Shown here in pieces: positions 1 through 64,000 of a DNA stretch of 64,000 nucleotides (positions are counted from its first letter, which is position 1; the number at the start of each line of letters is the position of its first letter). The notes below the pieces were generated by a model. That model was not told where the DNA came from. It did no database searches and saw nothing but the letters and a program-made list of their open reading frames with translations. Position numbers and translations under genes: made by a program. Origin of the DNA: Escherichia phage vB_EcoM_TH18. Location of the stretch: sequence record ON075799. One strand, given 5' to 3'.

Positions 1-575
1 GCAAGTTTTGCAAAAGGTGTAAATCTTGTTAATTTTGATTTATTGGTTGGTGTAGGATCTTTTTCTACTGTAAATCCTTCCGCTATTAGTTCACGAGAGC
101 TTGTTAAAAATTCACTTATTCCTGCTTGTCCTGGGTCAACACTGAAAATTATGGTAACATCATCACCATCAAAATAAGCCTGTTTCTTAATGATAACATC
201 ACGTTCCCCAGCTTTTTTACAGAATCTCCCCTGCGTTTGAGTTGAATATCTACCATCATCAAAAAATTCAGGACAATAATCACCAGACAAATAGTAAAAG
301 CCATCATTGTCTTTACTTACCTTAACAGATGCTGTAAAGTCAGGATATCTGTTTCCAGATGTTCTTTCTGTACCTGCTTTATCATACGGACGAACAGATA
401 CAACACCGAGAGGTAAGCAGGGAACCTCTTTTAAATAAGATCTCTGGAAATAGTTTGCCCCTTCAGGTCTTGCGTTCCAGTTTCCATGCAATAACTGGGC
501 TTTTTCTACCTCTGGAAGACCTTCAAGGAATGCTAGATAATCTGGGTTATTCTCCAGCATGGGAGGATTATCGAA
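1..575 (-). CDS. terminase large subunit-like protein, 3' exon (partial, continues beyond window start)
   Basis: Minus-strand frame open from ~575 to position 1, translating DNPPMLENNPDYLAFLEGLPEVEKAQLLHGNWN...VTIIFSVDPGQAG; follows the putative intron 3' end; in-frame stop just upstream marks exon start. Confidence 0.5.
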
Positions 576-1570
576 TCCTTGTATTCAAGGTTGGACGCAA
601 CGCCAACCCCCGCACCACTACGTGCTGCTGCATGTCACCATGCAGAGTAGACTATATCACCACCCACACATAATGGGTGCTTCGCTTTTCGAACGCCATT
701 AGCTTGCGATCTACTCCCTTGCGGGATAGTCGTTGAACTACATTACCATTCATAGTTGTTTGAGATATAGATGTAAGTTTTTCTATCTTTTATTCTTCTA
801 ACAAGATTAAAACTAACACCCCATTTTTTAGATATCTTATTAATGCTTAGGATACCGTCTCTCAGATCTTCACATATCCCTATAACTTTGGATTCACTAA
901 TTCTGTTGGAAGAAGGAACCATCCTGAAATTAAACTCTTTAGAAATGTCTGGGTAGACTCTCCCAGCTTTGATACTACTAACCACAGTCTGCCCAATACC
1001 AAACATCTCACTGATATCCTTTACTCTAGCACCCTGCTCAAGTAATCTGCATATCTCAAGGGCAGTGTTATCATCAAGAGGCCTGTAACTGTTTACATAA
1101 GACTTCTTAAGCCCTATTTCATGTGCGTGATGTGTGCTTTCCTTTGCAGTTGTCCACTCAAGATTCCACGCTGCGTTATTAAGTTTGTTTCCATCTAAAT
1201 GGTTCACTTGAGTTTTTGTATCAGGGCTATCATTCTCGACAAAAGCAAAAGCAATAACCCTATGGACAAGAACTTGAAACTTTTTACCATCCTCACACAA
1301 CGTTAACATTGCATAGCCAGTTTTCTTATGGACATTAGGATGTAAAAATTTGTGGGAATACAAACTATAAATTCTTCCATCATACGTCGCACAATAATGG
1401 GAATACCCTAAAAATCCTAAATTTTTCATCTCAAACATTCTCCCTACTACAGTTTCGGAAAAGTAATTATAGCTGCTGATTGCCCTTATACAAAGGGTTT
1501 CCCAGCAATTAACGAAGTTATTCGACATGCATTACTGCATGAAGCCACTATTCTTTTAATGGTTGCGGAA
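576..1570 (-). mobile_element. putative group I intron carrying an HNH homing endonuclease ORF (boundaries approximate)
   Basis: Separates two coding segments of one ATPase gene; R-like (revcomp of gatagtcgtt ~725) and S-like (revcomp of agactatatc ~650) elements in correct order at the 3' end. Confidence 0.5.
743..1528 (-). CDS. HNH homing endonuclease (intron-encoded)
   Basis: 261 aa ORF with HNH motif HRVIAFAFVEN...VNHLDGNKLNN; sits inside the intervening sequence; start codon uncertain. Confidence 0.7.
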   Translation of the reverse strand: MSNNFVNCWETLCIRAISSYNYFSETVVGRMFEMKNLGFLGYSHYCATYDGRIYSLYSHKFLHPNVHKKTGYAMLTLCEDGKKFQVLVHRVIAFAFVENDSPDTKTQVNHLDGNKLNNAAWNLEWTTAKESTHHAHEIGLKKSYVNSYRPLDDNTALEICRLLEQGARVKDISEMFGIGQTVVSSIKAGRVYPDISKEFNFRMVPSSNRISESKVIGICEDLRDGILSINKISKKWGVSFNLVRRIKDRKTYIYISNNYEW

Positions 1571-1902
1571 ATGAAGGAAAATGAAAGCGGTTTAGGCTTT
1601 CTTTTCTCATCCTTGCCATCCCAATACTTTTCAATTAATTCTTGCTCTGAGTCACCCCAGATAAATTCTCCGTCACGTCTTATAAACCATCTAATCACCC
1701 CATCTCGTTCAGGTATAGGATATCCCTCATCGTCTAAATACCAAGAAATCAACTCCTTAATCTTATGATCTGGATCAGGGTTACAAGAGATAACCATCCT
1801 GCTCGGATATTTAGAGTTTGAACGTAGACGAGATATCAGATAATCTATCTGTGACCATGTGAATTGTGTTCCCTCATCAAAGCCGATGAAGGTATACTGC
1901 AA
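1486..1902 (-). CDS. terminase large subunit-like protein, central exon (Walker B region); ORF ends likely run into introns
   Basis: Translation FIGFDEGTQF (hhhhDE Walker B-like) ...IWGDSEQELIEKYWDG; no plausible own start; flanked by intron-like sequence. Confidence 0.5.
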   Translation of the reverse strand: MQYTFIGFDEGTQFTWSQIDYLISRLRSNSKYPSRMVISCNPDPDHKIKELISWYLDDEGYPIPERDGVIRWFIRRDGEFIWGDSEQELIEKYWDGKDEKRKPKPLSFSFISATIKRIVASCSNACRITSLIAGKPFV

Positions 1903-1904
1903 CT

Positions 1905-2160
1905 TATTGTCCCCTCAGTTCGCTACACTGAGGCGGTGTGCCAAGACACCCGCCACATGTTTCCATGTGGAACAGACTATATCTTCCATCCTTGGCGTGC
2001 CGTTTGGATCACCAATCGCTTGTGATTCTACTCTCCTACACTCATCGGAGATAGTCGTTACACCCAGATTTTATATTTCCATATTCTGTGGCACGGTATT
2101 TTCCCATAGGGAGTTCCACCGTTATAGGCACGAAGGGCAAGCTATTCACCCTGATGATCT
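1905..2160 (-). mobile_element. putative small group I intron, no ORF (boundaries approximate)
   Basis: ~250 nt non-coding insert between exons; same R-like (gatagtcgtt ~2052) and S-like (agactatatc ~1975) motifs as the other three intervening sequences. Confidence 0.45.
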
Positions 2161-3512
2161 AATTTGTTATTCTCATACTCCATGTGTCTCCACAACACCT
2201 TTGCCCCAGATGGGAAAATTGCTTCCAGAGCTTTCTCCCTGAACTTCGGCTTCCATTCCTTATCGAGTTGCAAATAAATACTTTTTGCTGTATCAAAAAG
2301 CCCACCTGCACCTGTCAATTGAGGTGTTGTCCTACGAAACATTATACATGCTGTCTGCGGGTCATCGACATAAGCAAGCGGCATCAATTGTAGGAGATAT
2401 GATTTTCCACTATTCCCAGTGACAACCACACAATCTTCTAGTCTGGTAACAAAGAAACCTGTTTGTGTTACAAAGCAGTATTTAAACCCATCCGTAGGTA
2501 TAAACTCTTTAAACTCAGCTTTTCTGTCTTTATTAGCCAGTGACCTTAATCCTTTTCCTCTAGCCATAATATTAACAGTATAACTGTCCTTTCCACTTCT
2601 TGTATCATGGTTTATGGTGGTATTATAACCAAGAGAAGATCCTACAAACTGAACAAAATCAGCGTTCATCTTATGGACAGTAAAATATCTACCTGTAAAG
2701 CTGTTATGTGTTTTACCGCCATATGGCTTACAAAAAGAACCATCCCAATGAAAAATCTCATCAAGTATTATCTCCAGTTGTTCATTTGAACACTGATAGT
2801 ATTTCTCTGTAAATTTTTTATCAGGATATTTAGGCCATACAATAACCTCGTACTGTTCCCCAGTGGTATATCTTTCACTGGGTTTTGATCCTCTATCTTC
2901 ATATCTTAATCCAAACTTTTTACAAAGTTCGATTAAGCGGTCATATTTACGCTTTTTAGCAAAGCGCATCTGTGTATAATTATCTTTCCCTTCTTTAACA
3001 ACTCTCCCATCAGCCATGACAGCAACCTGAAGCCGTAATTCCCCTTCTGTCATGTCTATCCCAGGACCATCATAGTTAAATGTAGTTATGAACTTACCTG
3101 TCCAACCTTTTTTAACAGAGTTGTTATGTCTTTCTGCCACTTCAGAAAAAGAAAGTGTTCTTGGCTGTGATTTATAGTCTGGTTTATAAATCACAGTATG
3201 TTCGTCAGATAGCTCTTGACAAATGCCATTACCTTCTATTCTTGTAAGTTTTTCGCAAGGGAGTTTAACAAACTCTAAAGGGGGGATAAATTTAGCCTCC
3301 CCAGTGGCTTTGTCATATTGCAGAATGTCCTGCCCTGACCATTCTGATATCTTAATCCAGCCAGATGGTGTCAACACCTCGTGGTCTTTAGACAAACACC
3401 CGGCGGCCCCACCAATTATTAGAATTTGGGCTTTACTCTCCAAAATCATTTTTTGCTTAGGACTGGCAGGTCCAAATACTTTACTCAAAAGACCTCCATA
3501 TTTTCTATTCAT
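2142..3512 (-). CDS. terminase large subunit-like protein, 5' exon, with in-frame intein
   Basis: N-terminus ...ILIIGGAAG then intein then SGKSYLLQLM: extein junction reconstitutes a GGAAGSGKS P-loop (Walker A). Confidence 0.6.
   Translation of the reverse strand: MNRKYGGLLSKVFGPASPKQKMILESKAQILIIGGAAGCLSKDHEVLTPSGWIKISEWSGQDILQYDKATGEAKFIPPLEFVKLPCEKLTRIEGNGICQELSDEHTVIYKPDYKSQPRTLSFSEVAERHNNSVKKGWTGKFITTFNYDGPGIDMTEGELRLQVAVMADGRVVKEGKDNYTQMRFAKKRKYDRLIELCKKFGLRYEDRGSKPSERYTTGEQYEVIVWPKYPDKKFTEKYYQCSNEQLEIILDEIFHWDGSFCKPYGGKTHNSFTGRYFTVHKMNADFVQFVGSSLGYNTTINHDTRSGKDSYTVNIMARGKGLRSLANKDRKAEFKEFIPTDGFKYCFVTQTGFFVTRLEDCVVVTGNSGKSYLLQLMPLAYVDDPQTACIMFRRTTPQLTGAGGLFDTAKSIYLQLDKEWKPKFREKALEAIFPSGAKVLWRHMEYENNKLDHQGE
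2412..3398 (-). mobile_element. putative intein with LAGLIDADG-type endonuclease domain (residues ~39-367)
   Basis: Begins CLSKDHEVLTP (block A-like), contains LQVAVMADGR and LEIILDEIFHWDGSF, ends ...VVVTGN before Ser+1; interrupts the P-loop. Confidence 0.6.
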
Positions 3513-3583
3513 ACCATAGAGGGTAGTTTACCACGAATAACGATAAAAATAAAGCCCTTATCATTAAATAAGGGCATTGTCAA

Positions 3584-3877
3584 CTATTTATCTGAAGTAA
3601 ATATTGTCTTTACATACTGTTGTAGCGTTCTTAATTTCATACGATCTTCAGCAGCCTTAATGTTGTTTTTCTTGATCACCTCTATAGCATCCGCATTACT
3701 AAGACCACCTGGCAATTTTTCAGGTTCTTTCGGTGGTATCATAGCTTCAGCGGGTGGTCTTGCTAAGATATCGCTTATTATGATCTCTTTTGCAACAGGA
3801 ACAACTCTCTCAGGCGGTGAAGTGCACCCTGTTAACATCAATAATAGAAAAGGAACCATGATGACACACTTTTTCAT
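3584..3877 (-). CDS. o-spanin-like outer-membrane lipoprotein
   Basis: Signal peptide with lipobox LTGC, proline-rich mature part; overlaps the upstream i-spanin-like gene by 4 nt. Confidence 0.55.
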   Translation of the reverse strand: MKKCVIMVPFLLLMLTGCTSPPERVVPVAKEIIISDILARPPAEAMIPPKEPEKLPGGLSNADAIEVIKKNNIKAAEDRMKLRTLQQYVKTIFTSDK

Positions 3878-4275
3878 TTCACCCCCAGACTATCGTTATA
3901 AATATCAACAAACTGGTTATCTAGGCAAACCTGTTTTCCTGCTTGTGTTTTGCTATAACTTTTAACCTTTTTATCAAGGTCTTCTTTCAGTTGGTTATTA
4001 ATTTCTCTCTCTTTCACCAACATGGTTGACAACTCATCGATCTTATCCTGCTGTTGTTTTTTAAAAGCGTTGTTGTGATCTCTAACTTGCTGGTTAATCC
4101 TCTCCCATTTAAGGTCAGTATCGCTGACACCTGCGTTGTAGGATGATGTTAACTGGTCATTATACCAATGCTTTATCTCCACAACACCCCAAACGAGCAT
4201 CACACAACACAAAACGACACCTATCTGTTTTATGTTCTTAGAAAAGAAAGTTAACAGCGTTTTAAACCATATCAT
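3874..4275 (-). CDS. i-spanin-like protein (N-terminal TM helix plus coiled coil)
   Basis: 133 aa; hydrophobic N-terminus (IGVVLCCVMLVWGVV) followed by charged heptad-rich region. Confidence 0.55.
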   Translation of the reverse strand: MIWFKTLLTFFSKNIKQIGVVLCCVMLVWGVVEIKHWYNDQLTSSYNAGVSDTDLKWERINQQVRDHNNAFKKQQQDKIDELSTMLVKEREINNQLKEDLDKKVKSYSKTQAGKQVCLDNQFVDIYNDSLGVK

Positions 4276-5609
4276 GATATATCACCATCACACTCAATAA
4301 TATTTTCAATCTTCAACGTTGTTTTTCTGTTTTCAGAAATACACAGACTATTAAAATTGCTAATATCGTACTGGATCTTAGATGTATCGCTTACAGAAAC
4401 CTCTAACAGAACTGCTCCAGGCTGATATATTGTAAACCCATAACTATCTCCCTCCCCGTTCTCACACAGAATTTTGTACTCTCCTCTTGCCTCCGCTTCA
4501 TCAACATAAAGTCTGAGAGTTGGAAAATTATTTGCTATATCTTCTTTGTGAAGCCCAACATGATGTTTATCTTTTGTTGGCATCATGAGATAGAAAACTT
4601 CCGCAGGACAAACTCCATATAGTTTTGTAAAATATTTCCTACCTGTTGCTTTTCTTAATCTTTGGAAAATACTGAACATATTAACTTTAGATACATCATT
4701 AAACGGCAACGGTTGCACAGGGGTAACATTTTTGTCTACCTGCTGGCAACAAGATTCTAATCTGTCTAGGAACTCAACCAAAGAATCAAGTGAAAACTGT
4801 TTTGTCTCATCAAAGATATCTGACAGTTTCATTCCGTACATCCCGCTAAGATGTGACTTTGCCGATTCCCAACTTTCTATCTGAAGGCTGGCAATAGCCA
4901 TAGCCAGTTTCATTGTCTCTTTTTTCGAAATTGTATAGCCACGAGATTTGTATTTTTCAGATCTCAAAAGTGATATAATCGGGTATTCAGTCTTATGATT
5001 TACAACTAAGACTCTTTGAGCAATATGTTTTAAGAAATTGCTATCAAATTCCCACACACCATCCTTGAAGTTAAAAGCGCCCATGTTGATTGTAAAATCA
5101 ACTTTGCTAAAGATATCTTCTGTTGTTTTGAACACATCCACAGCAACACACTGTAATACAGGATCCTGCCCAAAGTACAGCGTTACGCTCTTATCTGTCA
5201 CACCAACTCTGGTAAGATTTGGGAGATCATCTTCTTCAAGATGAAAATTTTCACATCTGGACAAAGGGTCTGTGAAACATAAATGCGTATCCTGCCCATT
5301 ATCAAGGTTATAAAAATACCTAAAAGTTCTTTTTTGATTTTCCCATCCGTTTGTCTGTGCGGTTAAATCATACTTTCCACTTAAAAGATTTTTATCCATC
5401 ATGTACGCAATGAATATCTCAAGATTTTCCCAAGATGGGAAATACAAATCAAGATCGTTGACTTTACTATTAGAGAACAAAGAGGTTATTGCCCCGCCAG
5501 CTATCTTAACATCCAGCTTCGACAATAAATCATAAACACCTTTTGGTATAAAAGAGCACAAAATGTCGTACTCTCTTTGAAAATCTTCTTTTTTGAAAAC
5601 ATGCAACAT
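4272..5609 (-). CDS. Pol-beta-superfamily nucleotidyltransferase-fold protein, function unknown
   Basis: Start refined to MLHVFKK (ATG at 5609); motif IAGGAITSLFSNSKVNDLDLYF fits the hG[GS]-x9-13-DhD nucleotidyltransferase signature; long C-terminal domain unassigned. Confidence 0.55.
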   Translation of the reverse strand: MLHVFKKEDFQREYDILCSFIPKGVYDLLSKLDVKIAGGAITSLFSNSKVNDLDLYFPSWENLEIFIAYMMDKNLLSGKYDLTAQTNGWENQKRTFRYFYNLDNGQDTHLCFTDPLSRCENFHLEEDDLPNLTRVGVTDKSVTLYFGQDPVLQCVAVDVFKTTEDIFSKVDFTINMGAFNFKDGVWEFDSNFLKHIAQRVLVVNHKTEYPIISLLRSEKYKSRGYTISKKETMKLAMAIASLQIESWESAKSHLSGMYGMKLSDIFDETKQFSLDSLVEFLDRLESCCQQVDKNVTPVQPLPFNDVSKVNMFSIFQRLRKATGRKYFTKLYGVCPAEVFYLMMPTKDKHHVGLHKEDIANNFPTLRLYVDEAEARGEYKILCENGEGDSYGFTIYQPGAVLLEVSVSDTSKIQYDISNFNSLCISENRKTTLKIENIIECDGDIS

Positions 5610-5660
5610 CTTAGCTATCCTTAAGTACAAAACAAGATGCGTAGAGACTAGCACATAAAG

Positions 5661-5682
5661 AAAAACCCCGCAAGAGGCGGGG
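5661..5682 (-). terminator. rho-independent terminator downstream of the tRNA cluster
   Basis: Hairpin ccccgc-aagag-gcgggg with A-run on plus strand (U-run on minus-strand transcript). Confidence 0.55.
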
Positions 5683-5814
5683 TTAGGCATAGGAGAGGAG
5701 ATTGATTGGATTATTATTATAGTTATTTGAGAAAAGTGGCGAAGGAACCTTTACATGTCGAGAGTGTCTTACCGTTTACTCAGCCACGACCCTCCTTAGT
5801 GTCCACTTTAATTC

Positions 5815-5893
5815 TGGTTGCGAGTATTGGAATCGAACCTGCAATCTTCAGGGTATGAACCTAACATGGTAAATCCATTTCCACCAATCTGCA
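5815..5893 (-). tRNA. degenerate tRNA-like element (anticodon-loop CAU; weak acceptor and T stems)
   Basis: Canonical T-loop GGTTCGATTCC, D stem and anticodon arm TTAGG-TTCATAC-CCTGA present, but T stem and acceptor have several mismatches. Confidence 0.3.
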
Positions 5894-5899
5894 ATAATT

Positions 5900-5975
5900 T
5901 GGTGTGACGGACAGGATTCGAACCTGTGACCACCTAGTCTTCAGCAAGGCACTCTACCAACTGAGTTACCGTCAC
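5900..5975 (-). tRNA. tRNA-Phe (anticodon GAA)
   Basis: Manual cloverleaf: acceptor GTGACGG/CCGTCAC, D arm ACTC/GAGT, anticodon loop CTGAAGA, T loop TTCGAAT, encoded CCA. Confidence 0.8.
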
Positions 5976-5980
5976 ATAAT

Positions 5981-6057
5981 TGGTGGGCGATGAGGGACTC
6001 GAACCCCCAAAATTCAGGTTCTAAGCCTGACATGTATACCAATTCCATCAATCGCCC
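5981..6057 (-). tRNA. tRNA with anticodon UAG (Leu-reading) but short variable arm
   Basis: Acceptor GGGCGAT/ATCGCCC, anticodon arm TCAGG-CTTAGAA-CCTGA, T arm GGGGG-TTCGAGT-CCCTC, CCA encoded; D stem has one mismatch. Confidence 0.55.
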
Positions 6058-6071
6058 ATCTATATTAACAG

Positions 6072-6263
6072 TTATGGTTTTCCACGATACACAGAAATAG
6101 TTTTCCCATTAGCATTGATAACATAAGCGGTCTGATCCTCAGACAAAAACACTTTTTGATCAATGCCGGAAATAGCTATAGACTTTTGATGAGCACAATA
6201 CCCAACAATTTTCCCACAAAAAATTTGTTCATCATTTGGAGAGACGACTTTAACTGTTAACAT
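6072..6263 (-). CDS. small hypothetical protein (63 aa) inside the tRNA cluster
   Basis: Start refined to MLTVKVV with RBS agagga 6 nt upstream; the longer ORF-track start would overlap tRNA-Pro. Confidence 0.45.
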   Translation of the reverse strand: MLTVKVVSPNDEQIFCGKIVGYCAHQKSIAISGIDQKVFLSEDQTAYVINANGKTISVYRGKP

Positions 6264-6305
6264 GGTATCCTCTGTACATTTCTGCTTTGATATGTTTATG
6301 TTTGT

Positions 6306-6383
6306 TGGTCTGTCCGGTTGGATTTGAACCAACGACCTGGTCATCCCAAGTGACCCGCGCTACCCAAGCTGCGCTACGGACAG
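6306..6383 (-). tRNA. tRNA-Pro (anticodon UGG)
   Basis: Perfect cloverleaf: acceptor CTGTCCG/CGGACAG, D arm GCGC/GCGC, anticodon arm GGTCA-CTTGGGA-TGACC, T loop TTCAAAT, CCA encoded. Confidence 0.85.
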
Positions 6384-6467
6384 AGAAATGTAGATTTTAA
6401 TTGTCCCAGAATCTACTAACTGGTATCGCTGGCTAGGTGATATCTGTGACTTGATTAAGTCAAGAAT

Positions 6468-6559
6468 TGGCGGTTCCTGAAGGATTCGAACCTTCGGTGG
6501 GGAGATTCATTCCCAACGGCTTAACAGGCCGTCACCATCGACCACTCGGTCAAAGAACC
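6468..6559 (-). tRNA. type II (long variable arm) tRNA with anticodon GUU; identity uncertain
   Basis: 92 nt; acceptor GGTTCTT/AGGAACC (one G-U), anticodon arm ACGGC-CTGTTAA-GCCGT, ~20 nt variable arm, T arm GAAGG-TTCGAAT-CCTTC, CCA encoded. Confidence 0.55.
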
Positions 6560-6568
6560 TGAATATTT

Positions 6569-6645
6569 TGGTGGATCTGGTTGGGGTCGAACCAACAATC
6601 TCTCGATTAAAAGTCGAGTGACTTAAACCATTTGGCTACAAATCC
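6569..6645 (-). tRNA. tRNA-Lys (anticodon UUU), weak D arm
   Basis: Acceptor GGATTTG/CAGATCC, anticodon arm CTCGA-CTTTTAA-TCGAG, T arm GTTGG-TTCGACC-CCAAC, CCA encoded; D stem poorly paired. Confidence 0.55.
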
Positions 6646-6663
6646 GTTAAATTATCTTTAAAA

Positions 6664-6691
6664 TAGCTAATTACTCGCACATAATTAGCTA
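6664..6691 (-). terminator. hairpin plus U-run (terminator-like) within tRNA cluster
   Basis: Inverted repeat tagctaatt...aattagcta followed on the minus strand by TTTTAAAGA. Confidence 0.3.
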
Positions 6692-6878
6692 TACGCAACA
6701 ACTCTCCAAGGAGAGCACACTAATGATCGATTACGATTATATGACTAAATTTAGACCATCATAAGTGTTTGGCTTACGCCAGTAAAGAGCGGACTGCTCT
6801 GGGGTATCGGTAAGATGGTTGCAGCCATCTACCGAAAAATCACACCAAGCAACTAAACAAGCTACATTAAAGATAACT

Positions 6879-6967
6879 TGGAGGAGGCTGACAGAATCGA
6901 ACTGTCACCATATCTCTACAGCGGGACTGGGTTCAAACCAGCTTGTGCACCATGCACCCCAGCCTCC
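6879..6967 (-). tRNA. tRNA-Ser (anticodon UGA), type II
   Basis: 89 nt; acceptor GGAGGCT/AGCCTCC, anticodon arm GCTGG-TTTGAAC-CCAGT, long variable arm, T arm GACAG-TTCGATT-CTGTC, CCA encoded. Confidence 0.7.
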
Positions 6968-7038
6968 AAAGATAGCCTCTGCCGAGGATATACACCCAAC
7001 AAAGGAGGCGCTCAGGTCAGAAGAAATCTGAGCCTTAA

Positions 7039-7132
7039 TGGAGGAAGATGCCAGACTTGAACTGGCACACCCATTTCTGGGTTACTATCTCCTTAGCAGG
7101 GAGATCCCTTACCAAATTAGGGTTAATCTTCC
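7039..7132 (-). tRNA. tRNA-Ser (anticodon GCU), type II
   Basis: 94 nt; acceptor GGAAGAT/ATCTTCC, 3-bp D stem, anticodon arm TCTCC-CTGCTAA-GGAGA, T arm GCCAG-TTCAAGT-CTGGC, CCA encoded. Confidence 0.75.
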
Positions 7133-7153
7133 AATACCTTAGTAATTAAAAAC

Positions 7154-7243
7154 TGGTGGAGAAGGAGAGAATCGAACTCTCAAGCCGTTTTACCAGTCAG
7201 CACATTTCCAATGTGCTTTCGTCGCCAATCGATTTGCTTCTCC
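7154..7243 (-). tRNA. tRNA-Ser (anticodon GGA), type II
   Basis: 90 nt; acceptor GGAGAAG/CTTCTCC, anticodon arm GCACA-TTGGAAA-TGTGC, long variable arm, T arm GAGAG-TTCGATT-CTCTC, CCA encoded. Confidence 0.65.
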
Positions 7244-7252
7244 GTTTTAACT

Positions 7253-7328
7253 TGGCAGGGGATGGTTGATTCGAACAACCGATCACGGGGTCAAAGCCCG
7301 TTGCATTAGGCCACTATGCTAATCCCCT
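7253..7328 (-). tRNA. tRNA-Gln (anticodon UUG)
   Basis: Perfect cloverleaf: acceptor AGGGGAT/ATCCCCT, D arm GCAT/ATGC, anticodon arm ACGGG-CTTTGAC-CCCGT, T loop TTCGAAT, CCA encoded. Confidence 0.85.
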
Positions 7329-7333
7329 TTTGC

Positions 7334-7410
7334 ACGAGAGTGAGGAATAGAACCTCTTAGTCACTGGTTTTGGAGGCCAGCCTTCACCCAGTGAAGTTAC
7401 GCTACTCTCA
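7334..7410 (-). tRNA. non-canonical tRNA-like element
   Basis: Good acceptor (TGAGAGT/ACTCTCG) and T-loop-like GGTTCTATTCC, but D and anticodon regions do not fold into standard arms; no encoded CCA. Confidence 0.3.
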
Positions 7411-7417
7411 TTAAAAA

Positions 7418-7975
7418 CTATTTTCGAAAAGGACTTATGAAAAATGCCAACATCACTCTCTCTCTTGAAAAAGCTCTGTCTTCAGGAACCACACTCTTCA
7501 GTTTCCAACCGACATAAATTCGCCAGTAAAATTGTTTTCCAAACAATCTAAAAGACGGGACAAACGCGAATACACCCCACGCATTGTCATTCCACATCAA
7601 CAAATAGCCTTGTTGGTTATCCTCCACATCAGAGCTTACATGGAGGTTTCCTTTCCACTTTGTCACAGATGTGATTTCACGTCCAAGTACGTGATAGGAG
7701 AAATTGTAGGCTTTATTTCTCCACAACCAAGCAACTCGTTGTAGGTAAACACCAAAACTTCCTATTTTACGGACTTCTTCCCATCTCTCTATGTGTCCTC
7801 TATCACCGTCTATAGGATTATCATATGTCTCCATCCACCTGAAAATATAAGGCAGATGCCCTGTCTTCTCATTATAGAACGGAACAACAAAAGGAGCCAG
7901 AATAACACAGAGAACCGACATAACTGGGTCAAGAGGTGCTAACAGGATCCACGATAAATATTTTAAGTATCTCAT
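7418..7975 (-). CDS. hypothetical protein (185 aa, hydrophobic N-terminus)
   Basis: ORF from six-frame track; start overlaps stop of upstream gene (ATGA). Confidence 0.5.
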   Translation of the reverse strand: MRYLKYLSWILLAPLDPVMSVLCVILAPFVVPFYNEKTGHLPYIFRWMETYDNPIDGDRGHIERWEEVRKIGSFGVYLQRVAWLWRNKAYNFSYHVLGREITSVTKWKGNLHVSSDVEDNQQGYLLMWNDNAWGVFAFVPSFRLFGKQFYWRIYVGWKLKSVVPEDRAFSRERVMLAFFISPFRK

Positions 7976-8202
7976 GCAGGATCAAGCCTAGATATAATGT
8001 ACTGGTTTAAATCTGAATATGGGAAGATACTTTCAAAGATAACCTGTTTAAATCTGAAGCCGCACAAACCGAAAAGTACCTTCTGACACTCACCAAAAGA
8101 GCAATCTTTACCAACTTTTATCACAACCGTATCGGCAATCTGCACACTTTCTATCTCTTTAGATTCATGATGCCGTACTATGATTACTTTAGAAACCATC
8201 AT
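7972..8202 (-). CDS. hypothetical protein (76 aa)
   Basis: ORF from six-frame track; translationally coupled to downstream gene. Confidence 0.45.
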   Translation of the reverse strand: MMVSKVIIVRHHESKEIESVQIADTVVIKVGKDCSFGECQKVLFGLCGFRFKQVIFESIFPYSDLNQYIISRLDPA

Positions 8203-8327
8203 ACTCGTCCATATTAAAGCCTTCTACTAAAGATAGTAGATGTCTAGGGTTGGACCGCAAACGCAACCCCATGGAATTTGTTACGGTCTTCAGTTGACCC
8301 AAGCGGATTTCATTGACATCTTTTAAC

Positions 8328-8402
8328 TGGAGCATCCAGAGGGTATCGAACCCTCGACTTCAGCTTGGAAGGCTGTAGTTTTCCCAATTAAACTATGGAT
8401 GC
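8328..8402 (-). tRNA. tRNA-Gly (anticodon UCC)
   Basis: Acceptor GCATCCA/TGGATGC, D arm GTTT/AAAC, anticodon arm (A)CAGC-CTTCCAA-GCTG, T arm GAGGG-TTCGATA-CCCTC, CCA encoded. Confidence 0.75.
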
Positions 8403-8407
8403 ATATT

Positions 8408-8483
8408 TGGTGGGAGTGGTAGGCTCTGCCCCTACGTCCTCTCGATTATCGGTCGAGCGATCTACTAACTGATCTACACTCCC
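8408..8483 (-). tRNA. tRNA-like cloverleaf with Ile-type anticodon GAU but non-canonical D and T loops and C at position 33
   Basis: All four stems perfectly paired, CCA encoded, but D loop AGTTAGTA lacks GG, T loop is GGCAGAG (no TTC), anticodon loop is CCGATAA. Confidence 0.5.
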
Positions 8484-8546
8484 AAACTGTACTGGCCCAA
8501 CAACCACGATTGGAGGGTATCGTCACACATCAAAGCCAGTACAGTT
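8484..8546. other. long perfect hairpin (13-bp stem, ~37-nt loop) between two tRNA genes
   Basis: aaactgtactggc (8484-8496) and gccagtacagttt (8534-8546) are exact reverse complements. Confidence 0.6.
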
Positions 8547-8551
8547 TTAGT

Positions 8552-8641
8552 TGGTGTGCCGTGATAGAGTCGAACTACCCGAGTCCCTTTCGAGACAGGA
8601 GATTTACAGTCTCCCCCGCTACCCCTACGGTCTAACGACAC
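8552..8641 (-). tRNA. tRNA-Tyr (anticodon GUA), type II
   Basis: 90 nt; acceptor GTGTCGT/ACGGCAC (one G-U), anticodon arm GGAGA-CTGTAAA-TCTCC, long variable arm, T loop TTCGACT, CCA encoded. Confidence 0.7.
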
Positions 8642-8642
8642 A

Positions 8643-8990
8643 TTAACCTTGTTTGAATTGAACAATATCCGTCGAGAACGGTTTAGCTGCCTTAATAGGT
8701 GCTTTTTCTGAGTTATCTTTTTCGAGTAACTCTTCGTTTTCCTCATCAAAGTAATCAGAAAGCATCTGCTCACCTTTCTCAATAACATAACGAGCTATAT
8801 TTTCTCTGATATTGTCTTTTGTATTCACATTCTTCATCAAATCCCTAAGAACCTGATGAGCTTCAGGAATCATTGCAATCAGATTCGTTTTTAAATCTAG
8901 GATATTTTTCTCTAACTGAATTGCATTAGATTCCTCTTTCAGAGGACGACCTTTTCCTCTTCTACGTTTTGTAAGCTGCTTAGTAGCCAT
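8643..8990 (-). CDS. hypothetical protein (116 aa, basic N-terminus)
   Basis: Start refined to MATKQLTKRRRGKG; the longer ORF-track N-terminus overlaps the tRNA cluster; sigma70-like promoter just upstream. Confidence 0.5.
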   Translation of the reverse strand: MATKQLTKRRRGKGRPLKEESNAIQLEKNILDLKTNLIAMIPEAHQVLRDLMKNVNTKDNIRENIARYVIEKGEQMLSDYFDEENEELLEKDNSEKAPIKAAKPFSTDIVQFKQG

Positions 8991-9009
8991 TTTAAAACCC
9001 CACTTAATG

Positions 9010-9039
9010 ATATTATCAAATAAAAACATATCTGTCAAG
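9010..9039 (-). promoter_or_regulatory. sigma70-like promoter (TTGACA, 18-nt spacer, TAATAT)
   Basis: Minus strand reads TTGACA...TAATAT shortly upstream of the ATG at 8990. Confidence 0.5.
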
Positions 9040-9075
9040 TGGTATTTTAACATATTTACCAAGAAATTGAAAGTT

Positions 9076-9152
9076 TGGAGCACGGTGTCGGACTTGAACC
9101 GACATATATCTGTTTTGCAGACAGATCCGTAACCAAATTCCAGCAACCGTGC
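9076..9152 (-). tRNA. tRNA-Cys (anticodon GCA)
   Basis: Acceptor GCACGGT/ACCGTGC, anticodon arm TCTGT-CTGCAAA-ACAGA, T arm GTCGG-TTCAAGT-CCGAC, CCA encoded; D stem weak. Confidence 0.65.
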
Positions 9153-9228
9153 AATAAGTACCCCAGGTAGAGAACCTATAGAGTGGGTCTTACGAGCCGC
9201 GCTGACGATTCTCAAGTTGGGGTTAATC

Positions 9229-9305
9229 TGGTCGAGGAGACAGGATTCGAACCTGTGACCTACGGCTTAGAAGGCCGCTGCTCTATCCAACTGAGCTACA
9301 CCCCG
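9229..9305 (-). tRNA. tRNA-Arg (anticodon UCU)
   Basis: D arm GCTC-AGTTGGATA-GAGC, anticodon arm GCGGC-CTTCTAA-GCCGT, T arm ACAGG-TTCGAAT-CCTGT, CCA encoded; acceptor has one mismatch. Confidence 0.7.
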
Positions 9306-9505
9306 AAAATAAGAATGCTTTATAGTGTATGGTTACTCAACCTCACTCCAACTTCCACAGTTGGTGCTCTACGAGCATGACTACGTTTGAAATCAACGTT
9401 GCGCACCGATAGCTTTCTCACGCATTGTATGCCTCATTCCCAACAAATGCTGATCAGACATTTATATCGAATAATATAAGCTAATACACTATAAAACAAA
9501 CTTGT

Positions 9506-9602
9506 GGCTGGGTGATGGAATCGAACCACCTATGTATTCAACGGCTTCCCCGTCTATTTTCAGGATTATAAATCCTCGCCCTTGCCAAAGGGCTTACCCA
9601 GC
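9506..9602 (-). tRNA. over-long (97 nt) tRNA-like element, anticodon arm ambiguous
   Basis: Perfect acceptor (GCTGGGT/ACCCAGC), D arm GCCC-TTTGGCAA-GGGC, T arm GGTGG-TTCGATT-CCATC; central region has only a 4-bp stem with loop TTTATAA and ~30 extra nt; no encoded CCA. Confidence 0.35.
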
Positions 9603-9604
9603 AT

Positions 9605-9679
9605 TGGTGCTCGCAGCAGGTTTCGAACCTGCAACCCCCTGCTTACAAGGCAGGTGCTCTACCGTTGAGCTATACGAGC
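9605..9679 (-). tRNA. tRNA-Thr (anticodon UGU)
   Basis: Acceptor GCTCGTA/TGCGAGC, D arm GCTC/GAGC, anticodon arm CCTGC-CTTGTAA-GCAGG, T arm GCAGG-TTCGAAA-CCTGC, CCA encoded. Confidence 0.85.
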
Positions 9680-10044
9680 AATAAGACATTGCTTCCGATT
9701 AACAGCCTTGAGGCTTTACAGACCATATCTTGTGAGCCATAACCTGTGCCAAGGATTTCAGATGATAAACGAAATTTTATCTTTCAAGAGTCAACTTTCA
9801 AGTTTCATCTTTTACATTTAACCATTGACCTTTATTGTATGAACTTTTACTTAGTGGAAACAACAAGGCATCTTCGTGTGCCTCGCTGCATCTATGTCCT
9901 GTATTATCCTCATACATATACGATACATGGTGGGGGATATTTAACCTCCAACCCCCAGGAGGCAAGATGATGTAAACTTCGTTAATCAAAAGCAATGTTT
10001 TAAATTTCAAAACAAAGGAACGATAATGATATTATCAGAGCCTT

Positions 10045-10692
10045 TTAGAGAGAGTGCTCAATCTCAATTTCTGTCTTAGCGTTTGACTCAGACAACGCAA
10101 AATCAACGTTAGACAAGAAATCTTCAATCTCTTCTTCAAGAGAACGAATCTTAGAAGCCAGTTCAAGAGGATCCACAACCGATGGTGTGTTCATCATTCG
10201 AATAGGAGCTTCCACAGTCTTAATCTGCTCTGCATCTGGCGCTTTATCACGTTGGATATATGGCGCTCTTGCATTTTCAAGTTTATCTTCCAGAGATTTT
10301 TCTTCTTTTGCCAGAAGAAGCTGTGCAGAAGCACGCTGTGCACAAAGTTTGTTTAACAACTCTTGTTTAAAGCAAATCGTCCGTTTGCGTTCGATTGCCT
10401 CAGCAACTGTCATAGACACATTACCAATTTTGACAATTGTCTCAGCATTAGACTTAACAATTTTTGCTTTCAGTTCATCACGCACTGCCAAGAGGTCTTG
10501 CAGACTTTGATAGTCGTTGATCGCAGATTTCTTAAAATCATCAACAGAGCCGATATAACCCGGAATCTTACAATTATTCTCAGTTCCTTTTGCAATCTTA
10601 ATACAATCAAGATTGTAGATACGCTTATTGATCTTATCTTCAATTTTAGAGATAGAAGCAAGTGCACGAGTTACGGAAATCTTAGTAGACAT
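10045..10692 (-). CDS. hypothetical protein (215 aa, charged coiled-coil-like)
   Basis: ORF from six-frame track; charged, heptad-like composition. Confidence 0.55.
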   Translation of the reverse strand: MSTKISVTRALASISKIEDKINKRIYNLDCIKIAKGTENNCKIPGYIGSVDDFKKSAINDYQSLQDLLAVRDELKAKIVKSNAETIVKIGNVSMTVAEAIERKRTICFKQELLNKLCAQRASAQLLLAKEEKSLEDKLENARAPYIQRDKAPDAEQIKTVEAPIRMMNTPSVVDPLELASKIRSLEEEIEDFLSNVDFALSESNAKTEIEIEHSL

Positions 10693-10765
10693 GCGATCTC
10701 TCCTATGTAAATCAGCTTTGATAAAGTAACTATCCAGAAAAACAAAAACTATGTCAAGAAAAATT

Positions 10766-10957
10766 TTAATCTTTTACAGCATCTTTTATAGAATCACAAA
10801 GATCTTGAACAACATCAGATGTCGGTGACAAAATCATCTCGTCGGCTGCTGCTATAGCATCTGATGCTAAATCAACAAACGGAGTTGTTACCGCAGAAGT
10901 CACTTCAACAGCCGTTATTGTTACTTCGCTTGCAATCTTAAGCAAAGATCCTATCAT
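10766..10957 (-). CDS. hypothetical small acidic protein (63 aa)
   Basis: ORF from six-frame track in an otherwise gene-free gap. Confidence 0.4.
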   Translation of the reverse strand: MIGSLLKIASEVTITAVEVTSAVTTPFVDLASDAIAAADEMILSPTSDVVQDLCDSIKDAVKD

Positions 10958-11033
10958 AATCTCAACCCTCCTGAATATCCGTGATTCCCTTTATTTAACG
11001 ACGCTGGCTCACGGTGGCACTCTCGTCAATAAA

Positions 11034-11357
11034 CTATTTTTTAGTTTTCTTACCGTTTTCTACAGAAATGCTTGTTTTCTGTTTCGCTTCTCGTTCGCGC
11101 TTTGTTTTCCCAGTGCGAATACGATATGAAGCAGAAATAACTTCACCACCAATGACACGAGACACAGATTCGTAATACATTTCAGTATTACCGTCTTCAT
11201 CTTTGCGTTTTTTCAGAACTGCTACAGTTTGCGTTTTACCACCAAGGCGCACATCGTGCGGTGCAGAATGTGTCTGCGTGGATTTTGATCCAAACTGAAA
11301 AGGTTGCTTTATCGCCTCGATAGCTGACACCTTTTTAGCAGACTGTTTCTTAGCCAT
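11034..11357 (-). CDS. hypothetical basic protein (107 aa)
   Basis: Start refined to MAKKQSAKK with strong RBS ggagga upstream; lysine/arginine-rich. Confidence 0.55.
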   Translation of the reverse strand: MAKKQSAKKVSAIEAIKQPFQFGSKSTQTHSAPHDVRLGGKTQTVAVLKKRKDEDGNTEMYYESVSRVIGGEVISASYRIRTGKTKREREAKQKTSISVENGKKTKK

Positions 11358-11408
11358 TAAGTTTTCTCCTCCGAAAACAATAAACATAGTTTATTTCGTG
11401 TGCCACAT

Positions 11409-11485
11409 TTGGTGGCCCCTGCTGGACTTGAACCAGCGACCAAGCGATTATGAGTCACCTGCTCTATCCAACTGAGCTAAGGGGC
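11409..11485 (-). tRNA. tRNA-Met (anticodon CAU; initiator/elongator/Ile2 not distinguished)
   Basis: Acceptor GGCCCCT/AGGGGCC, D arm GCTC-AGTTGGATA-GAGC, anticodon loop CTCATAA, T arm GCTGG-TTCAAGT-CCAGC, CCA encoded. Confidence 0.8.
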
Positions 11486-11818
11486 CGAATCTCTTAATAT
11501 GAGATGATATTATCCTGTATGATCTACATTGTCAAGAGATATTTTAAAATTTTATACATCCCAGTTTTCTTCTTGATAACAACCTTCCCCGAATCCAACT
11601 TCTTTTTCAAAATCAATACCTTTTTTCATACATTCCTCACATTAACAGATATTGTTTTCAAACTCAAAACGTAAAATACGAACTCTGTCAATACACTGCT
11701 GTAATCTACAAAGCAACAACTCAACTTGTTTATGCGTCTCTTCAGTATACGTTTTGGTCATCTTGCTTTTCTCCGTGATCTTTTCATTGCAGCTTCTGCA
11801 CGTCTTTGTTTACGATTT

Positions 11819-12067
11819 TTAGATGGTTGTTCTAAGGATCCTGATAACGTACTTTGTTGTGCTAATCCCTTCGATGGGGTAGAAATAATATAATCCCCCT
11901 TCTTCACCGAACGATGCAATATATTTCCAGGATTCAATTCCAAAACCAGTTGTAGAAAAAGCGACATCATCCGCTTCTTCAAGCGCATCATCATGTGTTT
12001 TATGGAAAGACTCATGTTCTACGTACTCCCCGTTATCAGACTTAAGAACCATTTTTAATTTAAACAT
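11819..12067 (-). CDS. hypothetical acidic protein (82 aa)
   Basis: ORF from six-frame track with ggtga RBS-like sequence upstream; preferred over the overlapping frame 11758..12015. Confidence 0.45.
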   Translation of the reverse strand: MFKLKMVLKSDNGEYVEHESFHKTHDDALEEADDVAFSTTGFGIESWKYIASFGEEGGLYYFYPIEGISTTKYVIRILRTTI

Positions 12068-12135
12068 AACAAATCACCACTAATTTTATTTTTATCTTGT
12101 TATTAGATCTTATCAGTGGTGTTTATTTTTGTCAA

Positions 12136-12342
12136 TTAAACTATTCCAAAAGCCTTGACACCACGCTCGTATTCTGCTACTGCAAGCTCATGAGGAGAAA
12201 GGTCACATGAGGCATCCTTGCAAAGACCGACTTCGATGTAATGTTCTTCTAGTCCATCAAGGATATCTGGCTCCCACGCTTTTTTCATGTCTGGATGGAC
12301 TGATGCACGATTTCTATCGTACTTCGCTACGAGATTTCTCAA
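12136..12342 (-). CDS. hypothetical protein (68 aa)
   Basis: ORF from six-frame track, downstream of the nadV terminator. Confidence 0.45.
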   Translation of the reverse strand: MRNLVAKYDRNRASVHPDMKKAWEPDILDGLEEHYIEVGLCKDASCDLSPHELAVAEYERGVKAFGIV

Positions 12343-12354
12343 AACATTCTCCTC

Positions 12355-12382
12355 AAAATAAAAACCCCTCCATGTGGAGGGG
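12355..12382 (-). terminator. rho-independent terminator after nadV
   Basis: Hairpin cccctcca/tggagggg preceded on the plus strand by an A-run (U-run on the minus transcript). Confidence 0.55.
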
Positions 12383-12395
12383 AATGATTATGGTG

Positions 12396-14111
12396 TTAAA
12401 GCTGTGATAAGGCTCTTTGGCGAATTTCTTCAAGATCCTCATCCACAAGCAGCTTACCATTAACAAAAACTGTTCTAAGCTCGTTATCATGGTCAGATAC
12501 TTGGTTAATACCAAGATTATCTACCAGCTTCAACTCGCCATCATCACCACGAATAACTTTAACAAAACCTTTCGCAGATTTCTTCCCAAGATCAGTCTTA
12601 GGCTCTTTTACGACCATTACTTGTCTGCCATCAATCACAGCACCAGTAGCTTTTACAGCCATCCCAAGAGAATCACGGGTTGTATATTGCGTTGTATAAG
12701 ACCCTACACCAAACACAATGTTACTGGAAGCAAACCCTCGTTCTTCAAGGCGCTCAAAGATCTCTTTAGCACGGGAGATTGTGATAGAGTCTCCGTAGAT
12801 TAAACCAACATGGCTATCAAGAACTTTGTAACCCAAAGAGTTTACACTACCACCAAAGATTTCCCACAAGCATTGTACAGCACCCTTAACTTCCTCTTTT
12901 GTCAGATAATTTGTAAATTCATCACCTGTCAAAGATTTCCAATCTACGAGGTTGCCTTCCGAATCTCGCATCCATGAAGTGTCTCTGGACATCTCGTATA
13001 AAGTGACATATTTGCCATTTTTAAACAGCACAGCATCCATGTCACAGCACTGCCCCGTTGCCCATTCTTCCTGAGAGCACACGCGATAACCAGCAATGAT
13101 GTGCTCTGGGATCCCACTGTCAGGTCGGAAGACCAGCTTGCCATCACGAGACATAATCTCATCTTTCAGGATTTTTGCTGCCTGTGTAATGATTGCCCAA
13201 AAATCATAGCTGTCAGCGACGTATGAAGCATAACCTGATGGGAAAATCTCTGTCACATAACGCTTTAAGAACTCAACTTCAGCACGAAAACGTGCTTCAT
13301 CAAGCGGCATATCAGGATTTTCCTGCTGGATACGCTCAACAATAAAACCAATGTTCGTTGTCGCTACGCTATGCTCAGATGCGGGAATAGACCCAGCAAC
13401 AAAGCGACCTTTCATGTTGTAATAGCGATTTGCGTAAACAATCGCTGGAATTGTATCTGTGCCCATTGAGCTAATCAGTTGCCCAAATTCGCTCTGTGCT
13501 GCGTCATGTGTTCCAGCTTCACCACGGTATGCAAAACAATGGTTCTGGAAAGGAACATGATCGTTGTTATCACATGTTTTCTTTGCCCACAGTTCTGATA
13601 GTTTACGGTATTGCCAGAAAGTCGTTGCCGTGGTAATTGTCTTCCAAGTCTCCGATGAGATCACGCTCTCAAGGAAGTTCGGCAGCCAGTAAAAATCAGG
13701 ATGCGTGTTCTGAATCGTGAACATGGGAACCTGAACAGGAACAAGAGTTCCTTCAGGCAAAGCCCTAATTTCAATTGGGAGATAACCAAGGTCATGCAAT
13801 TTCTCAAAACCCCAAGTTTCAACAGCATCCTTCCCAATGCTCAAATCACAAATCTCTTTGTAATCCTGAATCGCCTTTTCTTTCGGTAAAGCGAAGAAAT
13901 TATTATTAAACATGTCGATCAGGAACCACTTGATAAATCCCTGAAGACCTGCAAACATCACACGATGGTCATCATCTGCAAAGTGTACAAAGTGTTTCAC
14001 ATTGCGTGGGGTCATGTTGTCTTGAACAAACTGTGAACGTCTATCGTACATCGAGATGTGACTTGGTTTATAAAAATCTGCGAACAGCAATGGACTTTCT
14101 TTGTGAAGCAT
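12396..14111 (-). CDS. nadV: nicotinamide phosphoribosyltransferase (NAMPT/NadV family)
   Basis: 571 aa; overall resemblance to the NAMPT family by eye (not searched); adjacent to a PRPP synthetase gene. Confidence 0.7.
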   Translation of the reverse strand: MLHKESPLLFADFYKPSHISMYDRRSQFVQDNMTPRNVKHFVHFADDDHRVMFAGLQGFIKWFLIDMFNNNFFALPKEKAIQDYKEICDLSIGKDAVETWGFEKLHDLGYLPIEIRALPEGTLVPVQVPMFTIQNTHPDFYWLPNFLESVISSETWKTITTATTFWQYRKLSELWAKKTCDNNDHVPFQNHCFAYRGEAGTHDAAQSEFGQLISSMGTDTIPAIVYANRYYNMKGRFVAGSIPASEHSVATTNIGFIVERIQQENPDMPLDEARFRAEVEFLKRYVTEIFPSGYASYVADSYDFWAIITQAAKILKDEIMSRDGKLVFRPDSGIPEHIIAGYRVCSQEEWATGQCCDMDAVLFKNGKYVTLYEMSRDTSWMRDSEGNLVDWKSLTGDEFTNYLTKEEVKGAVQCLWEIFGGSVNSLGYKVLDSHVGLIYGDSITISRAKEIFERLEERGFASSNIVFGVGSYTTQYTTRDSLGMAVKATGAVIDGRQVMVVKEPKTDLGKKSAKGFVKVIRGDDGELKLVDNLGINQVSDHDNELRTVFVNGKLLVDEDLEEIRQRALSQL

Positions 14112-14174
14112 GATCTCAACCCTCCAACCTAAAAGCGTATTTTTTCACTAAAACGTATCTTTGTCAAGATGTAA

Positions 14175-14984
14175 TTAAAAATTTTCTGTCCAGTCGTAGT
14201 ACGCATAGATTTCGTCAACGCCACCGTTGAGAATAAATTCTTTCCCACGAGAGAAAATCCCATGCGTGACATACAAGATAACACGTTTAGCACCAGCAGC
14301 TTTCAAGGCTTGAGCTAAGTTTGTAAACGTAAACCCACCATCGCAGATATCATCAACAATCAGGCACATCTTCCCATCGACATCACCAAACACTGTTGTG
14401 CCTGTGATTGCCCCTGTTCCCACATCACGGATTTTACCAGCTTCAACCACAGATAGTTCCAAGGCATCAGCTACCTTCTGGGTCTTCTTGCGTGCACCTG
14501 CATCTGGAGCAACCAACACAAGCGATTCGTCCGTAAGCAGATCAAAATCAAACTTCATGTTCAAGAACAATTCAGTCTGAGAACGAATTTTCACGTTATC
14601 AAGCAGTGCTGCGGATACGTCACTGTGTGGGTCATCGACGATGACTTTGTGGAAACCCAGCGAGTTAATCATTGTGGCAAAGACTTTCACCGACAGAGCT
14701 TCACCAGGGTTCATAACTCGGTCTTGTCGAGCATACGGGATGTACGGCAGGTGTAAAACCTTTTCCACACCAACATCCAAATTGCCAAGACGATTGACTG
14801 CATCAACAAGCAACGCAAGACACATCACATCTTGGGAGTGCTTAATGCGAGCGAAGATATCCACAAAACCAATCGAACCCTTAGGGATATAGTGCATATC
14901 GATCTTCACCTGCTCCTCACCACCACTGAAGGTAAAATGGTCAACTGGAACATGCAACTTGTTCAAACTCAAACGAATATTCAT
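14175..14984 (-). CDS. prs: ribose-phosphate pyrophosphokinase (PRPP synthetase)-like
   Basis: Motifs PYIPYARQDR, VAPDAGARKK and PRPP-binding LIVDDICDGGFT match the Prs family pattern. Confidence 0.7.
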   Translation of the reverse strand: MNIRLSLNKLHVPVDHFTFSGGEEQVKIDMHYIPKGSIGFVDIFARIKHSQDVMCLALLVDAVNRLGNLDVGVEKVLHLPYIPYARQDRVMNPGEALSVKVFATMINSLGFHKVIVDDPHSDVSAALLDNVKIRSQTELFLNMKFDFDLLTDESLVLVAPDAGARKKTQKVADALELSVVEAGKIRDVGTGAITGTTVFGDVDGKMCLIVDDICDGGFTFTNLAQALKAAGAKRVILYVTHGIFSRGKEFILNGGVDEIYAYYDWTENF

Positions 14985-15382
14985 GATTTATCTCCTCTAG
15001 CACGATTGACGATAATATAATTTCTTGGTTTCACGTTACCATCAGAATCCTGAAATCCTGATCTGACACGCCTGACATAACCAAAGCTCTCCATCCGAGA
15101 CAGAAATTCAGACACTTTGGTTCGTGAGTTTTCGTTCCACCCCAACAGACCACACAAGGATTGCTGTGACGGAAAGAATACCAGTTCCCCACCCAAGGGG
15201 TTCCGACTCTTGAAATACTCGTATCTCCACAACAAGCGTATCAGTCTTTGCAGATCGCTTGGTGATAACCGTTCATCAAAAACCCACTCTGTCGGCACAG
15301 CGATGTACGACCCAGCTTTCGGATTTACATGGAAACCCCCAACATTCGATTTCAAGGCAAACTCCGGTGTGTAATTCAACAC
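14981..15382 (-). CDS. hypothetical protein (133 aa)
   Basis: ORF from six-frame track; first minus-strand gene beside the AT-rich strand-switch region. Confidence 0.5.
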   Translation of the reverse strand: MLNYTPEFALKSNVGGFHVNPKAGSYIAVPTEWVFDERLSPSDLQRLIRLLWRYEYFKSRNPLGGELVFFPSQQSLCGLLGWNENSRTKVSEFLSRMESFGYVRRVRSGFQDSDGNVKPRNYIIVNRARGDKS

Positions 15383-15452
15383 CGAGAATGCTACTCATAA
15401 CACCACACAATGTCAACCCCTCCCATATGTCCCCATTTCAGGGACATTATGA

Positions 15453-15540
15453 TCTAATATAATATATATTATATAATATAATTTAATATAATACTACGTA
15501 TTATATATATTATAATATATATATATAATTTATATAAAAT
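15453..15540. repeat. AT-only low-complexity repeat tract (TA/ATA-type)
   Basis: ~90 nt of taatataatatatattatataatataatttaatataat... between divergent gene blocks. Confidence 0.8.
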
Positions 15541-15640
15541 ACACTAAGTCTTGAAGAATGTCAAGACTTGATTTTAAATATTTTTGTTGATATGATTCGA
15601 TTGAGTCGAATCGTATGGTTCGATGATTTCGAATCATAGA
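15541..15640. promoter_or_regulatory. cluster of palindromes at the divergent intergenic region
   Basis: agtcttga-agaatg-tcaagact, gattcga-ttgag-tcgaatc and atgattTCGAAtcat dyads next to the AT tract. Confidence 0.5.
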
Positions 15641-15976
15641 GTTCATGTTGTTTTGCCTGAAATCGTGAGTCGATGAGACTCTTCAGGCAATACGTGAGTG
15701 TGTAAGATGCTCACTGCGCTGATAGCTTGTGATCATCTAACCCTCATGAGCCATTCTGAGATAAACCCACATCAACAAACCCCACAGGTTTGTCTCTGTG
15801 TGTTAATCTCAATCATGGATTCGGGTTGTCACAAGTCACTATGTGACTCTGTGTGGGGATTTCGAATGTGTACCGGAGCATGGCGCACAGGACTGGTTCA
15901 TCTGTCCGTCTCAACTGGGGCGCGGCGGGGGTTAAGGTTTAGTTTTACGTTTTGTGTGGGTGTGGAGGAGAGTTTT

Positions 15977-16255
15977 ATGGCCTACGATGAAAATTCTATC
16001 CGGGTGCTGTCACCTGATGATATCAAACAACGATTTGACTGGGTACGCATCGGGGATTTGGTTCACGAATATAACTTACCTGTGGATTGGGTCAGACGTG
16101 GCTTTGAAGCGTGCTGGAGGTTAAACATCGAGCCTGATTATTTTATCAACAAGTACATCCTCAAGCAGGATGTTGAACCTGTACCTGATTTCGAGGTTGT
16201 TTTTAAAGAGATTGTTATGGAGTCTCGATTCAAGGATCAGGTATGCTCCAGGTAG
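15977..16255 (+). CDS. hypothetical protein (92 aa)
   Basis: Start refined to MAYDEN with RBS ggaggag 6 nt upstream. Confidence 0.55.
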   Translation: MAYDENSIRVLSPDDIKQRFDWVRIGDLVHEYNLPVDWVRRGFEACWRLNIEPDYFINKYILKQDVEPVPDFEVVFKEIVMESRFKDQVCSR

Positions 16256-16373
16256 TCTCAAAAACGCACCTGTGAATCAGATTTGCAAATGTAGTCCACA
16301 GATAGGTAAAAACATCAACGCAAATCGATTCTCCGCTGGATCTACAGAGTAAATTTTCAATTTTCGGAGAAAA

Positions 16374-16748
16374 ATGATGAAACGTACCATGACAGACAAA
16401 GAGCGCGAAATTGCCCTCCAGTTAGCAAGAGAAAAAAGAGAGCAACAAAAGCGAGAATGGGCTGCGCTGGCAGAAGCGGGAAAAATACGCCAACATTTCG
16501 CTGACGCTAATCACTGGGCAAGGCTCCGTAGTCAATACGGGATTACATCTCCGTACAAATTAGCTCCGGCAGAAAGTGATCATGGCATGAAAATTCTTAG
16601 ACGAACGATCAGACTGACCGGAGGATTCGAGTGGTTCAATGAGTCTTTCGGTATGGACATCAAGCAGTTTGTCAGAATGAACCCTACGTGGTCTGCATAC
16701 GCTATTCAGGGGGTAATCCTTGAAGAGTGGGATGATTATCAGAATTGA
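16374..16748 (+). CDS. hypothetical protein (124 aa)
   Basis: ORF from six-frame track with ggaga RBS. Confidence 0.55.
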   Translation: MMKRTMTDKEREIALQLAREKREQQKREWAALAEAGKIRQHFADANHWARLRSQYGITSPYKLAPAESDHGMKILRRTIRLTGGFEWFNESFGMDIKQFVRMNPTWSAYAIQGVILEEWDDYQN

Positions 16749-16841
16749 TTTTTGTTGTGTTTCTGGTAATCAACTGGTATGTTTATTACAGGGAGTGATA
16801 ACCACTCCCGTGTTACTTGTTTTATACAGGAGTATTAATAT

Positions 16842-17465
16842 ATGTCTTGGCCTTTTTTGATTTATCTTATTGATGTTCTTAGCACAGACGGGAAGTATGA
16901 AGGTTGGGGATTCTTGTTGTTTCTGTGTGTTATTGTATACATGCTGATGCGTATTCTTCCAAAGATCCTCGAAGAACCTAAGCTGGATATCTATCCAGGA
17001 CAAAACCTTGTTTTAGCACAAGACTGGTCACGATTTAAAGCCGGAGATGTTCTTGTTGTGAAGGATACTGCGGGTGGTGATGTTCTTCTTCGCCACGGGG
17101 AGGAATCACTTGGTTCTTGGGTGAGTAAGAGCATTTTACGAAAAGTGTGTAAACTTGATGAAAAACAAGGATATATCCCACAGCAAGATGCGATGGAAAC
17201 ACCGCGAAAGTTAACTGTGATTGCTATGGTTGTCTGTGTGATGGGTATTCTATACGCCAACTTCATGCCGCAGAAAGAGACTTCTTACAAGATGCTTGCT
17301 GCGTATGTTGGTCAAAACATTGTAGAATCTCCAAGGACTCAACAACTTGCGGATAGCACAATCAAGTATCTGGATGCCCAAATCAAGAAGTACACTCAAG
17401 AATTAGGTGATACTTCAGGAGTGGCGAGTAAGGATTCTAAGCCTGGTGAGAAGGTGAAAGAGTGA
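16842..17465 (+). CDS. hypothetical membrane protein (207 aa, 2-3 predicted TM segments)
   Basis: Hydrophobic stretches FLLFLCVIVYMLM and LTVIAMVVCVMGILYANF; aggag RBS. Confidence 0.55.
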   Translation: MSWPFLIYLIDVLSTDGKYEGWGFLLFLCVIVYMLMRILPKILEEPKLDIYPGQNLVLAQDWSRFKAGDVLVVKDTAGGDVLLRHGEESLGSWVSKSILRKVCKLDEKQGYIPQQDAMETPRKLTVIAMVVCVMGILYANFMPQKETSYKMLAAYVGQNIVESPRTQQLADSTIKYLDAQIKKYTQELGDTSGVASKDSKPGEKVKE

Positions 17466-17827
17466 TGGGAAAGTCATTTGAAACAAAACGAATAGCGTTG
17501 GACTTTGATGATACTTTCACGCTAGAGCCTGAGAGATGGTCACAATTTGTTGCTCTATTTGCAGCAAAGGATTCAGGTTGGTGTGTTAAATTTGTTACTT
17601 ATCGCTTCGATTCAGATGATAACTCTGATATCCAGTTTTGGGCTGAAAAACTAGGTATCGGAATAATTTATTGCAATGGTGTCCAGAAAGCACAAGTTTG
17701 TGCGGAACTTGGCTGGATCCCAGATGTGTGGATAGACGATTTTCCTGTTCTCATCCCTGTGAAACAACAACTACAGGGTATGCTTTTAGGGATAGAAAAT
17801 AACGAAGAAAAACATAATGTTAAGTAG
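17462..17827 (+). CDS. hypothetical protein (121 aa)
   Basis: ORF from six-frame track; start overlaps upstream stop (translational coupling). Confidence 0.5.
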   Translation: MMGKSFETKRIALDFDDTFTLEPERWSQFVALFAAKDSGWCVKFVTYRFDSDDNSDIQFWAEKLGIGIIYCNGVQKAQVCAELGWIPDVWIDDFPVLIPVKQQLQGMLLGIENNEEKHNVK

Positions 17828-18064
17828 TTTAAGGGGGAGTGTTGAGAAGCATTGCGTATTACAAATTCAAATGTTGGGAGAAACTCTATGATTTGAGCTA
17901 CCTTATTTTTGGGAATCTCCCTGTCACTGAAGACATTAAACACAAAATGTATCTTTCATACATGAAATACCGTCTCCACGAAAGAAAGAGTGGTTGATGA
18001 GAATGTTATAATGCCCTGTAGAGAGTGTCTACAGGGCTTTAATGCTTAATCACAGGACTTACCA

Positions 18065-18895
18065 ATGACAAGTATTTTACACACGACAGGTATTTTACCA
18101 CACTATCAGAAGGAATATTCTTTCCCTGATTTATCTGGGGATATGTTGCAAATATACGACAAAGTGCAAGGCGAAGTGTCGGAGCTACAATTTAGTTCAG
18201 ACCCTGATGATGAGCAAGAGTTTGATAAACAGATTTGTCGTGTAGAAAACGAGCTTATAGAGCTACAATCATTAGCCAAATCAACAGATATCGAAGACTT
18301 AAGGCGACACGTTGAGAATCTTGAAAATTTAGTGTTCGGGCTTTCGCAAGCTATTATAAACATTGGTGAAATTGCTAAAATTGCCTCTGACAAGTTGCCA
18401 GACAACACAGAAGATATTGAAGAAGCGTTGCAGAATATCTGCTATGAAGGAAGTTCTGCTCTCGGTTGTGAATGTAATCTAGGAAATGCTCTTGAAGAGC
18501 GTGGGTGGAACCTGTTCCAAAAAACTTTTGTTTATCGTGTTATTGGTGGTGAGTTTCCTCGGCTCATACAACTTAATGCCCTTTTTGGAAACAGCCAGGG
18601 TGATAATATTGCATTAGGTATTGATGGCTGGTTCTGTTTAAGAGGTAAAGAATTAGCATTTTGTTGTGGCGATGATGTGTTAATTCTCAATGCTTATAAA
18701 CCAGGTGTTGAAATAACAACAAAATTAAATGGTAAGTCCACTAAATTTCACACCAGAGAGTTGGAAGATATTTTCATGGACATATTTGATCCTACAGAAG
18801 ACGAAATTCTTATGTATGAAATGACCAGTGGAAAAAGATATGATATTTTGTCGTGGAGAAATATTTTTGGCAAGAAGAGAAAGCCTGTAGCGTGA
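18065..18895 (+). CDS. hypothetical acidic protein (276 aa)
   Basis: Long ORF from six-frame track on the plus strand. Confidence 0.55.
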   Translation: MTSILHTTGILPHYQKEYSFPDLSGDMLQIYDKVQGEVSELQFSSDPDDEQEFDKQICRVENELIELQSLAKSTDIEDLRRHVENLENLVFGLSQAIINIGEIAKIASDKLPDNTEDIEEALQNICYEGSSALGCECNLGNALEERGWNLFQKTFVYRVIGGEFPRLIQLNALFGNSQGDNIALGIDGWFCLRGKELAFCCGDDVLILNAYKPGVEITTKLNGKSTKFHTRELEDIFMDIFDPTEDEILMYEMTSGKRYDILSWRNIFGKKRKPVA

Positions 18896-19158
18896 TATTT
18901 TATCACTGATATTTGTTTTCCCTGTGATATTTTTGTCACAGGGAAAGTTTCAATAGTGGATATTTTCTTGATACTTTAAATTCCTACCAGAAATTTAAAT
19001 TCTGTAAATTTAGAAAACTATTACTTATAGGCGTTTCGACACAATTTTGTTATGAAAGCCTTGTTTTTATATAAAAACCTGTTTTAGCATGGGTGGTAGG
19101 ATCACACTCCATACTACCTTTATTCCTACAGATGAGCATCTCCATGTTCGAAAACTCG

Positions 19159-19370
19159 GTTCTCGATCGAAAATTCATTTTCCAGATCGTATTTGCTCCT
19201 TACGGAGAAAATTTTTTAGGGCTACAAGTTTCAGTTCTCGATCGGTTTTTCGATTTCAAAATCGTATTTGTTTTTTCTTGCGAAATTTTTCGCACGCTCA
19301 GTTCTCGATCGAGTTTTCAAAATCGAAATCGTATTTGCTCTATAGTGCGAAAAAATTTTTATGGGTATCA
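19159..19370. repeat. three tandem ~67-75 bp repeats with internal dyads
   Basis: Units begin gttctcgatcg at ~19159, 19234, 19301 and share ...atcgtatttg...gcgaaa; internal palindrome tgcgaaatttttcgca. Confidence 0.75.
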
Positions 19371-19742
19371 TAATTCTATCACACACTTAAACGCAAAGCA
19401 ACATAAAAATTTTTGTTGAATGATAATCATTCTCATTTGCAGAATGACAGGTAGGATCAGTGTCTTATCCTCCCCCGTTGACCATCGTCGCCGTAGTTTG
19501 AAGTTTATAGCCGTTCTCGGCTTATCTCTTTGTTAGAGATAGATTACCATAATTGATAAAGAAAGCAAGCGTTAATTGTAATCTTTACGTTTCTTTACAA
19601 ATTTATTTTAGACAAACTACCGGCGATCGACCTTCCAACCAGCGCCCTGGTATGTTAGCCCCGCCTTTACGCCGTGGGGATGGCGTTGCCTCTTCTGTAT
19701 GTTAGGCATTATAAGCCCAATCCCTGGGCTTGTCAAACATTT

Positions 19743-20006
19743 TTATTTATTTTCTTGCCAGGTTAGGACACCTAACCAGAAATGGCAATCACCTTTCGCC
19801 CATTGTGGTATATTGCTTTCTTTCCCACCTTCCCGCGCCCAGGAATAACCGCCCGTGTAACTTTGTAATTGATAACTATCCTCGACCTTATAATCTGACA
19901 GGTTGAGAACTGTTTCTACCTTTAAGCCTGTTGCGCTCGCTACCTGGTGGATAGTTCCCCCTTGCCAGCCTAACGCGTGCATAAGGTGCATTGTGGTAGT
20001 GGTCAT
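19743..20006 (-). CDS. hypothetical protein (87 aa)
   Basis: ORF from six-frame track with gagga RBS upstream on the minus strand; isolated between plus-strand blocks. Confidence 0.45.
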   Translation of the reverse strand: MTTTTMHLMHALGWQGGTIHQVASATGLKVETVLNLSDYKVEDSYQLQSYTGGYSWAREGGKESNIPQWAKGDCHFWLGVLTWQENK

Positions 20007-20102
20007 TTTTTCTATTCCTCTGTTAGTTGGTTGTCAGAATTGTATCTATAACCAACCAGGTTAGCAAGATAAATAAAAGAGAAAAATTTTTTAAAAATAC
20101 TA

Positions 20103-20131
20103 TTGACAGCTAGATAGTATAGGTCTACTAT
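20103..20131 (+). promoter_or_regulatory. sigma70-like promoter (TTGACA, 17-nt spacer, TACTAT)
   Basis: Consensus -35 and near-consensus -10 about 55 nt upstream of the ATG at 20186. Confidence 0.55.
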
Positions 20132-20185
20132 GTGCACATCAAGGCGATACACCGCCACCAACCAACCTAAAAGGGGTAAATCAAT

Positions 20186-20809
20186 ATGAAAACCATTGTT
20201 AACGCTGAGAATGTATCTTTCGATAAGTTGAACGACGCACAAAAAGAAAAAGCCATTGATCTTATTCGTGAGCGTGAAAGAGAAAGCGCCGATAATTTCT
20301 TTGCGGATAGTGTCATTGAAGACTATAAGAATGACATTTTACCAGAGTACGGGATCGATGACGCGGTTATCTATTGGTCAGGATTCTGGTCGCAAGGCGA
20401 CGGCGCATCTATCAGCACTGATCGCGTGGATATTGAAAAATTTTTAAGAAAAGTTAAATCTTTAACAAAATTTAGAGGTATCCGCAAACTATTTGATCTT
20501 GGTGAATATAGTCAGTTATACGCAAGCATTGAGCGGGATAATTACAGCCGCTACCATCATGAAAATACTGTTTCCGGTTACGTTGAAACTATGTATTGTG
20601 GTGATTTAACGGCAAAACAGGAAGATCTAGCCAATCAGCTTGAAAACTTGTTAACTGAAACGATCCGCGATCTGTCTTGTAAACTTTACAGAGATTTAGA
20701 ATCAGCCTATGATGACCAGTTTACAGATGAAGCCATCACCGAATCAATTGAAGCCAATGATTATCGTTTTGATATTGATGAAGATGGAGAAGTTTACGCT
20801 ATCGCTTAA
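20186..20809 (+). CDS. hypothetical acidic protein (207 aa)
   Basis: ORF with RBS aaaggggtaaatcaat-ATG and own promoter. Confidence 0.6.
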   Translation: MKTIVNAENVSFDKLNDAQKEKAIDLIRERERESADNFFADSVIEDYKNDILPEYGIDDAVIYWSGFWSQGDGASISTDRVDIEKFLRKVKSLTKFRGIRKLFDLGEYSQLYASIERDNYSRYHHENTVSGYVETMYCGDLTAKQEDLANQLENLLTETIRDLSCKLYRDLESAYDDQFTDEAITESIEANDYRFDIDEDGEVYAIA

Positions 20810-20896
20810 AAGTACTTGCATTCAGTTTTAAAATAGTATTATACTACTAAAACAGGACGGGGAACTGCTCCCCGTCACATTCAGGAGATCATCAAA

Positions 20897-21109
20897 ATGG
20901 CTAATATTCGCACCTTGTTAAAAAATGCAAAGCAAGTTTTATTTTCCGATCACGATTATTTCAATAAAGACATTACAGGCGTAAAGAATATCAAAGACGT
21001 AAAAAATGTCATGGGTATCTATTGCAATATGAAGCGAGTAGGCACATTTGGCAATAAAGTATTATATCAGGCAGGTGACTATAATTTTACTTTGACAATT
21101 ATTTCATAA
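20897..21109 (+). CDS. hypothetical protein (70 aa)
   Basis: ORF with RBS caggaga; GC hairpin in 5' UTR. Confidence 0.5.
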   Translation: MANIRTLLKNAKQVLFSDHDYFNKDITGVKNIKDVKNVMGIYCNMKRVGTFGNKVLYQAGDYNFTLTIIS

Positions 21110-21174
21110 AACCACTTGCAAAGTTATATAGCTCTGTTATACTACCAACATTGACAAACGAGAGGTAAATAAAA

Positions 21175-21531
21175 ATGGCAATCCAGGCAATCATGTTAGA
21201 ACTTACAGATTTCCGTAATACTGTAAAAAATTTATCTAAGAAACAGGTTGACAATATCATCAACGGATACCGTAGCAAGATTAAAGATCTTCCGCTTAAA
21301 CGCGATCAACATGCGGCTAATATGATGTTTAATGCTATGATTAAAAAGATGATCCAATGTGATCTTTCTCTGGCTTATGAATACGCTGGCGATCTCTTTG
21401 CAACGTATAACAAGCCCGTGCTAGGTATGAGCACCACGGAAGAATTACACGCCTTAAATCTGCGGCAAGATGCTTGGGATAATATGCACCGCGTTATGGT
21501 GTGGGTAGAAAGCGGTAAAATTTATCAATAA
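21175..21531 (+). CDS. hypothetical protein (118 aa)
   Basis: ORF with RBS gagaggtaaat. Confidence 0.55.
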   Translation: MAIQAIMLELTDFRNTVKNLSKKQVDNIINGYRSKIKDLPLKRDQHAANMMFNAMIKKMIQCDLSLAYEYAGDLFATYNKPVLGMSTTEELHALNLRQDAWDNMHRVMVWVESGKIYQ

Positions 21532-21586
21532 AAGTAGTTGACTTTTAGTTATGCCGTGATAGAATACACGGCATAGATAAGAGAAA
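21531..21586 (+). promoter_or_regulatory. promoter with dyad operator-like element, copy 1 of a 56-nt direct repeat
   Basis: TTGACT-17-TAGAAT with inverted repeat atgccgtg...cacggcat bracketing the -10; near-identical copy at 25765-25820. Confidence 0.6.
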
Positions 21587-21607
21587 CTACTTATCAGAGT
21601 TTAAAAG

Positions 21608-21826
21608 ATGAAAAATATTACGGGTAAAACCGAACTATTAAAGGCGCTTTCTGTTGGTGAGTCAGCTTTATGGGTATGTGAAAAAGATCGCCTACCATCG
21701 CGAGAGATGGCCTTATTTAAGGCTTTATCTCTGAAGCTGAAAATTAAATTATCCCAAAAATTAGCGGTTGTTGCCGCACCGAGGGAAACCGCTTTCAGTG
21801 TTGTAATGGTTAAACGGTTGGAGTAG
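21608..21826 (+). CDS. hypothetical protein (72 aa)
   Basis: ORF downstream of the repeat promoter; RBS weak. Confidence 0.45.
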   Translation: MKNITGKTELLKALSVGESALWVCEKDRLPSREMALFKALSLKLKIKLSQKLAVVAAPRETAFSVVMVKRLE

Positions 21827-21912
21827 AAAAAAATTAAAAATTATCTTGACAAGCAAAACAGCAAAAATTAAACTTACACACAGTTAAACAAACAATATTG
21901 ACGAGGTAAATC

Positions 21913-22284
21913 ATGAAACAGTTAACCGCTTCCCAAAAAACAATGATCCGTGAGTATGTTTTAAATTCTCTTTCTTTTGATCTTGAATCTGATCTCAAAC
22001 AAGATCAGATTCAAGAATTAAAAAACCGCTTTGAATCTGAATACTGGTACGATAGCAACAAGAAACGCTATCAAAATGATAAAGTACAAGGCCTTAAAAA
22101 CTGGCTACAAGGCTTGCCAAGCGGTGTTGATATTGATTTCACTTATTACGATATTGAGCAACGCCTTAAGGATTTTGGAATCATCACCGACACGACCAGA
22201 GAAAGCACCATTGAAAAATATGTTTCTGAGTGGTGGGATCTAGTAGCGCCGTTTTATGTGGGTCTGATCGTAAACTTAAAATAA
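21913..22284 (+). CDS. hypothetical protein (123 aa)
   Basis: ORF with RBS gaggtaaatc and upstream TTGACA-17-TAAACT. Confidence 0.55.
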   Translation: MKQLTASQKTMIREYVLNSLSFDLESDLKQDQIQELKNRFESEYWYDSNKKRYQNDKVQGLKNWLQGLPSGVDIDFTYYDIEQRLKDFGIITDTTRESTIEKYVSEWWDLVAPFYVGLIVNLK

Positions 22285-22361
22285 TTCTTGAAAACTGTTT
22301 TAAATTGGCTTAAATTAAAGGGGTGAATTTAATCACCCCCAACATGAAAGAGGTTAATCAA

Positions 22362-22673
22362 ATGAATACTTATTTTTCTACTCGTTCACTTGCACGCATT
22401 GCAGCGAAAGAAACAGGCGGTAAAGTTTTAGACAATGGCAAAGATTCACCGATCGGTAAACGTTGGCAGGTTATCCCCGGTTATGTTGTCGAAGCCTCCC
22501 AGGATACAGCAAAACAACGCGCGGAGATGGAAAATAAACCAGTAGTTACCTTATCCATCGGCAAGCGTAGCAATGTAGCGAATAAAGCCCGTAAGGCGCT
22601 TTATTACGCCATCAATTACGCAAGAAATAATAAAACTGTACCAGTTTATCATAAGCGTTCATTTAAGAAATAA
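22362..22673 (+). CDS. hypothetical basic protein (103 aa)
   Basis: Start refined to MNTYF (RBS agaggttaatcaa); ORF-track start is a GTG inside the 5' UTR hairpin. Confidence 0.5.
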   Translation: MNTYFSTRSLARIAAKETGGKVLDNGKDSPIGKRWQVIPGYVVEASQDTAKQRAEMENKPVVTLSIGKRSNVANKARKALYYAINYARNNKTVPVYHKRSFKK

Positions 22674-22743
22674 TTTTTAATTAGATAAAAAAGCGCCCTA
22701 GGAAATGGGCGCTAAACAAAAACACTTAAAGAGGTAAATTATT

Positions 22744-23094
22744 ATGACTAATATTGCAGAAGCTTTTCAAAAAGCTATCGAAAATAAAAACGCTGAGTTG
22801 TCTTTAACTTCTCTGGATTTTACGGATGTGTACGGTAACACTTATTTTGTTTATGAGCTTGCTTTTACTTGTCCTGAGTTAAAAACATGGGAAACGTTGC
22901 ATAAATCTCGCGAGCTGCAATATGGTTATGGCGATCATGTTCTTCATGTTGCAATGAAAGACCTTTCAACTATCGCCGAGGTAAAATCTGAGGCCGCATA
23001 TATTACCCGTTGGGCGCATGACAACGGCTTAAAAATTAGTGTCAACAAGCGCACCAATTGCCGGAAAAAAGATTTAAAACAGTTTATCGCTTGA
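22744..23094 (+). CDS. hypothetical protein (116 aa)
   Basis: ORF with RBS agaggtaaatt; GC hairpin in 5' UTR. Confidence 0.55.
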
Positions 23095-23119
23095 TCCTGT
23101 TAATCATCTTGGTGGTTGT

Positions 23120-23470
23120 ATGATTCAGTTTTATATAATCATCGCGGCGCTTGCAATTTACTTAGGATTGCACAAAAAAGTATTCAGGTTAATTCTCTGG
23201 TTTTATTACGAGTACAGGATCAGAATGGTTTTCCATTATATTGAATACTCTTTCCACGGTGAGAGATACCACACAAGGAGATCCGGCCCATTAAATGATC
23301 TTGAGGGAAACGGTTTAATCTGTGAGGTTAAAAAGCGTGGCGGGAAAATTCTTTACCACAAAGAGGGCACTTTTGATTATATTGATGAGGTGATTAATTT
23401 TAGGCAACAAGCCGTAAAAGATCACGCAAGCAAAATAATCAACGGCAGCTATAAACGCAAAGCGGGGTAA
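23120..23470 (+). CDS. hypothetical protein with N-terminal TM helix (116 aa)
   Basis: N-terminus MIQFYIIIAALAIYLGL hydrophobic. Confidence 0.5.
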   Translation: MIQFYIIIAALAIYLGLHKKVFRLILWFYYEYRIRMVFHYIEYSFHGERYHTRRSGPLNDLEGNGLICEVKKRGGKILYHKEGTFDYIDEVINFRQQAVKDHASKIINGSYKRKAG

Positions 23471-23471
23471 T

Positions 23472-23654
23472 ATGCGGAATTTTGAAAAAATTGTTAAAGC
23501 TAATCGCCTGGAATACGGGGAAACAGACGAAAAACGGGAACGGGTAGGCAAACGCCACAAGCCTAAAAAGGTTCCTAAATTGTGGTGCCCTGATAAATAC
23601 GACCACAAATTAAAACAACGCATCGCTGAAAAACAGCGATTAAATGCAAGATAA
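23472..23654 (+). CDS. hypothetical basic protein (60 aa)
   Basis: ORF immediately followed by a rho-independent terminator. Confidence 0.45.
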   Translation: MRNFEKIVKANRLEYGETDEKRERVGKRHKPKKVPKLWCPDKYDHKLKQRIAEKQRLNAR

Positions 23655-23660
23655 CAGACA

Positions 23661-23686
23661 AGGCCGGAACTATCCGGCCTTTTTAG
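23661..23686 (+). terminator. rho-independent terminator
   Basis: aggccgga-actat-ccggcct followed by TTTT. Confidence 0.7.
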
Positions 23687-23873
23687 CACCTAGTAGCGCC
23701 TGTAACGATTAAAAAGGCCAACGGTGGCATGATGCACCACAAAATAAAATAGCTCGTTAGAGAGTGTTTTAGAGGCCTTAAAATCGATCCGAAAAATATC
23801 TATAAAAATGCTTGCAATGCTTTCCCGCTATCGTTATAGTGTTCCCAACAAGCAAGCAAACGAGGTAACGGCA

Positions 23874-24011
23874 ATGATTGAGATTCTTAAAAATCCTATT
23901 TTGTGTGGTATGGTTGTTTCTGTGTCACTTCCGATCGTGCTGTTAGTCGTTAGCGAAATAGATGATTTTATTTTCAATAAAAGACTTGCCAACAAGTCAA
24001 AAACAAATTAA
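23874..24011 (+). CDS. small membrane peptide (45 aa)
   Basis: Start refined to MIEIL with RBS gaggtaacggca; hydrophobic core LCGMVVSVSLPIVLLVV. Confidence 0.4.
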   Translation: MIEILKNPILCGMVVSVSLPIVLLVVSEIDDFIFNKRLANKSKTN

Positions 24012-24048
24012 TATAGTACCAACATACTAACTAGCGAGGTGATTTAAT

Positions 24049-24267
24049 ATGTTTGGTTTTATTGTTCTATCTTGTTCTCTTTCTGTTACTGCTGCAAAGG
24101 TAGAATGTAACTACACTGTAAAAGAGACTTTTAATGATGAAAAGTCTTGCAATGTATACGAAAATAATTATAAACTAGGAGACGGGGAGCAGTTCGGGAT
24201 CTGTGATGAATTAAAGGACGGTATCAAGAAAGGCGATAAGCGCCCGATCTTGGTCCTGAAAAAATAA
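24049..24267 (+). CDS. small secreted or lipo-protein (72 aa)
   Basis: N-terminal hydrophobic segment MFGFIVLSCSLSVTAA; RBS gaggtga. Confidence 0.5.
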   Translation: MFGFIVLSCSLSVTAAKVECNYTVKETFNDEKSCNVYENNYKLGDGEQFGICDELKDGIKKGDKRPILVLKK

Positions 24268-24308
24268 TTTTTCTAATCATGTTGATCAATTTTTAAGAGG
24301 TGAATAAA

Positions 24309-24596
24309 ATGTTTGAAGTTTTCGCGGGTATGTGTTTTTATACAGCTTTGGCAATTCGTCAGTGTGATGATTATATCGTTGAATCATACGATGATCAGCT
24401 GACTTGCGAAATAGTCGCTAATGACTACGGCAAAAAAGATCGCTGGATTAATCCGGCTTGCATACCATCCCCAGAGGTAGAAGCCATGCCGGAAGGGGAA
24501 GAGGTATCAGATCCAGTTGTGGCGGTATCCTCCTTTTTCGTTGACAACCTGGACGCCCAAGAATTGATCGACATGTATGTAAAAAATCAAAAATAA
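24309..24596 (+). CDS. hypothetical acidic protein (95 aa)
   Basis: Start refined to MFEVF (RBS aagagg 8 nt upstream); ORF-track GTG start lies in the RBS. Confidence 0.5.
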   Translation: MFEVFAGMCFYTALAIRQCDDYIVESYDDQLTCEIVANDYGKKDRWINPACIPSPEVEAMPEGEEVSDPVVAVSSFFVDNLDAQELIDMYVKNQK

Positions 24597-24602
24597 CGCT
24601 TG

Positions 24603-24640
24603 ACGTTGATTTGTGCCGCTTTATAATAGGCGGCATAGGC
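24603..24640 (+). promoter_or_regulatory. sigma70-like promoter (TTGACG-17-TATAAT) with dyad around the -10
   Basis: Inverted repeat tgccgc...gcggca flanks TATAAT; shares CGGCATA motif with other promoters of this block. Confidence 0.5.
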
Positions 24641-24686
24641 AAGCGAAAGCGGATATAAATCTTAAACAAGTTAAGAGAGGTAAATC

Positions 24687-25007
24687 ATGGAACAAGCGAA
24701 TAAATTTTTCTTTCTGGCTGGGATCGTGGATAATGTGAAATGTGATTTCAAGCGTGAAAATGATAAGACGTTACTCACTTTCTGCGATATGCTTGATCAT
24801 GAGAATGCCGACACGTTACGAATCGAGATCCGCACGATAACCAATATCGACAATTTAAGCCGTTTAATTTATAAATCTCATTCTATAGCCTACAACCTGG
24901 AAACATCAACAAGCTGCCTCCAACAAGGAGAGAGCTTGCCCATTCTAAATAGTGCCGATGTATTTGGCGCGGTTGTTGCAATTGTAAATGATGTTTTTTC
25001 TCGTTGA
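24687..25007 (+). CDS. hypothetical protein (106 aa)
   Basis: ORF with RBS agagaggtaaatc. Confidence 0.55.
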   Translation: MEQANKFFFLAGIVDNVKCDFKRENDKTLLTFCDMLDHENADTLRIEIRTITNIDNLSRLIYKSHSIAYNLETSTSCLQQGESLPILNSADVFGAVVAIVNDVFSR

Positions 25008-25223
25008 TTGGTGTTAATATTATGTTAGAGAATATTGTGTTCTTGTGTGGTGTCGTTCTTGCTGTTGTGGTTGGCCTCCTGGCGACGATGGCGAATATTG
25101 TGATCTCAAACAACCTGGCAGGGTAAAAATTTTTAAAAATAGTATTGACATACTTGCGGCATATGGTATTATTTACCACATGAAGGGGCAAGATTGACTT
25201 GCCTCACTAACGAAAGGTAAATA

Positions 25224-25493
25224 ATGATGAACATTTCTAAAACTACTTTTAACTTTGCTAAAAAGCGCGGTATTGAGCTTGAGCTGATCGAAGCGGATGA
25301 TCGCTTGGTCCTGGCTTTTTATGAGGCTAAAAATGAATGTGAATGGATGTTCTCTTATAATGTTAATCATGATTGCCTAACATGGCGCGGCAATATCTAT
25401 CTTTCAAACGAAGTAAAAGAGGAGTTACCCGCCACGATCACGACTGAGAAAAAACTACGTGAGGTTATTGATTTCATCTCTAAAAATATCTAA
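25224..25493 (+). CDS. hypothetical protein (89 aa)
   Basis: ORF with RBS aaaggtaaat and TTGACA-17-TATTAT promoter upstream. Confidence 0.55.
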   Translation: MMNISKTTFNFAKKRGIELELIEADDRLVLAFYEAKNECEWMFSYNVNHDCLTWRGNIYLSNEVKEELPATITTEKKLREVIDFISKNI

Positions 25494-25540
25494 GATTACA
25501 TGAAAAGGGGCGAAAGCCCCTACCGAAGAAGGTAATAAAA

Positions 25541-25765
25541 ATGGATAAAGTAACAAAGATTGAGCATGAGGTAATTGACTTGGCACGGGCCAACAAGCCA
25601 TTTGATAAGATTTATTCTAAGGAGAATAAAGAGATCTTGAAAGACCTAACGCAAGGTCAAAAAGATGGCTTGCGCCGCTTATATCGTGAGGCGTATGACT
25701 ATTTTCGTTGGTGGGAAATAGAAGAGGCTAACGCGAAAATAGAAGGCCTAGAAAATTTAGTATAA
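25541..25765 (+). CDS. hypothetical protein (74 aa)
   Basis: ORF with RBS gaaggtaat; GC hairpin ggggcgaaagcccc in 5' UTR. Confidence 0.5.
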   Translation: MDKVTKIEHEVIDLARANKPFDKIYSKENKEILKDLTQGQKDGLRRLYREAYDYFRWWEIEEANAKIEGLENLV

Positions 25766-25820
25766 AAGTAGTTGACTTTTAGTTATGCCGTGATAGAATG
25801 CACGGCATAGATAAGAGAGA
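25765..25820 (+). promoter_or_regulatory. promoter with dyad operator-like element, copy 2 of the 56-nt direct repeat
   Basis: Differs from the 21531-21586 copy by a single base (tagaatG vs tagaatA). Confidence 0.6.
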
Positions 25821-25860
25821 CGGCACAAGCCATTGATTAAACTTAAAGAGGTAAATTATT

Positions 25861-26262
25861 ATGAATACTTACAAAACTGTTTTTAATTTCGACAATTTCA
25901 AAGCTATCTGCGACGACCAGATCGGCAAGTGCCGTAAAGAAAAAGGATTCTATAAATCTTATAAGTTGATTGCGGTTGTTGATGAAGAGATCACCGAAGT
26001 GGCAACGCTCAACCTGTACCACACTAACGCTACTAATTACGCTTGCTTATGGATGCACTGGGCCAATATTAAAGGTTGGGATCATGGCTATGTTGGCGGG
26101 AAAGCAAGCGGATACGGTTACAACAGGGAGGAGGCCGCGATCCATGTCGCAGCTAATAAACTCGGTATCACTGGCAACTGGTTTAACGGTGAACAATTGT
26201 TAGATGCAATGGCACGTAATTTTGATATGAAAGGCGCGAAGGTTATCTGCTGCAACGCGTGA
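25861..26262 (+). CDS. hypothetical protein (133 aa)
   Basis: ORF with RBS agaggtaaatt downstream of repeat promoter copy 2. Confidence 0.55.
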   Translation: MNTYKTVFNFDNFKAICDDQIGKCRKEKGFYKSYKLIAVVDEEITEVATLNLYHTNATNYACLWMHWANIKGWDHGYVGGKASGYGYNREEAAIHVAANKLGITGNWFNGEQLLDAMARNFDMKGAKVICCNA

Positions 26263-26309
26263 TCACTCAATAGCGGGGAATATTCCCCGCTTATAGATAG
26301 GGCATAATC

Positions 26310-26768
26310 ATGATTTACGATCTTAAATATTACGACGAATTGAGTATTGCAGCACAATTAACCGCCCGTGTCAATATTATAGCAGACCTGGAAAATCACC
26401 ATAGAAAGCGCATAGTCCAGACTATAGCCAGTTTTAAAAATGATCCTCATAAAGTGATTAATGACACGAAGCACATTCAACGCCTCATAAACGGCGCAAA
26501 GACGCTTTATAGTGTACGTCATTACGGGGATGATTACCTTATAAAGTTTATTCGTGATAATCGTTTGATCTTTACCCCTGGTGGTAGCTATATAACCTAT
26601 AGCGACGGCTTTATGATGATTATTGGAGGTAAGGAATACACCCCCACGGCCTCACAACAAAAAGCATTGAGAGAGCTTTATATAGCCATTAATGAGCGTG
26701 GTCAATCATATCATGATTGGTTATATAGAATGCACCACAAAATAAAAATTTTTATGATTCCCGCTTGA
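26310..26768 (+). CDS. hypothetical protein (152 aa)
   Basis: ORF from six-frame track; GC hairpin agcgggga...tccccgct upstream. Confidence 0.5.
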   Translation: MIYDLKYYDELSIAAQLTARVNIIADLENHHRKRIVQTIASFKNDPHKVINDTKHIQRLINGAKTLYSVRHYGDDYLIKFIRDNRLIFTPGGSYITYSDGFMMIIGGKEYTPTASQQKALRELYIAINERGQSYHDWLYRMHHKIKIFMIPA

Positions 26769-26846
26769 CACCTACATAAAAACGCCTTATTATCTATCTC
26801 ATAAGGCGGGGAGCGGTTCCCCGCCACACTTAAGAGGTAAATAATC

Positions 26847-27236
26847 ATGCGTAACCTGGTTCATGTTTCCAACGTTGAAAAATTCCAATCTTTACAGGCT
26901 ATCGTAAACGATACAGCGCCTTTTATCGTTAAAGGCTTGATTGCCAGAATGCAACAGAAAAAACCTGAAATCTGGGCTAATTATTGCCTTGATAATGATG
27001 ATCAGGCTGCCGCTTTCATGGTTGGCGAACTGCTGGGAAGTGTAGGGAACATGCTACCGGAAAACATCGCAGAAGAGATCACCTACCGTTATAATATGGC
27101 GATAACTTATCAGGAAGTCGCACAATTTAACCTGATGGATGACGACGAACAACAGGATCAGGAAATTTTCTGGGAGTATGCCGACCGCCAAGCCGTTTTT
27201 GATGAGCGGTTAGAGATGTACTATAACGAATGGTAA
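26847..27236 (+). CDS. hypothetical acidic protein (129 aa)
   Basis: ORF with RBS agaggtaaat; promoter TTGACA-17-TTATTA with dyad cgccttat/ataaggcg. Confidence 0.55.
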   Translation: MRNLVHVSNVEKFQSLQAIVNDTAPFIVKGLIARMQQKKPEIWANYCLDNDDQAAAFMVGELLGSVGNMLPENIAEEITYRYNMAITYQEVAQFNLMDDDEQQDQEIFWEYADRQAVFDERLEMYYNEW

Positions 27237-27332
27237 TAAACAGGCCGCTAATATGCGGCCTTTAATTTTTCTATTGACAATATCGCACTAACCTTTAAAA
27301 TGTTCTTTGTTAAGTATCTTTAAAGGTGTAAC

Positions 27333-27512
27333 ATGTTCCAATCAATCATTGATATTCTATCAGTCGCTAATAACGTGATGAACGTAATTACAATGATTAA
27401 ACTTGTTGCGTGGTTTGTTTCCGGGGATTATCGCTATATTAAATGGCGCAAGCCAACCATAAAAGACGTAGTGAAGATCTCATTTGAAGCAATGACAGAA
27501 TATTATCTATAA
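27333..27512 (+). CDS. hypothetical small protein (59 aa), not in ORF track (<60 aa)
   Basis: ATG at 27333 with RBS aaaggtg; translation MFQSIIDILSVANN... Confidence 0.4.
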   Translation: MFQSIIDILSVANNVMNVITMIKLVAWFVSGDYRYIKWRKPTIKDVVKISFEAMTEYYL

Positions 27513-27868
27513 CGATTATTTTTTGTTGACATCCAAAAGATTTTTCAATACCATTGATCACATAAGGGCGGCAATGATGCTGCCCACAACTGAAAGAGAA
27601 ATCACCATGGCGCTTAAAAAACTAACAAGTAATACACGTTGGGATGAAATCGGCGGGGAAGTATACATTTTTACCCGTAAACCAGGTGACCAAAAATGAT
27701 CAAAGGCTTTTACTTGCCACCCTGCAACCATAGACCTGATAAAAAGGGAAGGTTTACGCGAAGCAGTAGCAAGAAGTTTACTGATCCCTTATAAAAAATA
27801 GTTTGAAATTAATTTCACTATTGATAAAATATTATATAAAACTTTAACCTAAAAAGGGGTAAATTAAT

Positions 27869-28069
27869 ATGAAACGTTTTACTTATGGTGTGGTTGATGG
27901 TTATGTATCTAACCGTTTTTACAATACCGAGCGTGGTGCTAAAAATGCGGCTACCCGTGAACATGGCAATAGTGTAAATTTACAAGTTGGCTATATTAGC
28001 AAAATTAGCGGTATGTTTATTCCGGTTGCTCAACGCGGCATGTATTGCATAAACTGGATGCCAATGTAA
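27869..28069 (+). CDS. hypothetical protein (66 aa)
   Basis: ORF with RBS aaaggggtaaat. Confidence 0.5.
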   Translation: MKRFTYGVVDGYVSNRFYNTERGAKNAATREHGNSVNLQVGYISKISGMFIPVAQRGMYCINWMPM

Positions 28070-28084
28070 AAAGGAGTAATAAAA

Positions 28085-28276
28085 ATGGATGTATCACAAG
28101 TTAGAAAGGTATTAGCAGCGTTACGCTATCACAATCATAGCAAGGTGAAGAATGATCCTGATTATGTTGATTCAAGTCTGGAGGAAGACACCTTGCAAGC
28201 TATAAGCCATATGCAGGAATTGCTTAAGCGTATGACAGAGAAGAACAGATCTGACTATATAGGTGACGAGATCTAA
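28085..28276 (+). CDS. hypothetical protein (63 aa)
   Basis: ORF with RBS aaaggagtaat. Confidence 0.5.
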   Translation: MDVSQVRKVLAALRYHNHSKVKNDPDYVDSSLEEDTLQAISHMQELLKRMTEKNRSDYIGDEI

Positions 28277-28372
28277 TCTTTACAATCTCGCCTATTGACA
28301 CCGGATCACGCTTACATTATTATCTATCTTGTAGGGCAAGCAATACCGCAAGCCCACAAAGAGGACAATAAA

Positions 28373-28741
28373 ATGAGCAAATCAGCAATTAAAGCACTTG
28401 AAAAAGCGCAAAAAGTGATCGCTACTTCCACCACTGGCGCAAGTATTAATCTGATCGCTTACTTGGAAGATGAAACTATCCGTAAAAATTGGCGTAATAC
28501 TGATTTGCTGGCTTGCTTATTGATTAATAGTGTTGCTAATGCTTTCCAGTGTGAAACAGCCGAGAGCCTGGAAGAAAACTTGTTTGACAATATGGATCAA
28601 GCCATTGAAACCTATATCCAATCAAATCTGGATAGCTGGAACAGTAAAACATGGCCCGACAGCTTACGCGATACAACTGACCAACTGATCCGCCTTGCGG
28701 TGATGGTTGAACGCGATAACGTTTACAGCCGCACAAAGTAA
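28373..28741 (+). CDS. hypothetical protein (122 aa)
   Basis: Start refined to MSKSAIK with RBS aagagga; promoter TTGACA-17-TATTAT upstream. Confidence 0.55.
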   Translation: MSKSAIKALEKAQKVIATSTTGASINLIAYLEDETIRKNWRNTDLLACLLINSVANAFQCETAESLEENLFDNMDQAIETYIQSNLDSWNSKTWPDSLRDTTDQLIRLAVMVERDNVYSRTK

Positions 28742-28750
28742 GATAGTACA

Positions 28751-28779
28751 AAGGGCGCTTAATGCGCCCTTTCTTTTTG
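28751..28779 (+). terminator. strong rho-independent terminator closing the plus-strand block
   Basis: aagggcgc-ttaa-tgcgccctt followed by TTCTTTTT. Confidence 0.75.
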
Positions 28780-29165
28780 CCCTAACAAACATGATAAGTT
28801 TTATCTATCAAAACACCACACAGAAAGAAAGTGAATAAAACGCGGTATCGAGCTAAACGAGGGTGGGCAATACAACGGCAAGGCTAAACAATTAAGGCTG
28901 TTATAACGCGATTTAGGCCGCTTAAAATCGATCCCCACCACAAACAACACCCACAAAATGACCAAAACGACACAACATGACTTAAATGATAACCATTCCC
29001 AACAACATAAGCATTTTTATGCAATTTGAGTGAATATCTATTTAAATGATAATGACTCTCAACAACAAACTAACACGACCGAAGCGATTCAATCGCCTAC
29101 CACAAAATTAATCACTTGTAAAGAGTAATTTGAAAAAAGCTGCGTAGGTGGCGCGACCGTAGGGA

Positions 29166-29440
29166 GCGACACAATAACGCAGTAGTAGCCCCTCACCCCT
29201 CCTTCCAGTCGCCCCCGGTATCGGGGCAGCGTTATTGTGTCGCTAAGCGACAACGCGTTAACAATTTTGCAAGATTTTATTAATACTTTAACTGTTATAA
29301 TTTTATTGCAAAATTGTTAACCTACTGCGTTATTGTGTCACGTAGTGATTAGTTACATATGTAACTAACAGCTATCACTGCAAAATTGTGTCACGTAGTG
29401 ATTAGCTGAGAATCAGCTAACCCGTAAAACGGGCTAAATT
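29166..29440. repeat. cluster of inverted and direct repeats flanking an AT-rich core (candidate origin or regulatory hub)
   Basis: gcgacacaataacgcagtag at 29166-29185 with reverse-complement copies at 29229-29243 and 29321-29340; 16-bp dyad 29257-29272/29306-29321; direct repeat attgtgtcacgtagtgattag at 29332 and 29385; palindromes gttacatatgtaac and agctgagaatcagct. Confidence 0.7.
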
Positions 29441-30604
29441 GTGTCCGGTACGGATGAGATAATCTCTCATTAATCCCCGATTATTACGCAGTAAATCACC
29501 ATGAATCACCTGTTTTTAACCCTGTTATTGTGTTCTTGCCCAGGGATAACCGCTTACTATGCGGTTAAATGCTGTATAGTCGCTACGCGATTAAGCGCGA
29601 TGCGCTTAACCTGCAAAGCAGGCTTCTAAGTGCCTGAAATGCCAGATCAATTTGGTCACTGCGTGATCATGATTGCGACAATAATTTGCTTATGATTTGC
29701 TATTTATTTGTTTGTAGTTGGTTATAGTTGTTATGGTTTGTTTGTTAATAGTTGCTATAATTTTGCTTTATTTGATTTTATTTGTTAAACACCCTTTTAT
29801 CATTCCTCTTACATTTTCGCAATATTTATTTTTGTTATCGTTTTCCCTCATTTCATTTCGTTATTGAAAACAAGAATTATTATCAATGCGCCTTAACAGG
29901 CTGACAGGTCTGTTAGTGGGCTAGCTCTCTGTGTGGTTATGTGTCGGCTGTTATTGTTAGCTTGCTTATTGTTGTGTGGTGTATGTACCAGTTAACTAGT
30001 ACATTGTGTGGTGCGCATAACGTGTATTATGTTAAATCGCTAAGCCCACAAATCAGGTGACTTGTCAATAACAATAAGTGCTGTGTGCGGTAGGTCTGAC
30101 CTATCAGTGTGCCCCTTTGTTGTGTGGTGCTTCCAATGGCTGGTCTGCCTGCTGTCTGTGCTGCGTCAGGAATCGAGGGGACTCGATCGCAATAGCTGTA
30201 AGATATTTTGTAAAGATTCGTAGTTTTTCTTGACACCCACAATCGTCTGCCTAACCCTTCAGAGATAAATACTTCAGAGATTTATCTGGGCTTTTTACCC
30301 TTCAGGTATAGAGACGTGTGTTTTATCCCTCACTTCTGAGATAAAGCCGTAGATATTTTCACTCTTCACATCATGTGCAAGTTAATACATGTATGTCTTT
30401 ACAGACGGGGTGGGGTAACAATCAGGAAGTGGTCTGGCAGTGATAACGCACTGGATAAAAGCTCTGTGTGGATTGTCGATGATATTTGTGTGTGTGGGAA
30501 ATGCTGATAGGCAAGAGATAAGACACTTGTCTCCGGCAGGGGTGGGGTGTGGAAAAGAAATGGGCCTGTCCGACCCATTGTGTTACAGAGATGAAACGCC
30601 TATC

Positions 30605-30856
30605 TCACCATTGACCAGGTAAGCCAATATCAAGGCCAAATTCGTGACATTCATCCCAGTCAAGACTTTGATTCCAGTTTGTAACTGTTTGCTCTGTGTG
30701 GTGGGTGTGTGATGCTCTCTGTGACTGCTTGGGCATCTTTTTTGTCTGGGATTTCCCGAAGAGAGGTGTGTTGTCATTAAGTCTTCCGGCAGCCTTTTCA
30801 CCCTTTTTGACTTGTCTCCCACGGGCATTCCACTGCTCCAGTGTCCTGTAACACAT
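30605..30856 (-). CDS. possible small basic protein (83 aa)
   Basis: ORF with aggaga RBS ~9 nt upstream; lies in an otherwise low-complexity non-coding region. Confidence 0.3.
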   Translation of the reverse strand: MCYRTLEQWNARGRQVKKGEKAAGRLNDNTPLFGKSQTKKMPKQSQRASHTHHTEQTVTNWNQSLDWDECHEFGLDIGLPGQW

Positions 30857-31247
30857 AAAATGATTCTCCTGTAATATCTGGTGTGGGAATGATAGTGGAG
30901 AATGTCAGTCGTGTCAAGTAGGTTGCTCAGAGGCGCTATTATAAAAATTTTTTGGTGGCTTTCTGGGGCTTGTTGTGGGACTGTAAACAAGCTGTGGAGC
31001 CAGATGTGACGGGGCTTTCAGCCATGTTGTGTGTTGATAGCAAATAAGGATAAAATAATCAATATAAATGCGGATAAATGTTGTTTTATTGCGGTTGTGT
31101 GACTAGTGTGTCAATTCTTGATAGGCTATGTCTTGTACATATTTTGTACAATTGTGTGGTGTGTGGAGTTTGGGTGGCAATTCCCCAGACGGGGTAGGGT
31201 AGGTTATGGTGGGGAGCAGGGGCATGGTTAGCCCCATATGATCAGGG

Positions 31248-31565
31248 TTATGCGTCTGTTTGTTTGAACTGGTCTTTTGAACGTATTATATAGCTGCATC
31301 CGTATTTTCTTAGCCAGACAAGTTCCCATGGACTATCACTCAGGTTCTTCCTGTTTATCTCTTTTAGCTGGGCAACCGCATCGTCCCATGATGTGACTTC
31401 GAGATAACCGATAAGACAGTCCTCTCCAAAATCTCCGTAATCAAATGTGCATCTGACCTTGGCGATAAACTCTGTTTGTGGGCTTGTTGGTTTTACAAAA
31501 GCCCGGTGAAAGATTTGTTCTGTGCAGTGCTCATTAACCCATCTGATTTGTGTGGTCATAATCAC
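31248..31565 (-). CDS. hypothetical protein (105 aa)
   Basis: ORF from six-frame track; last gene of the minus-strand block. Confidence 0.55.
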   Translation of the reverse strand: MIMTTQIRWVNEHCTEQIFHRAFVKPTSPQTEFIAKVRCTFDYGDFGEDCLIGYLEVTSWDDAVAQLKEINRKNLSDSPWELVWLRKYGCSYIIRSKDQFKQTDA

Positions 31566-31568
31566 CCC

Positions 31569-32192
31569 TCATCGTATAATTTCGCCTCGGAAAACTGTCT
31601 CTTGCTCCTGAAGATGCCTTGTCATGTAGTCTTTGATCCGATCATCAACCCATTTAATACGTTCTGGGTTGGTGTGGCAATTAGCGTTGGTACTTTCCAA
31701 CCAGTAAGCCGCCTGGTCCGTGGCGAATGGAAAATTCAATGGACGACCCGCAGCTACGAATTGTGCTTGCATCTCCCGAAGTAAGTTATCCCTTTCTCGC
31801 CATGACCAGCGCCATTCTGCATAAGCCTTCAGATTGTTTTTCAGGCCTGTCTGTGTTGAAAACTTATACCCTAAATATTTGTCAGGGTCATTAAGCCATT
31901 TCTGGTAAGCCGTGTAAAACTCATACAGTTTTTCACTTGAAACTTTTATCTTTGTTGCCTGTGTGGGTGGCAGAGGCAGATATCTCCAGTGTGTTGGTTC
32001 ACACACAATACGCGTGTCATCGTGGTAAGCATACTGAAACACACCTTGCCCAATATGAGCACCAACAAACATTTCTTTAGTGTCTGAACAGAACACCAGA
32101 ACATCTACAAAATCTTGTGGTAACTTATCGGAACACATTGCCCATGTATCTTGATGATAGGTTTTTAATTCCGCAAAAAATTTATTTTCCAT
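31569..32192 (-). CDS. hypothetical protein (207 aa)
   Basis: Start refined to MENKFF with gagggtg RBS. Confidence 0.55.
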   Translation of the reverse strand: MENKFFAELKTYHQDTWAMCSDKLPQDFVDVLVFCSDTKEMFVGAHIGQGVFQYAYHDDTRIVCEPTHWRYLPLPPTQATKIKVSSEKLYEFYTAYQKWLNDPDKYLGYKFSTQTGLKNNLKAYAEWRWSWRERDNLLREMQAQFVAAGRPLNFPFATDQAAYWLESTNANCHTNPERIKWVDDRIKDYMTRHLQEQETVFRGEIIR

Positions 32193-32194
32193 AC

Positions 32195-32383
32195 CTACAC
32201 CCTCAAAAATAAGGAAAACAGACAGGCAATCCCACCGAATACACTGACGCAACTTAGAAGAATACCCCTGAGCCTTTTCCAACCTTTAACAGAGGCACTT
32301 TCCCAGAGTCCACTGACTGCCAATACGAAATTGGCAATCCCAAGAAAGGCTAGTAGTAAATTTAATAGTATATCCATTATCGG
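32195..32383 (-). CDS. small membrane protein (~62 aa)
   Basis: Two hydrophobic segments; start ambiguous (overlaps upstream gene). Confidence 0.35.
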   Translation of the reverse strand, partial: PIMDILLNLLLAFLGIANFVLAVSGLWESASVKGWKRLRGILLSCVSVFGGIACLFSLFLRV

Positions 32384-32385
32384 CA

Positions 32386-32742
32386 TCACCCAAACCACAT
32401 TACTATCCCCAGTACCACGAAAAGAAACCCAAGTAAACAAAAGGAGGTCATTCTCTCTTTCTTTTTAAACTCTTTTGTTGGGTTGTAATTTTCCTGTTTT
32501 AATACAAGGTTCTCATCATACCAAGTAATCCGTTGCCCGTTCAGGTTATAATACCGCTTATGAAGCTGCACAGCTTTTTTGGCAATATCTCCTGTTGGGT
32601 ATGGGTTTGAGTACATGGCATCGCCATCATCTGAAACTACTGTTTGATTTATCGCATTACCATCGTAGTACACTTCCCAGCAGGATTTAGTTATAACCCC
32701 ATCAACCATGTCTTCTATGTGGTATATATTGTACTTGCTCAT
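32386..32742 (-). CDS. hypothetical protein with C-terminal TM anchor (118 aa)
   Basis: C-terminus FCLLGFLFVVLGIVMWFG hydrophobic. Confidence 0.5.
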   Translation of the reverse strand: MSKYNIYHIEDMVDGVITKSCWEVYYDGNAINQTVVSDDGDAMYSNPYPTGDIAKKAVQLHKRYYNLNGQRITWYDENLVLKQENYNPTKEFKKKERMTSFCLLGFLFVVLGIVMWFG

Positions 32743-33092
32743 ACGTACTCTTTTATCTCCTGGATTGCATCTTTCGATAGCCAGTTATCAACAGGAATAC
32801 TACTGAAATCCTTGTGCCCCTCCCTATGGTCAAGGGGACATATATCCTCTGGCACTTTAAAATGAATGCCTTCGATATCGTAATAGTTTCCGTCTATAAG
32901 GGTATAGACGTGTCCTTGTATCCTGCTATAGCATATTTGTGCTTGTGGAAAAATGTGTTTAAGTACTAATGCCACCTGGTAGCACTTTCCATTCTGACCA
33001 ACCCACACACTATCTACTTGTGGTGGGAAAATATCTCTGATTTTTCTTATCAAAGATGTTATATGGTTCTCTACACAACCTGCCATACTCAT
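32739..33092 (-). CDS. hypothetical protein (117 aa)
   Basis: ORF from six-frame track; coupled overlaps with neighbours. Confidence 0.5.
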   Translation of the reverse strand: MSMAGCVENHITSLIRKIRDIFPPQVDSVWVGQNGKCYQVALVLKHIFPQAQICYSRIQGHVYTLIDGNYYDIEGIHFKVPEDICPLDHREGHKDFSSIPVDNWLSKDAIQEIKEYV

Positions 33093-33385
33093 CGCCTTGT
33101 TTTTAGCAGTGCCTTGAAAAATTTTCTCGCTGCTTTTTCTGCTTGCCCCTTACGAGAAAACTCATTCTCTCTGAATCTCCATTTCCCAGTGTCCTCGTCC
33201 TTCCAGACTTCTGTGTCAAGGAAATCAAGGATAGTCATCTTGTCTATGTACATAGTGCTTGGAATCATTCCAATATCCTCATCTGTAAACCAGTATTTTA
33301 TAACTCCGTTATAGACTTCTCGGAGGTACTCTCTACGATCATTACCAGAAATCATATTTTTCCCTGATAGCTGCTCCCAGTCCAA
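33089..33385 (-). CDS. hypothetical protein (98 aa)
   Basis: ORF from six-frame track. Confidence 0.5.
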   Translation of the reverse strand: MDWEQLSGKNMISGNDRREYLREVYNGVIKYWFTDEDIGMIPSTMYIDKMTILDFLDTEVWKDEDTGKWRFRENEFSRKGQAEKAARKFFKALLKTRR

Positions 33386-33527
33386 TACCGATAGCTAATA
33401 ATACTGCCACAGTGATCAACCAAAAGAGATAAGCATTGCCAAAAATGGTTGTTGGAAACACAACAATGAACAAAACAAGCAGTACGACAGGAACCCCGAT
33501 ACACAAATTCTTCAGCACTTCCTTCAT
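33342..33527 (-). CDS. small membrane protein (61 aa, two TM helices)
   Basis: Sequence almost entirely hydrophobic (VVLLVLFIVVF...LITVAVLLAIGIGLGAAI). Confidence 0.5.
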   Translation of the reverse strand: MKEVLKNLCIGVPVVLLVLFIVVFPTTIFGNAYLFWLITVAVLLAIGIGLGAAIREKYDFW

Positions 33528-33529
33528 AA

Positions 33530-33820
33530 TTACAAACTATCCTCTTTCTTTGGTAAAGGTTTAAAGCATGGCGGTAATTCACCACCTAACGACCAACGTA
33601 GAAGATAATTATATCCTGGAAGTCTCTTGATACCGCCTTCTCCTTTATACACCCACGGAACAAGCGTAGATTCAAATTTTCTCTTGCCTGTCTTTGACTC
33701 ATACAATAGCCACATACCTTTGGTATTGGTTCCTGTATCCGTCCAGTTTATCTGCCACTCTGATGTTCCCACTAATTCGAAATTGTCTGTTTCTTTCTTT
33801 TTCTTAAACCATCCAAACAT
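33530..33820 (-). CDS. hypothetical protein (~96 aa)
   Basis: Start tentatively MFGWFKKKK; ORF from six-frame track. Confidence 0.45.
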   Translation of the reverse strand: MFGWFKKKKETDNFELVGTSEWQINWTDTGTNTKGMWLLYESKTGKRKFESTLVPWVYKGEGGIKRLPGYNYLLRWSLGGELPPCFKPLPKKEDSL

Positions 33821-33977
33821 TACTCTATCCTTACTGATACATATCGCCATGTTCTTTTGTAATATTCTACAGTTTCCTTCAGTTTGTCAAGAGGTACTTT
33901 GGTTTTCAACACCCACCAGTTTCCCAAGTATTCGGCAGAACATGCACTCATCCTGCCACATATGGTATACGTTGCCA

Positions 33978-34178
33978 CTACATCCTCCACGTTAGTTTCT
34001 GAGCGATCTCTAACAAGGCATCTATCTTGTGCATATACTCTTTCCTTTTCTCACTACCAGGAGGGAATTGGTCTCTCGTTTGCATCAAGGTTTTTATCTC
34101 TTCAGACAGATGATTAAGGATTTCAACGCGCTCACGTTTTCGACCTAGTTGCTCAATTTCTTTATCACGACAATTCAT
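33978..34178 (-). CDS. hypothetical protein (66 aa)
   Basis: ORF from six-frame track; divergent from the plus-strand gene at 34258. Confidence 0.45.
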   Translation of the reverse strand: MNCRDKEIEQLGRKRERVEILNHLSEEIKTLMQTRDQFPPGSEKRKEYMHKIDALLEIAQKLTWRM

Positions 34179-34194
34179 AATACACCCTACAGTG

Positions 34195-34223
34195 TTGTCA
34201 AACTATGAGAGTATGATAATATA
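34195..34223 (+). promoter_or_regulatory. sigma70-like promoter (TTGTCA, ~16-nt spacer, TAATAT)
   Basis: Upstream of the lone plus-strand gene starting at 34258. Confidence 0.45.
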
Positions 34224-34257
34224 TGGTGCAACAACTTACAATAGCAGGAGACGATTT

Positions 34258-34539
34258 ATGACTGTAAAAATCCCTAAAGGTGGCAGACCAGATAGAAATG
34301 CATGTGACATGCGTGTAAGGGTAGGGAGAATGTGTCTAATTTATGGAATAACTTATCCACCAATGGTGCGACTTAATGGTAAAATATGTAAGGTCATCGA
34401 CATACCAAAAGATAACACAACACGCTTCTTGTGCAAGGTCAAAGATGAAGAGAAGGTTTTTAACATCCCACACAAAAACCTAACAGTTTTGGATCTTAAT
34501 GACAACATTGTTATCTCTAAATACCGTTGTATAAGCTAA
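34258..34539 (+). CDS. hypothetical protein (93 aa), lone plus-strand gene within the minus-strand block
   Basis: Start refined to MTVKIPKGG with RBS aggag; own promoter and terminator. Confidence 0.5.
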   Translation: MTVKIPKGGRPDRNACDMRVRVGRMCLIYGITYPPMVRLNGKICKVIDIPKDNTTRFLCKVKDEEKVFNIPHKNLTVLDLNDNIVISKYRCIS

Positions 34540-34542
34540 CAT

Positions 34543-34566
34543 AAAAGCCCCGCATGGGGCTTTTAT
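34543..34566. terminator. bidirectional rho-independent terminator
   Basis: aaaagccccg-cat-ggggctttt with A-run and T-run on either side, between convergent genes. Confidence 0.7.
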
Positions 34567-34568
34567 GT

Positions 34569-35309
34569 TTATTCAAAATCATCAACACCACTATCGGTAA
34601 GGTTTTCTCTGCTTGAAGGTTTTGTCGAAAGAACTTGCTCAAGCAGAGAGGAAAATTTCTGCAAATTACTTACAGAAGAAGTACCTGCTGCCATGGCAAG
34701 CATATCCACTTCTTTTTCGGTAGGTTGAGCCCAGTCTAGAAACATCTCTTTCATGTACAACGTTGATGACCCTATTGGTGTGGCGAGGTCAACCCTATCA
34801 GCATAGATCCAGAAAAGAACCTCTTTCTCTATACATACACACAAAGCAGCACCCAACGAGTATCCTGTAACGATGGATGGATATCTTGCAACGAGGATCT
34901 CGACATTCAGGTCATCCCAGTGAAATACAACACCCAAATACTTCATACCCACAATGTCTTCCACTGCGGGTTTTAGCTCCTCATGGGAAGAAAGGGAGTC
35001 ATAGTTAATATTCTTTATGAATTTAAGAACGTCTTGGCGGTTGTAGGCACAATCGTTATCACCTTGCTTCCAATAACCCCAAAATGAAGTCGATAAATTC
35101 AACCAAAAACTTGCAGTTGTCCCTAATGTCTCAGCCAGTTTTTCAGCCACATCTTCTGATACTTCTTCCATGTTATAAAGGATGGTTCTCAACTTATTTA
35201 CCGGTATACCAGATTTGTCGGCAAGATCATCCACACACCAACCTAATGGATCTAGATATTCGTGGATAATAACCTCACCTGGTGATACTGGTGCTCTTTC
35301 TTTTAACAT
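34569..35309 (-). CDS. HTH (XRE/HigA-like) DNA-binding domain fused to an unknown C-terminal domain
   Basis: Start refined to MLKERAP; N-terminus PGEVIIHEYLDPLGWCVDDLADKSGIPVNKLRTIL resembles HigA/XRE HTH; ~180 aa C-terminal part unassigned. Confidence 0.55.
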   Translation of the reverse strand: MLKERAPVSPGEVIIHEYLDPLGWCVDDLADKSGIPVNKLRTILYNMEEVSEDVAEKLAETLGTTASFWLNLSTSFWGYWKQGDNDCAYNRQDVLKFIKNINYDSLSSHEELKPAVEDIVGMKYLGVVFHWDDLNVEILVARYPSIVTGYSLGAALCVCIEKEVLFWIYADRVDLATPIGSSTLYMKEMFLDWAQPTEKEVDMLAMAAGTSSVSNLQKFSSLLEQVLSTKPSSRENLTDSGVDDFE

Positions 35310-35365
35310 TCTTGCTCCTCTATCTATATCAGAAAACCCTGCAAAGCAGCAGGGTTCTGTCACTC

Positions 35366-35569
35366 TTAACACTTAGGTGAGCATTTATCGCACGAACATG
35401 AAATTCCGTGGAAACACAATCCTGTCCCGTCTTTCTTGACCCCTGTTCCACCACACTGGGGACAACTATCGTGTAAACATTTTGTTTTTGTTGTCTCCTC
35501 TTTATCTTTATTAAAGAGGTTTTTCATAATCATTTTCTGTTGTTCAATCGTAAACATTTGCGTCCCCAA
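35366..35569 (-). CDS. small Cys-rich (zinc-binding-like) protein (67 aa)
   Basis: CPQCGG...CFHGISCSCDKCSPKC cysteine pattern. Confidence 0.5.
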   Translation of the reverse strand: MGTQMFTIEQQKMIMKNLFNKDKEETTKTKCLHDSCPQCGGTGVKKDGTGLCFHGISCSCDKCSPKC

Positions 35570-35850
35570 AATCTTTCAAGTGCTTCTGCCTCTTCCATGT
35601 TCGGGAAGATACCGTAGAAACAGAACTTACCTTTAGAGAAGTACGGAATAAATACCCGCCCATCACTGGTTTCAAACATCTTATCAAAATTTGGTAGCTT
35701 CAGGTGTGATTTTATAGCCTCTTTAATACTTTTATCCCATTGATGCTGCCATTTACAGGCTTTTAGGTATTCACTAATATTGTAAGAACCTACTCTCCTC
35801 AAAATACTGGTGAGAAACTTTTTGTTTTTACGAATAATCTTCTTTTTCAC
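35530..35850 (-). CDS. hypothetical protein (106 aa), paralog of the next gene
   Basis: N-terminus MKKKIIRKNKKFLTSIL similar to MKKKLARRNKLFLSKSL of 35828..36133. Confidence 0.5.
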   Translation of the reverse strand: MKKKIIRKNKKFLTSILRRVGSYNISEYLKACKWQHQWDKSIKEAIKSHLKLPNFDKMFETSDGRVFIPYFSKGKFCFYGIFPNMEEAEALERFWGRKCLRLNNRK

Positions 35851-36133
35851 TCAAAAGCCTCATTTCTTCAAACTGCTCTGGTGTCAATAAACTTGTTCCT
35901 ACACGACTGCCATTACCACACATAAGAGGTACGGCAATCATATGGCTATCCTTTTCTGCATTACCTAAATCAAGGTACTCCCCATAACGTTTGATAAGTC
36001 GAATGCTCATTTTTGAATTAGCTAAAGCCCTTGTGTTATAGAGATAATCCTCAAGGTACAAATGTAGATCGTTTGCCACCTTTAAAGATTTTGATAAGAA
36101 TAATTTATTACGCCGTGCCAGTTTTTTCTTCAT
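35828..36133 (-). CDS. hypothetical protein (101 aa), paralog of the previous gene
   Basis: Shared N-terminal basic motif with 35530..35850. Confidence 0.5.
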   Translation of the reverse strand: MKKKLARRNKLFLSKSLKVANDLHLYLEDYLYNTRALANSKMSIRLIKRYGEYLDLGNAEKDSHMIAVPLMCGNGSRVGTSLLTPEQFEEMRLLSEKEDYS

Positions 36134-36326
36134 ACACCCCTCGCTTGTGCCTGTACATTGCCAGAGGCCATACAGAACTCACTATAAAGCATTTCCATGC
36201 CCAACCCCATGCAGTTTTTGGTGCATAGACCTGTTCAAGTGTTTTACTATTCTCCATCTCTGCGGTATGCACAAACCATACCGCAATATACAATGTAACT
36301 GTAATGTAGATAAAGCTATTAATCAT
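36108..36326 (-). CDS. small membrane protein (72 aa)
   Basis: Two hydrophobic segments (FIYITVTLYIAVWFV; CFIVSSVWPLAM). Confidence 0.45.
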   Translation of the reverse strand: MINSFIYITVTLYIAVWFVHTAEMENSKTLEQVYAPKTAWGWAWKCFIVSSVWPLAMYRHKRGVYEEKTGTA

Positions 36327-37380
36327 TCATCTTATCCCAACACATTTGTTGCGCTGTCATCAAGACGTCAGCAGCAAAATCAAGGTCTGTTGACTTCGGT
36401 AAATGCGTGCTCTTGTACAGAGTGTTACGAATATAATCATCCTTCTCTTCTGCCCAAGCCAAGAGCTTCTCCAAAGACCATGCACCATTCCTGATTGCAA
36501 GAAGCTCCTGAGCATCAGGTCTTTTTACTAAGACTTTACCTTCTGCTAGGATCTCCTCAGCCATACGCATCAATCTTACCAAATGGAGAGCATGTTTGCA
36601 ATCGTACCCGTACTTTTCTTCTAAGTCATGCCGAACCAGATTTCTGTTTTTAACCCATGCCCAGTAGTTCTTATGTTTTTCCTTTGCTTGTTTATGCTCC
36701 TCTGCCAGATATTTAACAATTAAAATTGGCTTACGTCTCTTATCCTCGTCAGAGAACTGCTCGTAAGGAACTTTACGAATAGAACCATCAGAGTTAAACA
36801 AGCCAGCATTGTCGTGTGTTCCGATCACGCCATAGATATTATCACCCATGGGTAAAAAGACACACAACTTGTTAAGATCATCCAACATTTTCTGGAAGTC
36901 TTTGTGTTTTGTAAGATTATCATCCATCCACGAGTGTGTCAAGCGCATGAACTCTTTTTGTGTTGGTTGCTCTTTAGGTTGCGGGTTATTAATCCATTTA
37001 TTATGGCCTTTGATACGCTTAAGTTGCGCCATCGCATACCCAGAAAAAGTAAAAGCAACTTTGCTGGATAGGAGTTTTGGCGCTTGCTCGCGTAGGTACT
37101 CGTAAACATCTGAAGTTTGCAGAATGTCACCTCTATCAACAAACATAAGCTCGATGATGTTTGGGTTCATATCAACGAACAACTTCATGTAGTTTGTTAG
37201 CTCATACAGCTTACCATCCTCTTCATCAATAAGGGTCATTTCTCTGTCAACGAAAAATGGGGTAAGAATGCTTTTAGGCTCTGCACAATAAATTCCGCGA
37301 ATATCCACATCGGATGTTGGTAAGTTAGTTCCATATGCAATGCTGCCGGAGTAACAGCGCATTAGTTCTAGTTTCTTCAT
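36319..37380 (-). CDS. Pol-beta-superfamily nucleotidyltransferase, function unknown
   Basis: N-terminal signature YSGSIAYGTNLPTSDVDIRGIY (GS-x9-13-DhD) typical of minimal and cGAS/DncV-like nucleotidyltransferases; 353 aa. Confidence 0.6.
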   Translation of the reverse strand: MKKLELMRCYSGSIAYGTNLPTSDVDIRGIYCAEPKSILTPFFVDREMTLIDEEDGKLYELTNYMKLFVDMNPNIIELMFVDRGDILQTSDVYEYLREQAPKLLSSKVAFTFSGYAMAQLKRIKGHNKWINNPQPKEQPTQKEFMRLTHSWMDDNLTKHKDFQKMLDDLNKLCVFLPMGDNIYGVIGTHDNAGLFNSDGSIRKVPYEQFSDEDKRRKPILIVKYLAEEHKQAKEKHKNYWAWVKNRNLVRHDLEEKYGYDCKHALHLVRLMRMAEEILAEGKVLVKRPDAQELLAIRNGAWSLEKLLAWAEEKDDYIRNTLYKSTHLPKSTDLDFAADVLMTAQQMCWDKMND

Positions 37381-37739
37381 TCTCGTACCTTTGTGCTTTT
37401 TCTTACATTATCCCAAAAATCAAGGATATTTTGGTATCGGATCTTGTCTTCCATATATTCAGCCTCATCACGAAGATCGCATACATGGTCTATTAAGGCA
37501 CACACTTCATTATAGTGTTCTGTATCACTTGTGATGTGCTTAATCATACAAGATCCTGCTTTCCACTTTGAAAGTGAGTATCTCAGATTATCATCTTTCT
37601 CTGTGGGGGACGCGTCAACTAATATTTTTGCCTTATTGCCTTTTATCTTTTGTACCACCCCTCTGCGCAATTCATTATTACCCCAATAGATAAATACTGT
37701 ATCGCCAACAAACAGTTTTGTTCCGCTTGCGTCTCTCAT
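37377..37739 (-). CDS. hypothetical protein (120 aa)
   Basis: ORF from six-frame track; coupled to the nucleotidyltransferase gene (overlapping stop/start). Confidence 0.5.
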   Translation of the reverse strand: MRDASGTKLFVGDTVFIYWGNNELRRGVVQKIKGNKAKILVDASPTEKDDNLRYSLSKWKAGSCMIKHITSDTEHYNEVCALIDHVCDLRDEAEYMEDKIRYQNILDFWDNVRKSTKVRE

Positions 37740-37740
37740 T

Positions 37741-38085
37741 TTAAGACCCTAGTAAGAAGAAATAATAAATGGTTATTGCTGCAAAGTAAGTAATCCCGCT
37801 CAATAACCCAAACCAACATTGCTTGGCAGTATAAACTTTCTCTGACAAAAGATTATTCCCTGCTACAATATGCCTACACAACCAAACTCCCATCAAGAAT
37901 CCACCTATTAAGCCACCCGTCGGAGGTGTTAACATGGTGATCATTGCAAGACCTTCAAGCAAAGAGAATATTAAAAAACATGGGAATGCTTTTCTTTTAC
38001 ATTTAAAACCTTTTCCATCGACACAAACTTTGGCTAGGCTTGCTATGCAAAAGACCGTCCAAAGCACATACAATGTATAAACCAT
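37741..38085 (-). CDS. membrane protein (114 aa, 3-4 TM helices)
   Basis: Highly hydrophobic throughout. Confidence 0.5.
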   Translation of the reverse strand: MVYTLYVLWTVFCIASLAKVCVDGKGFKCKRKAFPCFLIFSLLEGLAMITMLTPPTGGLIGGFLMGVWLCRHIVAGNNLLSEKVYTAKQCWFGLLSGITYFAAITIYYFFLLGS

Positions 38086-38149
38086 AATCCACTTAACCTT
38101 CGAATGTTAACCTCTCCTATTCTATCAGAGAGGTTTCAAAAATGATCTA

Positions 38150-38647
38150 CTACTCACCTTTTAGCTTAAAACTTTTCAACGTTTTGATAAAGTCTTTCTC
38201 TGCTGGTGTGTAAGTGTGAACTAAACCTGTTTCTTCACAGGTGTAGGTATCATTAACCTCCATTGCATGTTGAGGGATAAATGTACCTTCAGGAACAGGC
38301 TTATATTCTGGGTTGTAGATAAACTCCGGCAGCACAACAGCCACAGCAGTCATTGCTCCATTCAAGGCTTCCTCTTCTTCACGCCACCAAGCATATGGAT
38401 AAGTTTTGAGAGGCATAAGTTGAGCAAGAAAATCTTGGAGTACTGACTGATAACCACCATTTAAAATAATGATGGTCTTATCTTTTTCTCTCCAACATTT
38501 CAACCAGTGGTGTGCGGTTAACTCCTCTGGCGCTCCTGCTGGTTGGTCATACCATGTCATGAGTTCCGCAATAGCATGTGCCGATTGGATACCTGCATGG
38601 ATACCGGAGATATACTGATTAACAACACAATACATTCTTGTTTTCAT
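38150..38647 (-). CDS. hypothetical protein (165 aa)
   Basis: ORF from six-frame track. Confidence 0.5.
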   Translation of the reverse strand: MKTRMYCVVNQYISGIHAGIQSAHAIAELMTWYDQPAGAPEELTAHHWLKCWREKDKTIIILNGGYQSVLQDFLAQLMPLKTYPYAWWREEEEALNGAMTAVAVVLPEFIYNPEYKPVPEGTFIPQHAMEVNDTYTCEETGLVHTYTPAEKDFIKTLKSFKLKGE

Positions 38648-38862
38648 TTTTCTTTCTTCCTAAAGATTATTCTATCTTCACTAAAAATTTCCTGTAACCC
38701 AGCAGCTATCAGTGCAAATATTGCTACCCACCATACAACTAACAGGAGTACCCCAACAAGCAAATCTCTACCTGTGATCTGTTGCTCAACCCTGTAGGTA
38801 ATAATAAAGAAAGCTACGGATACTAAAGCACCAACAAAGAAGTAGATAAACACTTCAGTCAT
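38644..38862 (-). CDS. small membrane protein (~73 aa)
   Basis: Start refined to MTEVFIYFF (ggaga RBS) to remove the frame overlap with the upstream gene. Confidence 0.45.
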   Translation of the reverse strand: MTEVFIYFFVGALVSVAFFIITYRVEQQITGRDLLVGVLLLVVWWVAIFALIAAGLQEIFSEDRIIFRKKEK

Positions 38863-39173
38863 TATCTCTTTTCTCCAAGTACCTTTTTTACCATAAGGGC
38901 CACAACGTAAATTCCCACAAGACAAATCCAGAATGTGAAAATAATAGGTAAAAGCATTACCGCAAGCGTTATAAACAGTGGTCCTGCAACAGTGACGAAT
39001 GCTGTTCCAAGCAACAACAAAAATACTACATATCTAACCGTTTCATCCACCTTCTTAAGATACACACCTAAACACACAGAAGACAATAGGAATGATAGAA
39101 TGGACAGCAACAGATACCAATTATCAATGAAAATGACAATTGGACTAGCAACATTTTCTAACCACCACATCAT
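38862..39173 (-). CDS. membrane protein (103 aa, 3 TM helices)
   Basis: Hydrophobic throughout. Confidence 0.5.
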   Translation of the reverse strand: MMWWLENVASPIVIFIDNWYLLLSILSFLLSSVCLGVYLKKVDETVRYVVFLLLLGTAFVTVAGPLFITLAVMLLPIIFTFWICLVGIYVVALMVKKVLGEKR

Positions 39174-39187
39174 ATATTCATACCTCT

Positions 39188-40432
39188 TTAGAATAACATA
39201 TCCCTGCTAATTGCTTTACGAATAGCATCAATACGGGCTACTCGCACAGCTTCACCAATCTCTTTACCCTTCTTACCTTTTTCCAGAAGAGGGTTTGTGA
39301 TAGCTTTAGAATCAACTTTTGTCATAGCGTCATAGGCTTCCAACAAAATATGACCTTGAAGGTAAGGTTTATGCCTAAAATCACCACCTCTTCCTTTAGC
39401 ATCACAATAACATGCATCTGCAAGTGTGTAAACCTTCATTTTCTGATCAGCTTGTCCAGCAGCTTCAAATATTTTCATGATGCTTTTTGGTTTCAAACCG
39501 TTGTTACCATCTGTGGGAGAGATGGCGTGCACTTTTGTGTGATTTTCTGCAACATATTTTGCCGTGTCACGATAGATATTATAAATCTTTAACCTTTCGC
39601 ACAAAGATTGGATAACATCCGCACCAGCTTTTTCATGACCATGCAAATTACCATTGTTCTTGTAAGTTACAGCTTTGCCAAAATCATGGCAAAGCACAGC
39701 AAACTTGGTCAGTGGATCAGCTTCTAATTCATCGGCAACCCGTAACGCTAGAATTGTATGAGTGTAAGCATCCCCTTCTGGGTGGTGTTCTTTAGGTTGT
39801 TGTACACGACGCAGGGCTTCCAGTTCAGGAAGCTCGCCAATACGTCCCATATTGACAGCAAAAGATCTGAAATAATCACTCTTTAAGGCTTTCAACATTT
39901 CATTCCATTTACGCTCGGCGCTTATTTCTGCCAAAGAGTGTCGGTTGTCATAAGCCAGTTTAAAAGTCTCTGGGTGGATATGCCATTCTTCCCCAAGCTG
40001 GGCTTTAAATCTAAACAGGCGTAGAATACGTAACGGGTCTTCAATAAATGCCTGTGATGTATGACGTAATGTTTTAAGTCCTAAATCAACCTGGCCACCA
40101 AAAGGATCAATAATCTCACCACTGTCAACATCCATCGCCATGGAGTTGATGGTTAGATCTCTACGTGCCAAATCCTCTTCCAGAGTTACATCTGGGCTAA
40201 AGCATACCTCAAATCCTTTATGGCCTTCGCCTGTTTTTCTTTCTGTGCGTGCAAGAGCGTACTCTTCTTTTGTTTCTGGGTGAAGATAAACTGGAAAAGA
40301 TGCGCCAACTTGTGTGAACCCTCTTTTCAACATCTCTTCATGCGTAGCTCCAACAACAACATAATCACGGTCTGATAATTCACGACCCAATAATTTATCT
40401 CTAACCGCCCCACCTACCAAATATACCTTCAT
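39188..40432 (-). CDS. cca: tRNA nucleotidyltransferase (CCA-adding enzyme) with HD domain
   Basis: Start MKVYLVGGAVRDKLLG...DRDYVVVG (class II head) and HD-domain region; ATGA overlap with upstream stop. Confidence 0.85.
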   Translation of the reverse strand: MKVYLVGGAVRDKLLGRELSDRDYVVVGATHEEMLKRGFTQVGASFPVYLHPETKEEYALARTERKTGEGHKGFEVCFSPDVTLEEDLARRDLTINSMAMDVDSGEIIDPFGGQVDLGLKTLRHTSQAFIEDPLRILRLFRFKAQLGEEWHIHPETFKLAYDNRHSLAEISAERKWNEMLKALKSDYFRSFAVNMGRIGELPELEALRRVQQPKEHHPEGDAYTHTILALRVADELEADPLTKFAVLCHDFGKAVTYKNNGNLHGHEKAGADVIQSLCERLKIYNIYRDTAKYVAENHTKVHAISPTDGNNGLKPKSIMKIFEAAGQADQKMKVYTLADACYCDAKGRGGDFRHKPYLQGHILLEAYDAMTKVDSKAITNPLLEKGKKGKEIGEAVRVARIDAIRKAISRDMLF

Positions 40433-40701
40433 TTCTTCACCCACATGTTCATATAATTAACAATATCTTTTATGGTTCTCTTGCCGTCCAGTGGATAAAC
40501 CATGTCATCGCTCATCCCACCGTGTTTTAGCATTGCTACCAGCCTAGTATATACCCCTTTTGGTCTTTTGCAAGTTCTTTTCTTCCATTTATGACCGTCT
40601 GGGGAGTACTCCTTATCTTCAAGAGAGATATGAAGTATATCTCCTATAAACTCTTTTGCCTGTGTGCTGTAAAGTGGACGGTAGAATATGTAGAATTTCA
40701 T
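40429..40701 (-). CDS. hypothetical protein (~90 aa)
   Basis: Start tentatively MKFYIFYRPLY; stop overlaps cca start. Confidence 0.45.
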   Translation of the reverse strand: MKFYIFYRPLYSTQAKEFIGDILHISLEDKEYSPDGHKWKKRTCKRPKGVYTRLVAMLKHGGMSDDMVYPLDGKRTIKDIVNYMNMWVKK

Positions 40702-40760
40702 CGCTTGCTCCTTTGTTGTAATAACAATACCAGTGCAAGCCACCTGTGTCAACACATAAA

Positions 40761-40785
40761 GAAAAACCCGCTAAAAAGCGGGTTA
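40761..40785 (-). terminator. rho-independent terminator (hairpin usable in both directions)
   Basis: aacccgc-taaaaa-gcgggtt flanked by A/T runs. Confidence 0.6.
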
Positions 40786-40790
40786 ATCTC

Positions 40791-41072
40791 TTACCATGTT
40801 ACAAATATGTTTATAGATGTGCCTTGTTTTGTTGGTTGATAGCTAATAATATCCACCATGAAACCACCACCACGAAGATCGCCAACAATATGAGGCAGGT
40901 AATCACCCATTTCCTCCGGGAACTGTAGTGACATACCCATTCCAAATAGACCTTTCTTTGCACATTGGCTTATCCCGTTTACTATCTGGTCGTACAGTTC
41001 CACCAGAGATTTTGGGGTATCCTTCTTTGACTTGTTCGCTATCTCTCTCATTTTGCTGGCGACATTTGCCAT
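40791..41072 (-). CDS. hypothetical protein (93 aa)
   Basis: Strong RBS aagaggtaaaga upstream; overlaps the 3' end of the methyltransferase ORF in another frame. Confidence 0.5.
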   Translation of the reverse strand: MANVASKMREIANKSKKDTPKSLVELYDQIVNGISQCAKKGLFGMGMSLQFPEEMGDYLPHIVGDLRGGGFMVDIISYQPTKQGTSINIFVTW

Positions 41073-41583
41073 CTTTACCTCTTAAAAAATAGAAAGGCTT
41101 CAAATTAAGGGTGTTCTTTTTGTCCCACACATACCATGCATACCCGCTTCCATCTGTCTTACCATCCTCTGTAAAAGATGGTCTTTGAGAAAGTACAAGC
41201 AGAGATGTTGGGGGATTATCTTGCCACCACTCCCACCTTTTCATACTTTCAAGAAAACCAAGACGTAGAAGCATGATAACGACATCAGCATCACGTAGAG
41301 CTTTCTCAACAAACTCTTGAGCCAGTGAGTATGGAGGGTTAGAGATTATGATGTCTGTGTGATTATACTCTGTTGTCAGATAATCAACACCTTGGCGTAT
41401 TTCTCCCCAAGCACTTCCGATTGGTAGAAAATTATAAATCCTACCGGAAGCTCTGCACGGCTCCATATATTTCTTTTTCATATCTATGGGGATGACTTCC
41501 AACAGGGCTTCAACAGCCCATACTGGGGTTTCATACGTGTCGTACTCTCTCCGATCACCCTTCCTTTTCAGAGGTGCTACCAT
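40903..41583 (-). CDS. DNA N6-adenine methyltransferase
   Basis: Motif IV DIIISNPPY; the last ~55 residues are low-complexity and overlap the next gene, so the true 3' end is uncertain. Confidence 0.65.
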   Translation of the reverse strand: MVAPLKRKGDRREYDTYETPVWAVEALLEVIPIDMKKKYMEPCRASGRIYNFLPIGSAWGEIRQGVDYLTTEYNHTDIIISNPPYSLAQEFVEKALRDADVVIMLLRLGFLESMKRWEWWQDNPPTSLLVLSQRPSFTEDGKTDGSGYAWYVWDKKNTLNLKPFYFLRGKDGKCRQQNERDSEQVKEGYPKISGGTVRPDSKRDKPMCKERSIWNGYVTTVPGGNG

Positions 41584-42530
41584 CAGTTACCAACCTTTTC
41601 GATAGTTTCTTTCAAAATATCTTCGGAAACACTAAGAATTTGATTCAGTAGAATGTCTCTTTTGTGTGGTATTACTCTGGTCTCATTCTCACCATATTGC
41701 AGGTTGTTTAATTGCGCAAGAATTTCTTTTAGCTCGTCAACGTTAAAACCATCAAAATCACGGTCGTTCAAAGTTGACATATTGAAACTAAAATTCTCGC
41801 CACCAACGGTAATGTTCATAAGCATTTCTTGTACCTCACCCTTAGGAACGGCATCTATGTTTTTGGGTGTGACATTCTTAACCACTGTTGTTTTTGTGGT
41901 TTTTAGGCCAGTTACATACCGCAAACCTTGCTGTTCTCTTCGGATATTCTCTTTATCCAGTAAAGCGGCTTCAGTGCGTACCAAAATATCTTCTTCTGTC
42001 AGCCAAACTTCCCCACCACCTTTAATGGTTTCCATTTCTTCAGGTGTTAGCACATCCTTATAGAAATGATCGAAGACACGATCAAAGTAGTCTTTTTGGA
42101 ACACAGCTTGGCGGTAAATGTTGGATCCGTCCCCGCCTATCCAACCCTGATAGTTATGGAACATAAAAATTGTCAATGGTGAGACAGTTCTGCGCTCACA
42201 TGCCAACCATAATACTGTTCCTGCTGAACACACTTGGCCTTCTGCATGAACAATAACCATGGCCTGACTTTCTCGGATGGCGCTAACGTATGCCATAGCA
42301 ATAGCAACATCCCCACCCAATGTATTTATAATAATGCGTACTGTATCCTCTGGATTGGCTGCACGAATTGTTTGTAATCGCTCTTGGTGGTCTTCCAACC
42401 AATGCATCTCATTAACGTATATGACATGATTATTAGCATGAGCACGATATGTAAAAACGTTAGCAGTCTCTACACGGTTAACATTAAAACCATTATTCAG
42501 TTTTTGCATTACAACCTTCTCCGTTTTCAA
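41583..42530 (-). CDS. ClpP-family (S14) serine protease-like protein
   Basis: TLGGDVAIAMAYVSAI and GQVCSAGTVL resemble the ClpP fold and active-site serine region; 315 aa. Confidence 0.55.
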   Translation of the reverse strand: MKTEKVVMQKLNNGFNVNRVETANVFTYRAHANNHVIYVNEMHWLEDHQERLQTIRAANPEDTVRIIINTLGGDVAIAMAYVSAIRESQAMVIVHAEGQVCSAGTVLWLACERRTVSPLTIFMFHNYQGWIGGDGSNIYRQAVFQKDYFDRVFDHFYKDVLTPEEMETIKGGGEVWLTEEDILVRTEAALLDKENIRREQQGLRYVTGLKTTKTTVVKNVTPKNIDAVPKGEVQEMLMNITVGGENFSFNMSTLNDRDFDGFNVDELKEILAQLNNLQYGENETRVIPHKRDILLNQILSVSEDILKETIEKVGN

Positions 42531-42990
42531 TGAGGATGCCCCTCAAAATATGACTATTACTCAAAAGCCAATCTATGTTTATGCCACACTCCTCATCAAC
42601 AATAACTTTGTCGCTGTACATGGAGCACCGGATAACTCTACGGGCATATTCAGCCGCTATAGCTGCTTGGTGTATAATTGTAAACCTATCGAGATCTTTT
42701 TTAGCAAGATAAATGAACTTAGATTTGCCATTCATACAGATAAGGTGCTCTAGCAACTCAATTCTGTTAGAGAACATCAATTCGGCATCCCTCTTAGCAG
42801 CACTTTCAGAATAAAACATACTAGCCAAGAAGCCTTTATTAACAATTCTCAAAGAATTAGCTACTGTGATCATATATCTATTATAAAGCTCAGTAGCCAT
42901 CTCTTCAAACACGTCAGGCTCTACAACCCCACAATTCTGTAACTTTACCAAGGTATCGTTTGTTAAGACACTGTAGACAGTACTTTTCAT
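42493..42990 (-). CDS. hypothetical protein (165 aa)
   Basis: ORF from six-frame track. Confidence 0.5.
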   Translation of the reverse strand: MKSTVYSVLTNDTLVKLQNCGVVEPDVFEEMATELYNRYMITVANSLRIVNKGFLASMFYSESAAKRDAELMFSNRIELLEHLICMNGKSKFIYLAKKDLDRFTIIHQAAIAAEYARRVIRCSMYSDKVIVDEECGINIDWLLSNSHILRGILIENGEGCNAKTE

Positions 42991-42996
42991 TGTCCC

Positions 42997-43326
42997 CTAC
43001 CTAGCAATTAAATATCGTATCTTTCCGTCATCTTCCTGATACCCGACATCTACAACATAGTATTCTCCAACATCAGGAATCAACAACTTATCCCCAACTT
43101 CATACTCTTTTTGGGTATGATACACCATTGACTCTGTAAAATATTTGTACTTATTTGTATCGTTAATGTTGCATGAAACTTCCATTTCTCCGCTCTTGTT
43201 GAGGATAAGAATATCCTCACCATTCTTTTTTCCAACCACATAACCGCCAGCCAATGTCTTGACCAAGCACAGTGTTTTATTGAGTTTGTCTTGGAACTTT
43301 GGCAAAAGAGTCCTCCATCTTGTCAA
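42997..43326 (-). CDS. hypothetical protein (109 aa)
   Basis: ORF from six-frame track. Confidence 0.5.
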   Translation of the reverse strand: MTRWRTLLPKFQDKLNKTLCLVKTLAGGYVVGKKNGEDILILNKSGEMEVSCNINDTNKYKYFTESMVYHTQKEYEVGDKLLIPDVGEYYVVDVGYQEDDGKIRYLIAR

Positions 43327-43921
43327 GGAAAGTTTTTAGGAGTTTTATTCTTTCTGGTGTGTTAAGATTAAGAGTTTTAATCCCTTTCATTTTGGCAAGG
43401 TTGACAGCAGTGGCTGTACCTCCTTTCGGGTTTCCGTTCTTATCTTCTTTTGCAAAGTAAAGCACAAAGGAAGATGGCTTTGGGTTGTTAATATTCACTC
43501 CCAATACTTGATGCACATTCCTGGAATGTAGAGCAAATGCTGCTCTGTTTCTCAGCAATGCTTGTGGGTTTGGATGCACCTTTTGTACTAACTCATTTCG
43601 GTATTCCATTTGCTCGATATACAGATGGTTAATATATTGTAAGTCATAATCCCAGTTATCGTACAAATCAGCTTCTTTATCACCAAAACCTTTCCATGGT
43701 ATGTAAATTTCTGCGAGTCTGTTACCATACAACATCTTTGTTTTATCGTCAAGGCTATTGAAATATCGCTGCATCCCTCTCTGGAACGCTGCATCGGCTC
43801 CTTCTGCCTTACCGCTCCGCAATGTAAACCCTAACCCAGCCAGTCTAAAAGCAGCGTCTTCCATGACGCTGATAACTTCTGGGGGTGTTTCACGAGAACC
43901 TACCCCAGTATAATAACGCAT
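43277..43921 (-). CDS. Rossmann-fold protein of the DprA/LOG-like (SLOG) type
   Basis: N-terminal YTGVGSRETP...SGKAEGADAAFQRG motif. Confidence 0.5.
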   Translation of the reverse strand: MRYYTGVGSRETPPEVISVMEDAAFRLAGLGFTLRSGKAEGADAAFQRGMQRYFNSLDDKTKMLYGNRLAEIYIPWKGFGDKEADLYDNWDYDLQYINHLYIEQMEYRNELVQKVHPNPQALLRNRAAFALHSRNVHQVLGVNINNPKPSSFVLYFAKEDKNGNPKGGTATAVNLAKMKGIKTLNLNTPERIKLLKTFLDKMEDSFAKVPRQTQ

Positions 43922-43929
43922 AAACCCCC

Positions 43930-44715
43930 TTATGATGCCATTGGTGTGTAAATACCTTTATCTCTGTCTTTCAACAATCCCTTGGCGATCTCCTTGACAA
44001 CACCACCACGGACTACATCCTGTAGTTGATTAAATTGAACAATACCCACACCAGAAATATTATGTCTGTGGAGAAAATCTTCAACCCATTCCAAACCAGA
44101 GACACCACGTATATCTTTTTGACTTTCATCCCCCATGATGACAAGAGTGCAATTATCTGAAATGCGAGTTACAATACTCAGCATTTCTTCTGGAGTGCTT
44201 TGTTGTGCCTCGTCAATCAGCAGGAAGCTGTTTTCATCAAACGATCTTCCTCTAATACTTTCCAACTCTTGCACCTCGATACGTCCATGCAATCCATCTT
44301 TCAATGAATTGTAATACGCCCCATCACCCATTCTTTTACGAATTGTGTCGAGCATATTTCTTACGTAAGGATATAGTTTCTCCAGAGTAGAACCAGGTTT
44401 GAAGCCTGAGGTCTTTCCCGTTTGCACATATGGTCTTGCCACAATGATTTTATCTATCTCATTTTTCCTGAGAAGATCAGCAGCATATGCAGAGGCGAGA
44501 TATGTCTTTCCTGTTCCAAAGATCCCTTTTGCTATAATGATGTTACAGGTCTTAAGTTTTTGGAGGTAATCTTGTTGCTTTCTATTCATGGCAACAAGTG
44601 CTGGGGCGCTGTTTCTATCTTCATCAAACTTAGGATTGTATTTCATCTTTCTTTCAGCGCGTGCTTTCTTCCTTGCGGCAAGTTTCAAAGCACGCGTCTC
44701 TTTACTTCTTCCCAT
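43930..44715 (-). CDS. phoH: PhoH-like ATPase
   Basis: Walker A GIFGTGKTYLA and Walker B LLIDEAQ in PhoH-typical context. Confidence 0.85.
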   Translation of the reverse strand: MGRSKETRALKLAARKKARAERKMKYNPKFDEDRNSAPALVAMNRKQQDYLQKLKTCNIIIAKGIFGTGKTYLASAYAADLLRKNEIDKIIVARPYVQTGKTSGFKPGSTLEKLYPYVRNMLDTIRKRMGDGAYYNSLKDGLHGRIEVQELESIRGRSFDENSFLLIDEAQQSTPEEMLSIVTRISDNCTLVIMGDESQKDIRGVSGLEWVEDFLHRHNISGVGIVQFNQLQDVVRGGVVKEIAKGLLKDRDKGIYTPMAS

Positions 44716-44727
44716 CAGAGGGTCTCC

Positions 44728-45432
44728 TTAAGAGTTCAGAACAGATTTAGCTTTATTATAGTATGCAGTTCTTTCAGACAGATGGTTTGTCCCACCATTC
44801 ACAAGTTTTGTTATTTTTACAATATCATCAGCATCACAAGCTGCATTAATATTCCTAGATTGCCAGTACCAACCAGCACTTAATACAGCATATTCCGGCT
44901 GCTCAAGAAGCTCTGGGTGATTAATCAAATCTATGCCTAGAGCTTTGCCACAATCTCTGTAATTGGCATAACCTGTAATCTGGATAAGGCCTCTTCCTTT
45001 ATACTTTGCCCCATCACCATCTTTTTCCGGTGTATTGCCGAGTTTTTTTGCTAGGCTACCTGTGTCATACTTGTCAAAATAGGAATCATTCCCAAGTTCC
45101 CTAACATATTTAAATTCAGCAGATTCAACCCCTATCTGGGATAGGAAACCAGCTATCCTGTTTGTGGTGTTTATATTTGTCTTTGAGAATAGCTCATTCA
45201 GAGGCTCAAGAAATTTAGAATTTCTGTTGGCTTTCGCACCTGTAGGAAAGATCTTATCTAGTTGCGATTGTGTTAGTAGTGTATTCCCCCCGTTTGTTGA
45301 GTTAGCTTTCTGTATGCATTTTTCCAATGCGGATTTAGTGGCGGGGCCATATATTCCATCAGCCCCTGATTTTCCTACACTAAAACCACCATTTATCAGC
45401 ATACGTTGAATTTCGGCTATCGCAGAGTTCAT
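44728..45432 (-). CDS. endolysin: peptidoglycan-binding domain plus GH19-type lysozyme/chitinase domain
   Basis: N-terminal ...GADGIYGPATKSAL (PG-binding-like) and C-terminal GRGLIQITGYANY (GH19 signature). Confidence 0.8.
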   Translation of the reverse strand: MNSAIAEIQRMLINGGFSVGKSGADGIYGPATKSALEKCIQKANSTNGGNTLLTQSQLDKIFPTGAKANRNSKFLEPLNELFSKTNINTTNRIAGFLSQIGVESAEFKYVRELGNDSYFDKYDTGSLAKKLGNTPEKDGDGAKYKGRGLIQITGYANYRDCGKALGIDLINHPELLEQPEYAVLSAGWYWQSRNINAACDADDIVKITKLVNGGTNHLSERTAYYNKAKSVLNS

Positions 45433-45447
45433 TTTCCCTCTTCTGTG

Positions 45448-45906
45448 TTAGCCCTCTCCAATTGCCTCACTAAAAGCTGTTTGAAAACTGGAAGCAACTC
45501 CAGCAAGTTTAATCGTAATTCTTTCTTGATAAATTGCATACGCTAGCTCATCTGGCGAGAGAGCTTCTTTCAAATGACCAGCCATTACACCCATTACTTT
45601 CTCAAGTGTATCTTCAGATAACATCTTCTTGAGCCGTTTCTGGGCTGTGTTTAACTCTTTCTCAAGAGTTGGATTAGAGTCTTTCTTAGCTTGCGCTTTC
45701 ATCATCTTCATGGAATCAATCATTAACTGAGTGTCCTCAGTCACCTGATTAATCAATCTTGGGAAGATCAATTCTGCGAAAATATAGGCCAACTCTTGAT
45801 GAGTTTTAAGGAGTAAACTATCAATCGCTAGTTTTGGTGCGTACAAGTTTTCTTCATTAATGATATCTGCCATGATATTATCCTCTACGGGTTGCTCGTG
45901 CTGCAT
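45448..45906 (-). CDS. hypothetical protein (152 aa)
   Basis: ORF from six-frame track. Confidence 0.5.
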   Translation of the reverse strand: MQHEQPVEDNIMADIINEENLYAPKLAIDSLLLKTHQELAYIFAELIFPRLINQVTEDTQLMIDSMKMMKAQAKKDSNPTLEKELNTAQKRLKKMLSEDTLEKVMGVMAGHLKEALSPDELAYAIYQERITIKLAGVASSFQTAFSEAIGEG

Positions 45907-46024
45907 TATCAGCCATTACCTGAAACAATTCCTCTTCGGTAATTTTTCTTTTCTTGCGTTTTCCACTGCGCAGCGCCAGCGCAAGCTCTTTTTCATATGC
46001 TTTTCGTAGAGTTTTCTTACTCAT
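45878..46024 (-). CDS. possible small basic protein (48 aa), not in ORF track
   Basis: ATG directly after nrdG stop with RBS aggaga; MSKKTLRKAYEKELALALRSGKRKKRK... Confidence 0.35.
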   Translation of the reverse strand: MSKKTLRKAYEKELALALRSGKRKKRKITEEELFQVMADNAARATRRG

Positions 46025-46498
46025 TTAAATCTCCTCTTTCCACAAACCATCTTTTTTAACCCACATTTTTTGGTTATCAGAACCCCTGAACCTTTTGGTT
46101 GTAGGCTTAGACATATCATACTTACCATCTATAACAATGTCAACAAGATTTTTAATACTTTCAGGTATTTCTTCAAATAAATATCCTGTCCACAGCCAAA
46201 TGTCTTTATCATCTCCGTAAACTGACCGTACCTTTAAAATAATCTTTATAACACCATCAATATTTTGTGGATCAAGTGGTTCCCCACCTAAAATTGAGAG
46301 TCCTTTTATTTGCTTACGTGCCAAATCCTTTATAATTCTATCTAAGTGTTCGTCTGTAAACATTTCACCATAGCTATATGACCAAGCTCTTTGGTTAAAG
46401 CATCCGCGACAACAATGACCACATCCGCTAACCCAGAGGGAGCATCGCACTCCCTCCCCGTTGATCATATCTGTTGGTTCATAACCGCAGAAATTCAT
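46025..46498 (-). CDS. nrdG: anaerobic ribonucleotide reductase activating protein
   Basis: Cys cluster SGCGHCCRGCFN typical of the NrdG glycyl-radical activase; adjacent to nrdD. Confidence 0.85.
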   Translation of the reverse strand: MNFCGYEPTDMINGEGVRCSLWVSGCGHCCRGCFNQRAWSYSYGEMFTDEHLDRIIKDLARKQIKGLSILGGEPLDPQNIDGVIKIILKVRSVYGDDKDIWLWTGYLFEEIPESIKNLVDIVIDGKYDMSKPTTKRFRGSDNQKMWVKKDGLWKEEI

Positions 46499-46875
46499 GT
46501 ATGTTTCACTCTCTCTACAACTTCTTGCATCTTACCCTTGTTATAAGGACGGCTGTTTGGAGCAGACAAATATCCAGACACACGTCTAATCACACTTATT
46601 GTTTCTTCATCATGATTGCCACAAGAAGGGCACTCGAATCCCTTAGCTGTGGCCTTGAACTCACCAGAGAAACCACACTCGTAACATCTATCTACAGGCT
46701 GATTTATACCAAAATAAGGGATGTGTTCATATCCATAATCCACTAAGGCTTCCAACGCTTGCATGTTGTTTCTTAGATTAGGAACTTCCACATAACCTAT
46801 GTTACCACCATTGCTTATCTCAGCAAACCCACATTCATAATCCCATTTGGAGAATGGATCAGACGTTTTCCACAC
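46495..46875 (-). CDS. nrdD: anaerobic ribonucleotide reductase NrdD, 3' exon (glycyl-radical and zinc-ribbon region)
   Basis: CYECGFSGEF...CPSCGNHD zinc ribbon and RRVSGYL glycyl-radical motif. Confidence 0.75.
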   Translation of the reverse strand: MWKTSDPFSKWDYECGFAEISNGGNIGYVEVPNLRNNMQALEALVDYGYEHIPYFGINQPVDRCYECGFSGEFKATAKGFECPSCGNHDEETISVIRRVSGYLSAPNSRPYNKGKMQEVVERVKHT

Positions 46876-46879
46876 TGGT

Positions 46880-47240
46880 TGATGAAACGAGTTTGTCAGA
46901 TAATCTCTTTCGATTAATCCTGGGTATGCTTCTTTAAGTTTTGTGGCAAATTTATAACACAGAGATTCTGCCGATGTACCGCTGCTTTCGCAGTATTTTC
47001 ACGGACTAGACTATATCACGATCTTGTGACCACTCACAAGACCCTCCACATTTCGCCATTCAAGGCTACTCTACTCGCTTCTTCACATCAGGTGAAGCTG
47101 ATGCTATGCTTTCGATAGTCGTTAGAGACAATCTCTTGCCTACGGGGTTAGCTCTGCCCCAACAGGGTTTAGCCTTTCTTACCAGCTTATTGTTTATTCA
47201 GCTATGCCCGTTTAGTGGAGTTATTCGACAACCATCACTG
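46880..47240 (-). mobile_element. putative group I intron in nrdD (no ORF; boundaries approximate)
   Basis: ~360 nt non-coding insert between nrdD segments; R-like gatagtcgtt (~47120) and S-like agactatatc (~47003) elements. Confidence 0.5.
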
Positions 47241-47753
47241 GTTGAAGGCCCAATTGTGTTTAGGCGTGCCATATAGGCTAAATGCTAAACCACTTCGCTC
47301 TTTAAAATCAGCACAAATATCCTTCATATATTTCAAGATATTCATTGCCATCTCTTTACGAACTGGTTCGCCATACAAAATTTCAACTGCTTCATAAAGA
47401 CCCACATAGCCAATACTGATTGATGCGTAGCCATTAAAGAAGAGTTTACTAATCTTTTCATCAGGTCCGAGCCGTGCAATAGCCCCCTCCATAAACATTG
47501 TGGGATTCTGGGATGCTTTTACATCCATCAATCTACCGACTCTAACCATGTGCGCTTTATACGCCATTTCCATGTGCTTTTCAAGCAATTCGGTAAACAG
47601 AGTTTTCTTAGATTTTGCTTCTGCTGCAATCATAGGTAAGTTTAGAGAGACAACACCAAGATTGAATCTACCATCATATTTCTCACCATGTTCTGTTGCA
47701 TAATAAGATAAGAAACTTCTACACATTATGTTCGAAGTGGTTCGCAAGGCCAC
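47235..47753 (-). CDS. nrdD: anaerobic ribonucleotide reductase NrdD, central exon (ORF ends extend into introns)
   Basis: In-frame segment between two intron-like inserts, assigned to nrdD by position; true exon limits likely ~47245-47725. Confidence 0.6.
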   Translation of the reverse strand: MALRTTSNIMCRSFLSYYATEHGEKYDGRFNLGVVSLNLPMIAAEAKSKKTLFTELLEKHMEMAYKAHMVRVGRLMDVKASQNPTMFMEGAIARLGPDEKISKLFFNGYASISIGYVGLYEAVEILYGEPVRKEMAMNILKYMKDICADFKERSGLAFSLYGTPKHNWAFNQ

Positions 47754-47985
47754 TCCCGCACCACTACGTGCTGCTGCATGTCACCATGCAGACCAGACCA
47801 TATCTTCATGCTTAAAGCATGTCTGCCGTTTGGGGTGTCATCAGCTTACACTCTACATCCCTACATTCATCAGGATTGGTCGTTAGGCATTTACGGTTGA
47901 TACCGATTTAGCACGGGATTCCCTCCATAGAGGATTCCCCCGTTTAGGCAGATTTTACATGAGCAGTTATAGTTTACCCATGCTT
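47726..47985 (-). mobile_element. putative group I intron in nrdD (no ORF; boundaries approximate)
   Basis: Non-coding insert with a 38-nt block (47755-47792) identical to one in the terminase intron (609-646); S-like agaccatatc and R-like ggtcgtta elements. Confidence 0.5.
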
Positions 47986-49142
47986 GTAACACGCCCGTCT
48001 GAAGAACCTGTTACCTTTTTATTCAACGGTACAGATATGAAATCTGGATAAATCCTTTCAACACAACACTCCATGGCTAATTGCTTTAAGTCGTAGTTGG
48101 GATCGCCAGGTTTCATGTTTACACCATCTTCCAAGAAGAAGATAACTTTTGGAAAAACAGGTGTGACTTTGTCTTTGCCAAGTCCGTTTTTGTGAACAAG
48201 AAGATAATTCTTTGTAATCATTCTCCCAAAATAGGAAGTATCAAGCCCAAGACTCAAGGTGATAAATGGGCATTGACCGTTAGCACTCATCAAGGTATTT
48301 ACCTGATAAAGCAATGTCTGCATAGCATCGTAAACATCTTTTTCCGTCATCTGCATAGCTACACCTTCTGGGTCTGGCAGCCATTGCTCCTGACAAAATT
48401 TTAGATTTTTATCGTAACTTGCCTTGGCATATTGTTTTAATCCTTCATCAATATGGGTGTATGACTGACCACCATATTGAACCGAAGAAACTGATTGGGA
48501 TATCTGGCTAAGAATGGTACAGGCAACACCTATCGATTTCGGCTTTTCTATTTTTGCATTGCCAATTTTAAAACCGTTCTCCAACATATCCCTATAATTT
48601 ACAAGACTGCAATTAGTTAATGGGCTTATCAAATAATCTAAGTCATGTATATGACCATAACCATTTGTATGCCATTCAGCCAATTCTTTTGGTAGAATTT
48701 GAGTTAGTGAGACGTGCTTGCTAAGGATACCCGCGAGAAGATCACGATGGCTACTAACCACCCCACTTGGTTTATTAGCGTTTTCTTTAGTAAATTCATC
48801 GGCAGTTTGTTCTAAGAATCCCGTAATATCTGCAAACAGTTTTCCTTTACCTTCCCTAACGTTATCACGCGTTTTACGATATTCAATATACGCCCGTGCA
48901 GCGTTCTTGAGGTCAAGATCCATTAGTGAATCTTCCACAATGCGGTGAATATCACAAACAGCCACTTTCTCTTGCGGTGGTTCTGATTTTTCCAGAGTTT
49001 CATAGGCTTGCTCGCCAACTGCACACGCCAGAGGATATGATTTCTCACCATAACCAGCAGCAATTAAAGCGGCTTCTGCCGCTTTAATAACTTTCACACC
49101 ATCATAATCTTCTTCACGCCCATCACGTTTAACAACTTTCAT
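47967..49142 (-). CDS. nrdD: anaerobic ribonucleotide reductase NrdD, 5' exon (N-terminal region)
   Basis: N-terminus MKVVKRDGREEDYDGVKVIKAAEAA (ATP-cone-like); ORF 3' end likely runs a few codons into the intron. Confidence 0.75.
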   Translation of the reverse strand: MKVVKRDGREEDYDGVKVIKAAEAALIAAGYGEKSYPLACAVGEQAYETLEKSEPPQEKVAVCDIHRIVEDSLMDLDLKNAARAYIEYRKTRDNVREGKGKLFADITGFLEQTADEFTKENANKPSGVVSSHRDLLAGILSKHVSLTQILPKELAEWHTNGYGHIHDLDYLISPLTNCSLVNYRDMLENGFKIGNAKIEKPKSIGVACTILSQISQSVSSVQYGGQSYTHIDEGLKQYAKASYDKNLKFCQEQWLPDPEGVAMQMTEKDVYDAMQTLLYQVNTLMSANGQCPFITLSLGLDTSYFGRMITKNYLLVHKNGLGKDKVTPVFPKVIFFLEDGVNMKPGDPNYDLKQLAMECCVERIYPDFISVPLNKKVTGSSDGRVTSMGKL

Positions 49143-49145
49143 TGT

Positions 49146-49415
49146 TTATTCCCCCAGTTCAGTATTAATAAACGCAATAAATTCATCTGCCGTGCCAACA
49201 TATACAGTATCGACACCGCACTCATAAAAAATCCGTGGGACTGTTTTTGGGATAACAGGAGAGCATTTTAAGACCAATTCCTCTTTGGTGAAATCTTCTC
49301 CTAATTTCTTATAGATAAAGTTAAGTCCTTTTTGTTTTGCAAACTCTTTTGCTCTTACACAATGAGGGCAATTATCTTTCCCATAAATTACAAACGTGCA
49401 TTCTTTAAAGTTCAT
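49146..49415 (-). CDS. glutaredoxin/thioredoxin-like redoxin
   Basis: Start refined to MNFKECTFVIYGKDNCPHC (CxxC active site); next to nrdB. Confidence 0.7.
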   Translation of the reverse strand: MNFKECTFVIYGKDNCPHCVRAKEFAKQKGLNFIYKKLGEDFTKEELVLKCSPVIPKTVPRIFYECGVDTVYVGTADEFIAFINTELGE

Positions 49416-49416
49416 C

Positions 49417-50505
49417 TTAAAAATCCCAGATTTCTTCTTCTGCATCATTCACCGTTGTGTTAACACGATAGTCTGTGTTGGACATTTCTTGGTTAGCCGT
49501 CTGCTGCAATGCAGGATTCATCCATACTTGCATTAACGGTAAAGGGTCTTTGGAAGGAGGGTTGAAGTCCCTATCAAATCCAAAATGGTCATAGATAGGA
49601 GCACAATTATAATCAACCCACTCTTTCAGCAATGATTCGTTAAGGCCAATGATTGCCCTACCATCACTGAAGATATAGTGACTCCAACTATACTCTTTAA
49701 ATCTAACTTCGTCAAGAATTTCTTTCAATTCATGTTTGATGGCATTAAAGCTGTTCAACCATACAGGATCTTCTAACAGAATTTCAATAATTGCAAAGTC
49801 GTTTTTTGTATGGAGAATCTCATCAAGCATTATTTTTTGCACAAGCTGTGCAACTTGAACAAAAATCCCCTGTTCCGCTAGAGCAAATGTGCACGCAAAA
49901 CTGGATATGAACTCTATGGCCTCTAGGCCAAGCAGAGCAAACATAGCTCTCAGAATACCTCTACGGATATCTTCTTTATCTATAGAAGCAGGATCCAGTC
50001 TGTATTTAGCACCAAGAACTTCTAGTTCACGCATATATTTGACAATGACACCAGATCTGTTTAAAACTTCTTGGTTGTTTTGTACTTCTTCAATAATTTC
50101 TCGTGCATTTGGCAAACACTGTCTGACAATTTCTGAGTATGTCAAAGCATGAAGCACTTCGATTTCTGCCTGTTTCATCATCAAAGCGTATAATTCACTG
50201 TTTGTGATGAATGGGGCAAATAAACAGATAATTGATTGCGCTGCAACACTATCAGCTTCCCATTGCCACATCAAAGTTTGCACCATAACATCATAGGTTG
50301 ATTTACTGCATGTAGCAAAATCTGAAATTGATTGTACTAAATCAACTTCGTCTTCTGACCAGTCTTGCTCTTTTTGTTTTTTATACAAATCGAAAAGTTT
50401 TGGGTATTTTTTATTAATGGAGTCATACATCCCCATCTGCTGACCAAGAAACAGAGGGTAATCCCCAGTTTTATGTGCTGTGTTTTCTGTATTGAATAAT
50501 GCCAT
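49417..50505 (-). CDS. nrdB: ribonucleotide reductase small subunit (class I beta)
   Basis: 362 aa; assigned by overall resemblance to the R2 family and position directly downstream of nrdA. Confidence 0.85.
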   Translation of the reverse strand: MALFNTENTAHKTGDYPLFLGQQMGMYDSINKKYPKLFDLYKKQKEQDWSEDEVDLVQSISDFATCSKSTYDVMVQTLMWQWEADSVAAQSIICLFAPFITNSELYALMMKQAEIEVLHALTYSEIVRQCLPNAREIIEEVQNNQEVLNRSGVIVKYMRELEVLGAKYRLDPASIDKEDIRRGILRAMFALLGLEAIEFISSFACTFALAEQGIFVQVAQLVQKIMLDEILHTKNDFAIIEILLEDPVWLNSFNAIKHELKEILDEVRFKEYSWSHYIFSDGRAIIGLNESLLKEWVDYNCAPIYDHFGFDRDFNPPSKDPLPLMQVWMNPALQQTANQEMSNTDYRVNTTVNDAEEEIWDF

Positions 50506-50516
50506 TTAAACCTCGA

Positions 50517-50539
50517 TGAAAAAGGGGCTTTCGCCCCTT
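50517..50539 (-). terminator. hairpin plus U-run between nrdA and nrdB (terminator/attenuator-like)
   Basis: aaaggggc-tttc-gcccctt; on the minus strand followed by TTTTTCATCGAGG and the nrdB RBS. Confidence 0.5.
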
Positions 50540-50545
50540 AATAAA

Positions 50546-52861
50546 TTACAATGCACAACTCTCGCAGTACGGATCTTCAACTGAACTGTCTGCAATCAAA
50601 GGATAGTTCTTTTTAGTTTCTTCCTCAGCTTGTCTCTTCGCGTGAAGTTCCGCTGTCAAGGAATCACCAGCACCAACCTTAGAATTTAGATAGTACCACG
50701 TTTTCATACCCACTTTTGTTGCTTTGATAAGATACCCTAGCTGCTCTTTCATAGAAATCTTACCATCTTTTTGTTTGGTGTAATCAAGGTAGAGATCTGC
50801 ACTGATCGTCTGCCCAGTAAATTTCTGGAATAGAGCATAGATATCTATCATGTCATTTGTTGGTGTATCCCAAGCAGATGTGTAGTAATCTTTTAATTCT
50901 TCATAATCAGGGACAATAAAAAGAACCTGACCTTGAGGTGATTTTTTAAAGATCACATGATCACGAACAGGGTATATACCATTTGTTGTGTTTGTTGCCA
51001 AAGACGAACTTTCGTTCGGCATGTAGGCTTCCAGCACACTGTTCCTTATTCCACCAAAATCAATAATCTCCTTGCGTAATGACTCCCAATCCTGTTTGAG
51101 TGTGGGATCCTCCACCACACTATCAATCGCCTTATTATAGGTATCGATCGGTAGCCAGCCAGACGGGTATTTTGTTTTACCAATCCACTCACAAACACCA
51201 CGTTCTTTAGCTAACCGCAGACTTGCCTTATGAAGGCTGTAGCTGTGCAATTCAGCTAAATCATGTACCAACTGTTTGCTCTCAGGAGAACCATAAGGAA
51301 CTCTATGTGTCGCAATATAATGTGCCACGTTTGTGATGCCAACACCAATAGACCTGCGTTTTTTAACTGTACTCTCCATATTTTCATACGGATAGGTCAT
51401 GATATCCATCACGTTGTCAATCATGAGTACGGTATAGTATGCCACATCTTCATATTCTTCTGGTTTAACTCTGCCAGCAACCAACGAGGCCAAGAAGCAC
51501 AAAGCAACTTCACCATCTTCAGCATCATACTTGAAGAGGTTACGCATATCTGAATAACCTTTTGTTGGGAGTGATATCTCACAACACAGATTGCTTGAAT
51601 AAATAATTTCCTTAAATGGGGTGTGTCTATTCATCTCGTCAGTCCAGTAAACATAAAGTCTACCAGTTTCTGTACGCTGGGTAATTATCTCTATTGCCAA
51701 ATCTCTTGCCTTAATCCAAGTTTTTGGAATAGAAGCATCTTTGGCAATCTTATCAACTTCAGAGTCAAACTCCTCCATTGTCATAGTGAACATCCCATCA
51801 TGGAGTTGTGGGGCATCTTTATAAGATACCAGCATCCAATCCAAGTTTTTCGCAACACGATTGACAAAAGATTTGTTAATACCAACGGAATAATCCATTG
51901 TGTTAATTCGCTTAGATGTCACAGTCATAGGGTTACGTAAGCGAATTAATTCATCAATTTGTGGATCAAGAGCTAAGAAAGAAACTGTTGCTGAACCACC
52001 TCTGGACTGTTGCCTATTCTCTTTTACCCCAGCATCAATACCACGATAGTAAGGTAGTTTGCCCATATGCTTGATTGTGTTCCCTCTAACACCATCACCA
52101 ATAGAGCGAGATGCTAGATAATAACCAATACCAGCTTGATTAACAGTCATCGTATATGCAACTTCTCGTGCAACACCGATGGATTTAGCTGTATCGTCTG
52201 CCTTGATTACACAACATGAAGCATATCCTGTTTTTCCGGTACGAAGCCCGTTAAGGTATGGTGTCGGGGCGTTAATCTTAAGATCAGACAAATATGTGTA
52301 CAATTTTGTCACATCTTTAATACGACGAGCCTTGGGCATATTCTTCATAACTGCCATTGCCATCCCCATAAACATCATCTGCGGGGATTCAAAAAGGATG
52401 TCATTAACAGCGTCCTTAATACCGTACTTATCACGGAACTGTTTCAATACAGCATACCCATAAGACAGGTCTTTACTATGGTCGATAACAGCTTCTAATG
52501 CTGTTAGTTCCAAACCTGTGTATTTCATATCTTCCCAATAGCCTGAATCAACCATACGGTGATAGAAATTTGGCAAACTAGGAATTTTTGTGAACCCACC
52601 AAAGGCTTCTTTATAAATCTGCCCGACTAAAACTCTACCAGCCATCCGTGCATGTGCTTCATCTTTACGGCTAATACACGCATCTATAATAGCTTGGTTA
52701 ACTTCTTTTGTTGTGCAACCATCATATAATCTTCTATATGCGTCAAGAGCAATGTGTGACCAGTTGCCGTTGCCATCATCACCAAAAATGGCAGCTTTGT
52801 TAAGACGCTCAGGATCGAACACTACCTCTGACCCATCGCTTTTAATAACTTTAGTAATCAA
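50546..52861 (-). CDS. nrdA: ribonucleotide reductase large subunit (class I alpha)
   Basis: 771 aa; ATP cone VIKSDGSEVVFDPERLNKA and catalytic region NLCCEISLPT. Confidence 0.9.
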   Translation of the reverse strand: MITKVIKSDGSEVVFDPERLNKAAIFGDDGNGNWSHIALDAYRRLYDGCTTKEVNQAIIDACISRKDEAHARMAGRVLVGQIYKEAFGGFTKIPSLPNFYHRMVDSGYWEDMKYTGLELTALEAVIDHSKDLSYGYAVLKQFRDKYGIKDAVNDILFESPQMMFMGMAMAVMKNMPKARRIKDVTKLYTYLSDLKINAPTPYLNGLRTGKTGYASCCVIKADDTAKSIGVAREVAYTMTVNQAGIGYYLASRSIGDGVRGNTIKHMGKLPYYRGIDAGVKENRQQSRGGSATVSFLALDPQIDELIRLRNPMTVTSKRINTMDYSVGINKSFVNRVAKNLDWMLVSYKDAPQLHDGMFTMTMEEFDSEVDKIAKDASIPKTWIKARDLAIEIITQRTETGRLYVYWTDEMNRHTPFKEIIYSSNLCCEISLPTKGYSDMRNLFKYDAEDGEVALCFLASLVAGRVKPEEYEDVAYYTVLMIDNVMDIMTYPYENMESTVKKRRSIGVGITNVAHYIATHRVPYGSPESKQLVHDLAELHSYSLHKASLRLAKERGVCEWIGKTKYPSGWLPIDTYNKAIDSVVEDPTLKQDWESLRKEIIDFGGIRNSVLEAYMPNESSSLATNTTNGIYPVRDHVIFKKSPQGQVLFIVPDYEELKDYYTSAWDTPTNDMIDIYALFQKFTGQTISADLYLDYTKQKDGKISMKEQLGYLIKATKVGMKTWYYLNSKVGAGDSLTAELHAKRQAEEETKKNYPLIADSSVEDPYCESCAL

Positions 52862-53136
52862 ACATTCTCCTTCTCTTCTACATCATATCTAGCCAAAAAT
52901 AAAGCAGCTTCATCATTAAGATCTTCTTTTAAAGAGTCTCTATCATCTGCAAGGATATTAATTACTTTTCCTGTGTATGCGTCATAATAAACATCATCAT
53001 ACATCTTGCTATCATCTGTAAGATCATTAAAATATAACCACCCAGCATAATGATATTTATCATCAAAACCGCGATCTTTCCATTTGGTCTTTTCTCGTGC
53101 CATTAATCCCCCAGACCAAACATATCGCCAAGCCAT
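52858..53136 (-). CDS. hypothetical protein (92 aa)
   Basis: ORF from six-frame track; coupled to nrdA. Confidence 0.5.
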   Translation of the reverse strand: MAWRYVWSGGLMAREKTKWKDRGFDDKYHYAGWLYFNDLTDDSKMYDDVYYDAYTGKVINILADDRDSLKEDLNDEAALFLARYDVEEKENV

Positions 53137-53579
53137 GATTCATCTTTAGAATCAAAGTTAATATCTAAACTCTGCTTTCTTTCTCCACGCTTTGTGTATT
53201 TTCTGACATTGACTTTTTCTGTCACAGGAAGATCATACGGAAGATCAATAACAAATTCCATATCCTTTTCTGAATACATTTCTACATCAAGAATATCTAT
53301 GCCATTATAAATTCCTGCGTATGGATAATCATTCCTCATATCACCTACAAAAATTGTTGTTTTTCTATAGGTTGATGGGTAGTTGGCACAACGAACATTC
53401 TTGTTGTGTAGCATTGTAATATGTTTAGGAAGTCCATCAGCATCACTGACTTGGAATCCAATAGCATACAACGCAGCACGAAGTTGATTTTCTTCTTTAA
53501 TATTAAAACCGGGGATTGTGCGAAGAAAGTCCAGCGTCACAGAAATATGCTGTGTAGGTTTACGTTTTGTTTTTTTCAT
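53103..53579 (-). CDS. hypothetical protein (158 aa)
   Basis: ORF from six-frame track, downstream of a sigma70-like promoter. Confidence 0.5.
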   Translation of the reverse strand: MKKTKRKPTQHISVTLDFLRTIPGFNIKEENQLRAALYAIGFQVSDADGLPKHITMLHNKNVRCANYPSTYRKTTIFVGDMRNDYPYAGIYNGIDILDVEMYSEKDMEFVIDLPYDLPVTEKVNVRKYTKRGERKQSLDINFDSKDESWLGDMFGLGD

Positions 53580-53638
53580 ATATTCTCCACCACATTTGCA
53601 AACTAGGGGACAAATAGCCCCCTATACATCATGCAAAC

Positions 53639-53668
53639 ATAATATGTATTTTTATTAAATTTGTCAAC
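53639..53668 (-). promoter_or_regulatory. sigma70-like promoter (TTGACA, ~18-nt spacer, TATTAT)
   Basis: Consensus hexamers on the minus strand ~50 nt upstream of the ATG at 53579; GC hairpin in the UTR. Confidence 0.55.
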
Positions 53669-55553
53669 CTGCCACAACATTGTTGGGAACTAGTTGGCGG
53701 TATTGTACCCACCCACGTAGATTTCCTGACCACATGTTTCCCTTTCTATCCATATGCGTCACGCCGTCACTTGCCTGTCCATCCCACCACAATGAAGCCT
53801 CATTCTCCAACATAGGTGTTGCAACATGCTCAAAAGGAGAGGCGTGTACCTTATCACCACTTGTTAACTTTTTATAGATATCAAGGGCTTTATCCTTAGT
53901 GTTGTTAAGCACGCGATAAGAGACTTGTGCACAACAAGACACAGAAATAGCAATTGCCTCATCAACACGTAGCATCACAGGTTCGTTGTTTTCGTCTAAA
54001 ACACAATACCCCTGAAATTCTCCAACACCCTCACCAACCTCAACTGTGTAGAGGTGCGCTACATATGGGGTGTGCCACTGCCCAGGTTCTAATGGTTCAG
54101 GTACAGACTCATCCACAGCTTGTTTCATGAGAGATGCTAGTTTATGGATCGTCGGGTCCGCATCTCCATCTTCGCGCAGATGGAAAAAATTATTCCAATC
54201 CGTAGCAGTAACAACAGTTTTCATCCTCTGGAACGGTTCCAGTAAGCGATTTGCCACCTGCTTGTGGTATCCAGCTTGTGAGTATGCTTCGGCAAAACGT
54301 GATGCACTTAAAGCCGCCAATTGCCACCAATCCTCTGGGGAATATCCAGCATCTATTTCAGCATTGTGATTACCATCATCTTGCATACCAGGTTTATTCT
54401 TACCAAATTGAACAGGCATGGCAGGATTTTTTCGTACTTGCTCAATCATCTTAGAGATTGGAATTGCTCTGCTACTCATGGCATTCCTGCTAAACAGTCT
54501 ATGCGTCATAAGTTCACAGTTCCCACTGATAAATACGACACCTTCCCTTCGAACAACCACGTAGGAGGTGTCTACACTTACACAATACACCTTCCCTACA
54601 TAGTCCTCATACTCGAAGATATCTTTATCCTGCCTTAGACTAATGTAGTTCGTAACTTTAAATGAGCATTTATACAGAGAGCCATACTTACGAATATTCA
54701 CAGAGTCACCATTCAGGTGAGCTAACACCTGAATTTGGTTAATCAGTGTTTTGGATGTGGTGTTATACTCCATGTTGTCAATATTGCCGTCTGAGAGTAG
54801 CAATGCTCTCTTAAATAAGCGGTACTGCTCCTTATTTAACCCTCTGATATATTTTGGTAATTTTTTCTCCCCTTCTCCAGTGTAACATGCTTCTGTTAAT
54901 GGGTTTTTATTAAAACTGATAACTATATCGTCCCCATATATAGAGGTGCTATATTCGTATCCACACTCTTCAAGGATACGTGTAACTTCCTGTACCTTCC
55001 GAGACTTTTTAAAGTGGAAGTTTGCCTTATTCCCCTTTTCTGGGGTATGCCCATCAGCAGCAAACCAAACACAAAATTCAATCTCCGCATCAGAAAGGTC
55101 ACACTTTGCATCCATTACCCCAGACTGCTCGATACGTAATGTTCCATAGTCTCCTACAAGTTCCTCAGCAAGAATCGTCTTACTTACAAATTTACCCCCA
55201 GTGGTCCTTTTTTTTTTCGTAAGGACTCGATGCTTGTCTGTAACAAGCATGGGGAACTTCTTCTTGTTCAGAGATACCATCCGATGACGACCTTCGTTCT
55301 CTATGTGTGCGGATGGGGTTACAAAGCTAATAGCTCCTGTTGTATCATCATACTGTGCTACCTTAGCATTGAGTGCAAATACTTCCCTGAAAGATCTGAA
55401 CTCTGGCAATTCCGAGTTAATCTGACTGAGTATCTCTGTCTTCTCGTCAAAGCAGTGAATAATGCGAGGGTATTCCAACTCAAAAGTGGTAATTCTGATA
55501 CCTTGTGGGGAAATACTGTCAGCTACGATATGTACAGAAATCTGATTATTCAT
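53664..55553 (-). CDS. thyX: ThyX-like (flavin-dependent thymidylate synthase family) protein containing an in-frame intein
   Basis: Extein motifs ELMTHRLFSRNAMSSR (RHR-x7-S-x-R spacing), NFFHLR and SPFEH; 312-aa insert with intein and LAGLIDADG features. Confidence 0.55.
   Translation of the reverse strand: MNNQISVHIVADSISPQGIRITTFELEYPRIIHCFDEKTEILSQINSELPEFRSFREVFALNAKVAQYDDTTGAISFVTPSAHIENEGRHRMVSLNKKKFPMLVTDKHRVLTKKKRTTGGKFVSKTILAEELVGDYGTLRIEQSGVMDAKCDLSDAEIEFCVWFAADGHTPEKGNKANFHFKKSRKVQEVTRILEECGYEYSTSIYGDDIVISFNKNPLTEACYTGEGEKKLPKYIRGLNKEQYRLFKRALLLSDGNIDNMEYNTTSKTLINQIQVLAHLNGDSVNIRKYGSLYKCSFKVTNYISLRQDKDIFEYEDYVGKVYCVSVDTSYVVVRREGVVFISGNCELMTHRLFSRNAMSSRAIPISKMIEQVRKNPAMPVQFGKNKPGMQDDGNHNAEIDAGYSPEDWWQLAALSASRFAEAYSQAGYHKQVANRLLEPFQRMKTVVTATDWNNFFHLREDGDADPTIHKLASLMKQAVDESVPEPLEPGQWHTPYVAHLYTVEVGEGVGEFQGYCVLDENNEPVMLRVDEAIAISVSCCAQVSYRVLNNTKDKALDIYKKLTSGDKVHASPFEHVATPMLENEASLWWDGQASDGVTHMDRKGNMWSGNLRGWVQYRQLVPNNVVAG
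54519..55454 (-). mobile_element. putative intein with LAGLIDADG-type endonuclease domain (residues ~34-345)
   Basis: Begins CFDEKTEIL, block-B-like VTDKHRVLT, LAGLIDADG-like FCVWFAADGHT and FKRALLLSDGNID, ends ...VVFISGN before Cys+1. Confidence 0.6.
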
Positions 55554-55873
55554 TATAAAGCCCCTTCCAGTTTCTTTAGAAAGTCATCTTTAAAACTATC
55601 TACCAGTTTCATATATTCTTCTGCAATCATATCCTCAATAATCCCACGGCGTTCAGAATATTTTTTATCGAAGGAGATCATTTCTTCGATTTCTTCTGCG
55701 GTGAAGATTTTTAAGTGCATATCGTTAATAATTTTAGTAACAAATTCCTCTGTGATACCCAGATCTTCAATTGTGATCCCTGTTCCTTCAAGGCCAAGGA
55801 TAGGGATGATTTTACCTGCACGAGCAATCATTTCAGTCTTAAGGTATTCAAAAGATTCTTTTTTCAACATCAT
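55553..55873 (-). CDS. hypothetical acidic protein (106 aa)
   Basis: ORF from six-frame track; stop overlaps the next start (TAATG). Confidence 0.5.
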   Translation of the reverse strand: MMLKKESFEYLKTEMIARAGKIIPILGLEGTGITIEDLGITEEFVTKIINDMHLKIFTAEEIEEMISFDKKYSERRGIIEDMIAEEYMKLVDSFKDDFLKKLEGAL

Positions 55874-56067
55874 CTTCCTCTCTTTTTTATCTTGAACTTT
55901 GTTTGTGGATCCATGCCAGCTTTAAAAACAAGATATCTTGTAAGAATATCGTTACACATATCGCTGGTAGCTTTAAAAGATATTAAGAAGTCTCCACTCT
56001 CTGTGAAAACTTCTACCCAATCTCCATATTTTACTACAAAATCACCTTTTGTGCATCGTCTAATCAT
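55870..56067 (-). CDS. hypothetical protein (65 aa)
   Basis: ORF from six-frame track. Confidence 0.45.
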   Translation of the reverse strand: MIRRCTKGDFVVKYGDWVEVFTESGDFLISFKATSDMCNDILTRYLVFKAGMDPQTKFKIKKRGR

Positions 56068-56669
56068 GCTATATCTAAAACAAAATCACGTATTGTATAC
56101 CAATCATCTGTTTCAAGGTCTAGGGATGTCTTTAATTCTTCAGACTGATCGTAAGGTGTTTTAAATTTAATTTTAATAACCTCTGGACCAAACTGATTAA
56201 GGAACTCATTCCTATCATCAATAATAACATCAACATCTACCCCAGCTTTATGCTTTGTTGCATAGAAAGCATGACCGGAACCAGGCTCTAGGCTGAAAAA
56301 CTCTTCTGTTTCTCTTTTTAGAAAGCGCACTTTAGATGAAAAATGACCTTTCATGCAATAAGAGACAAAATGATTAAAATGACCAGCTTTAGCCCATGCA
56401 GCCACGGCTTCCACTGCACCGGGGAGAGGTTTCAACTTATCGTAAAGATAAGGATCCTCCCAAAATTCATAAGGACTAAGCTGATGCACCTTCGCAGGTG
56501 GGAAATACTTAGAAACATTGTAATACAGCATACCTTGTGGATTAGGTGGTGGTAATGATAAATCCATTTTAACACCATAAACCTTTTCCAACCACTCAAT
56601 CCAAGGTGTTCCAGAGTCAACAAATGTCAAATCCACATCAATTCCGATCTTAAGCCTGTTCATCCTCAC
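56064..56669 (-). CDS. HAD-family phosphatase (5'-nucleotidase/deoxyribonucleotidase-like)
   Basis: N-terminal motif IGIDVDLTF (DxDxT HAD motif I). Confidence 0.55.
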   Translation of the reverse strand: MRMNRLKIGIDVDLTFVDSGTPWIEWLEKVYGVKMDLSLPPPNPQGMLYYNVSKYFPPAKVHQLSPYEFWEDPYLYDKLKPLPGAVEAVAAWAKAGHFNHFVSYCMKGHFSSKVRFLKRETEEFFSLEPGSGHAFYATKHKAGVDVDVIIDDRNEFLNQFGPEVIKIKFKTPYDQSEELKTSLDLETDDWYTIRDFVLDIA

Positions 56670-57274
56670 TTCACCTCACCAAGACCAGTTACTGAAAAAA
56701 CGAACCACTTATGGATTGATTTGGCACACTCTTCCATCTTACCATCAATATTCTCGAAATCTCTTTCGTACCCTCGGATCCCGTCTAAACAGAGCCAATT
56801 ACGACTATCATTGCCCCAGTCGCAACCTTCTCTGTGAATACGTGCCAAGAAGAATTTACCGCCAGTTTCATAGGCATAGTTGGAAAGCTCAAGAATCTCT
56901 TCTTTAAAACCACCATCTGAAAAAACAACCAACCACGCTTCTTGATAATTTTTCTTTAAGTTCTCTACAGCAGCTTTGCCAAATGCATTCTCACCGAAAA
57001 TTGGTTTAATCACATTCTCTGAACAATGGATCATCCATTCTCGTGGTGAAACATGCTTTCCATCAATTTGCAGGTAAGGGCACGGTTTTTCTTTGTATCT
57101 ACGGTCATAAAGACTGTTCCATAAATCTTTTGAAACTCCAGAAGACCTAACAGCAACTTCAAAAAGCAATTTCTTCACTTCTTCGTGAAAAACACCAGAA
57201 ATATTCTCACACAAATAAGAGCAAATAGCGTCTTTTCCAGCACCAGGTGGTGCATTTAAAACAAGAATATGCAT
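56666..57274 (-). CDS. P-loop kinase (deoxynucleoside monophosphate kinase-like)
   Basis: N-terminal Walker A ILVLNAPPGAGKD; size and context fit a phage dNMP kinase. Confidence 0.55.
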   Translation of the reverse strand: MHILVLNAPPGAGKDAICSYLCENISGVFHEEVKKLLFEVAVRSSGVSKDLWNSLYDRRYKEKPCPYLQIDGKHVSPREWMIHCSENVIKPIFGENAFGKAAVENLKKNYQEAWLVVFSDGGFKEEILELSNYAYETGGKFFLARIHREGCDWGNDSRNWLCLDGIRGYERDFENIDGKMEECAKSIHKWFVFSVTGLGEVK

Positions 57275-57288
57275 TCAATCTCCAACAA

Positions 57289-58263
57289 TCAGATGATATT
57301 GACAAGAGTATTAGCCATCTCTTCTTTGGTGCGGATATTACGTCTATCACGCATAACAGATCCGCAACATTCGCAACGGTAAGCCTGGAATTTTGATAAA
57401 TATGTTGTCCCTACCTTACCATCCATAACTGACAAATTATCAGAATTGCATCTTACGCAACGAAGCCCCACATTATCATCCGGCTCATTAAAAAGCGTAA
57501 CGTTAGGATGTTTTTTCATAAAAGGTCTTACTTTAAGGTAAATACCTTCCAGTGTTGGAATATCACCAATATTATAGTACTCCATTTCCTCAAACGCCTT
57601 AACATCTCCGTGGCAGCATCGTTTCCACAAAGAGATCCCTTCGTGGTGTCTTTTACGAGCTTCCAGTTGAAAGTAGTTACACGCAGCTTCTAAGGAGTTA
57701 GAAGGTAATGAAAAAGCATTCTTTAACTCAGCAAGAGTATCAATAACAATATATGGCGAGGGGGGGTTCATACCATGAAAAGCAAATCTTTGGTTTGCCC
57801 AACCCTTATCAAATTTAGCATTATGTGCAATAAAAATATCACACTCATCCAGAATATGCCACAAATCTTCCACAAGCTCTCTGTCATTATGGATATCTGT
57901 TTTAAATGTTTCGTAGTCAGGTAATTTACGACTTAATATTGCGGGGTTGTCTAACCACTTTCCTGCCCATGTTAACATATATGGTTCGCTCTCTACGTGG
58001 GACGGAGAGATGTTTTCTTTAACTCTTCTAAAAACCCAAGCCAATGTTGGTGCTACTTCCACATCACCAAGAAAAATCTTTGCCCCTGGTTTTTTAGTTA
58101 GGACTTCGACAATCTGTTTTGATGCCCCAGCATTCTGAGCGTGAGCTTTAAGAACTAACCTGATATGGGACTCTTTGCTTTCTTTTCCCAGATACCGACG
58201 AGCTATTTCTCTGTTGCTCAAGCCTTTAGATTTTAACTCTAGAATTTCTTCTGCACTAAGCAT
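57289..58263 (-). CDS. DEDD-family 3'-5' exonuclease with N-terminal HTH-like and C-terminal zinc-ribbon segments
   Basis: Exo motifs IFLGDVEV (DxE) and IAHNAKFD (H-x4-D); C-terminal CVRCN...CECCGS. Confidence 0.65.
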   Translation of the reverse strand: MLSAEEILELKSKGLSNREIARRYLGKESKESHIRLVLKAHAQNAGASKQIVEVLTKKPGAKIFLGDVEVAPTLAWVFRRVKENISPSHVESEPYMLTWAGKWLDNPAILSRKLPDYETFKTDIHNDRELVEDLWHILDECDIFIAHNAKFDKGWANQRFAFHGMNPPSPYIVIDTLAELKNAFSLPSNSLEAACNYFQLEARKRHHEGISLWKRCCHGDVKAFEEMEYYNIGDIPTLEGIYLKVRPFMKKHPNVTLFNEPDDNVGLRCVRCNSDNLSVMDGKVGTTYLSKFQAYRCECCGSVMRDRRNIRTKEEMANTLVNII

Positions 58264-58475
58264 TACACCTCTCTAACAAACTCGATGATATCGTTAACAG
58301 CAAAATCACGGACATCACCCTTGTCGATATCGTATGCCCTCATTAACCATTGGGGTTTTTTGTGATAAGGGGTCGTTCCAAACCACAATTTTGGGTCTAA
58401 AACATTCCTGTACCCACACTTACCTTTCCAGTTTTTATAATAAAAACGTAGAGGGTTATTCAAATCTTCAGCCAA
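58263..58475 (-). CDS. hypothetical protein (70 aa)
   Basis: ORF from six-frame track. Confidence 0.45.
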   Translation of the reverse strand: MAEDLNNPLRFYYKNWKGKCGYRNVLDPKLWFGTTPYHKKPQWLMRAYDIDKGDVRDFAVNDIIEFVREV

Positions 58476-58755
58476 ACTTCTCCTCCGTCTGCCTCACAAA
58501 TTCCTTCAAATACAAGATGATACTATCCTGCTTCTTAGCAGTTGAAGGAATGTCTAATCCAAGGTCTTGTTTTGCTCTTTCGATAATCTTTTCATTAGAG
58601 CATCTTCTTAAGAATTTTAGCATGTCATCCTTATATGAGGGATGTAATGGGTAACTGCTAAAATCCCTCTCAAGATAATCTGCAAGGTTTCTTAATGCTG
58701 TAGACAAAGATGTTTCTGTGTGAAGTGACACATACTTCATCCAAGCCTTCAACAC
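58468..58755 (-). CDS. hypothetical protein (95 aa)
   Basis: ORF from six-frame track. Confidence 0.45.
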   Translation of the reverse strand: MLKAWMKYVSLHTETSLSTALRNLADYLERDFSSYPLHPSYKDDMLKFLRRCSNEKIIERAKQDLGLDIPSTAKKQDSIILYLKEFVRQTEEKFG

Positions 58756-58979
58756 GTAACCTTCGAAAGTGTTAACACACTGACTAAGGACTCCACGGCA
58801 TTTTCCTTCAAAATGGTCATGATCAAGACAAGGGTTGCGAAGTGGCTCACCTAAAACAGGATCAAGACCATTCTGGTCTAAGATCAGATATTCTCTAAAC
58901 TCAGCTATTTGCTTAGGATTTTTTAACCAGAGACTATCGTTGAGAGGGACGCTTACTGCTTTCTTCCTTGGCTTACGTT

Positions 58980-59609
58980 TTACTTTCTGTTGTTTTTGTC
59001 TTTTTCTTGGGATAATTCCTCCAAGAATTTTTTACCTATTAGGTAAGCATCAGCATAATCGGATTTACCAGCAGCCAATGTAATACCATCTAACCAACCA
59101 GGACAAACACAATCAACAGCTCGTATCATGTGTGATTTTTCCATCTTTACTTTACGAGATGAGTATACCTTTTTCCCAGTCTTTTTGTCAAGTCTTTCTT
59201 TAACTATTTCTCTATCTTTTTCTGGGAGTAAGTTTCTGGCAAAAGACTTTAGAGAAGTTGGTGGTATTTTATGTATATTATCAAGCCACTCAGGTGATTT
59301 ATCACATAAGGCATAGACAATGCAATGGAACAAACCTGCCAAATCACGCGTCGCATTCCCTACAGATCCGAAACTCAAATCCTCCATCACATACTTATCT
59401 ATCTTGTACTTATCAACTAATTCCAAGATCTTTTGAACTATGTGTCTGATTTGTTCGTAGACTGTATCGTAATAAACGACATCTTTATTTTTCTTAGACC
59501 TGCTGGAGTTAGATCCTGTTCTAATCATCTCTCTATATATGGGAACACCATGCTCCCATATAACAACAGCGCAGTGGGAGATTGACTGGTCAACCGACAT
59601 CAGTCGCAT
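58980..59609 (-). CDS. RuvC-like Holliday junction resolvase
   Basis: N-terminal MSVDQSISHCAVVIWE, central VMEDLSFG...NATRDLAGL and C-terminal DYADAYLIG resemble RuvC catalytic motifs. Confidence 0.6.
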   Translation of the reverse strand: MRLMSVDQSISHCAVVIWEHGVPIYREMIRTGSNSSRSKKNKDVVYYDTVYEQIRHIVQKILELVDKYKIDKYVMEDLSFGSVGNATRDLAGLFHCIVYALCDKSPEWLDNIHKIPPTSLKSFARNLLPEKDREIVKERLDKKTGKKVYSSRKVKMEKSHMIRAVDCVCPGWLDGITLAAGKSDYADAYLIGKKFLEELSQEKDKNNRK

Positions 59610-59919
59610 CTAAACCCCCGCCAAAATCTTCAACAGCCTGATCTTTAAATAAAACTAAACCACATTCTAAATCACCATGCAACACACTTGTCAGAAGAAC
59701 TAGTCTTTCTCCTTCTACCAACTCACAATCTTCTAAAATCTGTGCAGCAAACATTTTATCCTTGTTTATAAAATCATCCTTAAAAAGGATATGATCACCA
59801 TTCTCATCTTCTACTAATTTCCACTGCCCTGTACCAACCAAGAACTTCGGTTTCAAAGACGATACAGAAAGTGCTTGGGAGTCCCTCATCACAGCTTCTA
59901 TAATCATCACATCTATCAT
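59590..59919 (-). CDS. hypothetical protein (109 aa)
   Basis: ORF from six-frame track. Confidence 0.5.
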   Translation of the reverse strand: MIDVMIIEAVMRDSQALSVSSLKPKFLVGTGQWKLVEDENGDHILFKDDFINKDKMFAAQILEDCELVEGERLVLLTSVLHGDLECGLVLFKDQAVEDFGGGLDATDVG

Positions 59920-61049
59920 AGTACCCCTACCCTTTTCAATTCTGTTGCTAGTGTTGTTTTATCATTGGGGTGTCTTTTCATGTAAACCATCTGGAAAATT
60001 ACAGATGCCCATTGACCAGCACTCATCTTTTTAAGGCTTCCATCCCAAGATGTAAATTCAACCCCGTTTGGAAACCATGCCTTATACTGGTCAACAATTG
60101 CTTCCCACATCTCTTTTTCTGTTCCAAGATGCCCGATCAAATTGAAAGCCGCAGTATCCCCAAATCTTCCGTTTATATCAAAGCACTGGTATGGCTTAAT
60201 ATTGTCAGAAATATCACCACAAAGCATCTGATAACCGAAGAACTTTTTGCCCCAGCCTTTAATCTTACTACCTTCCATCCATATTTCACCCATTGAGTCA
60301 TCAATCAGCATTGGGGTTGGATGTTTCCACTGCTTCTCCCCGTTATCGCGCATCGTATCAAATAGCAGACCTGGTGTTCCTTTCTGATCCTTATCGAAGG
60401 ATGCTATCAAGAAATTAAACTTACCTGTCTTCTTATAATTTTCCCACCCTGTGTACATTAGTACGGATAAGTAATCATCTGCTTCAACACCATTGATGAC
60501 TTTTGCATTGTACTTCTTCTTAACGTAATCTCGCGTTTCCTGTAAAAGCAACGGCCTGAGTAGATCTTCCCTATTACCTTTATATCTTTCTGGGGCAGGA
60601 AGCATAAGACGGAAATTATTCTCGCCACCAAGAACACCAACACCTTGCTTGCTGCTAATTTCAAGATGATCAAAAATAGCATTAATCTTCATTTTTAGGA
60701 GATGCAAGCAATTCTCAACAGGCTCTGGTGTTTGGATATCCTCAACAAGGAAGTCTTCCCTCGTCCATGGTGTAAATGATTTTCCTGCGGCCTTCGCTTT
60801 CATTTCCATATTAGCATTTTGGTCTTTTAGCCAACCGCCTACAACTTTTTTTGTTGATCCCCAAAACTCTGTGCGATTACGAAACTCTTTAGATTTCCCA
60901 GATTTAATATGCGTCGCTCGGATGGTTCTTTTTTCAGAGCCAGCAGCCGATACGTAACATGTTTGATCTAAATCCAAGACAATTACACAATCATTTGTGA
61001 TTTTATCTTTCCAGTTTTTATCGTATGGATACCCCACAACACCTCTCAA
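59916..61049 (-). CDS. 5'-3' exonuclease / flap endonuclease (FEN family)
   Basis: N-terminal VIVLDLDQT and the hallmark GVEADDYLSVL motif. Confidence 0.7.
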   Translation of the reverse strand: MRGVVGYPYDKNWKDKITNDCVIVLDLDQTCYVSAAGSEKRTIRATHIKSGKSKEFRNRTEFWGSTKKVVGGWLKDQNANMEMKAKAAGKSFTPWTREDFLVEDIQTPEPVENCLHLLKMKINAIFDHLEISSKQGVGVLGGENNFRLMLPAPERYKGNREDLLRPLLLQETRDYVKKKYNAKVINGVEADDYLSVLMYTGWENYKKTGKFNFLIASFDKDQKGTPGLLFDTMRDNGEKQWKHPTPMLIDDSMGEIWMEGSKIKGWGKKFFGYQMLCGDISDNIKPYQCFDINGRFGDTAAFNLIGHLGTEKEMWEAIVDQYKAWFPNGVEFTSWDGSLKKMSAGQWASVIFQMVYMKRHPNDKTTLATELKRVGVL

Positions 61050-61483
61050 GTATTACCTAAATAATCTTTCAAATAGCTAACGTCAAGTTCCCATTCCTGA
61101 CGCTTACTTCTCTCACGATACAAAGCAAATGCATCTTCAACATATTTTTCGGCTACATGTTGGGGGATGTTGTTGACTTTCATGAAATGCTTCAAAGCTA
61201 TATGCCCTCTACCTCGTAAACTAGCCAAACCGATATGTTTAACTTCGTGACACGATGGACATAGTGCAATAAGACCTTTCAGGGTGATCTTACCATCTTC
61301 AAAATCCCACACCTCGTGGCATTCAACAGGGTGTTTATGCCCTTTCCCTCCGCAGATTTCACATTTGTAACCTGCCTCTACATAACATTTCTTTCTTACC
61401 TTGTCCCATTCTGATTTTGATAAGTAAGAACGTAGATTGTTGAACCATGCCGTTTTAGGTACTAGCTCAATAGTTAATTTCAT
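61046..61483 (-). CDS. zinc-binding HNH-like protein (145 aa)
   Basis: CEICGGKGHKHPVECHEVWDF and CPSCHEVKH motifs. Confidence 0.45.
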   Translation of the reverse strand: MKLTIELVPKTAWFNNLRSYLSKSEWDKVRKKCYVEAGYKCEICGGKGHKHPVECHEVWDFEDGKITLKGLIALCPSCHEVKHIGLASLRGRGHIALKHFMKVNNIPQHVAEKYVEDAFALYRERSKRQEWELDVSYLKDYLGNT

Positions 61484-61661
61484 TCTTATTTCTCCCGAAG
61501 TACATATGCAAAATTCTCATCCAACTAGGCATTGGTAAAAGAGCCAGTAGAGAACATATCATTAATGCCTTCAAATCATAATCTTGGCAAACAAGCCATC
61601 CAATGCTTACCAAACATAAAGACAGGATAAAACTTAACAACATTATTAACATATTTTTCAT
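61467..61661 (-). CDS. small membrane protein (64 aa)
   Basis: Hydrophobic segments LIMLLSFILSLCLVSIGWL. Confidence 0.45.
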   Translation of the reverse strand: MKNMLIMLLSFILSLCLVSIGWLVCQDYDLKALMICSLLALLPMPSWMRILHMYFGRNKNEINY

Positions 61662-61681
61662 AACAATCTATGTTCTATGTT

Positions 61682-61879
61682 TTAATGAAAGGTTCTTTTT
61701 GATGGGCAGCTTCCAGCACCTTCTTTAACCACTGCTTCTGTTCTATGCCCGTCGCTATAGATACAGACTTTGGAATCACCATCACGATATTCTGCCTCAA
61801 GGCTCAAGGTGTTTGTGGTAGAAATTGCTAGAGGACTAAACAGAAGTGATGAGAAGAGGATAATGTTTTTAGCTTTCAT
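61682..61879 (-). CDS. small secreted protein (~65 aa)
   Basis: Start refined to MKAKNIILFSSLLFSPLAIS (signal-peptide-like). Confidence 0.45.
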   Translation of the reverse strand: MKAKNIILFSSLLFSPLAISTTNTLSLEAEYRDGDSKVCIYSDGHRTEAVVKEGAGSCPSKRTFH

Positions 61880-61892
61880 TTTTACCACCTTT

Positions 61893-61920
61893 GAAAAAGC
61901 CCGATGAAAGCTCATCGGGC
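61893..61920 (-). terminator. rho-independent terminator after the SPFH gene
   Basis: gcccgatga-aagc-tcatcgggc preceded on the plus strand by gaaaaa (U-run on the minus transcript). Confidence 0.65.
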
Positions 61921-61933
61921 ATACGGTATATTA

Positions 61934-62824
61934 TTACTTACCTGTAGGTAATGTTACAAACGGGGCTTGTGCTCCACTAGTCATATACACAGGTGTTACA
62001 CCATTCCATTTATTAATTGCTTCAAGCTGCATAATCTCTGGATTTTTACGCAGGGCAGCACCACGTAATTCAATAGACTCTGCATCACCTTTGGCAATCA
62101 GAATTTTGGCATCTGCCTCGCCTTGTGCCTGTAGACGTTTAGACTCAGCCTCACCACGAGCAGCCTCGATACGTTTCTGAGCTTCAGCTTTCACTTGCTG
62201 AATTTCGTTTTCACGAAGCAGTGCTTTTTGGGTTGCTTCGATCTTAGCATTGATGGAAGCCGTCACCTGTGGTGGATACACCAGATCGTCTGTATAAGAC
62301 AGCTTCACAAGCACAATACCAACAGGATCAAGTTTTTGTTTCAGATGCTTGGTTACACGCTCAAGCAGTTGTGTTTTTCCATCTCCAGCTAGTGTACCGA
62401 TATCCATTGAACCAGCTTCCTTGATCAAGGCATCAGAGATATTCTGGCGAATATTTACCTCTGTAATTTCTTGCACACCTTTACGGTACGTCTGGAAAAT
62501 AGTTGTTACTTTAGAACGATCAACATAATATTCAACACCAATTTTCGCAGAAACTGTCATAGAGTCTTTTGTCTGGAAATTGAATGGTTGATCATAGTTA
62601 TGCAACTGGTTAAAAGTCGGGAACTGATAAATCTCTTCGTTCCAAGTCAGCCAGTATTTACCTACCCCAACTTCTTGTTGTTGGACACCTTTTTCATCGC
62701 CGTACAGGTCAACTTTAACGCCAACGTAACCTGCTGGAACGGTTGCACGCTCACAACCTGTCAGACCAATTGCAGAGACTGCAAGAATACCTGCAAAAAT
62801 AACTCGTTTAATAGATTTAAACAT
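61934..62824 (-). CDS. SPFH/band-7 (stomatin/prohibitin/HflC-like) domain lipoprotein
   Basis: Signal peptide with lipobox LTGC, SPFH-like core, C-terminal coiled coil QKALLRENEIQQVKAEAQKRIEAARGEAESKRLQAQGEADAK. Confidence 0.7.
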   Translation of the reverse strand: MFKSIKRVIFAGILAVSAIGLTGCERATVPAGYVGVKVDLYGDEKGVQQQEVGVGKYWLTWNEEIYQFPTFNQLHNYDQPFNFQTKDSMTVSAKIGVEYYVDRSKVTTIFQTYRKGVQEITEVNIRQNISDALIKEAGSMDIGTLAGDGKTQLLERVTKHLKQKLDPVGIVLVKLSYTDDLVYPPQVTASINAKIEATQKALLRENEIQQVKAEAQKRIEAARGEAESKRLQAQGEADAKILIAKGDAESIELRGAALRKNPEIMQLEAINKWNGVTPVYMTSGAQAPFVTLPTGK

Positions 62825-62837
62825 TAAAACAATCTCC

Positions 62838-63050
62838 TTACTTTTTACGTTTCCCAGTCTTCTTCTTAGAAGACTTGCCTAAGAATACCTTACGCCCCCA
62901 GACAAAAATAATCATCGGAGACACAAGCAACATTGCAAATCCACACACTACCATCAGTGTGTCTTTTGCAGACAGCATTGTTGGCACTACAAATCCAATA
63001 ATGACACAGATAAAAACAAGAATACCAACGCAATTTAAATACGTCTTCAC
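62838..63050 (-). CDS. small membrane protein with basic C-tail (70 aa)
   Basis: Two TM-like segments then KSSKKKTGKRKK. Confidence 0.5.
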   Translation of the reverse strand: MKTYLNCVGILVFICVIIGFVVPTMLSAKDTLMVVCGFAMLLVSPMIIFVWGRKVFLGKSSKKKTGKRKK

Positions 63051-63052
63051 AA

Positions 63053-63370
63053 TTATCCCTCACTACCAAACAAAATATCCACCTCAGCCATTTGTTCGAT
63101 CTTCTCTTCAAGATCTTTACGTTTCTTTCCTGCTTGGTATTGTCGATCAAACAGAGCATTGATCATGGCATTAATAAATTTAGGATCGTAGCCGTGACTT
63201 TCTTTTTCTACTGAAACGATATCTTTAAGCATGTCACCTGCGTCTTTTTGCATGATGCGAGCTTCAACACCTTCCAAGATAACTTTTTTCAGTCGATCGC
63301 ACTCGACAGGATCAGAAGGTAAAGTATTTTTCAGTTCAATTTTTGTTTTAGGCATACGTGGCATTTTCAT
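63053..63370 (-). CDS. hypothetical protein (105 aa)
   Basis: ORF from six-frame track. Confidence 0.5.
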   Translation of the reverse strand: MKMPRMPKTKIELKNTLPSDPVECDRLKKVILEGVEARIMQKDAGDMLKDIVSVEKESHGYDPKFINAMINALFDRQYQAGKKRKDLEEKIEQMAEVDILFGSEG

Positions 63371-63428
63371 CTCCTCTGTCTACGTATAAATTTAATTATA
63401 AAATTTTTATATGGTTTGTCAAGGGGTG

Positions 63429-63635
63429 TTAAAGAAAATCTACACCAACCAAATCACCATCACAACGAGCAATATTATCTGCCACACTGCTAAGTTCATA
63501 GACATAGCAAGTATGAGCATATTTCTTAGCTCCACCCCAACGACGCTTCACAACAAAGCGTACAACACACTTCTGAAACAGTGTTTCTGTACCACCGCGT
63601 TGTTCTATCTTCTTGATAATATCTTCGATATTCAC
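63429..63635 (-). CDS. hypothetical protein (68 aa)
   Basis: ORF from six-frame track; hairpin agcccctcataaggggct downstream. Confidence 0.45.
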   Translation of the reverse strand: MNIEDIIKKIEQRGGTETLFQKCVVRFVVKRRWGGAKKYAHTCYVYELSSVADNIARCDGDLVGVDFL

Positions 63636-63690
63636 TTTTCACCACACTTCCAAAACAAGCCCCTCATAAGGGGCTATTGTTATAGATTGA

Positions 63691-63993
63691 TTATACTTTA
63701 ATAATTGGTTCAACAAAGGTAATTGGTTTCATAATTTTACCATTGCCATCCATAAAAGCAACACGTTCACCGACCTGAGCATGGATTACAGAATTATAAC
63801 GCCCTTTTGAACGGCGTTCAATCTCTTTACATTCAAACTCCAACATCTCAAGTTCTTTATCCTTGTAGTCAGGATATTTAACAAGTAGTTGTGTGATTGT
63901 TGGGAATTTAGAGTCGTTGGAATTAAGAACCTCTTCCATATTGTATCCAAGATTGATATCCAAATTATAGCATAAAGCCACAACTTGTTTCAA
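63691..63993 (-). CDS. hypothetical protein (100 aa)
   Basis: ORF from six-frame track near window end. Confidence 0.45.
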   Translation of the reverse strand: MKQVVALCYNLDINLGYNMEEVLNSNDSKFPTITQLLVKYPDYKDKELEMLEFECKEIERRSKGRYNSVIHAQVGERVAFMDGNGKIMKPITFVEPIIKV

Positions 63994-64000
63994 AATCTCT

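Follow-up and report, generated by a model that had tools for sequence, protein, structure and literature searches.

The gene pair at 12396–14984 of our window (the whole 64-kb stretch, from the ~120-kb genome of Escherichia phage vB_EcoM_TH18, that was analyzed) is a copy of an already catalogued phage NARP1 counter-defense operon and holds no new biology. We consider it very probable that the locus is NARP1 in its core form, an operon of the two genes adps and namat, carried by an Avunavirus-type E. coli myophage. Positions 12000–15447 are 100% identical to Escherichia phage 18-1-2 (OK136180) and 94% identical to Av-05. Osterman et al. (2024, bioRxiv 10.1101/2024.02.11.579819) enter the PRS-like protein of phage 18-1-2, identical to the one studied here, in their Suppl. 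Table 1 ("Adps homologs") as OK136180_00122, with the remark "Namat within 10 genes: Yes". The NAMPT-like OK136180_00121, from M21, appears in their Suppl. Table 2 as an "Adps-associated" Namat. Both Av-05 genes are catalogued there too, one in Suppl. Table 1 as an Adps with a Namat neighbor, the other in Suppl. Table 2 as a Namat flagged "Adps-associated" (Osterman et al. 2024).

The identification serves as a correction, since a literal reading of the public labels gives the wrong pathway (PRPP to NMN). It could also be used for host-range prediction in this O157:H7-infecting phage lineage.

Layout and transcription signals of the locus

ORF calling returned two ORFs at exactly the coordinates given in the preliminary description; the 571-aa NAMPT homologue and the PRS-like ORF are both present, with homologies well above what chance would give. 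That the NAMPT gene is followed by the PRS gene, as had been stated, is correct in plus-strand coordinates but not in transcription: both ORFs lie on the minus strand, and the PRS-like gene is transcribed first, the NAMPT-like gene second (Table 1). The same adps-to-namat order with a short spacer is found in Bas63, ICP1, Staphylococcus JD007, Bacillus SageFayge, KB57 and CR8.

Transcription of the NARP1 genes, which lie behind a wHTH-like ORF (orf133), probably starts at sigma-70-like promoters located at about 15388–15564. Upstream of orf133 there are two promoter-like sequences on the minus strand, TTGACA-17-TATTTT at 15564–15536 and TTGACA-17-TAGCAT at 15416–15388, and a further one, TTGACA-17-AAAAAT at 14167–14139, lies in the adps-namat spacer; each is a consensus match only. 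The operon promoter region sits within a divergent, AT-rich control region. A low-complexity stretch rich in (TA) lies there at 15448–15541 (~22% GC), and the control region coincides with a GC dip and a sign change of the GC skew upstream of orf133. The stop codon of orf133 overlaps the adps start by 4 nt (ATGA), and an AGGAG ribosome-binding site precedes adps. Beginning 14 nt past the namat stop codon, a terminator-like hairpin with a 7-bp stem (6 G-C pairs) is followed by a T-run, and the transcription unit probably ends here.

Table 1. Features of the NARP1 locus in window coordinates
Feature	Position	Strand	Remarks
Probable promoter region of the adps-namat operon	15388..15564	-	consensus matches only; predicted function
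orf133	14981..15382	-	first gene of the transcription unit; PHROG 8453
adps	14175..14984	-	PRPP-synthetase-like, 269 aa
adps-namat spacer	14112..14174	-	63 nt; holds the namat RBS GGAGG and a promoter-like match
namat	12396..14111	-	NAMPT-like, 571 aa
Intrinsic-terminator-like hairpin (CCCCTCCACATGGAGGGG) then TTTTTATTTT	12355..12382	-	pattern match only; predicted function

Family assignment of the two proteins

On its sequence signatures, the 269-aa PRS-like protein is Adps, an ADP-ribose pyrophosphate synthetase, and not a generic PRPP synthetase. Among general family models, Pribosyltran_N, Pribosyltran and Pribosyl_synth all exceed their Pfam cut-offs, TIGR01251 reaches 147 bits against a cut-off of 113 (NCBIfam) and PHROG 619 matches with E=7e-92. 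It does not reach the cut-off of any canonical PRS equivalog model in NCBIfam: PRK01259, the highest-scoring of the models specific to canonical PRS, yields 121 bits where 297 are required. Its sequence identity is 42% with ICP1 Adps, 43% with Bas63 Adps and 28% with E. coli Prs, and it scores ~153 bits against the ICP1 and Bas63 enzymes versus 82 bits against the E. coli one. In a PDB set lacking ICP1 Adps, cellular Prs match best, at ~79 bits. Canonical class I Prs identity was rejected given the missed equivalog thresholds, a loop that reads DGGFT and not DTGGT, and the lack of a C-terminal regulatory/filament module. In Av-05 another gene bears the annotation "PRPP synthetase" (Av05_0027, 70 aa; window 20897–21109); its product has no similarity to Prs or Adps and no Pfam match, so we regard that annotation as spurious.

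Residues were mapped against ICP1 Adps, taken from the ICP1 genomic sequence. The catalytic residues expected of the second protein are kept (K184, D211/D212, H120, D161 and R86): the catalytic beta-hairpin lysine K184 corresponds to ICP1 K185 (SpβL1 K162), and the acceptor residues R86, H120, D161, D211, D212 and D215 match ICP1 R87, H121, D161, D212, D213 and D216. The PRPP-binding motifs, described earlier as intact, are recognizable but substituted in the Adps style, with DDICDGGFTF versus DDMIDTGGTL in E. coli Prs. The PP loop reads CDGGFT (C214–T219), compared with CDGAAS in ICP1, CDGGRT in Bas63 and IDTGGT in E. coli. In the ICP1 Adps structure, adenine is contacted by F18/F92, F221/F223 belong to the lid (F223 also touching adenine), and the PP loop and donor site are remodelled (PMC13586617). 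At the adenine-contact and lid positions F19 and F220 are kept in the TH18 protein, whereas ICP1 F92 and F223 are not conserved (M91 and N222); Bas63 Adps also has Met at the F92 position. The C-terminal alpha11-alpha12 module, whose loss has been called a "defining evolutionary signature" of Adps (PMC13586617), is absent: the protein has 269 aa versus 315 aa in E. coli Prs, and the alignment stops ~46 residues short of the Prs C-terminus. The catalytic lysine, the acceptor residues and the C-terminally truncated PRPS fold are all shared with SpβL1 and ICP1 Adps (PMC13586617). The predicted reaction is ADPR + ATP to ADPR-PP + AMP.

The 571-aa NAMPT-like protein is, as its residues indicate, Namat, a nicotinamide ADP-ribose transferase, with the predicted reaction ADPR-PP + nicotinamide to NAD+ + PPi. 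The proposed NAPRTase assignment holds (Pfam, E=2e-28), as does that of the Pribosyltran models for the PRS-like partner. PHROG 448, "nicotinamide phosphoribosyl transferase", matches with E=9e-195, and PRK09198 scores 476 bits (cut-off 405). The latter model is labelled "nicotinate phosphoribosyltransferase" in NCBIfam, a generic product name. Among PDB entries, 9W5X/9W5W (SpβL1 Namat) match best, at 420 bits, with human and rodent NAMPT at ~170 bits. The score to Bas63 Namat is 414 bits versus 87–133 bits to NARP2-type Nampt/NadV (KVP40-like, T4-like, Ralstonia). A PncB/NAPRT reading was rejected, and the nicotinamide-type identity given in the preliminary description stands: all 32 of the 32 PDB matches are NAMPT, PBEF or Namat, none is NAPRT, and D219 lines up with the Namat Asp that forms a hydrogen bond to nicotinamide.

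The nicotinamide-, NMN ribose-phosphate- and adenine (SCH)-binding residues of SpβL1 Namat (9W5X/9W5W, PMC12774641) are kept. D12, Y14, F193, R196, D219 and H247 align with SpβL1 D13, Y15, F189, R192, D215 and the catalytic His, and R329, D331, G440, D441, G470 and S471 with R306, D308, G360, D361, G390 and S391. The SCH clamp motif, G470-S-Y-T-T-Q-Y-T-T-R-D480, fits the published Namat motif GSXΦXΦXΦTRD, in which positions 3 and 7, here Y472 and Y476, are the adenine-stacking aromatics; Bas63 has GSYTYQYMTRD. Position 5, usually aromatic, is Thr throughout the Vequintavirinae clade. In the PRPP-type Nampts compared (n=3), GGGLLQQLxRD or GGALLQQLxRD stands in place of the aromatic clamp. The SCL loop (beta1-beta2), TPR-N-V-K39-H40-F41, exceeds its Nampt counterpart by 8 residues. 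Namats carry Arg, Lys or Tyr at the third SCL residue plus a stacking residue, which is Arg40 in SpβL1 (PMC12774641). The third residue is Lys in TH18, as in Bas63, and the putative stacking position is His40, compared with Trp in Bas63 and Tyr in Gram-positive phages. The conserved HDF motif, present in Bas63, reads HCF in the clade of the TH18 protein. Two loops carry insertions of 30 and 77 residues versus 12 and 20 in SpβL1-like enzymes (~18 and ~57 extra), the 77-aa insertion following the RPDSG strand.

The record OK136180 annotates Namat from M21, which would remove D12 and Y14, the equivalents of the nicotinamide-binding Asp13' and Tyr15' of SpβL1 Namat. Because the M21 start loses these residues and a GGAGG ribosome-binding site precedes the ATG at 14111, sequence evidence identifies the 571-aa start as the right one.

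In NJ trees both TH18 proteins fall among Adps-linked sequences. The Adps tree has one cellular outgroup only, and it is the published phylogeny that sets the Adps clade apart from cellular Prs.

Predicted chemistry and competing readings

Synthesis of ADPR-PP from ADPR and ATP, with no PRPP made from ribose-5-phosphate, has been shown for the SpβL1 and ICP1 Adps only (Osterman et al. 2024; PMC13586617). The NAMPT-like enzyme of the published work prefers ADPR-PP and yields NAD+ directly; when both donors are offered, NAD+ alone is made (Osterman et al. 2024). For the ADPR-PP preference with direct NAD+ formation, and for counter-defense against SIR2, TIR and SEFIR NADases, the evidence comes from the SpβL1, Bas63, Fado and DyoEdafos homologues. 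The TH18 Adps and Namat are 38–43% identical to characterized enzymes, and their activities, substrate preference, expression and anti-defense phenotype are predicted by homology. Besides this modest identity, the Thr at SCH position 5, His40, the M91 and N222 of Adps and the HCF motif speak against the NARP1 reading.

By this homology, a host defense NADase of the SIR2, TIR or SEFIR type would split NAD+ into ADP-ribose and nicotinamide. Adps would then move the beta,gamma-pyrophosphate of ATP to the terminal ribose of ADP-ribose, giving ADPR-PP. The adenine of ADPR-PP would be recognized by the Namat entrance clamp (Y472/Y476 plus K39/H40 of the partner subunit), and Namat would swap the pyrophosphate for nicotinamide, restoring NAD+ in one step. 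Since Adps and Namat would reuse the NADase products, neither PRPP nor host NMN-salvage enzymes would be used. The NARP1 reading predicts counter-defense without a PRPP drain and without host NadR or PncC. It also predicts resistance to E. coli defenses that convert NAD+ to ADPR and nicotinamide, namely SIR2-HerA/Nezha, DSR1/2, type I Thoeris and SEFIR.

GenBank records of this lineage label the two genes "ribose-phosphate pyrophosphokinase" and "nicotinamide phosphoribosyltransferase". One could argue, with these labels, that a genuine PRPP synthetase feeds a genuine NadV and that the NMN is turned into NAD+ by host NadR or PncC/NadD. Both proteins pass the general Pfam and TIGRFAM family models, with which the GenBank annotations agree, and all catalytic core residues shared with NAMPT are present. 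Without ADPR-PP, SpβL1 Namat turns PRPP into NMN in vitro, and the TH18 Namat may make some NMN as well. It is nevertheless very unlikely that this is the pathway. For the gene family the NMN route was tested and rejected: Bas63 counter-defense is independent of pncC and nadR, and the phage overcomes SIR2-HerA even in a ΔpncCΔnadR host (Osterman et al. 2024). In a PRPP-synthetase-type assay no product of SpβL1 Adps could be measured, yet the enzyme pyrophosphorylated ADP-ribose to ADPR-PP, and mixed donors gave NAD+ alone (Osterman et al. 2024). The TH18 NAMPT-like protein bears the Namat adenine clamp that PRPP-type Nampts lack, and its partner misses all canonical PRS thresholds and the C-terminal module. 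Phage PRPP-type Nampts are nearly always paired with Nmnat (94%), and Pfam scans of 79 ORFs of at least 90 aa (64 kb of the ~120-kb genome) found no NMN adenylyltransferase (CTP_transf_like), NUDIX, NadR or PnuC. The earlier proposal that the pair rebuilds NMN from nicotinamide via PRPP is contradicted by the Namat and Adps signatures and by the biochemistry of homologues. Its broader idea, a two-enzyme phage NAD+ route that counters NAD+-depleting defenses, appears right in outline, via NARP1 family membership.

A different possibility keeps the NARP1 chemistry but gives it a mainly housekeeping role, supplying NAD+ to phage NAD+-dependent enzymes or recycling ADP-ribose from phage or host ADP-ribosylation. 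Genes of nucleotide metabolism are indeed abundant in the window (class I and class III ribonucleotide reductases, ThyX, an NT5C-like nucleotidase and PhoH), and in Bas63 and Seunavirus NINP13076 the pair lies directly downstream of nrdD/nrdG. Yet Bas63 NARP1 produces no excess NAD+ in cells without a defense system, and ADPR-PP was seen only with SIR2-HerA. In Bas63 and Fado, deletion mutants show a sensitization that is specific to NADase defenses, and Adps homologues are almost exclusively phage-encoded (Osterman et al. 2024). We think a mainly housekeeping role exceedingly improbable and favor counter-defense.

The upstream gene and related systems

The first gene of the transcription unit, orf133, matches PHROG 8453 (function unknown) with E=1e-52. 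Its profile matches are sub-threshold but converge on wHTH proteins (Crp-like, TrmB, ArsR, MarR, DeoR and RctB), and the PDB profile search likewise returned sub-threshold wHTH matches only. The AF2 model is poor (pLDDT 48), and the homologue search gave one cluster. We conclude that orf133 probably encodes a small winged-helix DNA-binding protein. No Macro or RyR domain was detected in orf133 or the other flanking ORFs (133, 68 and 82 aa; Pfam, E<=0.01), nor in window-wide scans.

Homologues of orf133 are confined to Vequintavirinae. They adjoin NARP1 in KB57, CR8 and ABPH49 but not in UPEC06, which has no NARP1 within 3.5 kb of the homologue, or in NINP13076, where NARP1 lies ~100 kb away. 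An obligate NARP1 component was rejected, as in Vequintavirinae this divergent arm begins with an orf133 homologue both with and without NARP1 behind it; orf133 is probably co-transcribed with NARP1 without being a functional component of it. In phages of Avunavirus, Mydovirus and Certrevirus the pair may still have gained a dedicated third component in the translationally coupled orf133, perhaps a regulator through which ADPR or NAD+ status sets the expression of the operon. Similarly, the 77-aa insertion, the change from HDF to HCF and the clamp-loop His in place of Trp or Tyr may shift Namat away from the SpβL1/Bas63 paradigm. That one or the other holds, either orf133 as a dedicated third component or clade-specific Namat features that alter substrate range or regulation, seems to us improbable.

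The plain NARP1 operon can be set beside other phage NAD+-restoring systems. NARP2 (KVP40 Nampt plus Nmnat/Nudix) and bacterial NadV-NadM share the homologous NAMPT fold and core and the same purpose. NARP2 uses PRPP via NMN and needs Nmnat, unlike the TH18 pair, and its Nampt has GGGLLQQL without an aromatic clamp, whereas the TH18 protein has no GGGLLQ motif. The NARP2-type enzymes of VH7D (KVP40 genus) and Miller and the Ralstonia NadV are 29–31% identical to the TH18 Namat and sit in the opposite part of the tree. NARP1-AP (Adps-Adpp-Namat, Vibrio phage Gary; 10.64898/2026.01.28.702374) and the RyDEP-containing NARP1 loci (PMC13232231) have the same Adps/Namat core, to which they add a Macro-domain phosphatase and a RyR-domain glycosidase, respectively. 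NARP3 (PnuC-NadR, PMC13464706) is also a phage NAD+-restoring counter-defense. Pfam batch scans of the 79 window ORFs found no second NAD+ route (NARP2, NARP3, NARP1-AP or RyDEP), and as Macro, RyR, PnuC and NadR were not detected, the locus is a plain two-gene NARP1. With the Macro-domain phosphatase missing, the pair should be incapable of using ADPR-1''-phosphate, and the phage should stay sensitive to aRES-type defenses that leave this product.

The NARP1 operon of Bas63 (JohannRWettstein, genes 79–80), also an E. coli myophage, shares both genes, their order and the shortness of the spacer between them. Bas63 is a Felixounavirus and TH18 an Avunavirus (Vequintavirinae), and their proteins are only 42–43% identical. 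The Bas63 operon follows nrdG and small ORFs, whereas that of TH18 follows the wHTH-like ORF heading a transcription arm. Bas63 Namat has 593 aa compared with 571 aa, and each of the two enzymes carries both lineage-specific insertions.

The gene pair and its assignment to NARP1

The NAMPT-like gene, namat, encodes a 571-aa protein that falls within PHROG 448 ('nicotinamide phosphoribosyl transferase', E=9e-195), reaches 476 bits against NCBIfam PRK09198 (cut-off 405) and hits Pfam NAPRTase at E=2e-28. The 269-aa product of the adjoining PRS-like gene, adps, matches all three Pfam PRPP-synthetase domains, PHROG 619 and TIGR01251 (147 bits, cut-off 113). Judged by these profiles, the family membership of both proteins is unambiguous. 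The preliminary description, a NAMPT-family NadV with a PRPP synthetase, is borne out at the level of these families, and ORF calling in the window reproduced its two ORFs exactly, both on the minus strand.

The PRS-like gene is transcribed before the NAMPT-like gene, and in phages an operon arranged this way defines NAD+ reconstitution pathway 1 (NARP1) (Osterman et al. 2024, 10.1101/2024.02.11.579819). We had read the pair as a salvage route that makes NMN from nicotinamide. The purpose, NAD+ restoration against host defence, holds; the chemistry (PRPP to NMN) does not. Osterman et al. also began from this annotation-based expectation and then disproved it for NARP1. Purified Adps pyrophosphorylated its substrate ADP-ribose; in a PRPP-synthetase-type assay the enzyme yielded no product. 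Namat converted ADPR-PP and nicotinamide directly to NAD+, which was the sole product when both PRPP and ADPR-PP were supplied. ADPR-pyrophosphate built up in infected cells, and SIR2-HerA was still defeated by Bas63 (Escherichia phage JohannRWettstein) when the host was ΔpncCΔnadR (10.1101/2024.02.11.579819).

Could the pair belong to another NAD+ route? We ran Pfam over the 79 ORFs of at least 90 aa in the window and detected no domain of the NMN adenylyltransferase, Nudix, NadR, PnuC, Macro or RyR type; the small ORFs on either side of the operon gave none either. Therefore NARP2 (phage Nampt and Nmnat), NARP3 (PnuC-NadR), NARP1-AP (Adps-Adpp-Namat) and forms extended by RyDEP, a RyR-domain glycosidase (PMC13232231), are not represented in the window. 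As far as sequence can tell, the pair is a plain two-gene NARP1.

The locus is an already catalogued member of this well-characterised system. The 'Adps homologs' supplementary table of Osterman et al. holds OK136180_00122 and KM190144_00031 (phage Av-05) with 'Namat within 10 genes: Yes'; their 'Namat homologs' table holds OK136180_00121 and KM190144_00030, flagged 'Adps-associated'. Positions 12000-15447 match Escherichia phages 18-1-2 (OK136180) and 24-2-1 at 100% identity and Av-05 (Vequintavirinae, Avunavirus) at 94%. What is left over are details of the lineage: two Namat insertions shared with Bas63, a change of HDF to HCF, a His in the clamp loop and a coupled wHTH-like ORF.

By homology, a defence NADase would split NAD+ into ADPR and nicotinamide, and Adps would move the beta,gamma-pyrophosphate from ATP onto ADPR's terminal ribose. 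Namat would then recognise the adenine via Y472/Y476 and the partner subunit's SCL, one of two parts of its selectivity clamp, and swap the pyrophosphate for nicotinamide, regenerating NAD+. The defence aRES leaves ADPR-1''-phosphate (10.64898/2026.01.28.702374). Because the Macro-domain phosphatase Adpp is absent, the phage should be unable to cope with aRES.

Residues of Namat and Adps

The selectivity clamp was defined in the structural paper on Namat (PMC12774641). In our alignment the window protein reads G470-S-Y-T-T-Q-Y-T-T-R-D480 at this site. Other Namats have GSYTYQYMTRD (Bas63), GSYTYQYVTCD (ICP1) and GSFSYQFNTRD (Staphylococcus JD007), whereas PRPP-type enzymes have GGGLLQQLxRD or near variants (KVP40-like VH7D, T4-like Miller and the NadV of Ralstonia, whose gene adjoins NadM-Nudix). 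The SCL, TPRNVK39-H40-F41, is Lys-type as in Bas63 and eight residues longer than that of Nampts; its presumed stacker is His, versus Trp or Tyr. The aligned catalytic core is complete (D12, Y14, F193, R196, D219, H247, R329, D331, G440, D441). The top PDB matches are 9W5X/9W5W (420 bits), which are SpβL1 Namat according to the paper's data-availability statement (PMC12774641); human and rodent NAMPT reach about 170 bits. BLAST gave 414 bits to Bas63 Namat versus 87-133 bits to NARP2-type and bacterial enzymes, and a neighbour-joining tree placed the protein inside the Adps-associated group.

For Adps, we aligned the characterised ICP1 residues (PMC13586617) onto the window protein. The catalytic lysine is K184 (ICP1 K185), the acceptor residues R86, H120, D161, D211, D212 and D215 are present, and F19 and F220 are conserved. 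The PP loop is CDGGFT, versus CDGAAS in ICP1, CDGGRT in Bas63 and IDTGGT in E. coli. Two ICP1 adenine contacts are changed: F223 is N222 here, and F92 is M91, a Met that Bas63 shares. The protein stops about 46 residues before the end of E. coli Prs and hence lacks the alpha11-alpha12 module, an absence that the Adps paper describes as a defining signature of the family (PMC13586617). Its sequence shares 42-43% identity with the Adps proteins of ICP1 and Bas63 and 28% with E. coli Prs, and none of the canonical Prs equivalog thresholds in NCBIfam is reached.

Relative to the crystallised SpβL1-type Namat, the window Namat has two lineage-specific insertions. Insertion 1 spans 77 aa (20 in SpβL1-type enzymes, 8 in PRPP-type Nampts) and insertion 2 spans 30 aa (12 and 10, respectively). 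They lie at the same positions in Bas63, a Burkholderia plasmid homologue and other Vequintavirinae, with poorly conserved sequence and variable length (65-101 aa). C192 gives H-C-F for the otherwise conserved H-D-F ahead of the nicotinamide-stacking Phe; KB57, CR8 and NINP13076 share it, and ABPH49 has H-M-F. The following RGMS is RGEA. In the identical GenBank record OK136180, Namat is annotated from the internal Met21 (MYDRR...), a start that would remove D12/Y14, the equivalents of nicotinamide-binding Asp13'/Tyr15'. The credible start is the ATG at 14111, which has a GGAGG ribosome-binding site in front of it and is also the one used in Av-05.

Operon anatomy and the 133-aa ORF

Features of the NARP1 unit and its surroundings (operon signals are consensus matches, their functions predicted)
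Feature	Position	Strand	Remark
(TA)-rich low-complexity tract in the AT-rich divergent control region	15448-15541		~22% GC, TAATA/AT repeats
Promoter-like sites, TTGACA-type, in the control region	15564-15536; 15416-15388	-	consensus match
Inverted repeat, 9-10 bp	15545-15570		beside the (TA)-rich tract
133-aa ORF	15382-14981	-	stop overlaps adps ATG (ATGA), translationally coupled
adps RBS, AGGAG	ahead of adps start	-	consensus match
adps	14984-14175	-	269 aa
adps-namat spacer with GGAGG	5' of namat	-	63 nt; consensus match
namat	14111-12396	-	571 aa
Region before Met21	14052-14111	-
Namat C192	13536-13538	-
Namat insertion 2	13278-13367	-	aa ~249-278
Namat insertion 1	12882-13112	-	aa ~334-410
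G+C-rich hairpin and T-run	12382-12355	-	14 nt past namat stop; consensus match
tRNA array	5815-11486	-	16 genes
70-aa ORF	20897-21109	+	Av-05 Av05_0027
nrdD, seemingly split	~46025-49142	-
ATP-cone/NRDD ORF	47967-49142

The (TA)-rich tract is located where GC skew switches sign, and promoter-like sites on both strands flank it.

Since accessory enzymes are known to have joined NARP1 operons, we examined the 133-aa ORF as a candidate accessory. It belongs to PHROG 8453 (no assigned function), and its homologues, in 73 phage records, are confined to Vequintavirinae. They are invariably the first gene past the divergent intergenic region, whether or not NARP1 is behind them. NARP1 comes immediately after the ORF in KB57, CR8 and Av-05, and one gene further on in Acinetobacter phage ABPH49; UPEC06 has none nearby, and Seunavirus NINP13076 carries it at a distance of about 100 kb, downstream of nrdD/nrdG. 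Sub-threshold matches converge on winged-helix DNA-binding domains; the AF2 model (pLDDT 48) is too poor for use. Most likely, the ORF encodes a small early DNA-binding protein tied to NARP1 by synteny and not by function.

NARP1 relatives and the surrounding genome

An adps-namat pair also occurs on a bacterial plasmid, the conjugative pM7012 of Burkholderia sp. M701 (107131-109687), with a NUDIX-domain gene divergently upstream. Its Namat has the long insertions, and its clamp is a variant, GSYTYNMLSRD, whose seventh residue is Met. This Namat scores 421 bits against the window Namat, marginally above Bas63. FJ373894_00125 of Shigella phage Ag3, listed as 'Adps' in Supplementary Table 1 of Osterman et al., is a fusion in which the Adps N-terminus, up to the PP loop, is joined directly with the C-terminal half of Namat from about the EHS catalytic-His region. 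Within PHROG 12872 (547 positions), likewise, window Adps matches 2-222 and window Namat 254-539. From its sequence, the Ag3 protein seems to be derived from NARP1 by deletion and fusion and is probably inactive.

The window is part of a lytic myophage genome, with a terminase, 16 tRNA genes, ribonucleotide reductases and further nucleotide-metabolism genes. The tRNA array, which includes two Met and three Ser genes with small ORFs between, lies downstream of the NARP1 unit on the same strand. In the anaerobic ribonucleotide reductase gene nrdD, three separate ORFs match the NRDD domain in the batch Pfam scan of the window, one of them covering the ATP-cone and only positions 1-263 of the 562 in the NRDD profile. 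This could reflect frameshifts, or an intron/homing-endonuclease interruption of the kind annotated in the nrdD of Bas63. The 70-aa ORF carries the RefSeq label 'phosphoribosylpyrophosphate synthetase' in Av-05; the label is spurious, because no resemblance of the ORF to a Prs or an Adps could be detected, and Pfam gave no match.

Follow-up and report, generated by a model that had tools for sequence, protein, structure and literature searches.

A duplicated, inverted module with origin-like and divergent promoter-like features at a strand switch in Avunavirus phages

At the locus considered here, the genes on the left lie on the minus strand and those on the right on the plus strand. This minus-to-plus switch, which is likewise found in relatives, had been pointed out in a preliminary description of the DNA together with a tract made only of A and T and three palindromes, all three of which are present. 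The tract and the palindromes are the middle of a control module of about 550 bp, whose features are as follows, with positions given in the window, that is, the whole stretch of 64,000 nucleotides that was analysed.

14981-15382, minus strand: gene of a 133-aa winged-helix protein (GenBank peg.110, phrog_8453), immediately left of the element
15388-15416, minus strand: predicted promoter of the winged-helix gene, TTGACA-17-TAGCAT, just outside the repeat
15420-15860: inverted repeat of ~550 bp, copy A, interrupted in the window at 15447|15448
15427-15447: dyad repeat 1, ATGTCCC-cattTca-GGGACAT
15447-15448: artificial junction of the GenBank scaffolds OK136180 and OK136181, 5 nt before the A/T tract and palindromes as first described
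25 bp beyond dyad 1, within a stretch absent from the window: dyad repeat 2, TGTCCCC-gtttt-GGGGACA
15451-15455, plus strand: last unit of the GATCT[A/T] cluster
15455-15541: AT tract, putative DNA unwinding element, with two A/T-only runs and the lowest duplex stability
15486-15506: palindrome ATATAATAC-TAC-GTATTATAT (ATAATAC-TAC-GTATTAT), holding the only G/C bases within the AT tract
15536-15564, minus strand (15564->15536): predicted leftward promoter, TTGACA-17-TATTTT, agreeing with the consensus at 10 of 12 positions
15546-15569: palindrome 1, AAGTCTTGA-agaatg-TCAAGACTT, with 9-bp arms and a 6-nt loop, holding the -35 of the leftward promoter
15568-15596, plus strand: predicted rightward promoter, TTGATT-17-TGnTATGAT, with an extended -10 TG
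15591-15636: two tandem 23-bp units, each TTCGA-N5-TCGAA (palindromes 2 and 3), operator-like
15594-15612: palindrome 2, GATTCGA-ttgag-TCGAATC, with 7-bp arms
15617-15635: palindrome 3, GGTTCGA-tgatt-TCGAATC, pairing at 6 of 7 positions
15637-15860, plus strand: R, the right-hand section of the repeat, encoding a structured 5' leader for the predicted rightward transcript
15977-16255, plus strand: first gene of the P block, 92 aa, phrog_18265, function unknown

The origin of the window was established by megablast of positions 14000-17500 against phage records. Positions 1-15447 are identical (100%) to positions 64001-79447 of OK136180, the end of Scaffold1 (79,447 bp) of Escherichia phage 18-1-2, with 14000-15447 matching its last 1448 bases, and the sequence from 15448 onward is identical (100%) to OK136181 (Scaffold2, 54,435 bp) from its first base. 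Therefore, the window represents bases 64001-128000 of two scaffolds placed end to end, and its source phage 18-1-2 belongs to the genus Avunavirus of the Vequintavirinae. The sister assemblies 24-2-1 and 19-1-2 also end at the junction site, which is crossed uninterrupted in phage Av-05 (NC_025830, 92.5% identical). Alignment of the window with Av-05 and with the 79-nt overhang of 24-2-1 showed that approximately 106 nt of true sequence are absent at 15447|15448, of which 79 nt are known from 24-2-1 and the remainder was deduced from Av-05. The absent stretch holds dyad 2, a CAATACTAAC...TTAAACTAAC block, two GATCT units and the first ATAATACTACGTATTAT motif. Given this splice, and given that a scaffold of GCA_002972075.1 has a mis-scaffolded piece with an N gap at the element, the low-complexity tract might be thought a product of joined scaffold ends. 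However, the tract and palindromes recur independently in Av-05, in two ENA metagenome scaffolds, in the bacterial assembly scaffold JZOQ01000111 and in three marmot sister phages, which leaves such an origin of the tract with a negligible probability. An assembly artefact was thus refuted for the features themselves and stands for the junction and the absent ~106 nt only.

The tract had been described as about 90 nt composed exclusively of A and T. The long A/T stretch was borne out and its purity was not, as the A/T-only sequence of 15455-15493 (39 nt) is separated from that of 15499-15541 (43 nt) by CTACG, with C15494, C15497 and G15498. No other A/T-only run in the window is as long, the third longest measuring 28 nt, and the chance expectation for runs of at least 40 nt is 4e-5 under a model of independent, identically distributed bases with 60% A+T. 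The in silico duplex stability profile that had been proposed as a check was calculated and identified the tract as the easiest-melting DNA of the window, with a nearest-neighbour dG of -0.871 kcal/mol per bp over 100 bp, 6.8 sd away from the window mean of -1.297 kcal/mol per bp (sd 0.063). In intact relatives, the AT-rich tract spans approximately 140-170 nt. The palindrome at 15486-15506 is found twice per element in Av-05 and in ENA scaffold_183, and in an altered form in ENA scaffold_96, and strains differ in how the tract is arranged but share its composition and flanks, as would be expected if melting alone mattered. Only Avunavirus shows such an extended, almost exclusively A/T sequence; in Seunavirus the AT-rich part measures no more than about 70 bp.

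In Av-05 the intact element is 548 bp long (positions 4421-4968), and in ENA scaffold_96 it takes up the whole of an intergenic gap of 557 bp. In both, the order from left to right is the winged-helix promoter (outside the repeat), the dyads, the conserved block noted above, the GATCT units, the AT tract, palindrome 1 with the leftward promoter, the rightward promoter with the TTCGA dyads and, finally, the structured leader. The dyads follow the consensus TGTCCCC-N4/5-GGGGACA and are found as two per element with a 25-bp phase, and ACTAAC direct repeats lie between them and the GATCT cluster. The GATCT[A/T] units are all on the same strand, three in Av-05 and four in PVP-SE1, and A7_1 holds five GATC in about 60 bp. 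The dyads lie just upstream of the -35 of the winged-helix gene, a placement that fits plain autoregulation equally well. Regarding the hallmarks of iteron origins, phased repeats and adjacent AT-rich DNA are present, and DnaA boxes, which belong to host-assisted subtypes such as P1 oriR and pSC101, are absent: no match to the DnaA box TTATNCACA with at most one mismatch was found in 14865-16143, and the count over the whole window equals chance. A host DnaA-dependent origin was rejected on this account. The GC skew turns at the element but tracks gene orientation throughout the window, and since it follows the coding strand it was discarded as independent evidence for an origin.

The right half of the element is dominated by two predicted sigma-70-like promoters, which stand back to back only 4 nt apart, with predicted transcription starts near 15529 (leftward, minus strand) and 15603 (rightward, plus strand). 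The leftward one is kept in sequence in all Avunavirus copies and points into the AT tract. The rightward one is homologous to TTGATT-16-TATAGT upstream of gp212 of PVP-SE1, and palindrome 1 is homologous to AAAAGACTTGA upstream of that same promoter. Promoter-like sites, counted as consensus matches only, numbered 7 at the element against 3.5 +/- 1.9 in shuffled sequences. The TTCGA units overlap the rightward promoter from -10/+1 to about +40, and TTCGA-N(4-6)-TCGAA did not occur outside the element in 114 kb of this phage. The divergent promoter region with regulator sites proposed in the preliminary description is thereby matched computationally, by predicted promoters and operator-like dyads. 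Additionally, a terminator scan flagged 15545-15570 on both strands as a weak bidirectional hairpin, whose stem of 9-10 pairs includes only 3 G-C pairs. No gene runs into palindrome 1 at copy A. The leader downstream is strongly folded, positions 15603-15976 reaching -134.5 kcal/mol with z = -4.49 against shuffles. A known structured RNA family was rejected, because Rfam gave no match at gathering score: the sole match on the Av-05 element was mir-327, at 21 bits against a gathering score of 76 bits, and nothing was found in the GC-rich neighbour in Gotham.

The gene immediately to the left of the element encodes what, judged from profile matches, is a winged-helix DNA-binding protein. It matches phrog_8453 (function unknown) at 1e-52 and, weakly, PHROGs of replication initiation and DnaD-like helicase loader proteins (6.5e-4 and 1.7e-3), the initiator value being slightly better (2.7e-5) for the orthologue in PVP-SE1. 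Pfam and NCBIfam returned only sub-threshold, generic winged-helix matches for the 133-aa protein, a PDB profile search with it gave nothing significant, and a word-indexed search for its homologues retrieved one cluster only. By hhalign, the family aligned with the HTH_36 protein gp213 of PVP-SE1 with a probability of 65% and E 6e-5, and gp213 itself matches Pfam HTH_36 at 1e-10 and phrog_8102, 'replication initiation protein', at 8e-30. The neighbour gene in Gotham belongs to phrog_12838, also named 'replication initiation protein', a putative label, and its product aligned with the 133-aa family with a probability of only 7%. The family members measure 118-141 residues (133 or 141 aa in Avunavirus), a size that implies a protein devoid of any helicase-loading domain. 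The 133-aa protein may therefore be regarded as a candidate initiator, an assignment that is weak.

The left half of the element (dyads, AT-rich DNA and GATCT cluster) adjoins a small winged-helix gene in the other sampled genera as well, being located upstream of the orthologue of the 133-aa gene in PVP-SE1, KNP2, Ro1, Hena1 and A7_1. In Seunavirus, Mydovirus, Henunavirus and A7_1 the order is kept, with the winged-helix promoter followed by the dyads, a CAATACTA(AC) block, AT-rich DNA, the GATCT cluster and an opposing promoter. In the Certrevirus CR3, the parts clearly kept are the AT-rich dyads and the GATCT cluster, not the phased dyads or the CAATACTA block. The dyad half-sites vary by genus (TGTCCCC, TATTCCC, TATGCCC), and two phased dyads are found in Avunavirus, Seunavirus, Mydovirus and Henunavirus. 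The -35 of the winged-helix promoter, GTTGACA, is kept in PVP-SE1, KNP2, Ro1, CR3, A7_1 and Hena1, and the GATCT[A/T] cluster of PVP-SE1 is the single one of its kind in that 146-kb genome. Scans of viral and metagenome sequences with CAATACTAAC-N(6-9)-TTAAACTAAC retrieved only Ro1, PVP-SE1, KNP2, Av-05, one related metagenome contig and two unrelated sequences.

A different placement is seen in the Vequintavirus Gotham, where four dyads (TGTCCGT-atc-ACGGACA) at a phase of approximately 21-22 bp are accompanied by ACTAA repeats and AT/GATC DNA. This module lies downstream of the Gotham winged-helix gene and fills a 660-bp gap between co-directional genes, 1.5 kb from the strand switch, whose divergent promoter region is only 120 bp long. 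Thus, the module is a cis element in its own right, and divergent promoters alone do not account for it. In the Avunavirus element, the right half (palindrome 1, rightward promoter and leader) is homologous to the promoter region upstream of gp212 in PVP-SE1, which has a dyad pair of its own (TGCAAATTTTGCA) adjoining the winged-helix gene gp213. Since the two halves have their counterparts at separate places in PVP-SE1, the Avunavirus element seems to unite two modules that Seunavirus keeps apart. Self-BLAST of PVP-SE1 revealed no second copy of the element, the only signal being a weak 38-nt match that leads to the gp213 module, and no homologue of gp213 was found in the Avunavirus DNA examined.

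In Avunavirus, by contrast with the single-copy left half of the other sampled genera, the element occurs twice, in inverted orientation, flanking a 54-kb segment. Scaffold1 opens with 99 nt that are the left part of the element in reverse complement (dyads, conserved block and first GATCT), after which unrelated genes follow. Scaffold2 ends in about 120 nt that correspond, again in reverse complement, to the right part, with the M block next to them. The repeat boundaries were defined on the left from the flanks at the end and the start of U1, and on the right from the P-side and M-side flanks. Taken together, the scaffold-end matches and these boundaries yield the genome graph U1 (79 kb) - repeat - U2 (54 kb) - inverted repeat. 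With inverted copies flanking U2, the same predicted rightward promoter and leader would head the P block of small early-type genes at copy A and, at copy B, the M block, whose genes include DNA ligase, Sir2 and ribonucleotide reductase. In agreement with this, R upstream of the M block is identical to R upstream of the P block, and a 551-nt piece of JZOQ01000111, representing the side of copy B, joins the right half of the AT tract, the three palindromes and R to the first M-block gene and is identical to window positions 15486-15860. On its dyad side, copy B borders directly on the 3' end of a gene that converges on it, which leaves the dyads no promoter to regulate there, and palindrome 1 at this copy could halt transcription running on from the convergent operon with which Scaffold1 begins.

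All four junction types were seen across the sequences, with four different unique flanks around the two copies. Four of the four GenBank-record Avunavirus assemblies and most metagenome contigs break inside the element, and seven ENA scaffolds and Logan contigs of several runs terminate in it, all Logan contigs ending at one point inside R, about 60 nt from the right boundary of the repeat. Terminal repeats of 459 bp in Gotham and 514 bp in KPP-1 have been published for the Vequintavirinae (PMC7471380, PMC9862379). The similar size of the element, together with the breaking of assemblies at it, would suit a direct terminal repeat or the packaging start of the virion DNA. However, the copies are inverted rather than direct and have four different unique flanks, and the published repeats sit at a convergent junction among small genes, their conserved blocks matching window positions 30,008-30,050 and 30,201-30,222 and not the element. 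A genome end at this locus is therefore very improbable, and the terminal repeat or packaging site was rejected in favour of the homologue of the published repeats near 30.0-30.2 kb of the window.

Two sequences traverse the element in full and differ in the arrangement that they report. In Av-05 the NAD arm is connected to the P block, whereas in ENA scaffold_96 (137,934 bp) it is connected to the M block, an arrangement with which the synteny of PVP-SE1 agrees. Both orientations of U2 are thus on record, although either could be an arbitrary choice of the assembler. Av-05 crosses copy A but switches inside copy B to T4-like DNA, which matches phage phiC120 with 100% identity. Since the Av-05 assembly is demonstrably poor and repeats of 550 bp may be resolved arbitrarily, the two isomers are putative. 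Look-ups by exact protein for contigs spanning copy B from the P side found P1 and a 124-aa protein to be absent from the ENA scaffolds. Strain-specific substitutions are common to the P-side and M-side copies within a lineage, indicating that the copies evolve in concert. The two differing traverses, the concerted evolution and the strain-to-strain variation in the arrangement of the AT tract could be accounted for by a 0.55-kb inverted repeat that has no sequence-specific function and acts as a substrate for flipping the 54-kb segment, with the AT tract as a slippage-prone, hypervariable spacer. This explanation is improbable, because the left half of the module is kept as a single copy in the other sampled genera, where inversion is impossible, and because the evidence from the traverses is open to the assembly objections just given.

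The reading that we tentatively prefer is that the module combines an iteron-plus-unwinding-element replication origin with divergent promoters, a proposal drawn from sequence comparison to which we give slightly less than even confidence. Under it, the two phased dyads would bind the adjacent small winged-helix protein, and the nearly pure A/T tract of about 140-170 nt would melt as a DNA unwinding element. The leftward sigma-70-type promoter would transcribe into this tract, as occurs in transcription-activated origins, and the rightward promoter, overlapped by the two TTCGA-N5-TCGAA operator-like dyads, would feed the structured leader. The DNA unwinding element that the preliminary description had offered as one option thus finds a computational fit, in that the easiest-melting DNA adjoins, in intact relatives, phased dyads, a unique GATCT cluster and a winged-helix gene.

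Transcription control alone, devoid of any replication role, is the main alternative, somewhat less likely than the preferred reading, and it would be carried by divergent early or middle promoters. In this scheme, the phased dyads would be operators of a winged-helix autoregulator and the TTCGA dyads operators of another phage regulator, while the GATC cluster would confer Dam/SeqA-sensitive control and the AT tract would serve as an UP-element, curved DNA or DNA bound by nucleoid proteins. AT-rich upstream DNA and GATC clusters are also found at ordinary strong or Dam-regulated promoters. Such a scheme draws on the back-to-back arrangement and the enrichment of promoter-like sites, on TTCGA dyads that are confined to the element and overlap the rightward -10/+1, and on phased dyads that lie at about -40 to -90 of the winged-helix promoter in five genera. 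It also agrees with a neighbour protein that matches just generic winged-helix regulators in Pfam and NCBIfam and with the position of the duplicated element in front of two long operons, both of which start with the same structured leader. On the other hand, the dyad/AT/GATC module of Gotham is remote from the divergent promoter region and lies downstream of the winged-helix gene, the dyads of copy B face the 3' end of a gene, the length of near-pure A/T far exceeds what a promoter needs, and the GATCT cluster is unique genome-wide in PVP-SE1. Were it not for the long AT tract and the Gotham arrangement, the remaining features would fit plain divergent promoters and an autoregulator. The two readings are not mutually exclusive.

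The proposed origin can be compared with well-characterized ones. In ori-lambda, four iterons with internal dyads lie inside the O gene, adjoining an AT-rich region and a palindrome, and are bound by a phage-encoded winged-helix protein. Similarly, the Avunavirus module has phased repeats with internal dyads (6-7-bp arms and an A/T-rich centre of 4-5 nt) adjoining an AT-rich region and a further palindrome, the presumed winged-helix binder is encoded nearby, and transcription from a nearby promoter would cross the region. It differs in having two iterons (four in Vequintavirus) that are intergenic, whereas the four of lambda are inside O, and in an AT tract that is 3-4 times longer and a GATCT cluster that has no lambda counterpart. 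Moreover, unlike lambda O, the neighbour protein of 118-141 aa has neither a C-terminal domain for binding the helicase loader nor a significant match to Phage_rep_O, a profile that reaches only 0.11 even against the paralogue gp213. In oriC, with its 13-mers, and in P1 oriR, GATC-bearing AT-rich repeats stand beside iterons and a rep gene. Likewise, the same-strand, GATCT-led, A/T-rich repeats of the module resemble the oriC 13-mer GATCTnTTnTTTT (e.g. GATCTATTTAATA) and cluster beside putative protein-binding repeats and beside the gene for their presumed binder, with the promoter of that gene directly adjoining the repeats, but the element lacks DnaA boxes and its repeats are dyads instead of 19-bp direct iterons. 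In T4 ori(uvsY) and ori(34) and in the T7 primary origin, a promoter is followed by a downstream unwinding element and the transcript forms a primer or an R-loop. The predicted minus-strand promoter likewise points straight into the easily melted tract, although the T4 and T7 origins have no iterons or dedicated binding protein and the promoter here is sigma-70-like and predicted. By analogy, the feature set may correspond to the known iteron-plus-unwinding-element pattern, lambda-like or P1-like with a T4/T7-like transcriptional activation, a correspondence that we hold with just under even confidence.

The presence of two copies allows a more far-reaching and rather unlikely scenario, in which the copies are twin inverted modules, each origin and promoter at once, that recombination homogenises while flipping the 54-kb segment, resulting in two isomers per lysate. 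In that case, one winged-helix protein would fire both modules, and the second module would have replaced the separate one associated with gp213 in Seunavirus. In the linear virion DNA, flipping the 54-kb segment would amount to an inversion of the 79-kb core with respect to both arms. Comparable situations are provided by the inverted repeats of chloroplasts and by herpesvirus oriS, which is located in inverted repeats. In these systems too, identical inverted copies that evolve in concert and hold an origin-like sequence flank a large unique segment, and opposite segment orientations occur, as in the two available Avunavirus traverses. However, the Avunavirus repeat is only 0.55 kb long, and its isomers come from different strains and assemblies and not from one population. 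A shallow search found no precedent for isomerisation by inverted repeats in tailed phages.

The rV5-like phages (Vequintavirinae) find wide use in phage therapy and biocontrol, and a literature search found no replication origin proposed for them. The module therefore represents a concrete, testable origin candidate that is common to the sampled genera. The inverted repeat also explains why all GenBank Avunavirus records and most metagenome contigs break at the same two points. The RefSeq exemplar of the genus, Av-05, is chimeric, its jump into T4-like DNA falling exactly at the element, which matters to curators and for genome comparison. If it is true that the two copies recombine, Avunavirus would represent a tailed phage with genome isomers.

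Rightward transcription from the sigma-70-like promoter predicted at 15568-15596 would begin with a 5′ leader (window 15603-15976, plus strand) that was calculated to fold at -134.5 kcal/mol, much more stably than shuffled sequences (z = -4.5). This leader lies mostly within the repeat, the control module of about 550 bp that is also present as an inverted second copy (copy B), and therefore stands upstream of both the plus-strand operon of the P block and the operon of the M block, which carries the Sir2, ligase and ribonucleotide reductase genes. It could represent a regulatory or antitermination RNA. Additionally, the 10-mer GATTTCGAAT of palindrome 3 (window 15625-15634) has an exact second occurrence at 15858-15867, at the repeat's right-hand edge and on the P side only, where it may mark a recombination or duplication boundary. 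On the leftward arm, ARAGORN identified a cluster of 16 tRNA genes on the minus strand (window 5,815-11,486).

A region of the Seunavirus PVP-SE1 (NC_016071 131,525-131,798; extract L014, 31,525-31,798) looks like a second module, a putative origin or promoter, with the following features in order:

Just downstream of gp213, a winged-helix gene (HTH_36), a pair of TGCAAATTTTGCA dyads spaced 26 bp apart
AT-rich DNA containing a single GATC, after the dyads
Predicted promoter TTGATT-16-TATAGT, after the dyads

This promoter is homologous to the one at window 15568-15596. In the Vequintavirus Gotham (MT682716), an unannotated G+C-rich stretch of 260 nt, separating the dyad/AT module from the gene that follows (~96,459-96,720; extract L030, 16,460-16,720), looks structured, and an Rfam search of this stretch returned no family at threshold.

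The virion ends and the terminal repeat are likely sited in window 28,750-30,580, an interval with few ORFs in which the P block and the M block converge. Within it, two short segments (30,008-30,050 and 30,201-30,222) match the interior of the direct terminal repeats published for Gotham and KPP-1 (PMC7471380, PMC9862379), as well as an unannotated gap of PVP-SE1.

Contigs of the phage analysed here, JZOQ01000111.1 (in GCA_002972075.1) and JZNW01000083.1, were also found inside two bacterial genome assemblies. In the former, a 551-nt piece comprising the repeat and the M-block start is joined via a 10-N gap to the P-block contig (extract L025, 1-562), a join that is a scaffolding error due to the repeat. 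The RefSeq "complete genome" of phage Av-05 is chimeric. Its break point (NC_025830.1/KM190144.1 102,827|102,828; extract L010, 1028|1029) falls inside dyad 1, the first of two phased TGTCCCC-type repeats, of copy B, and past it the record consists of T4-like DNA that matches phage phiC120 at 100% identity. This record also lacks the M-block end that phage 18-1-2 has, and the true genome size of Av-05, the exemplar of the genus Avunavirus, is about 134-138 kb, versus 121 kb in the record.

Follow-up and report, generated by a model that had tools for sequence, protein, structure and literature searches.

Three imperfect repeats stand in tandem in an intergenic gap of Escherichia phage vB_EcoM_TH18 (record ON075799), and the question addressed here is what such an array, placed among early genes, is for. 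The stretch analysed, referred to below as the window, comprises 64,000 nt of the phage genome. A sequence-only reading had placed the repeats in a non-coding gap of about 850 nt, which was delimited as 18896-19742 (847 nt) between a plus-strand ORF on its left (18065-18895) and a minus-strand ORF on its right (19743-20006), and had proposed that they act as iterons or as a binding array. This idea survived the present tests best, the units being non-coding, unique within the window and conserved as primary sequence, although a binder was not found. Overlooked at that stage were three leftward promoters (P1, P2 and P3), a conserved transcript and an operator resembling a Fur box, which with the array make up a module of about 850 nt; this surrounding module is a more interesting object than the repeats themselves.

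The window phage is Av-05-like and belongs to the subfamily Vequintavirinae. Phages of the rV5, PVP-SE1, phi92 and phAPEC8 types are in wide use as candidates for therapy and biocontrol, and we know of no replication origin, early non-coding RNA or link to host physiology established for these types. A search of the literature returned no description of this locus, no report of Fur boxes in the lytic members of this group and no transcriptome covering the locus, which joins, in fixed order, very strong early promoters, an operator resembling that of a host regulator and an iteron-like array. The array is real and non-trivial, and from the observations set out below we infer that it is an iteron-like set of protein-binding sites, most plausibly belonging to a transcription-activated phage origin similar to T4 oriE or oriF, a reading to which a probability of roughly 0.4 is assigned.

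Table 1. Features of the intergenic module and its edges, in window coordinates (-, leftward;., no strand assigned)
Feature	Coordinates	Strand	Details
Left module edge	18841..18967	.	4-5 x (T)GATATTT(G/T); perfect 11-bp hairpin 18917-18946
A+T-rich, low-stability, A-tract-phased DNA	18950..19158	.	just beyond the repeats along leftward transcription
Repeat unit 1	19159..19233		box A GTTCTCGATCG 19159-19169; box B ATCGTATTTG 19186-19195; A4T6 tract 19208-19217
Repeat unit 2	19234..19300		box A 19234-19244; box B 19261-19270; dyad TGCGAAATTTTTCGCA 19279-19294
Repeat unit 3	19301..19367		box A 19301-19311; box B 19328-19337; GAAAAAATTTTT 19349-19360
P3, extended -10 promoter	19373..19401	-	-35 TTGCTT 19401-19396; TGa 19381-19379; -10 TAGAAT 19378-19373
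Fur-box-like palindrome TTGAATGATAATCATTCTCATT	19416..19437	.	15/19 to GATAATGATAATCATTATC
Conserved junction GCAGAATGACAGG and variable segment, P2 site	19438..19574	-	~50 nt insertion specific to W/Av-05
P1 transcript, conserved 5' part	19575..19701	-	candidate helices CCCC/GGGG and CGGCG/CGCCG; variable hairpin
P1, early promoter	19708..19749	-	A-rich UP-like tract; -35 TTGACA 19736-19731; -10 TATAAT 19713-19708
Small leftward ORF, 87 aa	19743..20067	-	ORF 19743-20006; own promoter-like site 20067-20039

A unique array of three direct repeats

A repeat search of the gap returned one direct-repeat family, with three copies of 71 nt at 65-73% identity. The unit starts at 19159, 19234 and 19301, spaced by 75 and 67 nt, reproduce exactly the coordinates, spacing and shared core first described for three units of about 70 bp. 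The composite motif formed by boxes A and B, GTTCTCGATCG-N16-ATCGTATTTG, was matched three times with no mismatches, against 0.00 expected from 100 dinucleotide shuffles, and both boxes are absent from the rest of the 64-kb window at up to one mismatch. All units have the same orientation, are regularly spaced and form the only such array in the window, as is the arrangement in iteron origins. The consensus unit consists of box A, G[GT][TA]CTCGATCG, followed 26 nt on by box B, [AT]CGTATT[TC], and usually by an A5-6T5-6 palindrome. Tandem Repeats Finder, which had been put forward as a check on period and copy number, did not call the array even at a score of 30, because the parts between the boxes have diverged.

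Internal palindromes had also been reported within the units, and these are present in the window sequence, including the dyad tgcgaaatttttcgca at 19279-19294; however, the dyads shift register between units and between genera, and there is therefore no conserved hairpin. The dyad that recurs is the self-complementary A5-6T5-6 tract. GATC is locally dense in the repeats, with four occurrences in 220 nt versus 3.9 per kb. The units themselves are neither unusually unstable nor phased, which counts against an origin.

Conservation across two subfamilies

The gap is 100% identical in Escherichia phages 18-1-2, 19-1-2 and 24-2-1 and approximately 95% identical in Av-05 (Avunavirus). The possibility, raised at the outset, that the repeats might be peculiar to this genome is contradicted by 243 phage records, which match the 600-nt segment extending from the repeats as far as the gap's right edge. 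Relatives have a syntenic layout of a plus-strand gene, 800-1000 nt without annotation and a small minus-strand gene, which was seen in Av-05, in KB57 and Ro1 (Mydovirus), PVP-SE1 and EspYZU12 (Seunavirus), CR9 and CB7 (Certrevirus), A73 (rV5-like), pEa55 (Henunavirus), and phi92 and phAPEC8 (Stephanstirmvirinae); a scan of IMG/VR contributed about 35 additional loci.

A comparison of copy number across related genomes, as had been recommended, gave three units in most genera and two to five in others, with the variation in number occurring only between deep lineages and the number being fixed within genera. Exactly three units are present in 18 loci from four genera (Avunavirus, Mydovirus, Seunavirus and Certrevirus), where the spacings are 74-78 and 63-68 nt and the offset from box A to box B is a constant 26 nt. 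Unit 1 has an orthologue in these 18 loci, and features specific to units 1, 2 and 3, such as the CGG that follows box A in unit 2, are conserved in position across genera; the triplication therefore predates those four genera. At the same place, Henunavirus carries three copies of other boxes (GGACTYGAGRGG ... AAATGGATTTTC), the rV5-like phage A73 carries four to five copies of GAACTTGAGRGGTTTTTC, phi92 and phAPEC8 carry three copies of ATTATTTAAAGTTTTT ... TTTTGAAAATGAAAAG, and a metagenomic lineage carries two copies of GGTCGTAGGATTTTTT situated 170 nt apart. The box sequence differs between lineages and is uniform among the copies within each genome, as would result from co-evolution of the sites with a binder particular to each lineage.

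Parts of the module are approximately 85% identical between the two subfamilies, whose flanking genes are unrelated, and by these comparisons the module appears to be the most conserved non-coding DNA that we could find around the early region. No counterpart of the repeats was detected in 5,426 E. coli genomes, the only match among plasmids was one of 40 nt in a single phage-sized 'plasmid', and a scan of genome contigs with the composite motif gave chance singletons only. Mimicry of a host sequence was rejected on the grounds that nothing in E. coli genomes or plasmids was similar beyond that 40-nt match.

The units are non-coding and conserved as primary sequence

Long stop-free stretches of the plus strand run across the array (ORFs 19089-19373 and 19093-19419), and ORFs are annotated at this place in some records (PVP-SE1 gene 202, A73_40), in which case the repeats would encode a repeated peptide. 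Against this, two to three plus-strand frames are open simultaneously in every genome, a consequence of the T-richness of the strand and its scarcity of stops; spacing differences of 1 nt between genera shift identical, invariant boxes into other frames; the boxes are invariant at every codon position; the 75- and 67-nt units are out of phase with each other; and neither a start codon nor a ribosome-binding site is conserved. Judged by reading frames that relatives do not preserve, the units are non-coding, a coding role is scarcely credible, and the 'hypothetical proteins' annotated over the region (the PVP-SE1 and A73 genes named above among them) are probably spurious whichever account of the array holds.

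The units were also considered as structured RNA. For ten diverse arrays folded together in the minus sense, RNAalifold returned a covariation term of -0.53 kcal/mol, with compensatory change in 2 of the 25 predicted pairs, and the helices that it proposed are merely pairings of box A, which is self-complementary, within one copy or between copies. With covariation absent and only box A self-pairing predicted, this candidate was rejected. Searches with Rfam 15 produced no match in the gap at the gathering score or at E<=10, and nothing in nine homologous loci. A general promoter motif was likewise rejected, the units being unique in the window. Conservation as primary sequence points to sequence-specific recognition, and therefore to recognition sites; the array is probably an old, cis-acting set of composite sites whose sequence-specific reader is encoded by the phage.

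Leftward promoters and a conserved early transcript

P1 matches the sigma70 consensus at 12/12 positions with a 17-nt spacer, and its predicted start is at about 19701. In full it reads AAAAATGTTTGACA-17-TATAAT (19749-19708, minus strand), in agreement with the sigma70-like early-promoter consensus of Vequintavirinae, AAAA(N3-4)TGTTGAC(N17)TATAAT (PMC7344957). The spacer contains a GC hairpin (19714-19730) that is kept in relatives with different sequences; its interpretation as a plus-strand terminator was rejected, as it forms the spacer of a perfect minus-strand promoter. P2 lies about 150 nt to the left of P1 and is clear in most genera (e.g. TTGCAA-17-TATATT) and weak in the window (~19575-19540). 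When both strands were scored at 31 non-redundant loci, the minus strand outscored the plus strand in 29 at the position of P1 and in 26 at that of P2. P3 (TTGCTT-17-TGaTAGAAT) stands directly before unit 3, with a predicted start at about 19366, at the edge of that unit. Avunavirus, Mydovirus and Seunavirus keep its TGn and hexamer, as does Henunavirus on inspection by eye; there is no evident P3 in Certrevirus or in the phi92-like phages of Stephanstirmvirinae, an observation that counts against an origin.

In all cases the arrays have one orientation relative to P1-P3, and the core has a GC skew opposite to that of its flanks. The quality of the promoters and this inverted skew suggest leftward early transcription, by which the repeats would be transcribed, or at least traversed, early in infection. 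The GC skew of the leftward transcript is +0.10 to +0.17 in most lineages, i.e. only mildly G-rich, which counts against an origin.

Over its first ~125 nt, the P1 transcript retains approximately 85% identity even in phi92 and phAPEC8, which belong to the other subfamily. Within this segment the CCCC/GGGG helix changes to CCAA/UUGG in three lineages, and three independent substitutions give G.U pairs only in the minus sense, with one substitution favouring the plus sense. These changes make the P1 transcript a candidate for a new structured early RNA. A naive helix scan, run all against all over the gap's right half, yielded long-range pairs that were noisy and unconvincing, and a likeness by eye of the core hairpin to a type I-E CRISPR repeat was dropped, since other lineages lose the hairpin.

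A Fur-box-like operator between P2 and P3

The palindrome AATGA(G/T)AATCATTCTCATT sits between P2 and P3. Its score against the Fur consensus at 19416-19434 is 15/19, with 14-16/19 in relatives, and four positions in the window score at least 15/19 versus 0.35 in shuffles. One to five copies are present at this place in all enterobacterial lineages, while in the lineage L026/38/44/57 a different palindrome array replaces the Fur-box-like one, as if an exchangeable type of operator served as an input for a host signal. The asymmetries of the palindrome are uncompensated, and it is therefore a protein site and not a hairpin. Phages of six host genera (Escherichia, Klebsiella, Salmonella, Cronobacter, Erwinia and Pectobacterium) share one palindrome sequence, in contrast to the phage-specific boxes, which vary; this suggests that the palindrome is read by a host protein that is itself conserved.

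Fur is the obvious candidate. Like Fur boxes, the phage palindrome is a 19-bp element of the 6-6-1-6 form, often overlapping or in tandem, with up to four to five in phi92; unlike them it reads TGAGAAT-N-ATTCTCA in place of TGATAAT-N-ATTATCA, a difference of one symmetric position. If these Fur-like boxes are functional, they would represent a virulent phage reading the iron status of its host.

Flanking DNA, neighbouring genes and genome context

The flank at 18780-19150 includes the second least stable 250-nt segment in 64 kb (start 18780; 99.5th percentile), and in the strength of its 10-11 bp A/T-tract periodicity 18981-19220 ranks second in the window. As a predicted physical property, therefore, the A+T-rich flank has the low stability of an unwinding element, and P1, P2 and P3 are all directed leftward at it (18950-19150), giving the combination of promoter and A+T-rich element that is characteristic of origins of the oriF/oriG type. 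Further left, the 11-bp hairpin follows directly on the stop codon of the upstream gene, and two to three copies of GATATTTG recur at the corresponding position in CR9, Ro1, pEa55, EC152, L026 and L037.

Neither a DnaA consensus (TTATNCACA, up to one mismatch) nor an IHF consensus (WATCAANNNNTTR) occurs in the gap, which counts against an origin. The same is true of the position of the array: it lies within the early gene block and not at the switch in GC skew and transcription, which coincides with the least stable DNA at about 15.5 kb (15435-15590), 3.5 kb from the array. GC skew was itself discarded as an indicator of the origin, as it merely follows transcription, with its switch at that point.

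The small ORF accompanies the module in the form of two unrelated protein families. Its AF2 model has a pLDDT of 96.7 and no significant relative in the PDB (434 Cro only, E=8.5), and a helix-turn-helix protein was rejected for want of such a match and because the two families do not track the type of box or operator. A distant homologue of the small ORF adjoins no non-coding module. The structure model of the 276-aa upstream neighbour was unusable (pLDDT 42). Searches with Pfam and PHROGs of 25 neighbouring and early-region proteins from the 64-kb window found no initiator, Rep, TrfA or DNA-binding domain, and the lack of a binder among these proteins weighs against an origin.

A transcription-activated origin and its alternatives

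Read leftward, the module consists of the small ORF, P1, the conserved transcript, P2, the Fur-box-like operator, P3, the repeats, bent A+T-rich DNA and the hairpin. In the proposed mechanism, a factor would assemble on the repeats, leftward early transcription would pass through them into the flank that is prone to unwinding, and the transcript or the opened DNA would begin leading-strand synthesis, with the operator allowing a host signal (iron, via Fur) to gate the leftward transcription. An origin is favoured because the repeats are unique and in the same orientation, the boxes are lineage-specific, the promoters fire through the array and the flank is bent and meltable. Such an origin would enable marker-frequency studies, replicon engineering and rational attenuation. 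A broader and unlikely extension is that the whole module of about 850 nt is a hub for replication or regulation common to Vequintavirinae and Stephanstirmvirinae and not described before, in which host iron status gates transcription-primed initiation at the iteron array (through Fur, or in other lineages through another host regulator) and the P1 transcript, a pseudoknot-like early RNA, represents a new structured RNA family.

The same evidence for recognition would also fit purely transcriptional control with no role in replication, whereby an early or middle protein of the phage acts on the units and switches P1-P3 off or on at the transition from early to middle expression. Variants of this proposal, taken jointly with it, involve a rightward Fur-controlled promoter at 19416-19445, or a block that stops leftward transcripts short of a collision with the convergent upstream gene. 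The units adjoin P3 and the operator, the locus is inside the early gene block and away from the compositional switch, and the type of operator varies by lineage as a regulatory input might. However, a downstream position, at distances of 0-230 nt from P3 and of 300-500 nt from P1 and P2, would be unusual for the sites of a repressor or activator, the target of regulation is unclear given that the leftward transcripts encode nothing past the small ORF, and the adjacent bent, unstable DNA is left unexplained, so that control of transcription alone is possible but doubtful. Packaging was considered as a further function, with the units as repeated GATC-containing sites for the terminase small subunit, as in P1 pac. 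Genomes of the group are terminally redundant and circularly permuted, as in headful packaging initiated at a pac site (PMC3475682); the repeats occur nowhere else in the window and are locally rich in GATC; and the EC152 record is linearised inside unit 1. Nevertheless, the locus is in the early region, far from the structural and terminase genes, GATC is absent from the phi92-like and Henunavirus units, and EC152 has no terminal duplication while record starts differ widely between phages, all of which makes a pac site very improbable. The idea of a genome end or terminal repeat in EC152 was abandoned for the reason that its record is merely linearised at this point.

A third possibility is that the units act as RNA. 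Single-stranded motifs (AAUACGAU ... GAUCGAGAAC, with A-rich and U-rich tracts) in the P3 transcript, or in read-through from P1 and P2, would titrate an RNA-binding protein, as a CsrB-like sponge or a decoy of Hfq or ProQ, or would neutralise a host defence protein in the manner of ToxI. In several genera, transcription from a conserved promoter of the extended -10 type would begin at the edge of unit 3, all units share one orientation relative to P1-P3, and conservation of primary sequence free of structure is equally consistent with recognition of single-stranded RNA. The absence of covariation, of a stable fold and of an Rfam family argues against this, as do the loss of P3 from Certrevirus and phi92-like phages, the lack of a clear terminator after unit 1 and the lack of a toxin-like gene or processing signal nearby. 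A precedent exists in PhiTE, a relative that uses repeat RNA against ToxIN (PMC3475682); its pseudo-ToxI repeats are likewise tandem and non-coding, occur in a phage of the same subfamily and are transcribed during infection. However, they are at phiTE_202/203, whereas the counterpart of the present module is the phiTE_078/079 gap, and they are 36-nt pseudoknot repeats that expand under selection and resemble a host antitoxin, whereas the present units are 63-78 nt long, structurally unconstrained and fixed in number within genera. A type III antitoxin of the ToxI kind was discarded, given that the PhiTE locus lies at another genomic position and that its repeats are quite different; the units also have no fold, no nearby toxin gene and no counterpart in E. 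coli or plasmids. Overall, an RNA function for the units appears unlikely.

Comparison with known origins

For the preferred reading of a transcription-activated origin, the closest parallels are in T4, where oriE contains direct repeats at even intervals and requires an early promoter, the role of its iterons being unproven, and where oriF and oriG combine a promoter with an A+T-rich unwinding element at which the RNA forms an R-loop that primes replication (PMC3016281). Like oriE, the present locus has a cluster of regularly placed direct repeats within non-coding DNA, in the early region of a large virulent myovirus, and a sigma70 promoter of the early type, and in both cases the repeats are retained in syntenic regions of related phages (PMC3016281). 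The T4 repeats, in contrast, are of 12 nt against composite units of 63-78 nt here, a transcriptional divergence and a compositional switch lie close to the T4 site and not to the present array, and there is no sequence similarity between the two. With oriF, oriG and the primary origin of T7 the module has in common one or more strong promoters firing into an A+T-rich, easily melted segment. It differs from them in having three tandem host-type early promoters 200-550 nt upstream, in the conserved transcript, operator and repeats that intervene, and in that the R-loop is putative and its transcript only mildly G-rich.

Iteron origins of plasmids (RK2 oriV/TrfA, R6K gamma, P1 oriR and pSC101) resemble the array in their same-orientation repeats adjoining an A+T-rich region and in box sequences that are uniform within an array and different between lineages. 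They differ in that no Rep- or TrfA-like gene was found among the 25 proteins examined, in the lack of DnaA and IHF boxes, and in unit length, the present units of 67-75 bp being three to four times longer than iterons of 17-22 bp, a disparity that counts against an origin. Box A of the rV5-like and Henunavirus phages has ten consecutive bases (ACTTGAGGGG) of the RK2 TrfA iterons (PMC3273809), whereas the window's own box A has only CTYGA in common with the RK2 iteron, and the similarity may be due to chance. A route by way of TrfA was rejected, the oriV match in the plasmid collection being a relic inside a transposon.

Conserved core of the P1 transcript

The 5' part of the transcript predicted from the leftward early promoter P1 (window 19575-19701, minus strand) is approximately 85% identical between Vequintavirinae and Stephanstirmvirinae, and carries a double compensatory change in which CCCC/GGGG is replaced by CCAA/UUGG. 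This core possibly folds into a pseudoknot; a comparison with Rfam returned no family for it, and it is a candidate for a new phage RNA family. In the homologous locus of phage Ro1 (L009), the core is present twice, at about 1930-2050 and about 2700-2800, with each copy having its own leftward promoter and one of the two being the CCAA/TTGG variant. A 197-aa minus-strand ORF lies between both copies, apparently as the result of an insertion by which the core element was duplicated.

Operator and flanks of the repeat arrays

The Fur-box-like palindromes occupy a fixed place in the module, i.e. the conserved non-coding gap containing the promoters and the repeat units, and are present in 1-5 copies per phage. 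Weaker resemblances to the palindrome also occur at window 29045 and 29869. In one metagenomic lineage (loci L026, L038, L044 and L057), an array of GTGATAGTT / AACTATCAC palindromes is found instead of Fur-like boxes, whereas the core is retained, as is the GAATGACGGGCAGG junction that flanks the operator. The module thus seems able to exchange its operator.

At the left edge (window 18841-18967), 4-5 copies of (T)GATATTT(G/T) surround a perfect 11-bp hairpin, and a GATATTTG triplet is present at the equivalent position of CR9, Ro1, pEa55, EC152, L026 and L037. In Mydo-, Henuna- and Seunavirus, the DNA flanking the arrays on the left contains about three copies of a further short direct repeat, TATCTCAAA, which is missing from the corresponding flank in the window itself. 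Two 'hypothetical protein' genes annotated over the arrays, A73_40 and PVP-SE1 gene 202, are probably spurious, because the reading frame is not conserved.

Other features of the window

The most A+T-rich and least stable DNA in the whole window, at 15435-15590, coincides exactly with the point at which the early blocks on the minus strand (tRNA/NAPRTase) and on the plus strand diverge, and with the GC-skew minimum of the window. This region is a candidate alternative origin or divergent promoter zone. Elsewhere, a group I intron adjoins, or is located within, an anaerobic ribonucleotide reductase (NrdD-like) ORF at 47967-49142.

Features located in the window and in homologous loci (L-numbers) of related phages or metagenomic sequences
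Feature	Location	Strand	Details
tRNA cluster, 16 genes	window 5815-11486	minus	ARAGORN
One additional tRNA	window 8411-8483		Rfam
Tandem repeat, 18-nt period, 2.5 copies	window 18059-18103		TRF; spans start of 276-aa ORF
Perfect 11-bp hairpin	window 18917-18946		directly after stop codon of 276-aa gene
Fur-box-like palindromes	window 19416-19437; L004 1325-1440; L005 1340-1420		14-16/19 to consensus
Tandem repeat, 18-nt period, 2.1 copies	window 20438-20474		TRF; within ORF 20186-20809
CCA-adding-enzyme-like ORF	window 39188-40444
Group I intron	window 47774-48014	minus	Rfam RF00028, 79.8 bits
TATCTCAAA repeats	L009 1380-1500; L011 1220-1330; L012 about 7390-7530		left flank of arrays
GTGATAGTT / AACTATCAC array	L026, L038, L044, L057		about 150-260 nt upstream of CCGGCGAT core anchor
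Annotated genes over repeat arrays	L008 1036-1275; L003 2931-3215		A73_40; PVP-SE1 gene 202
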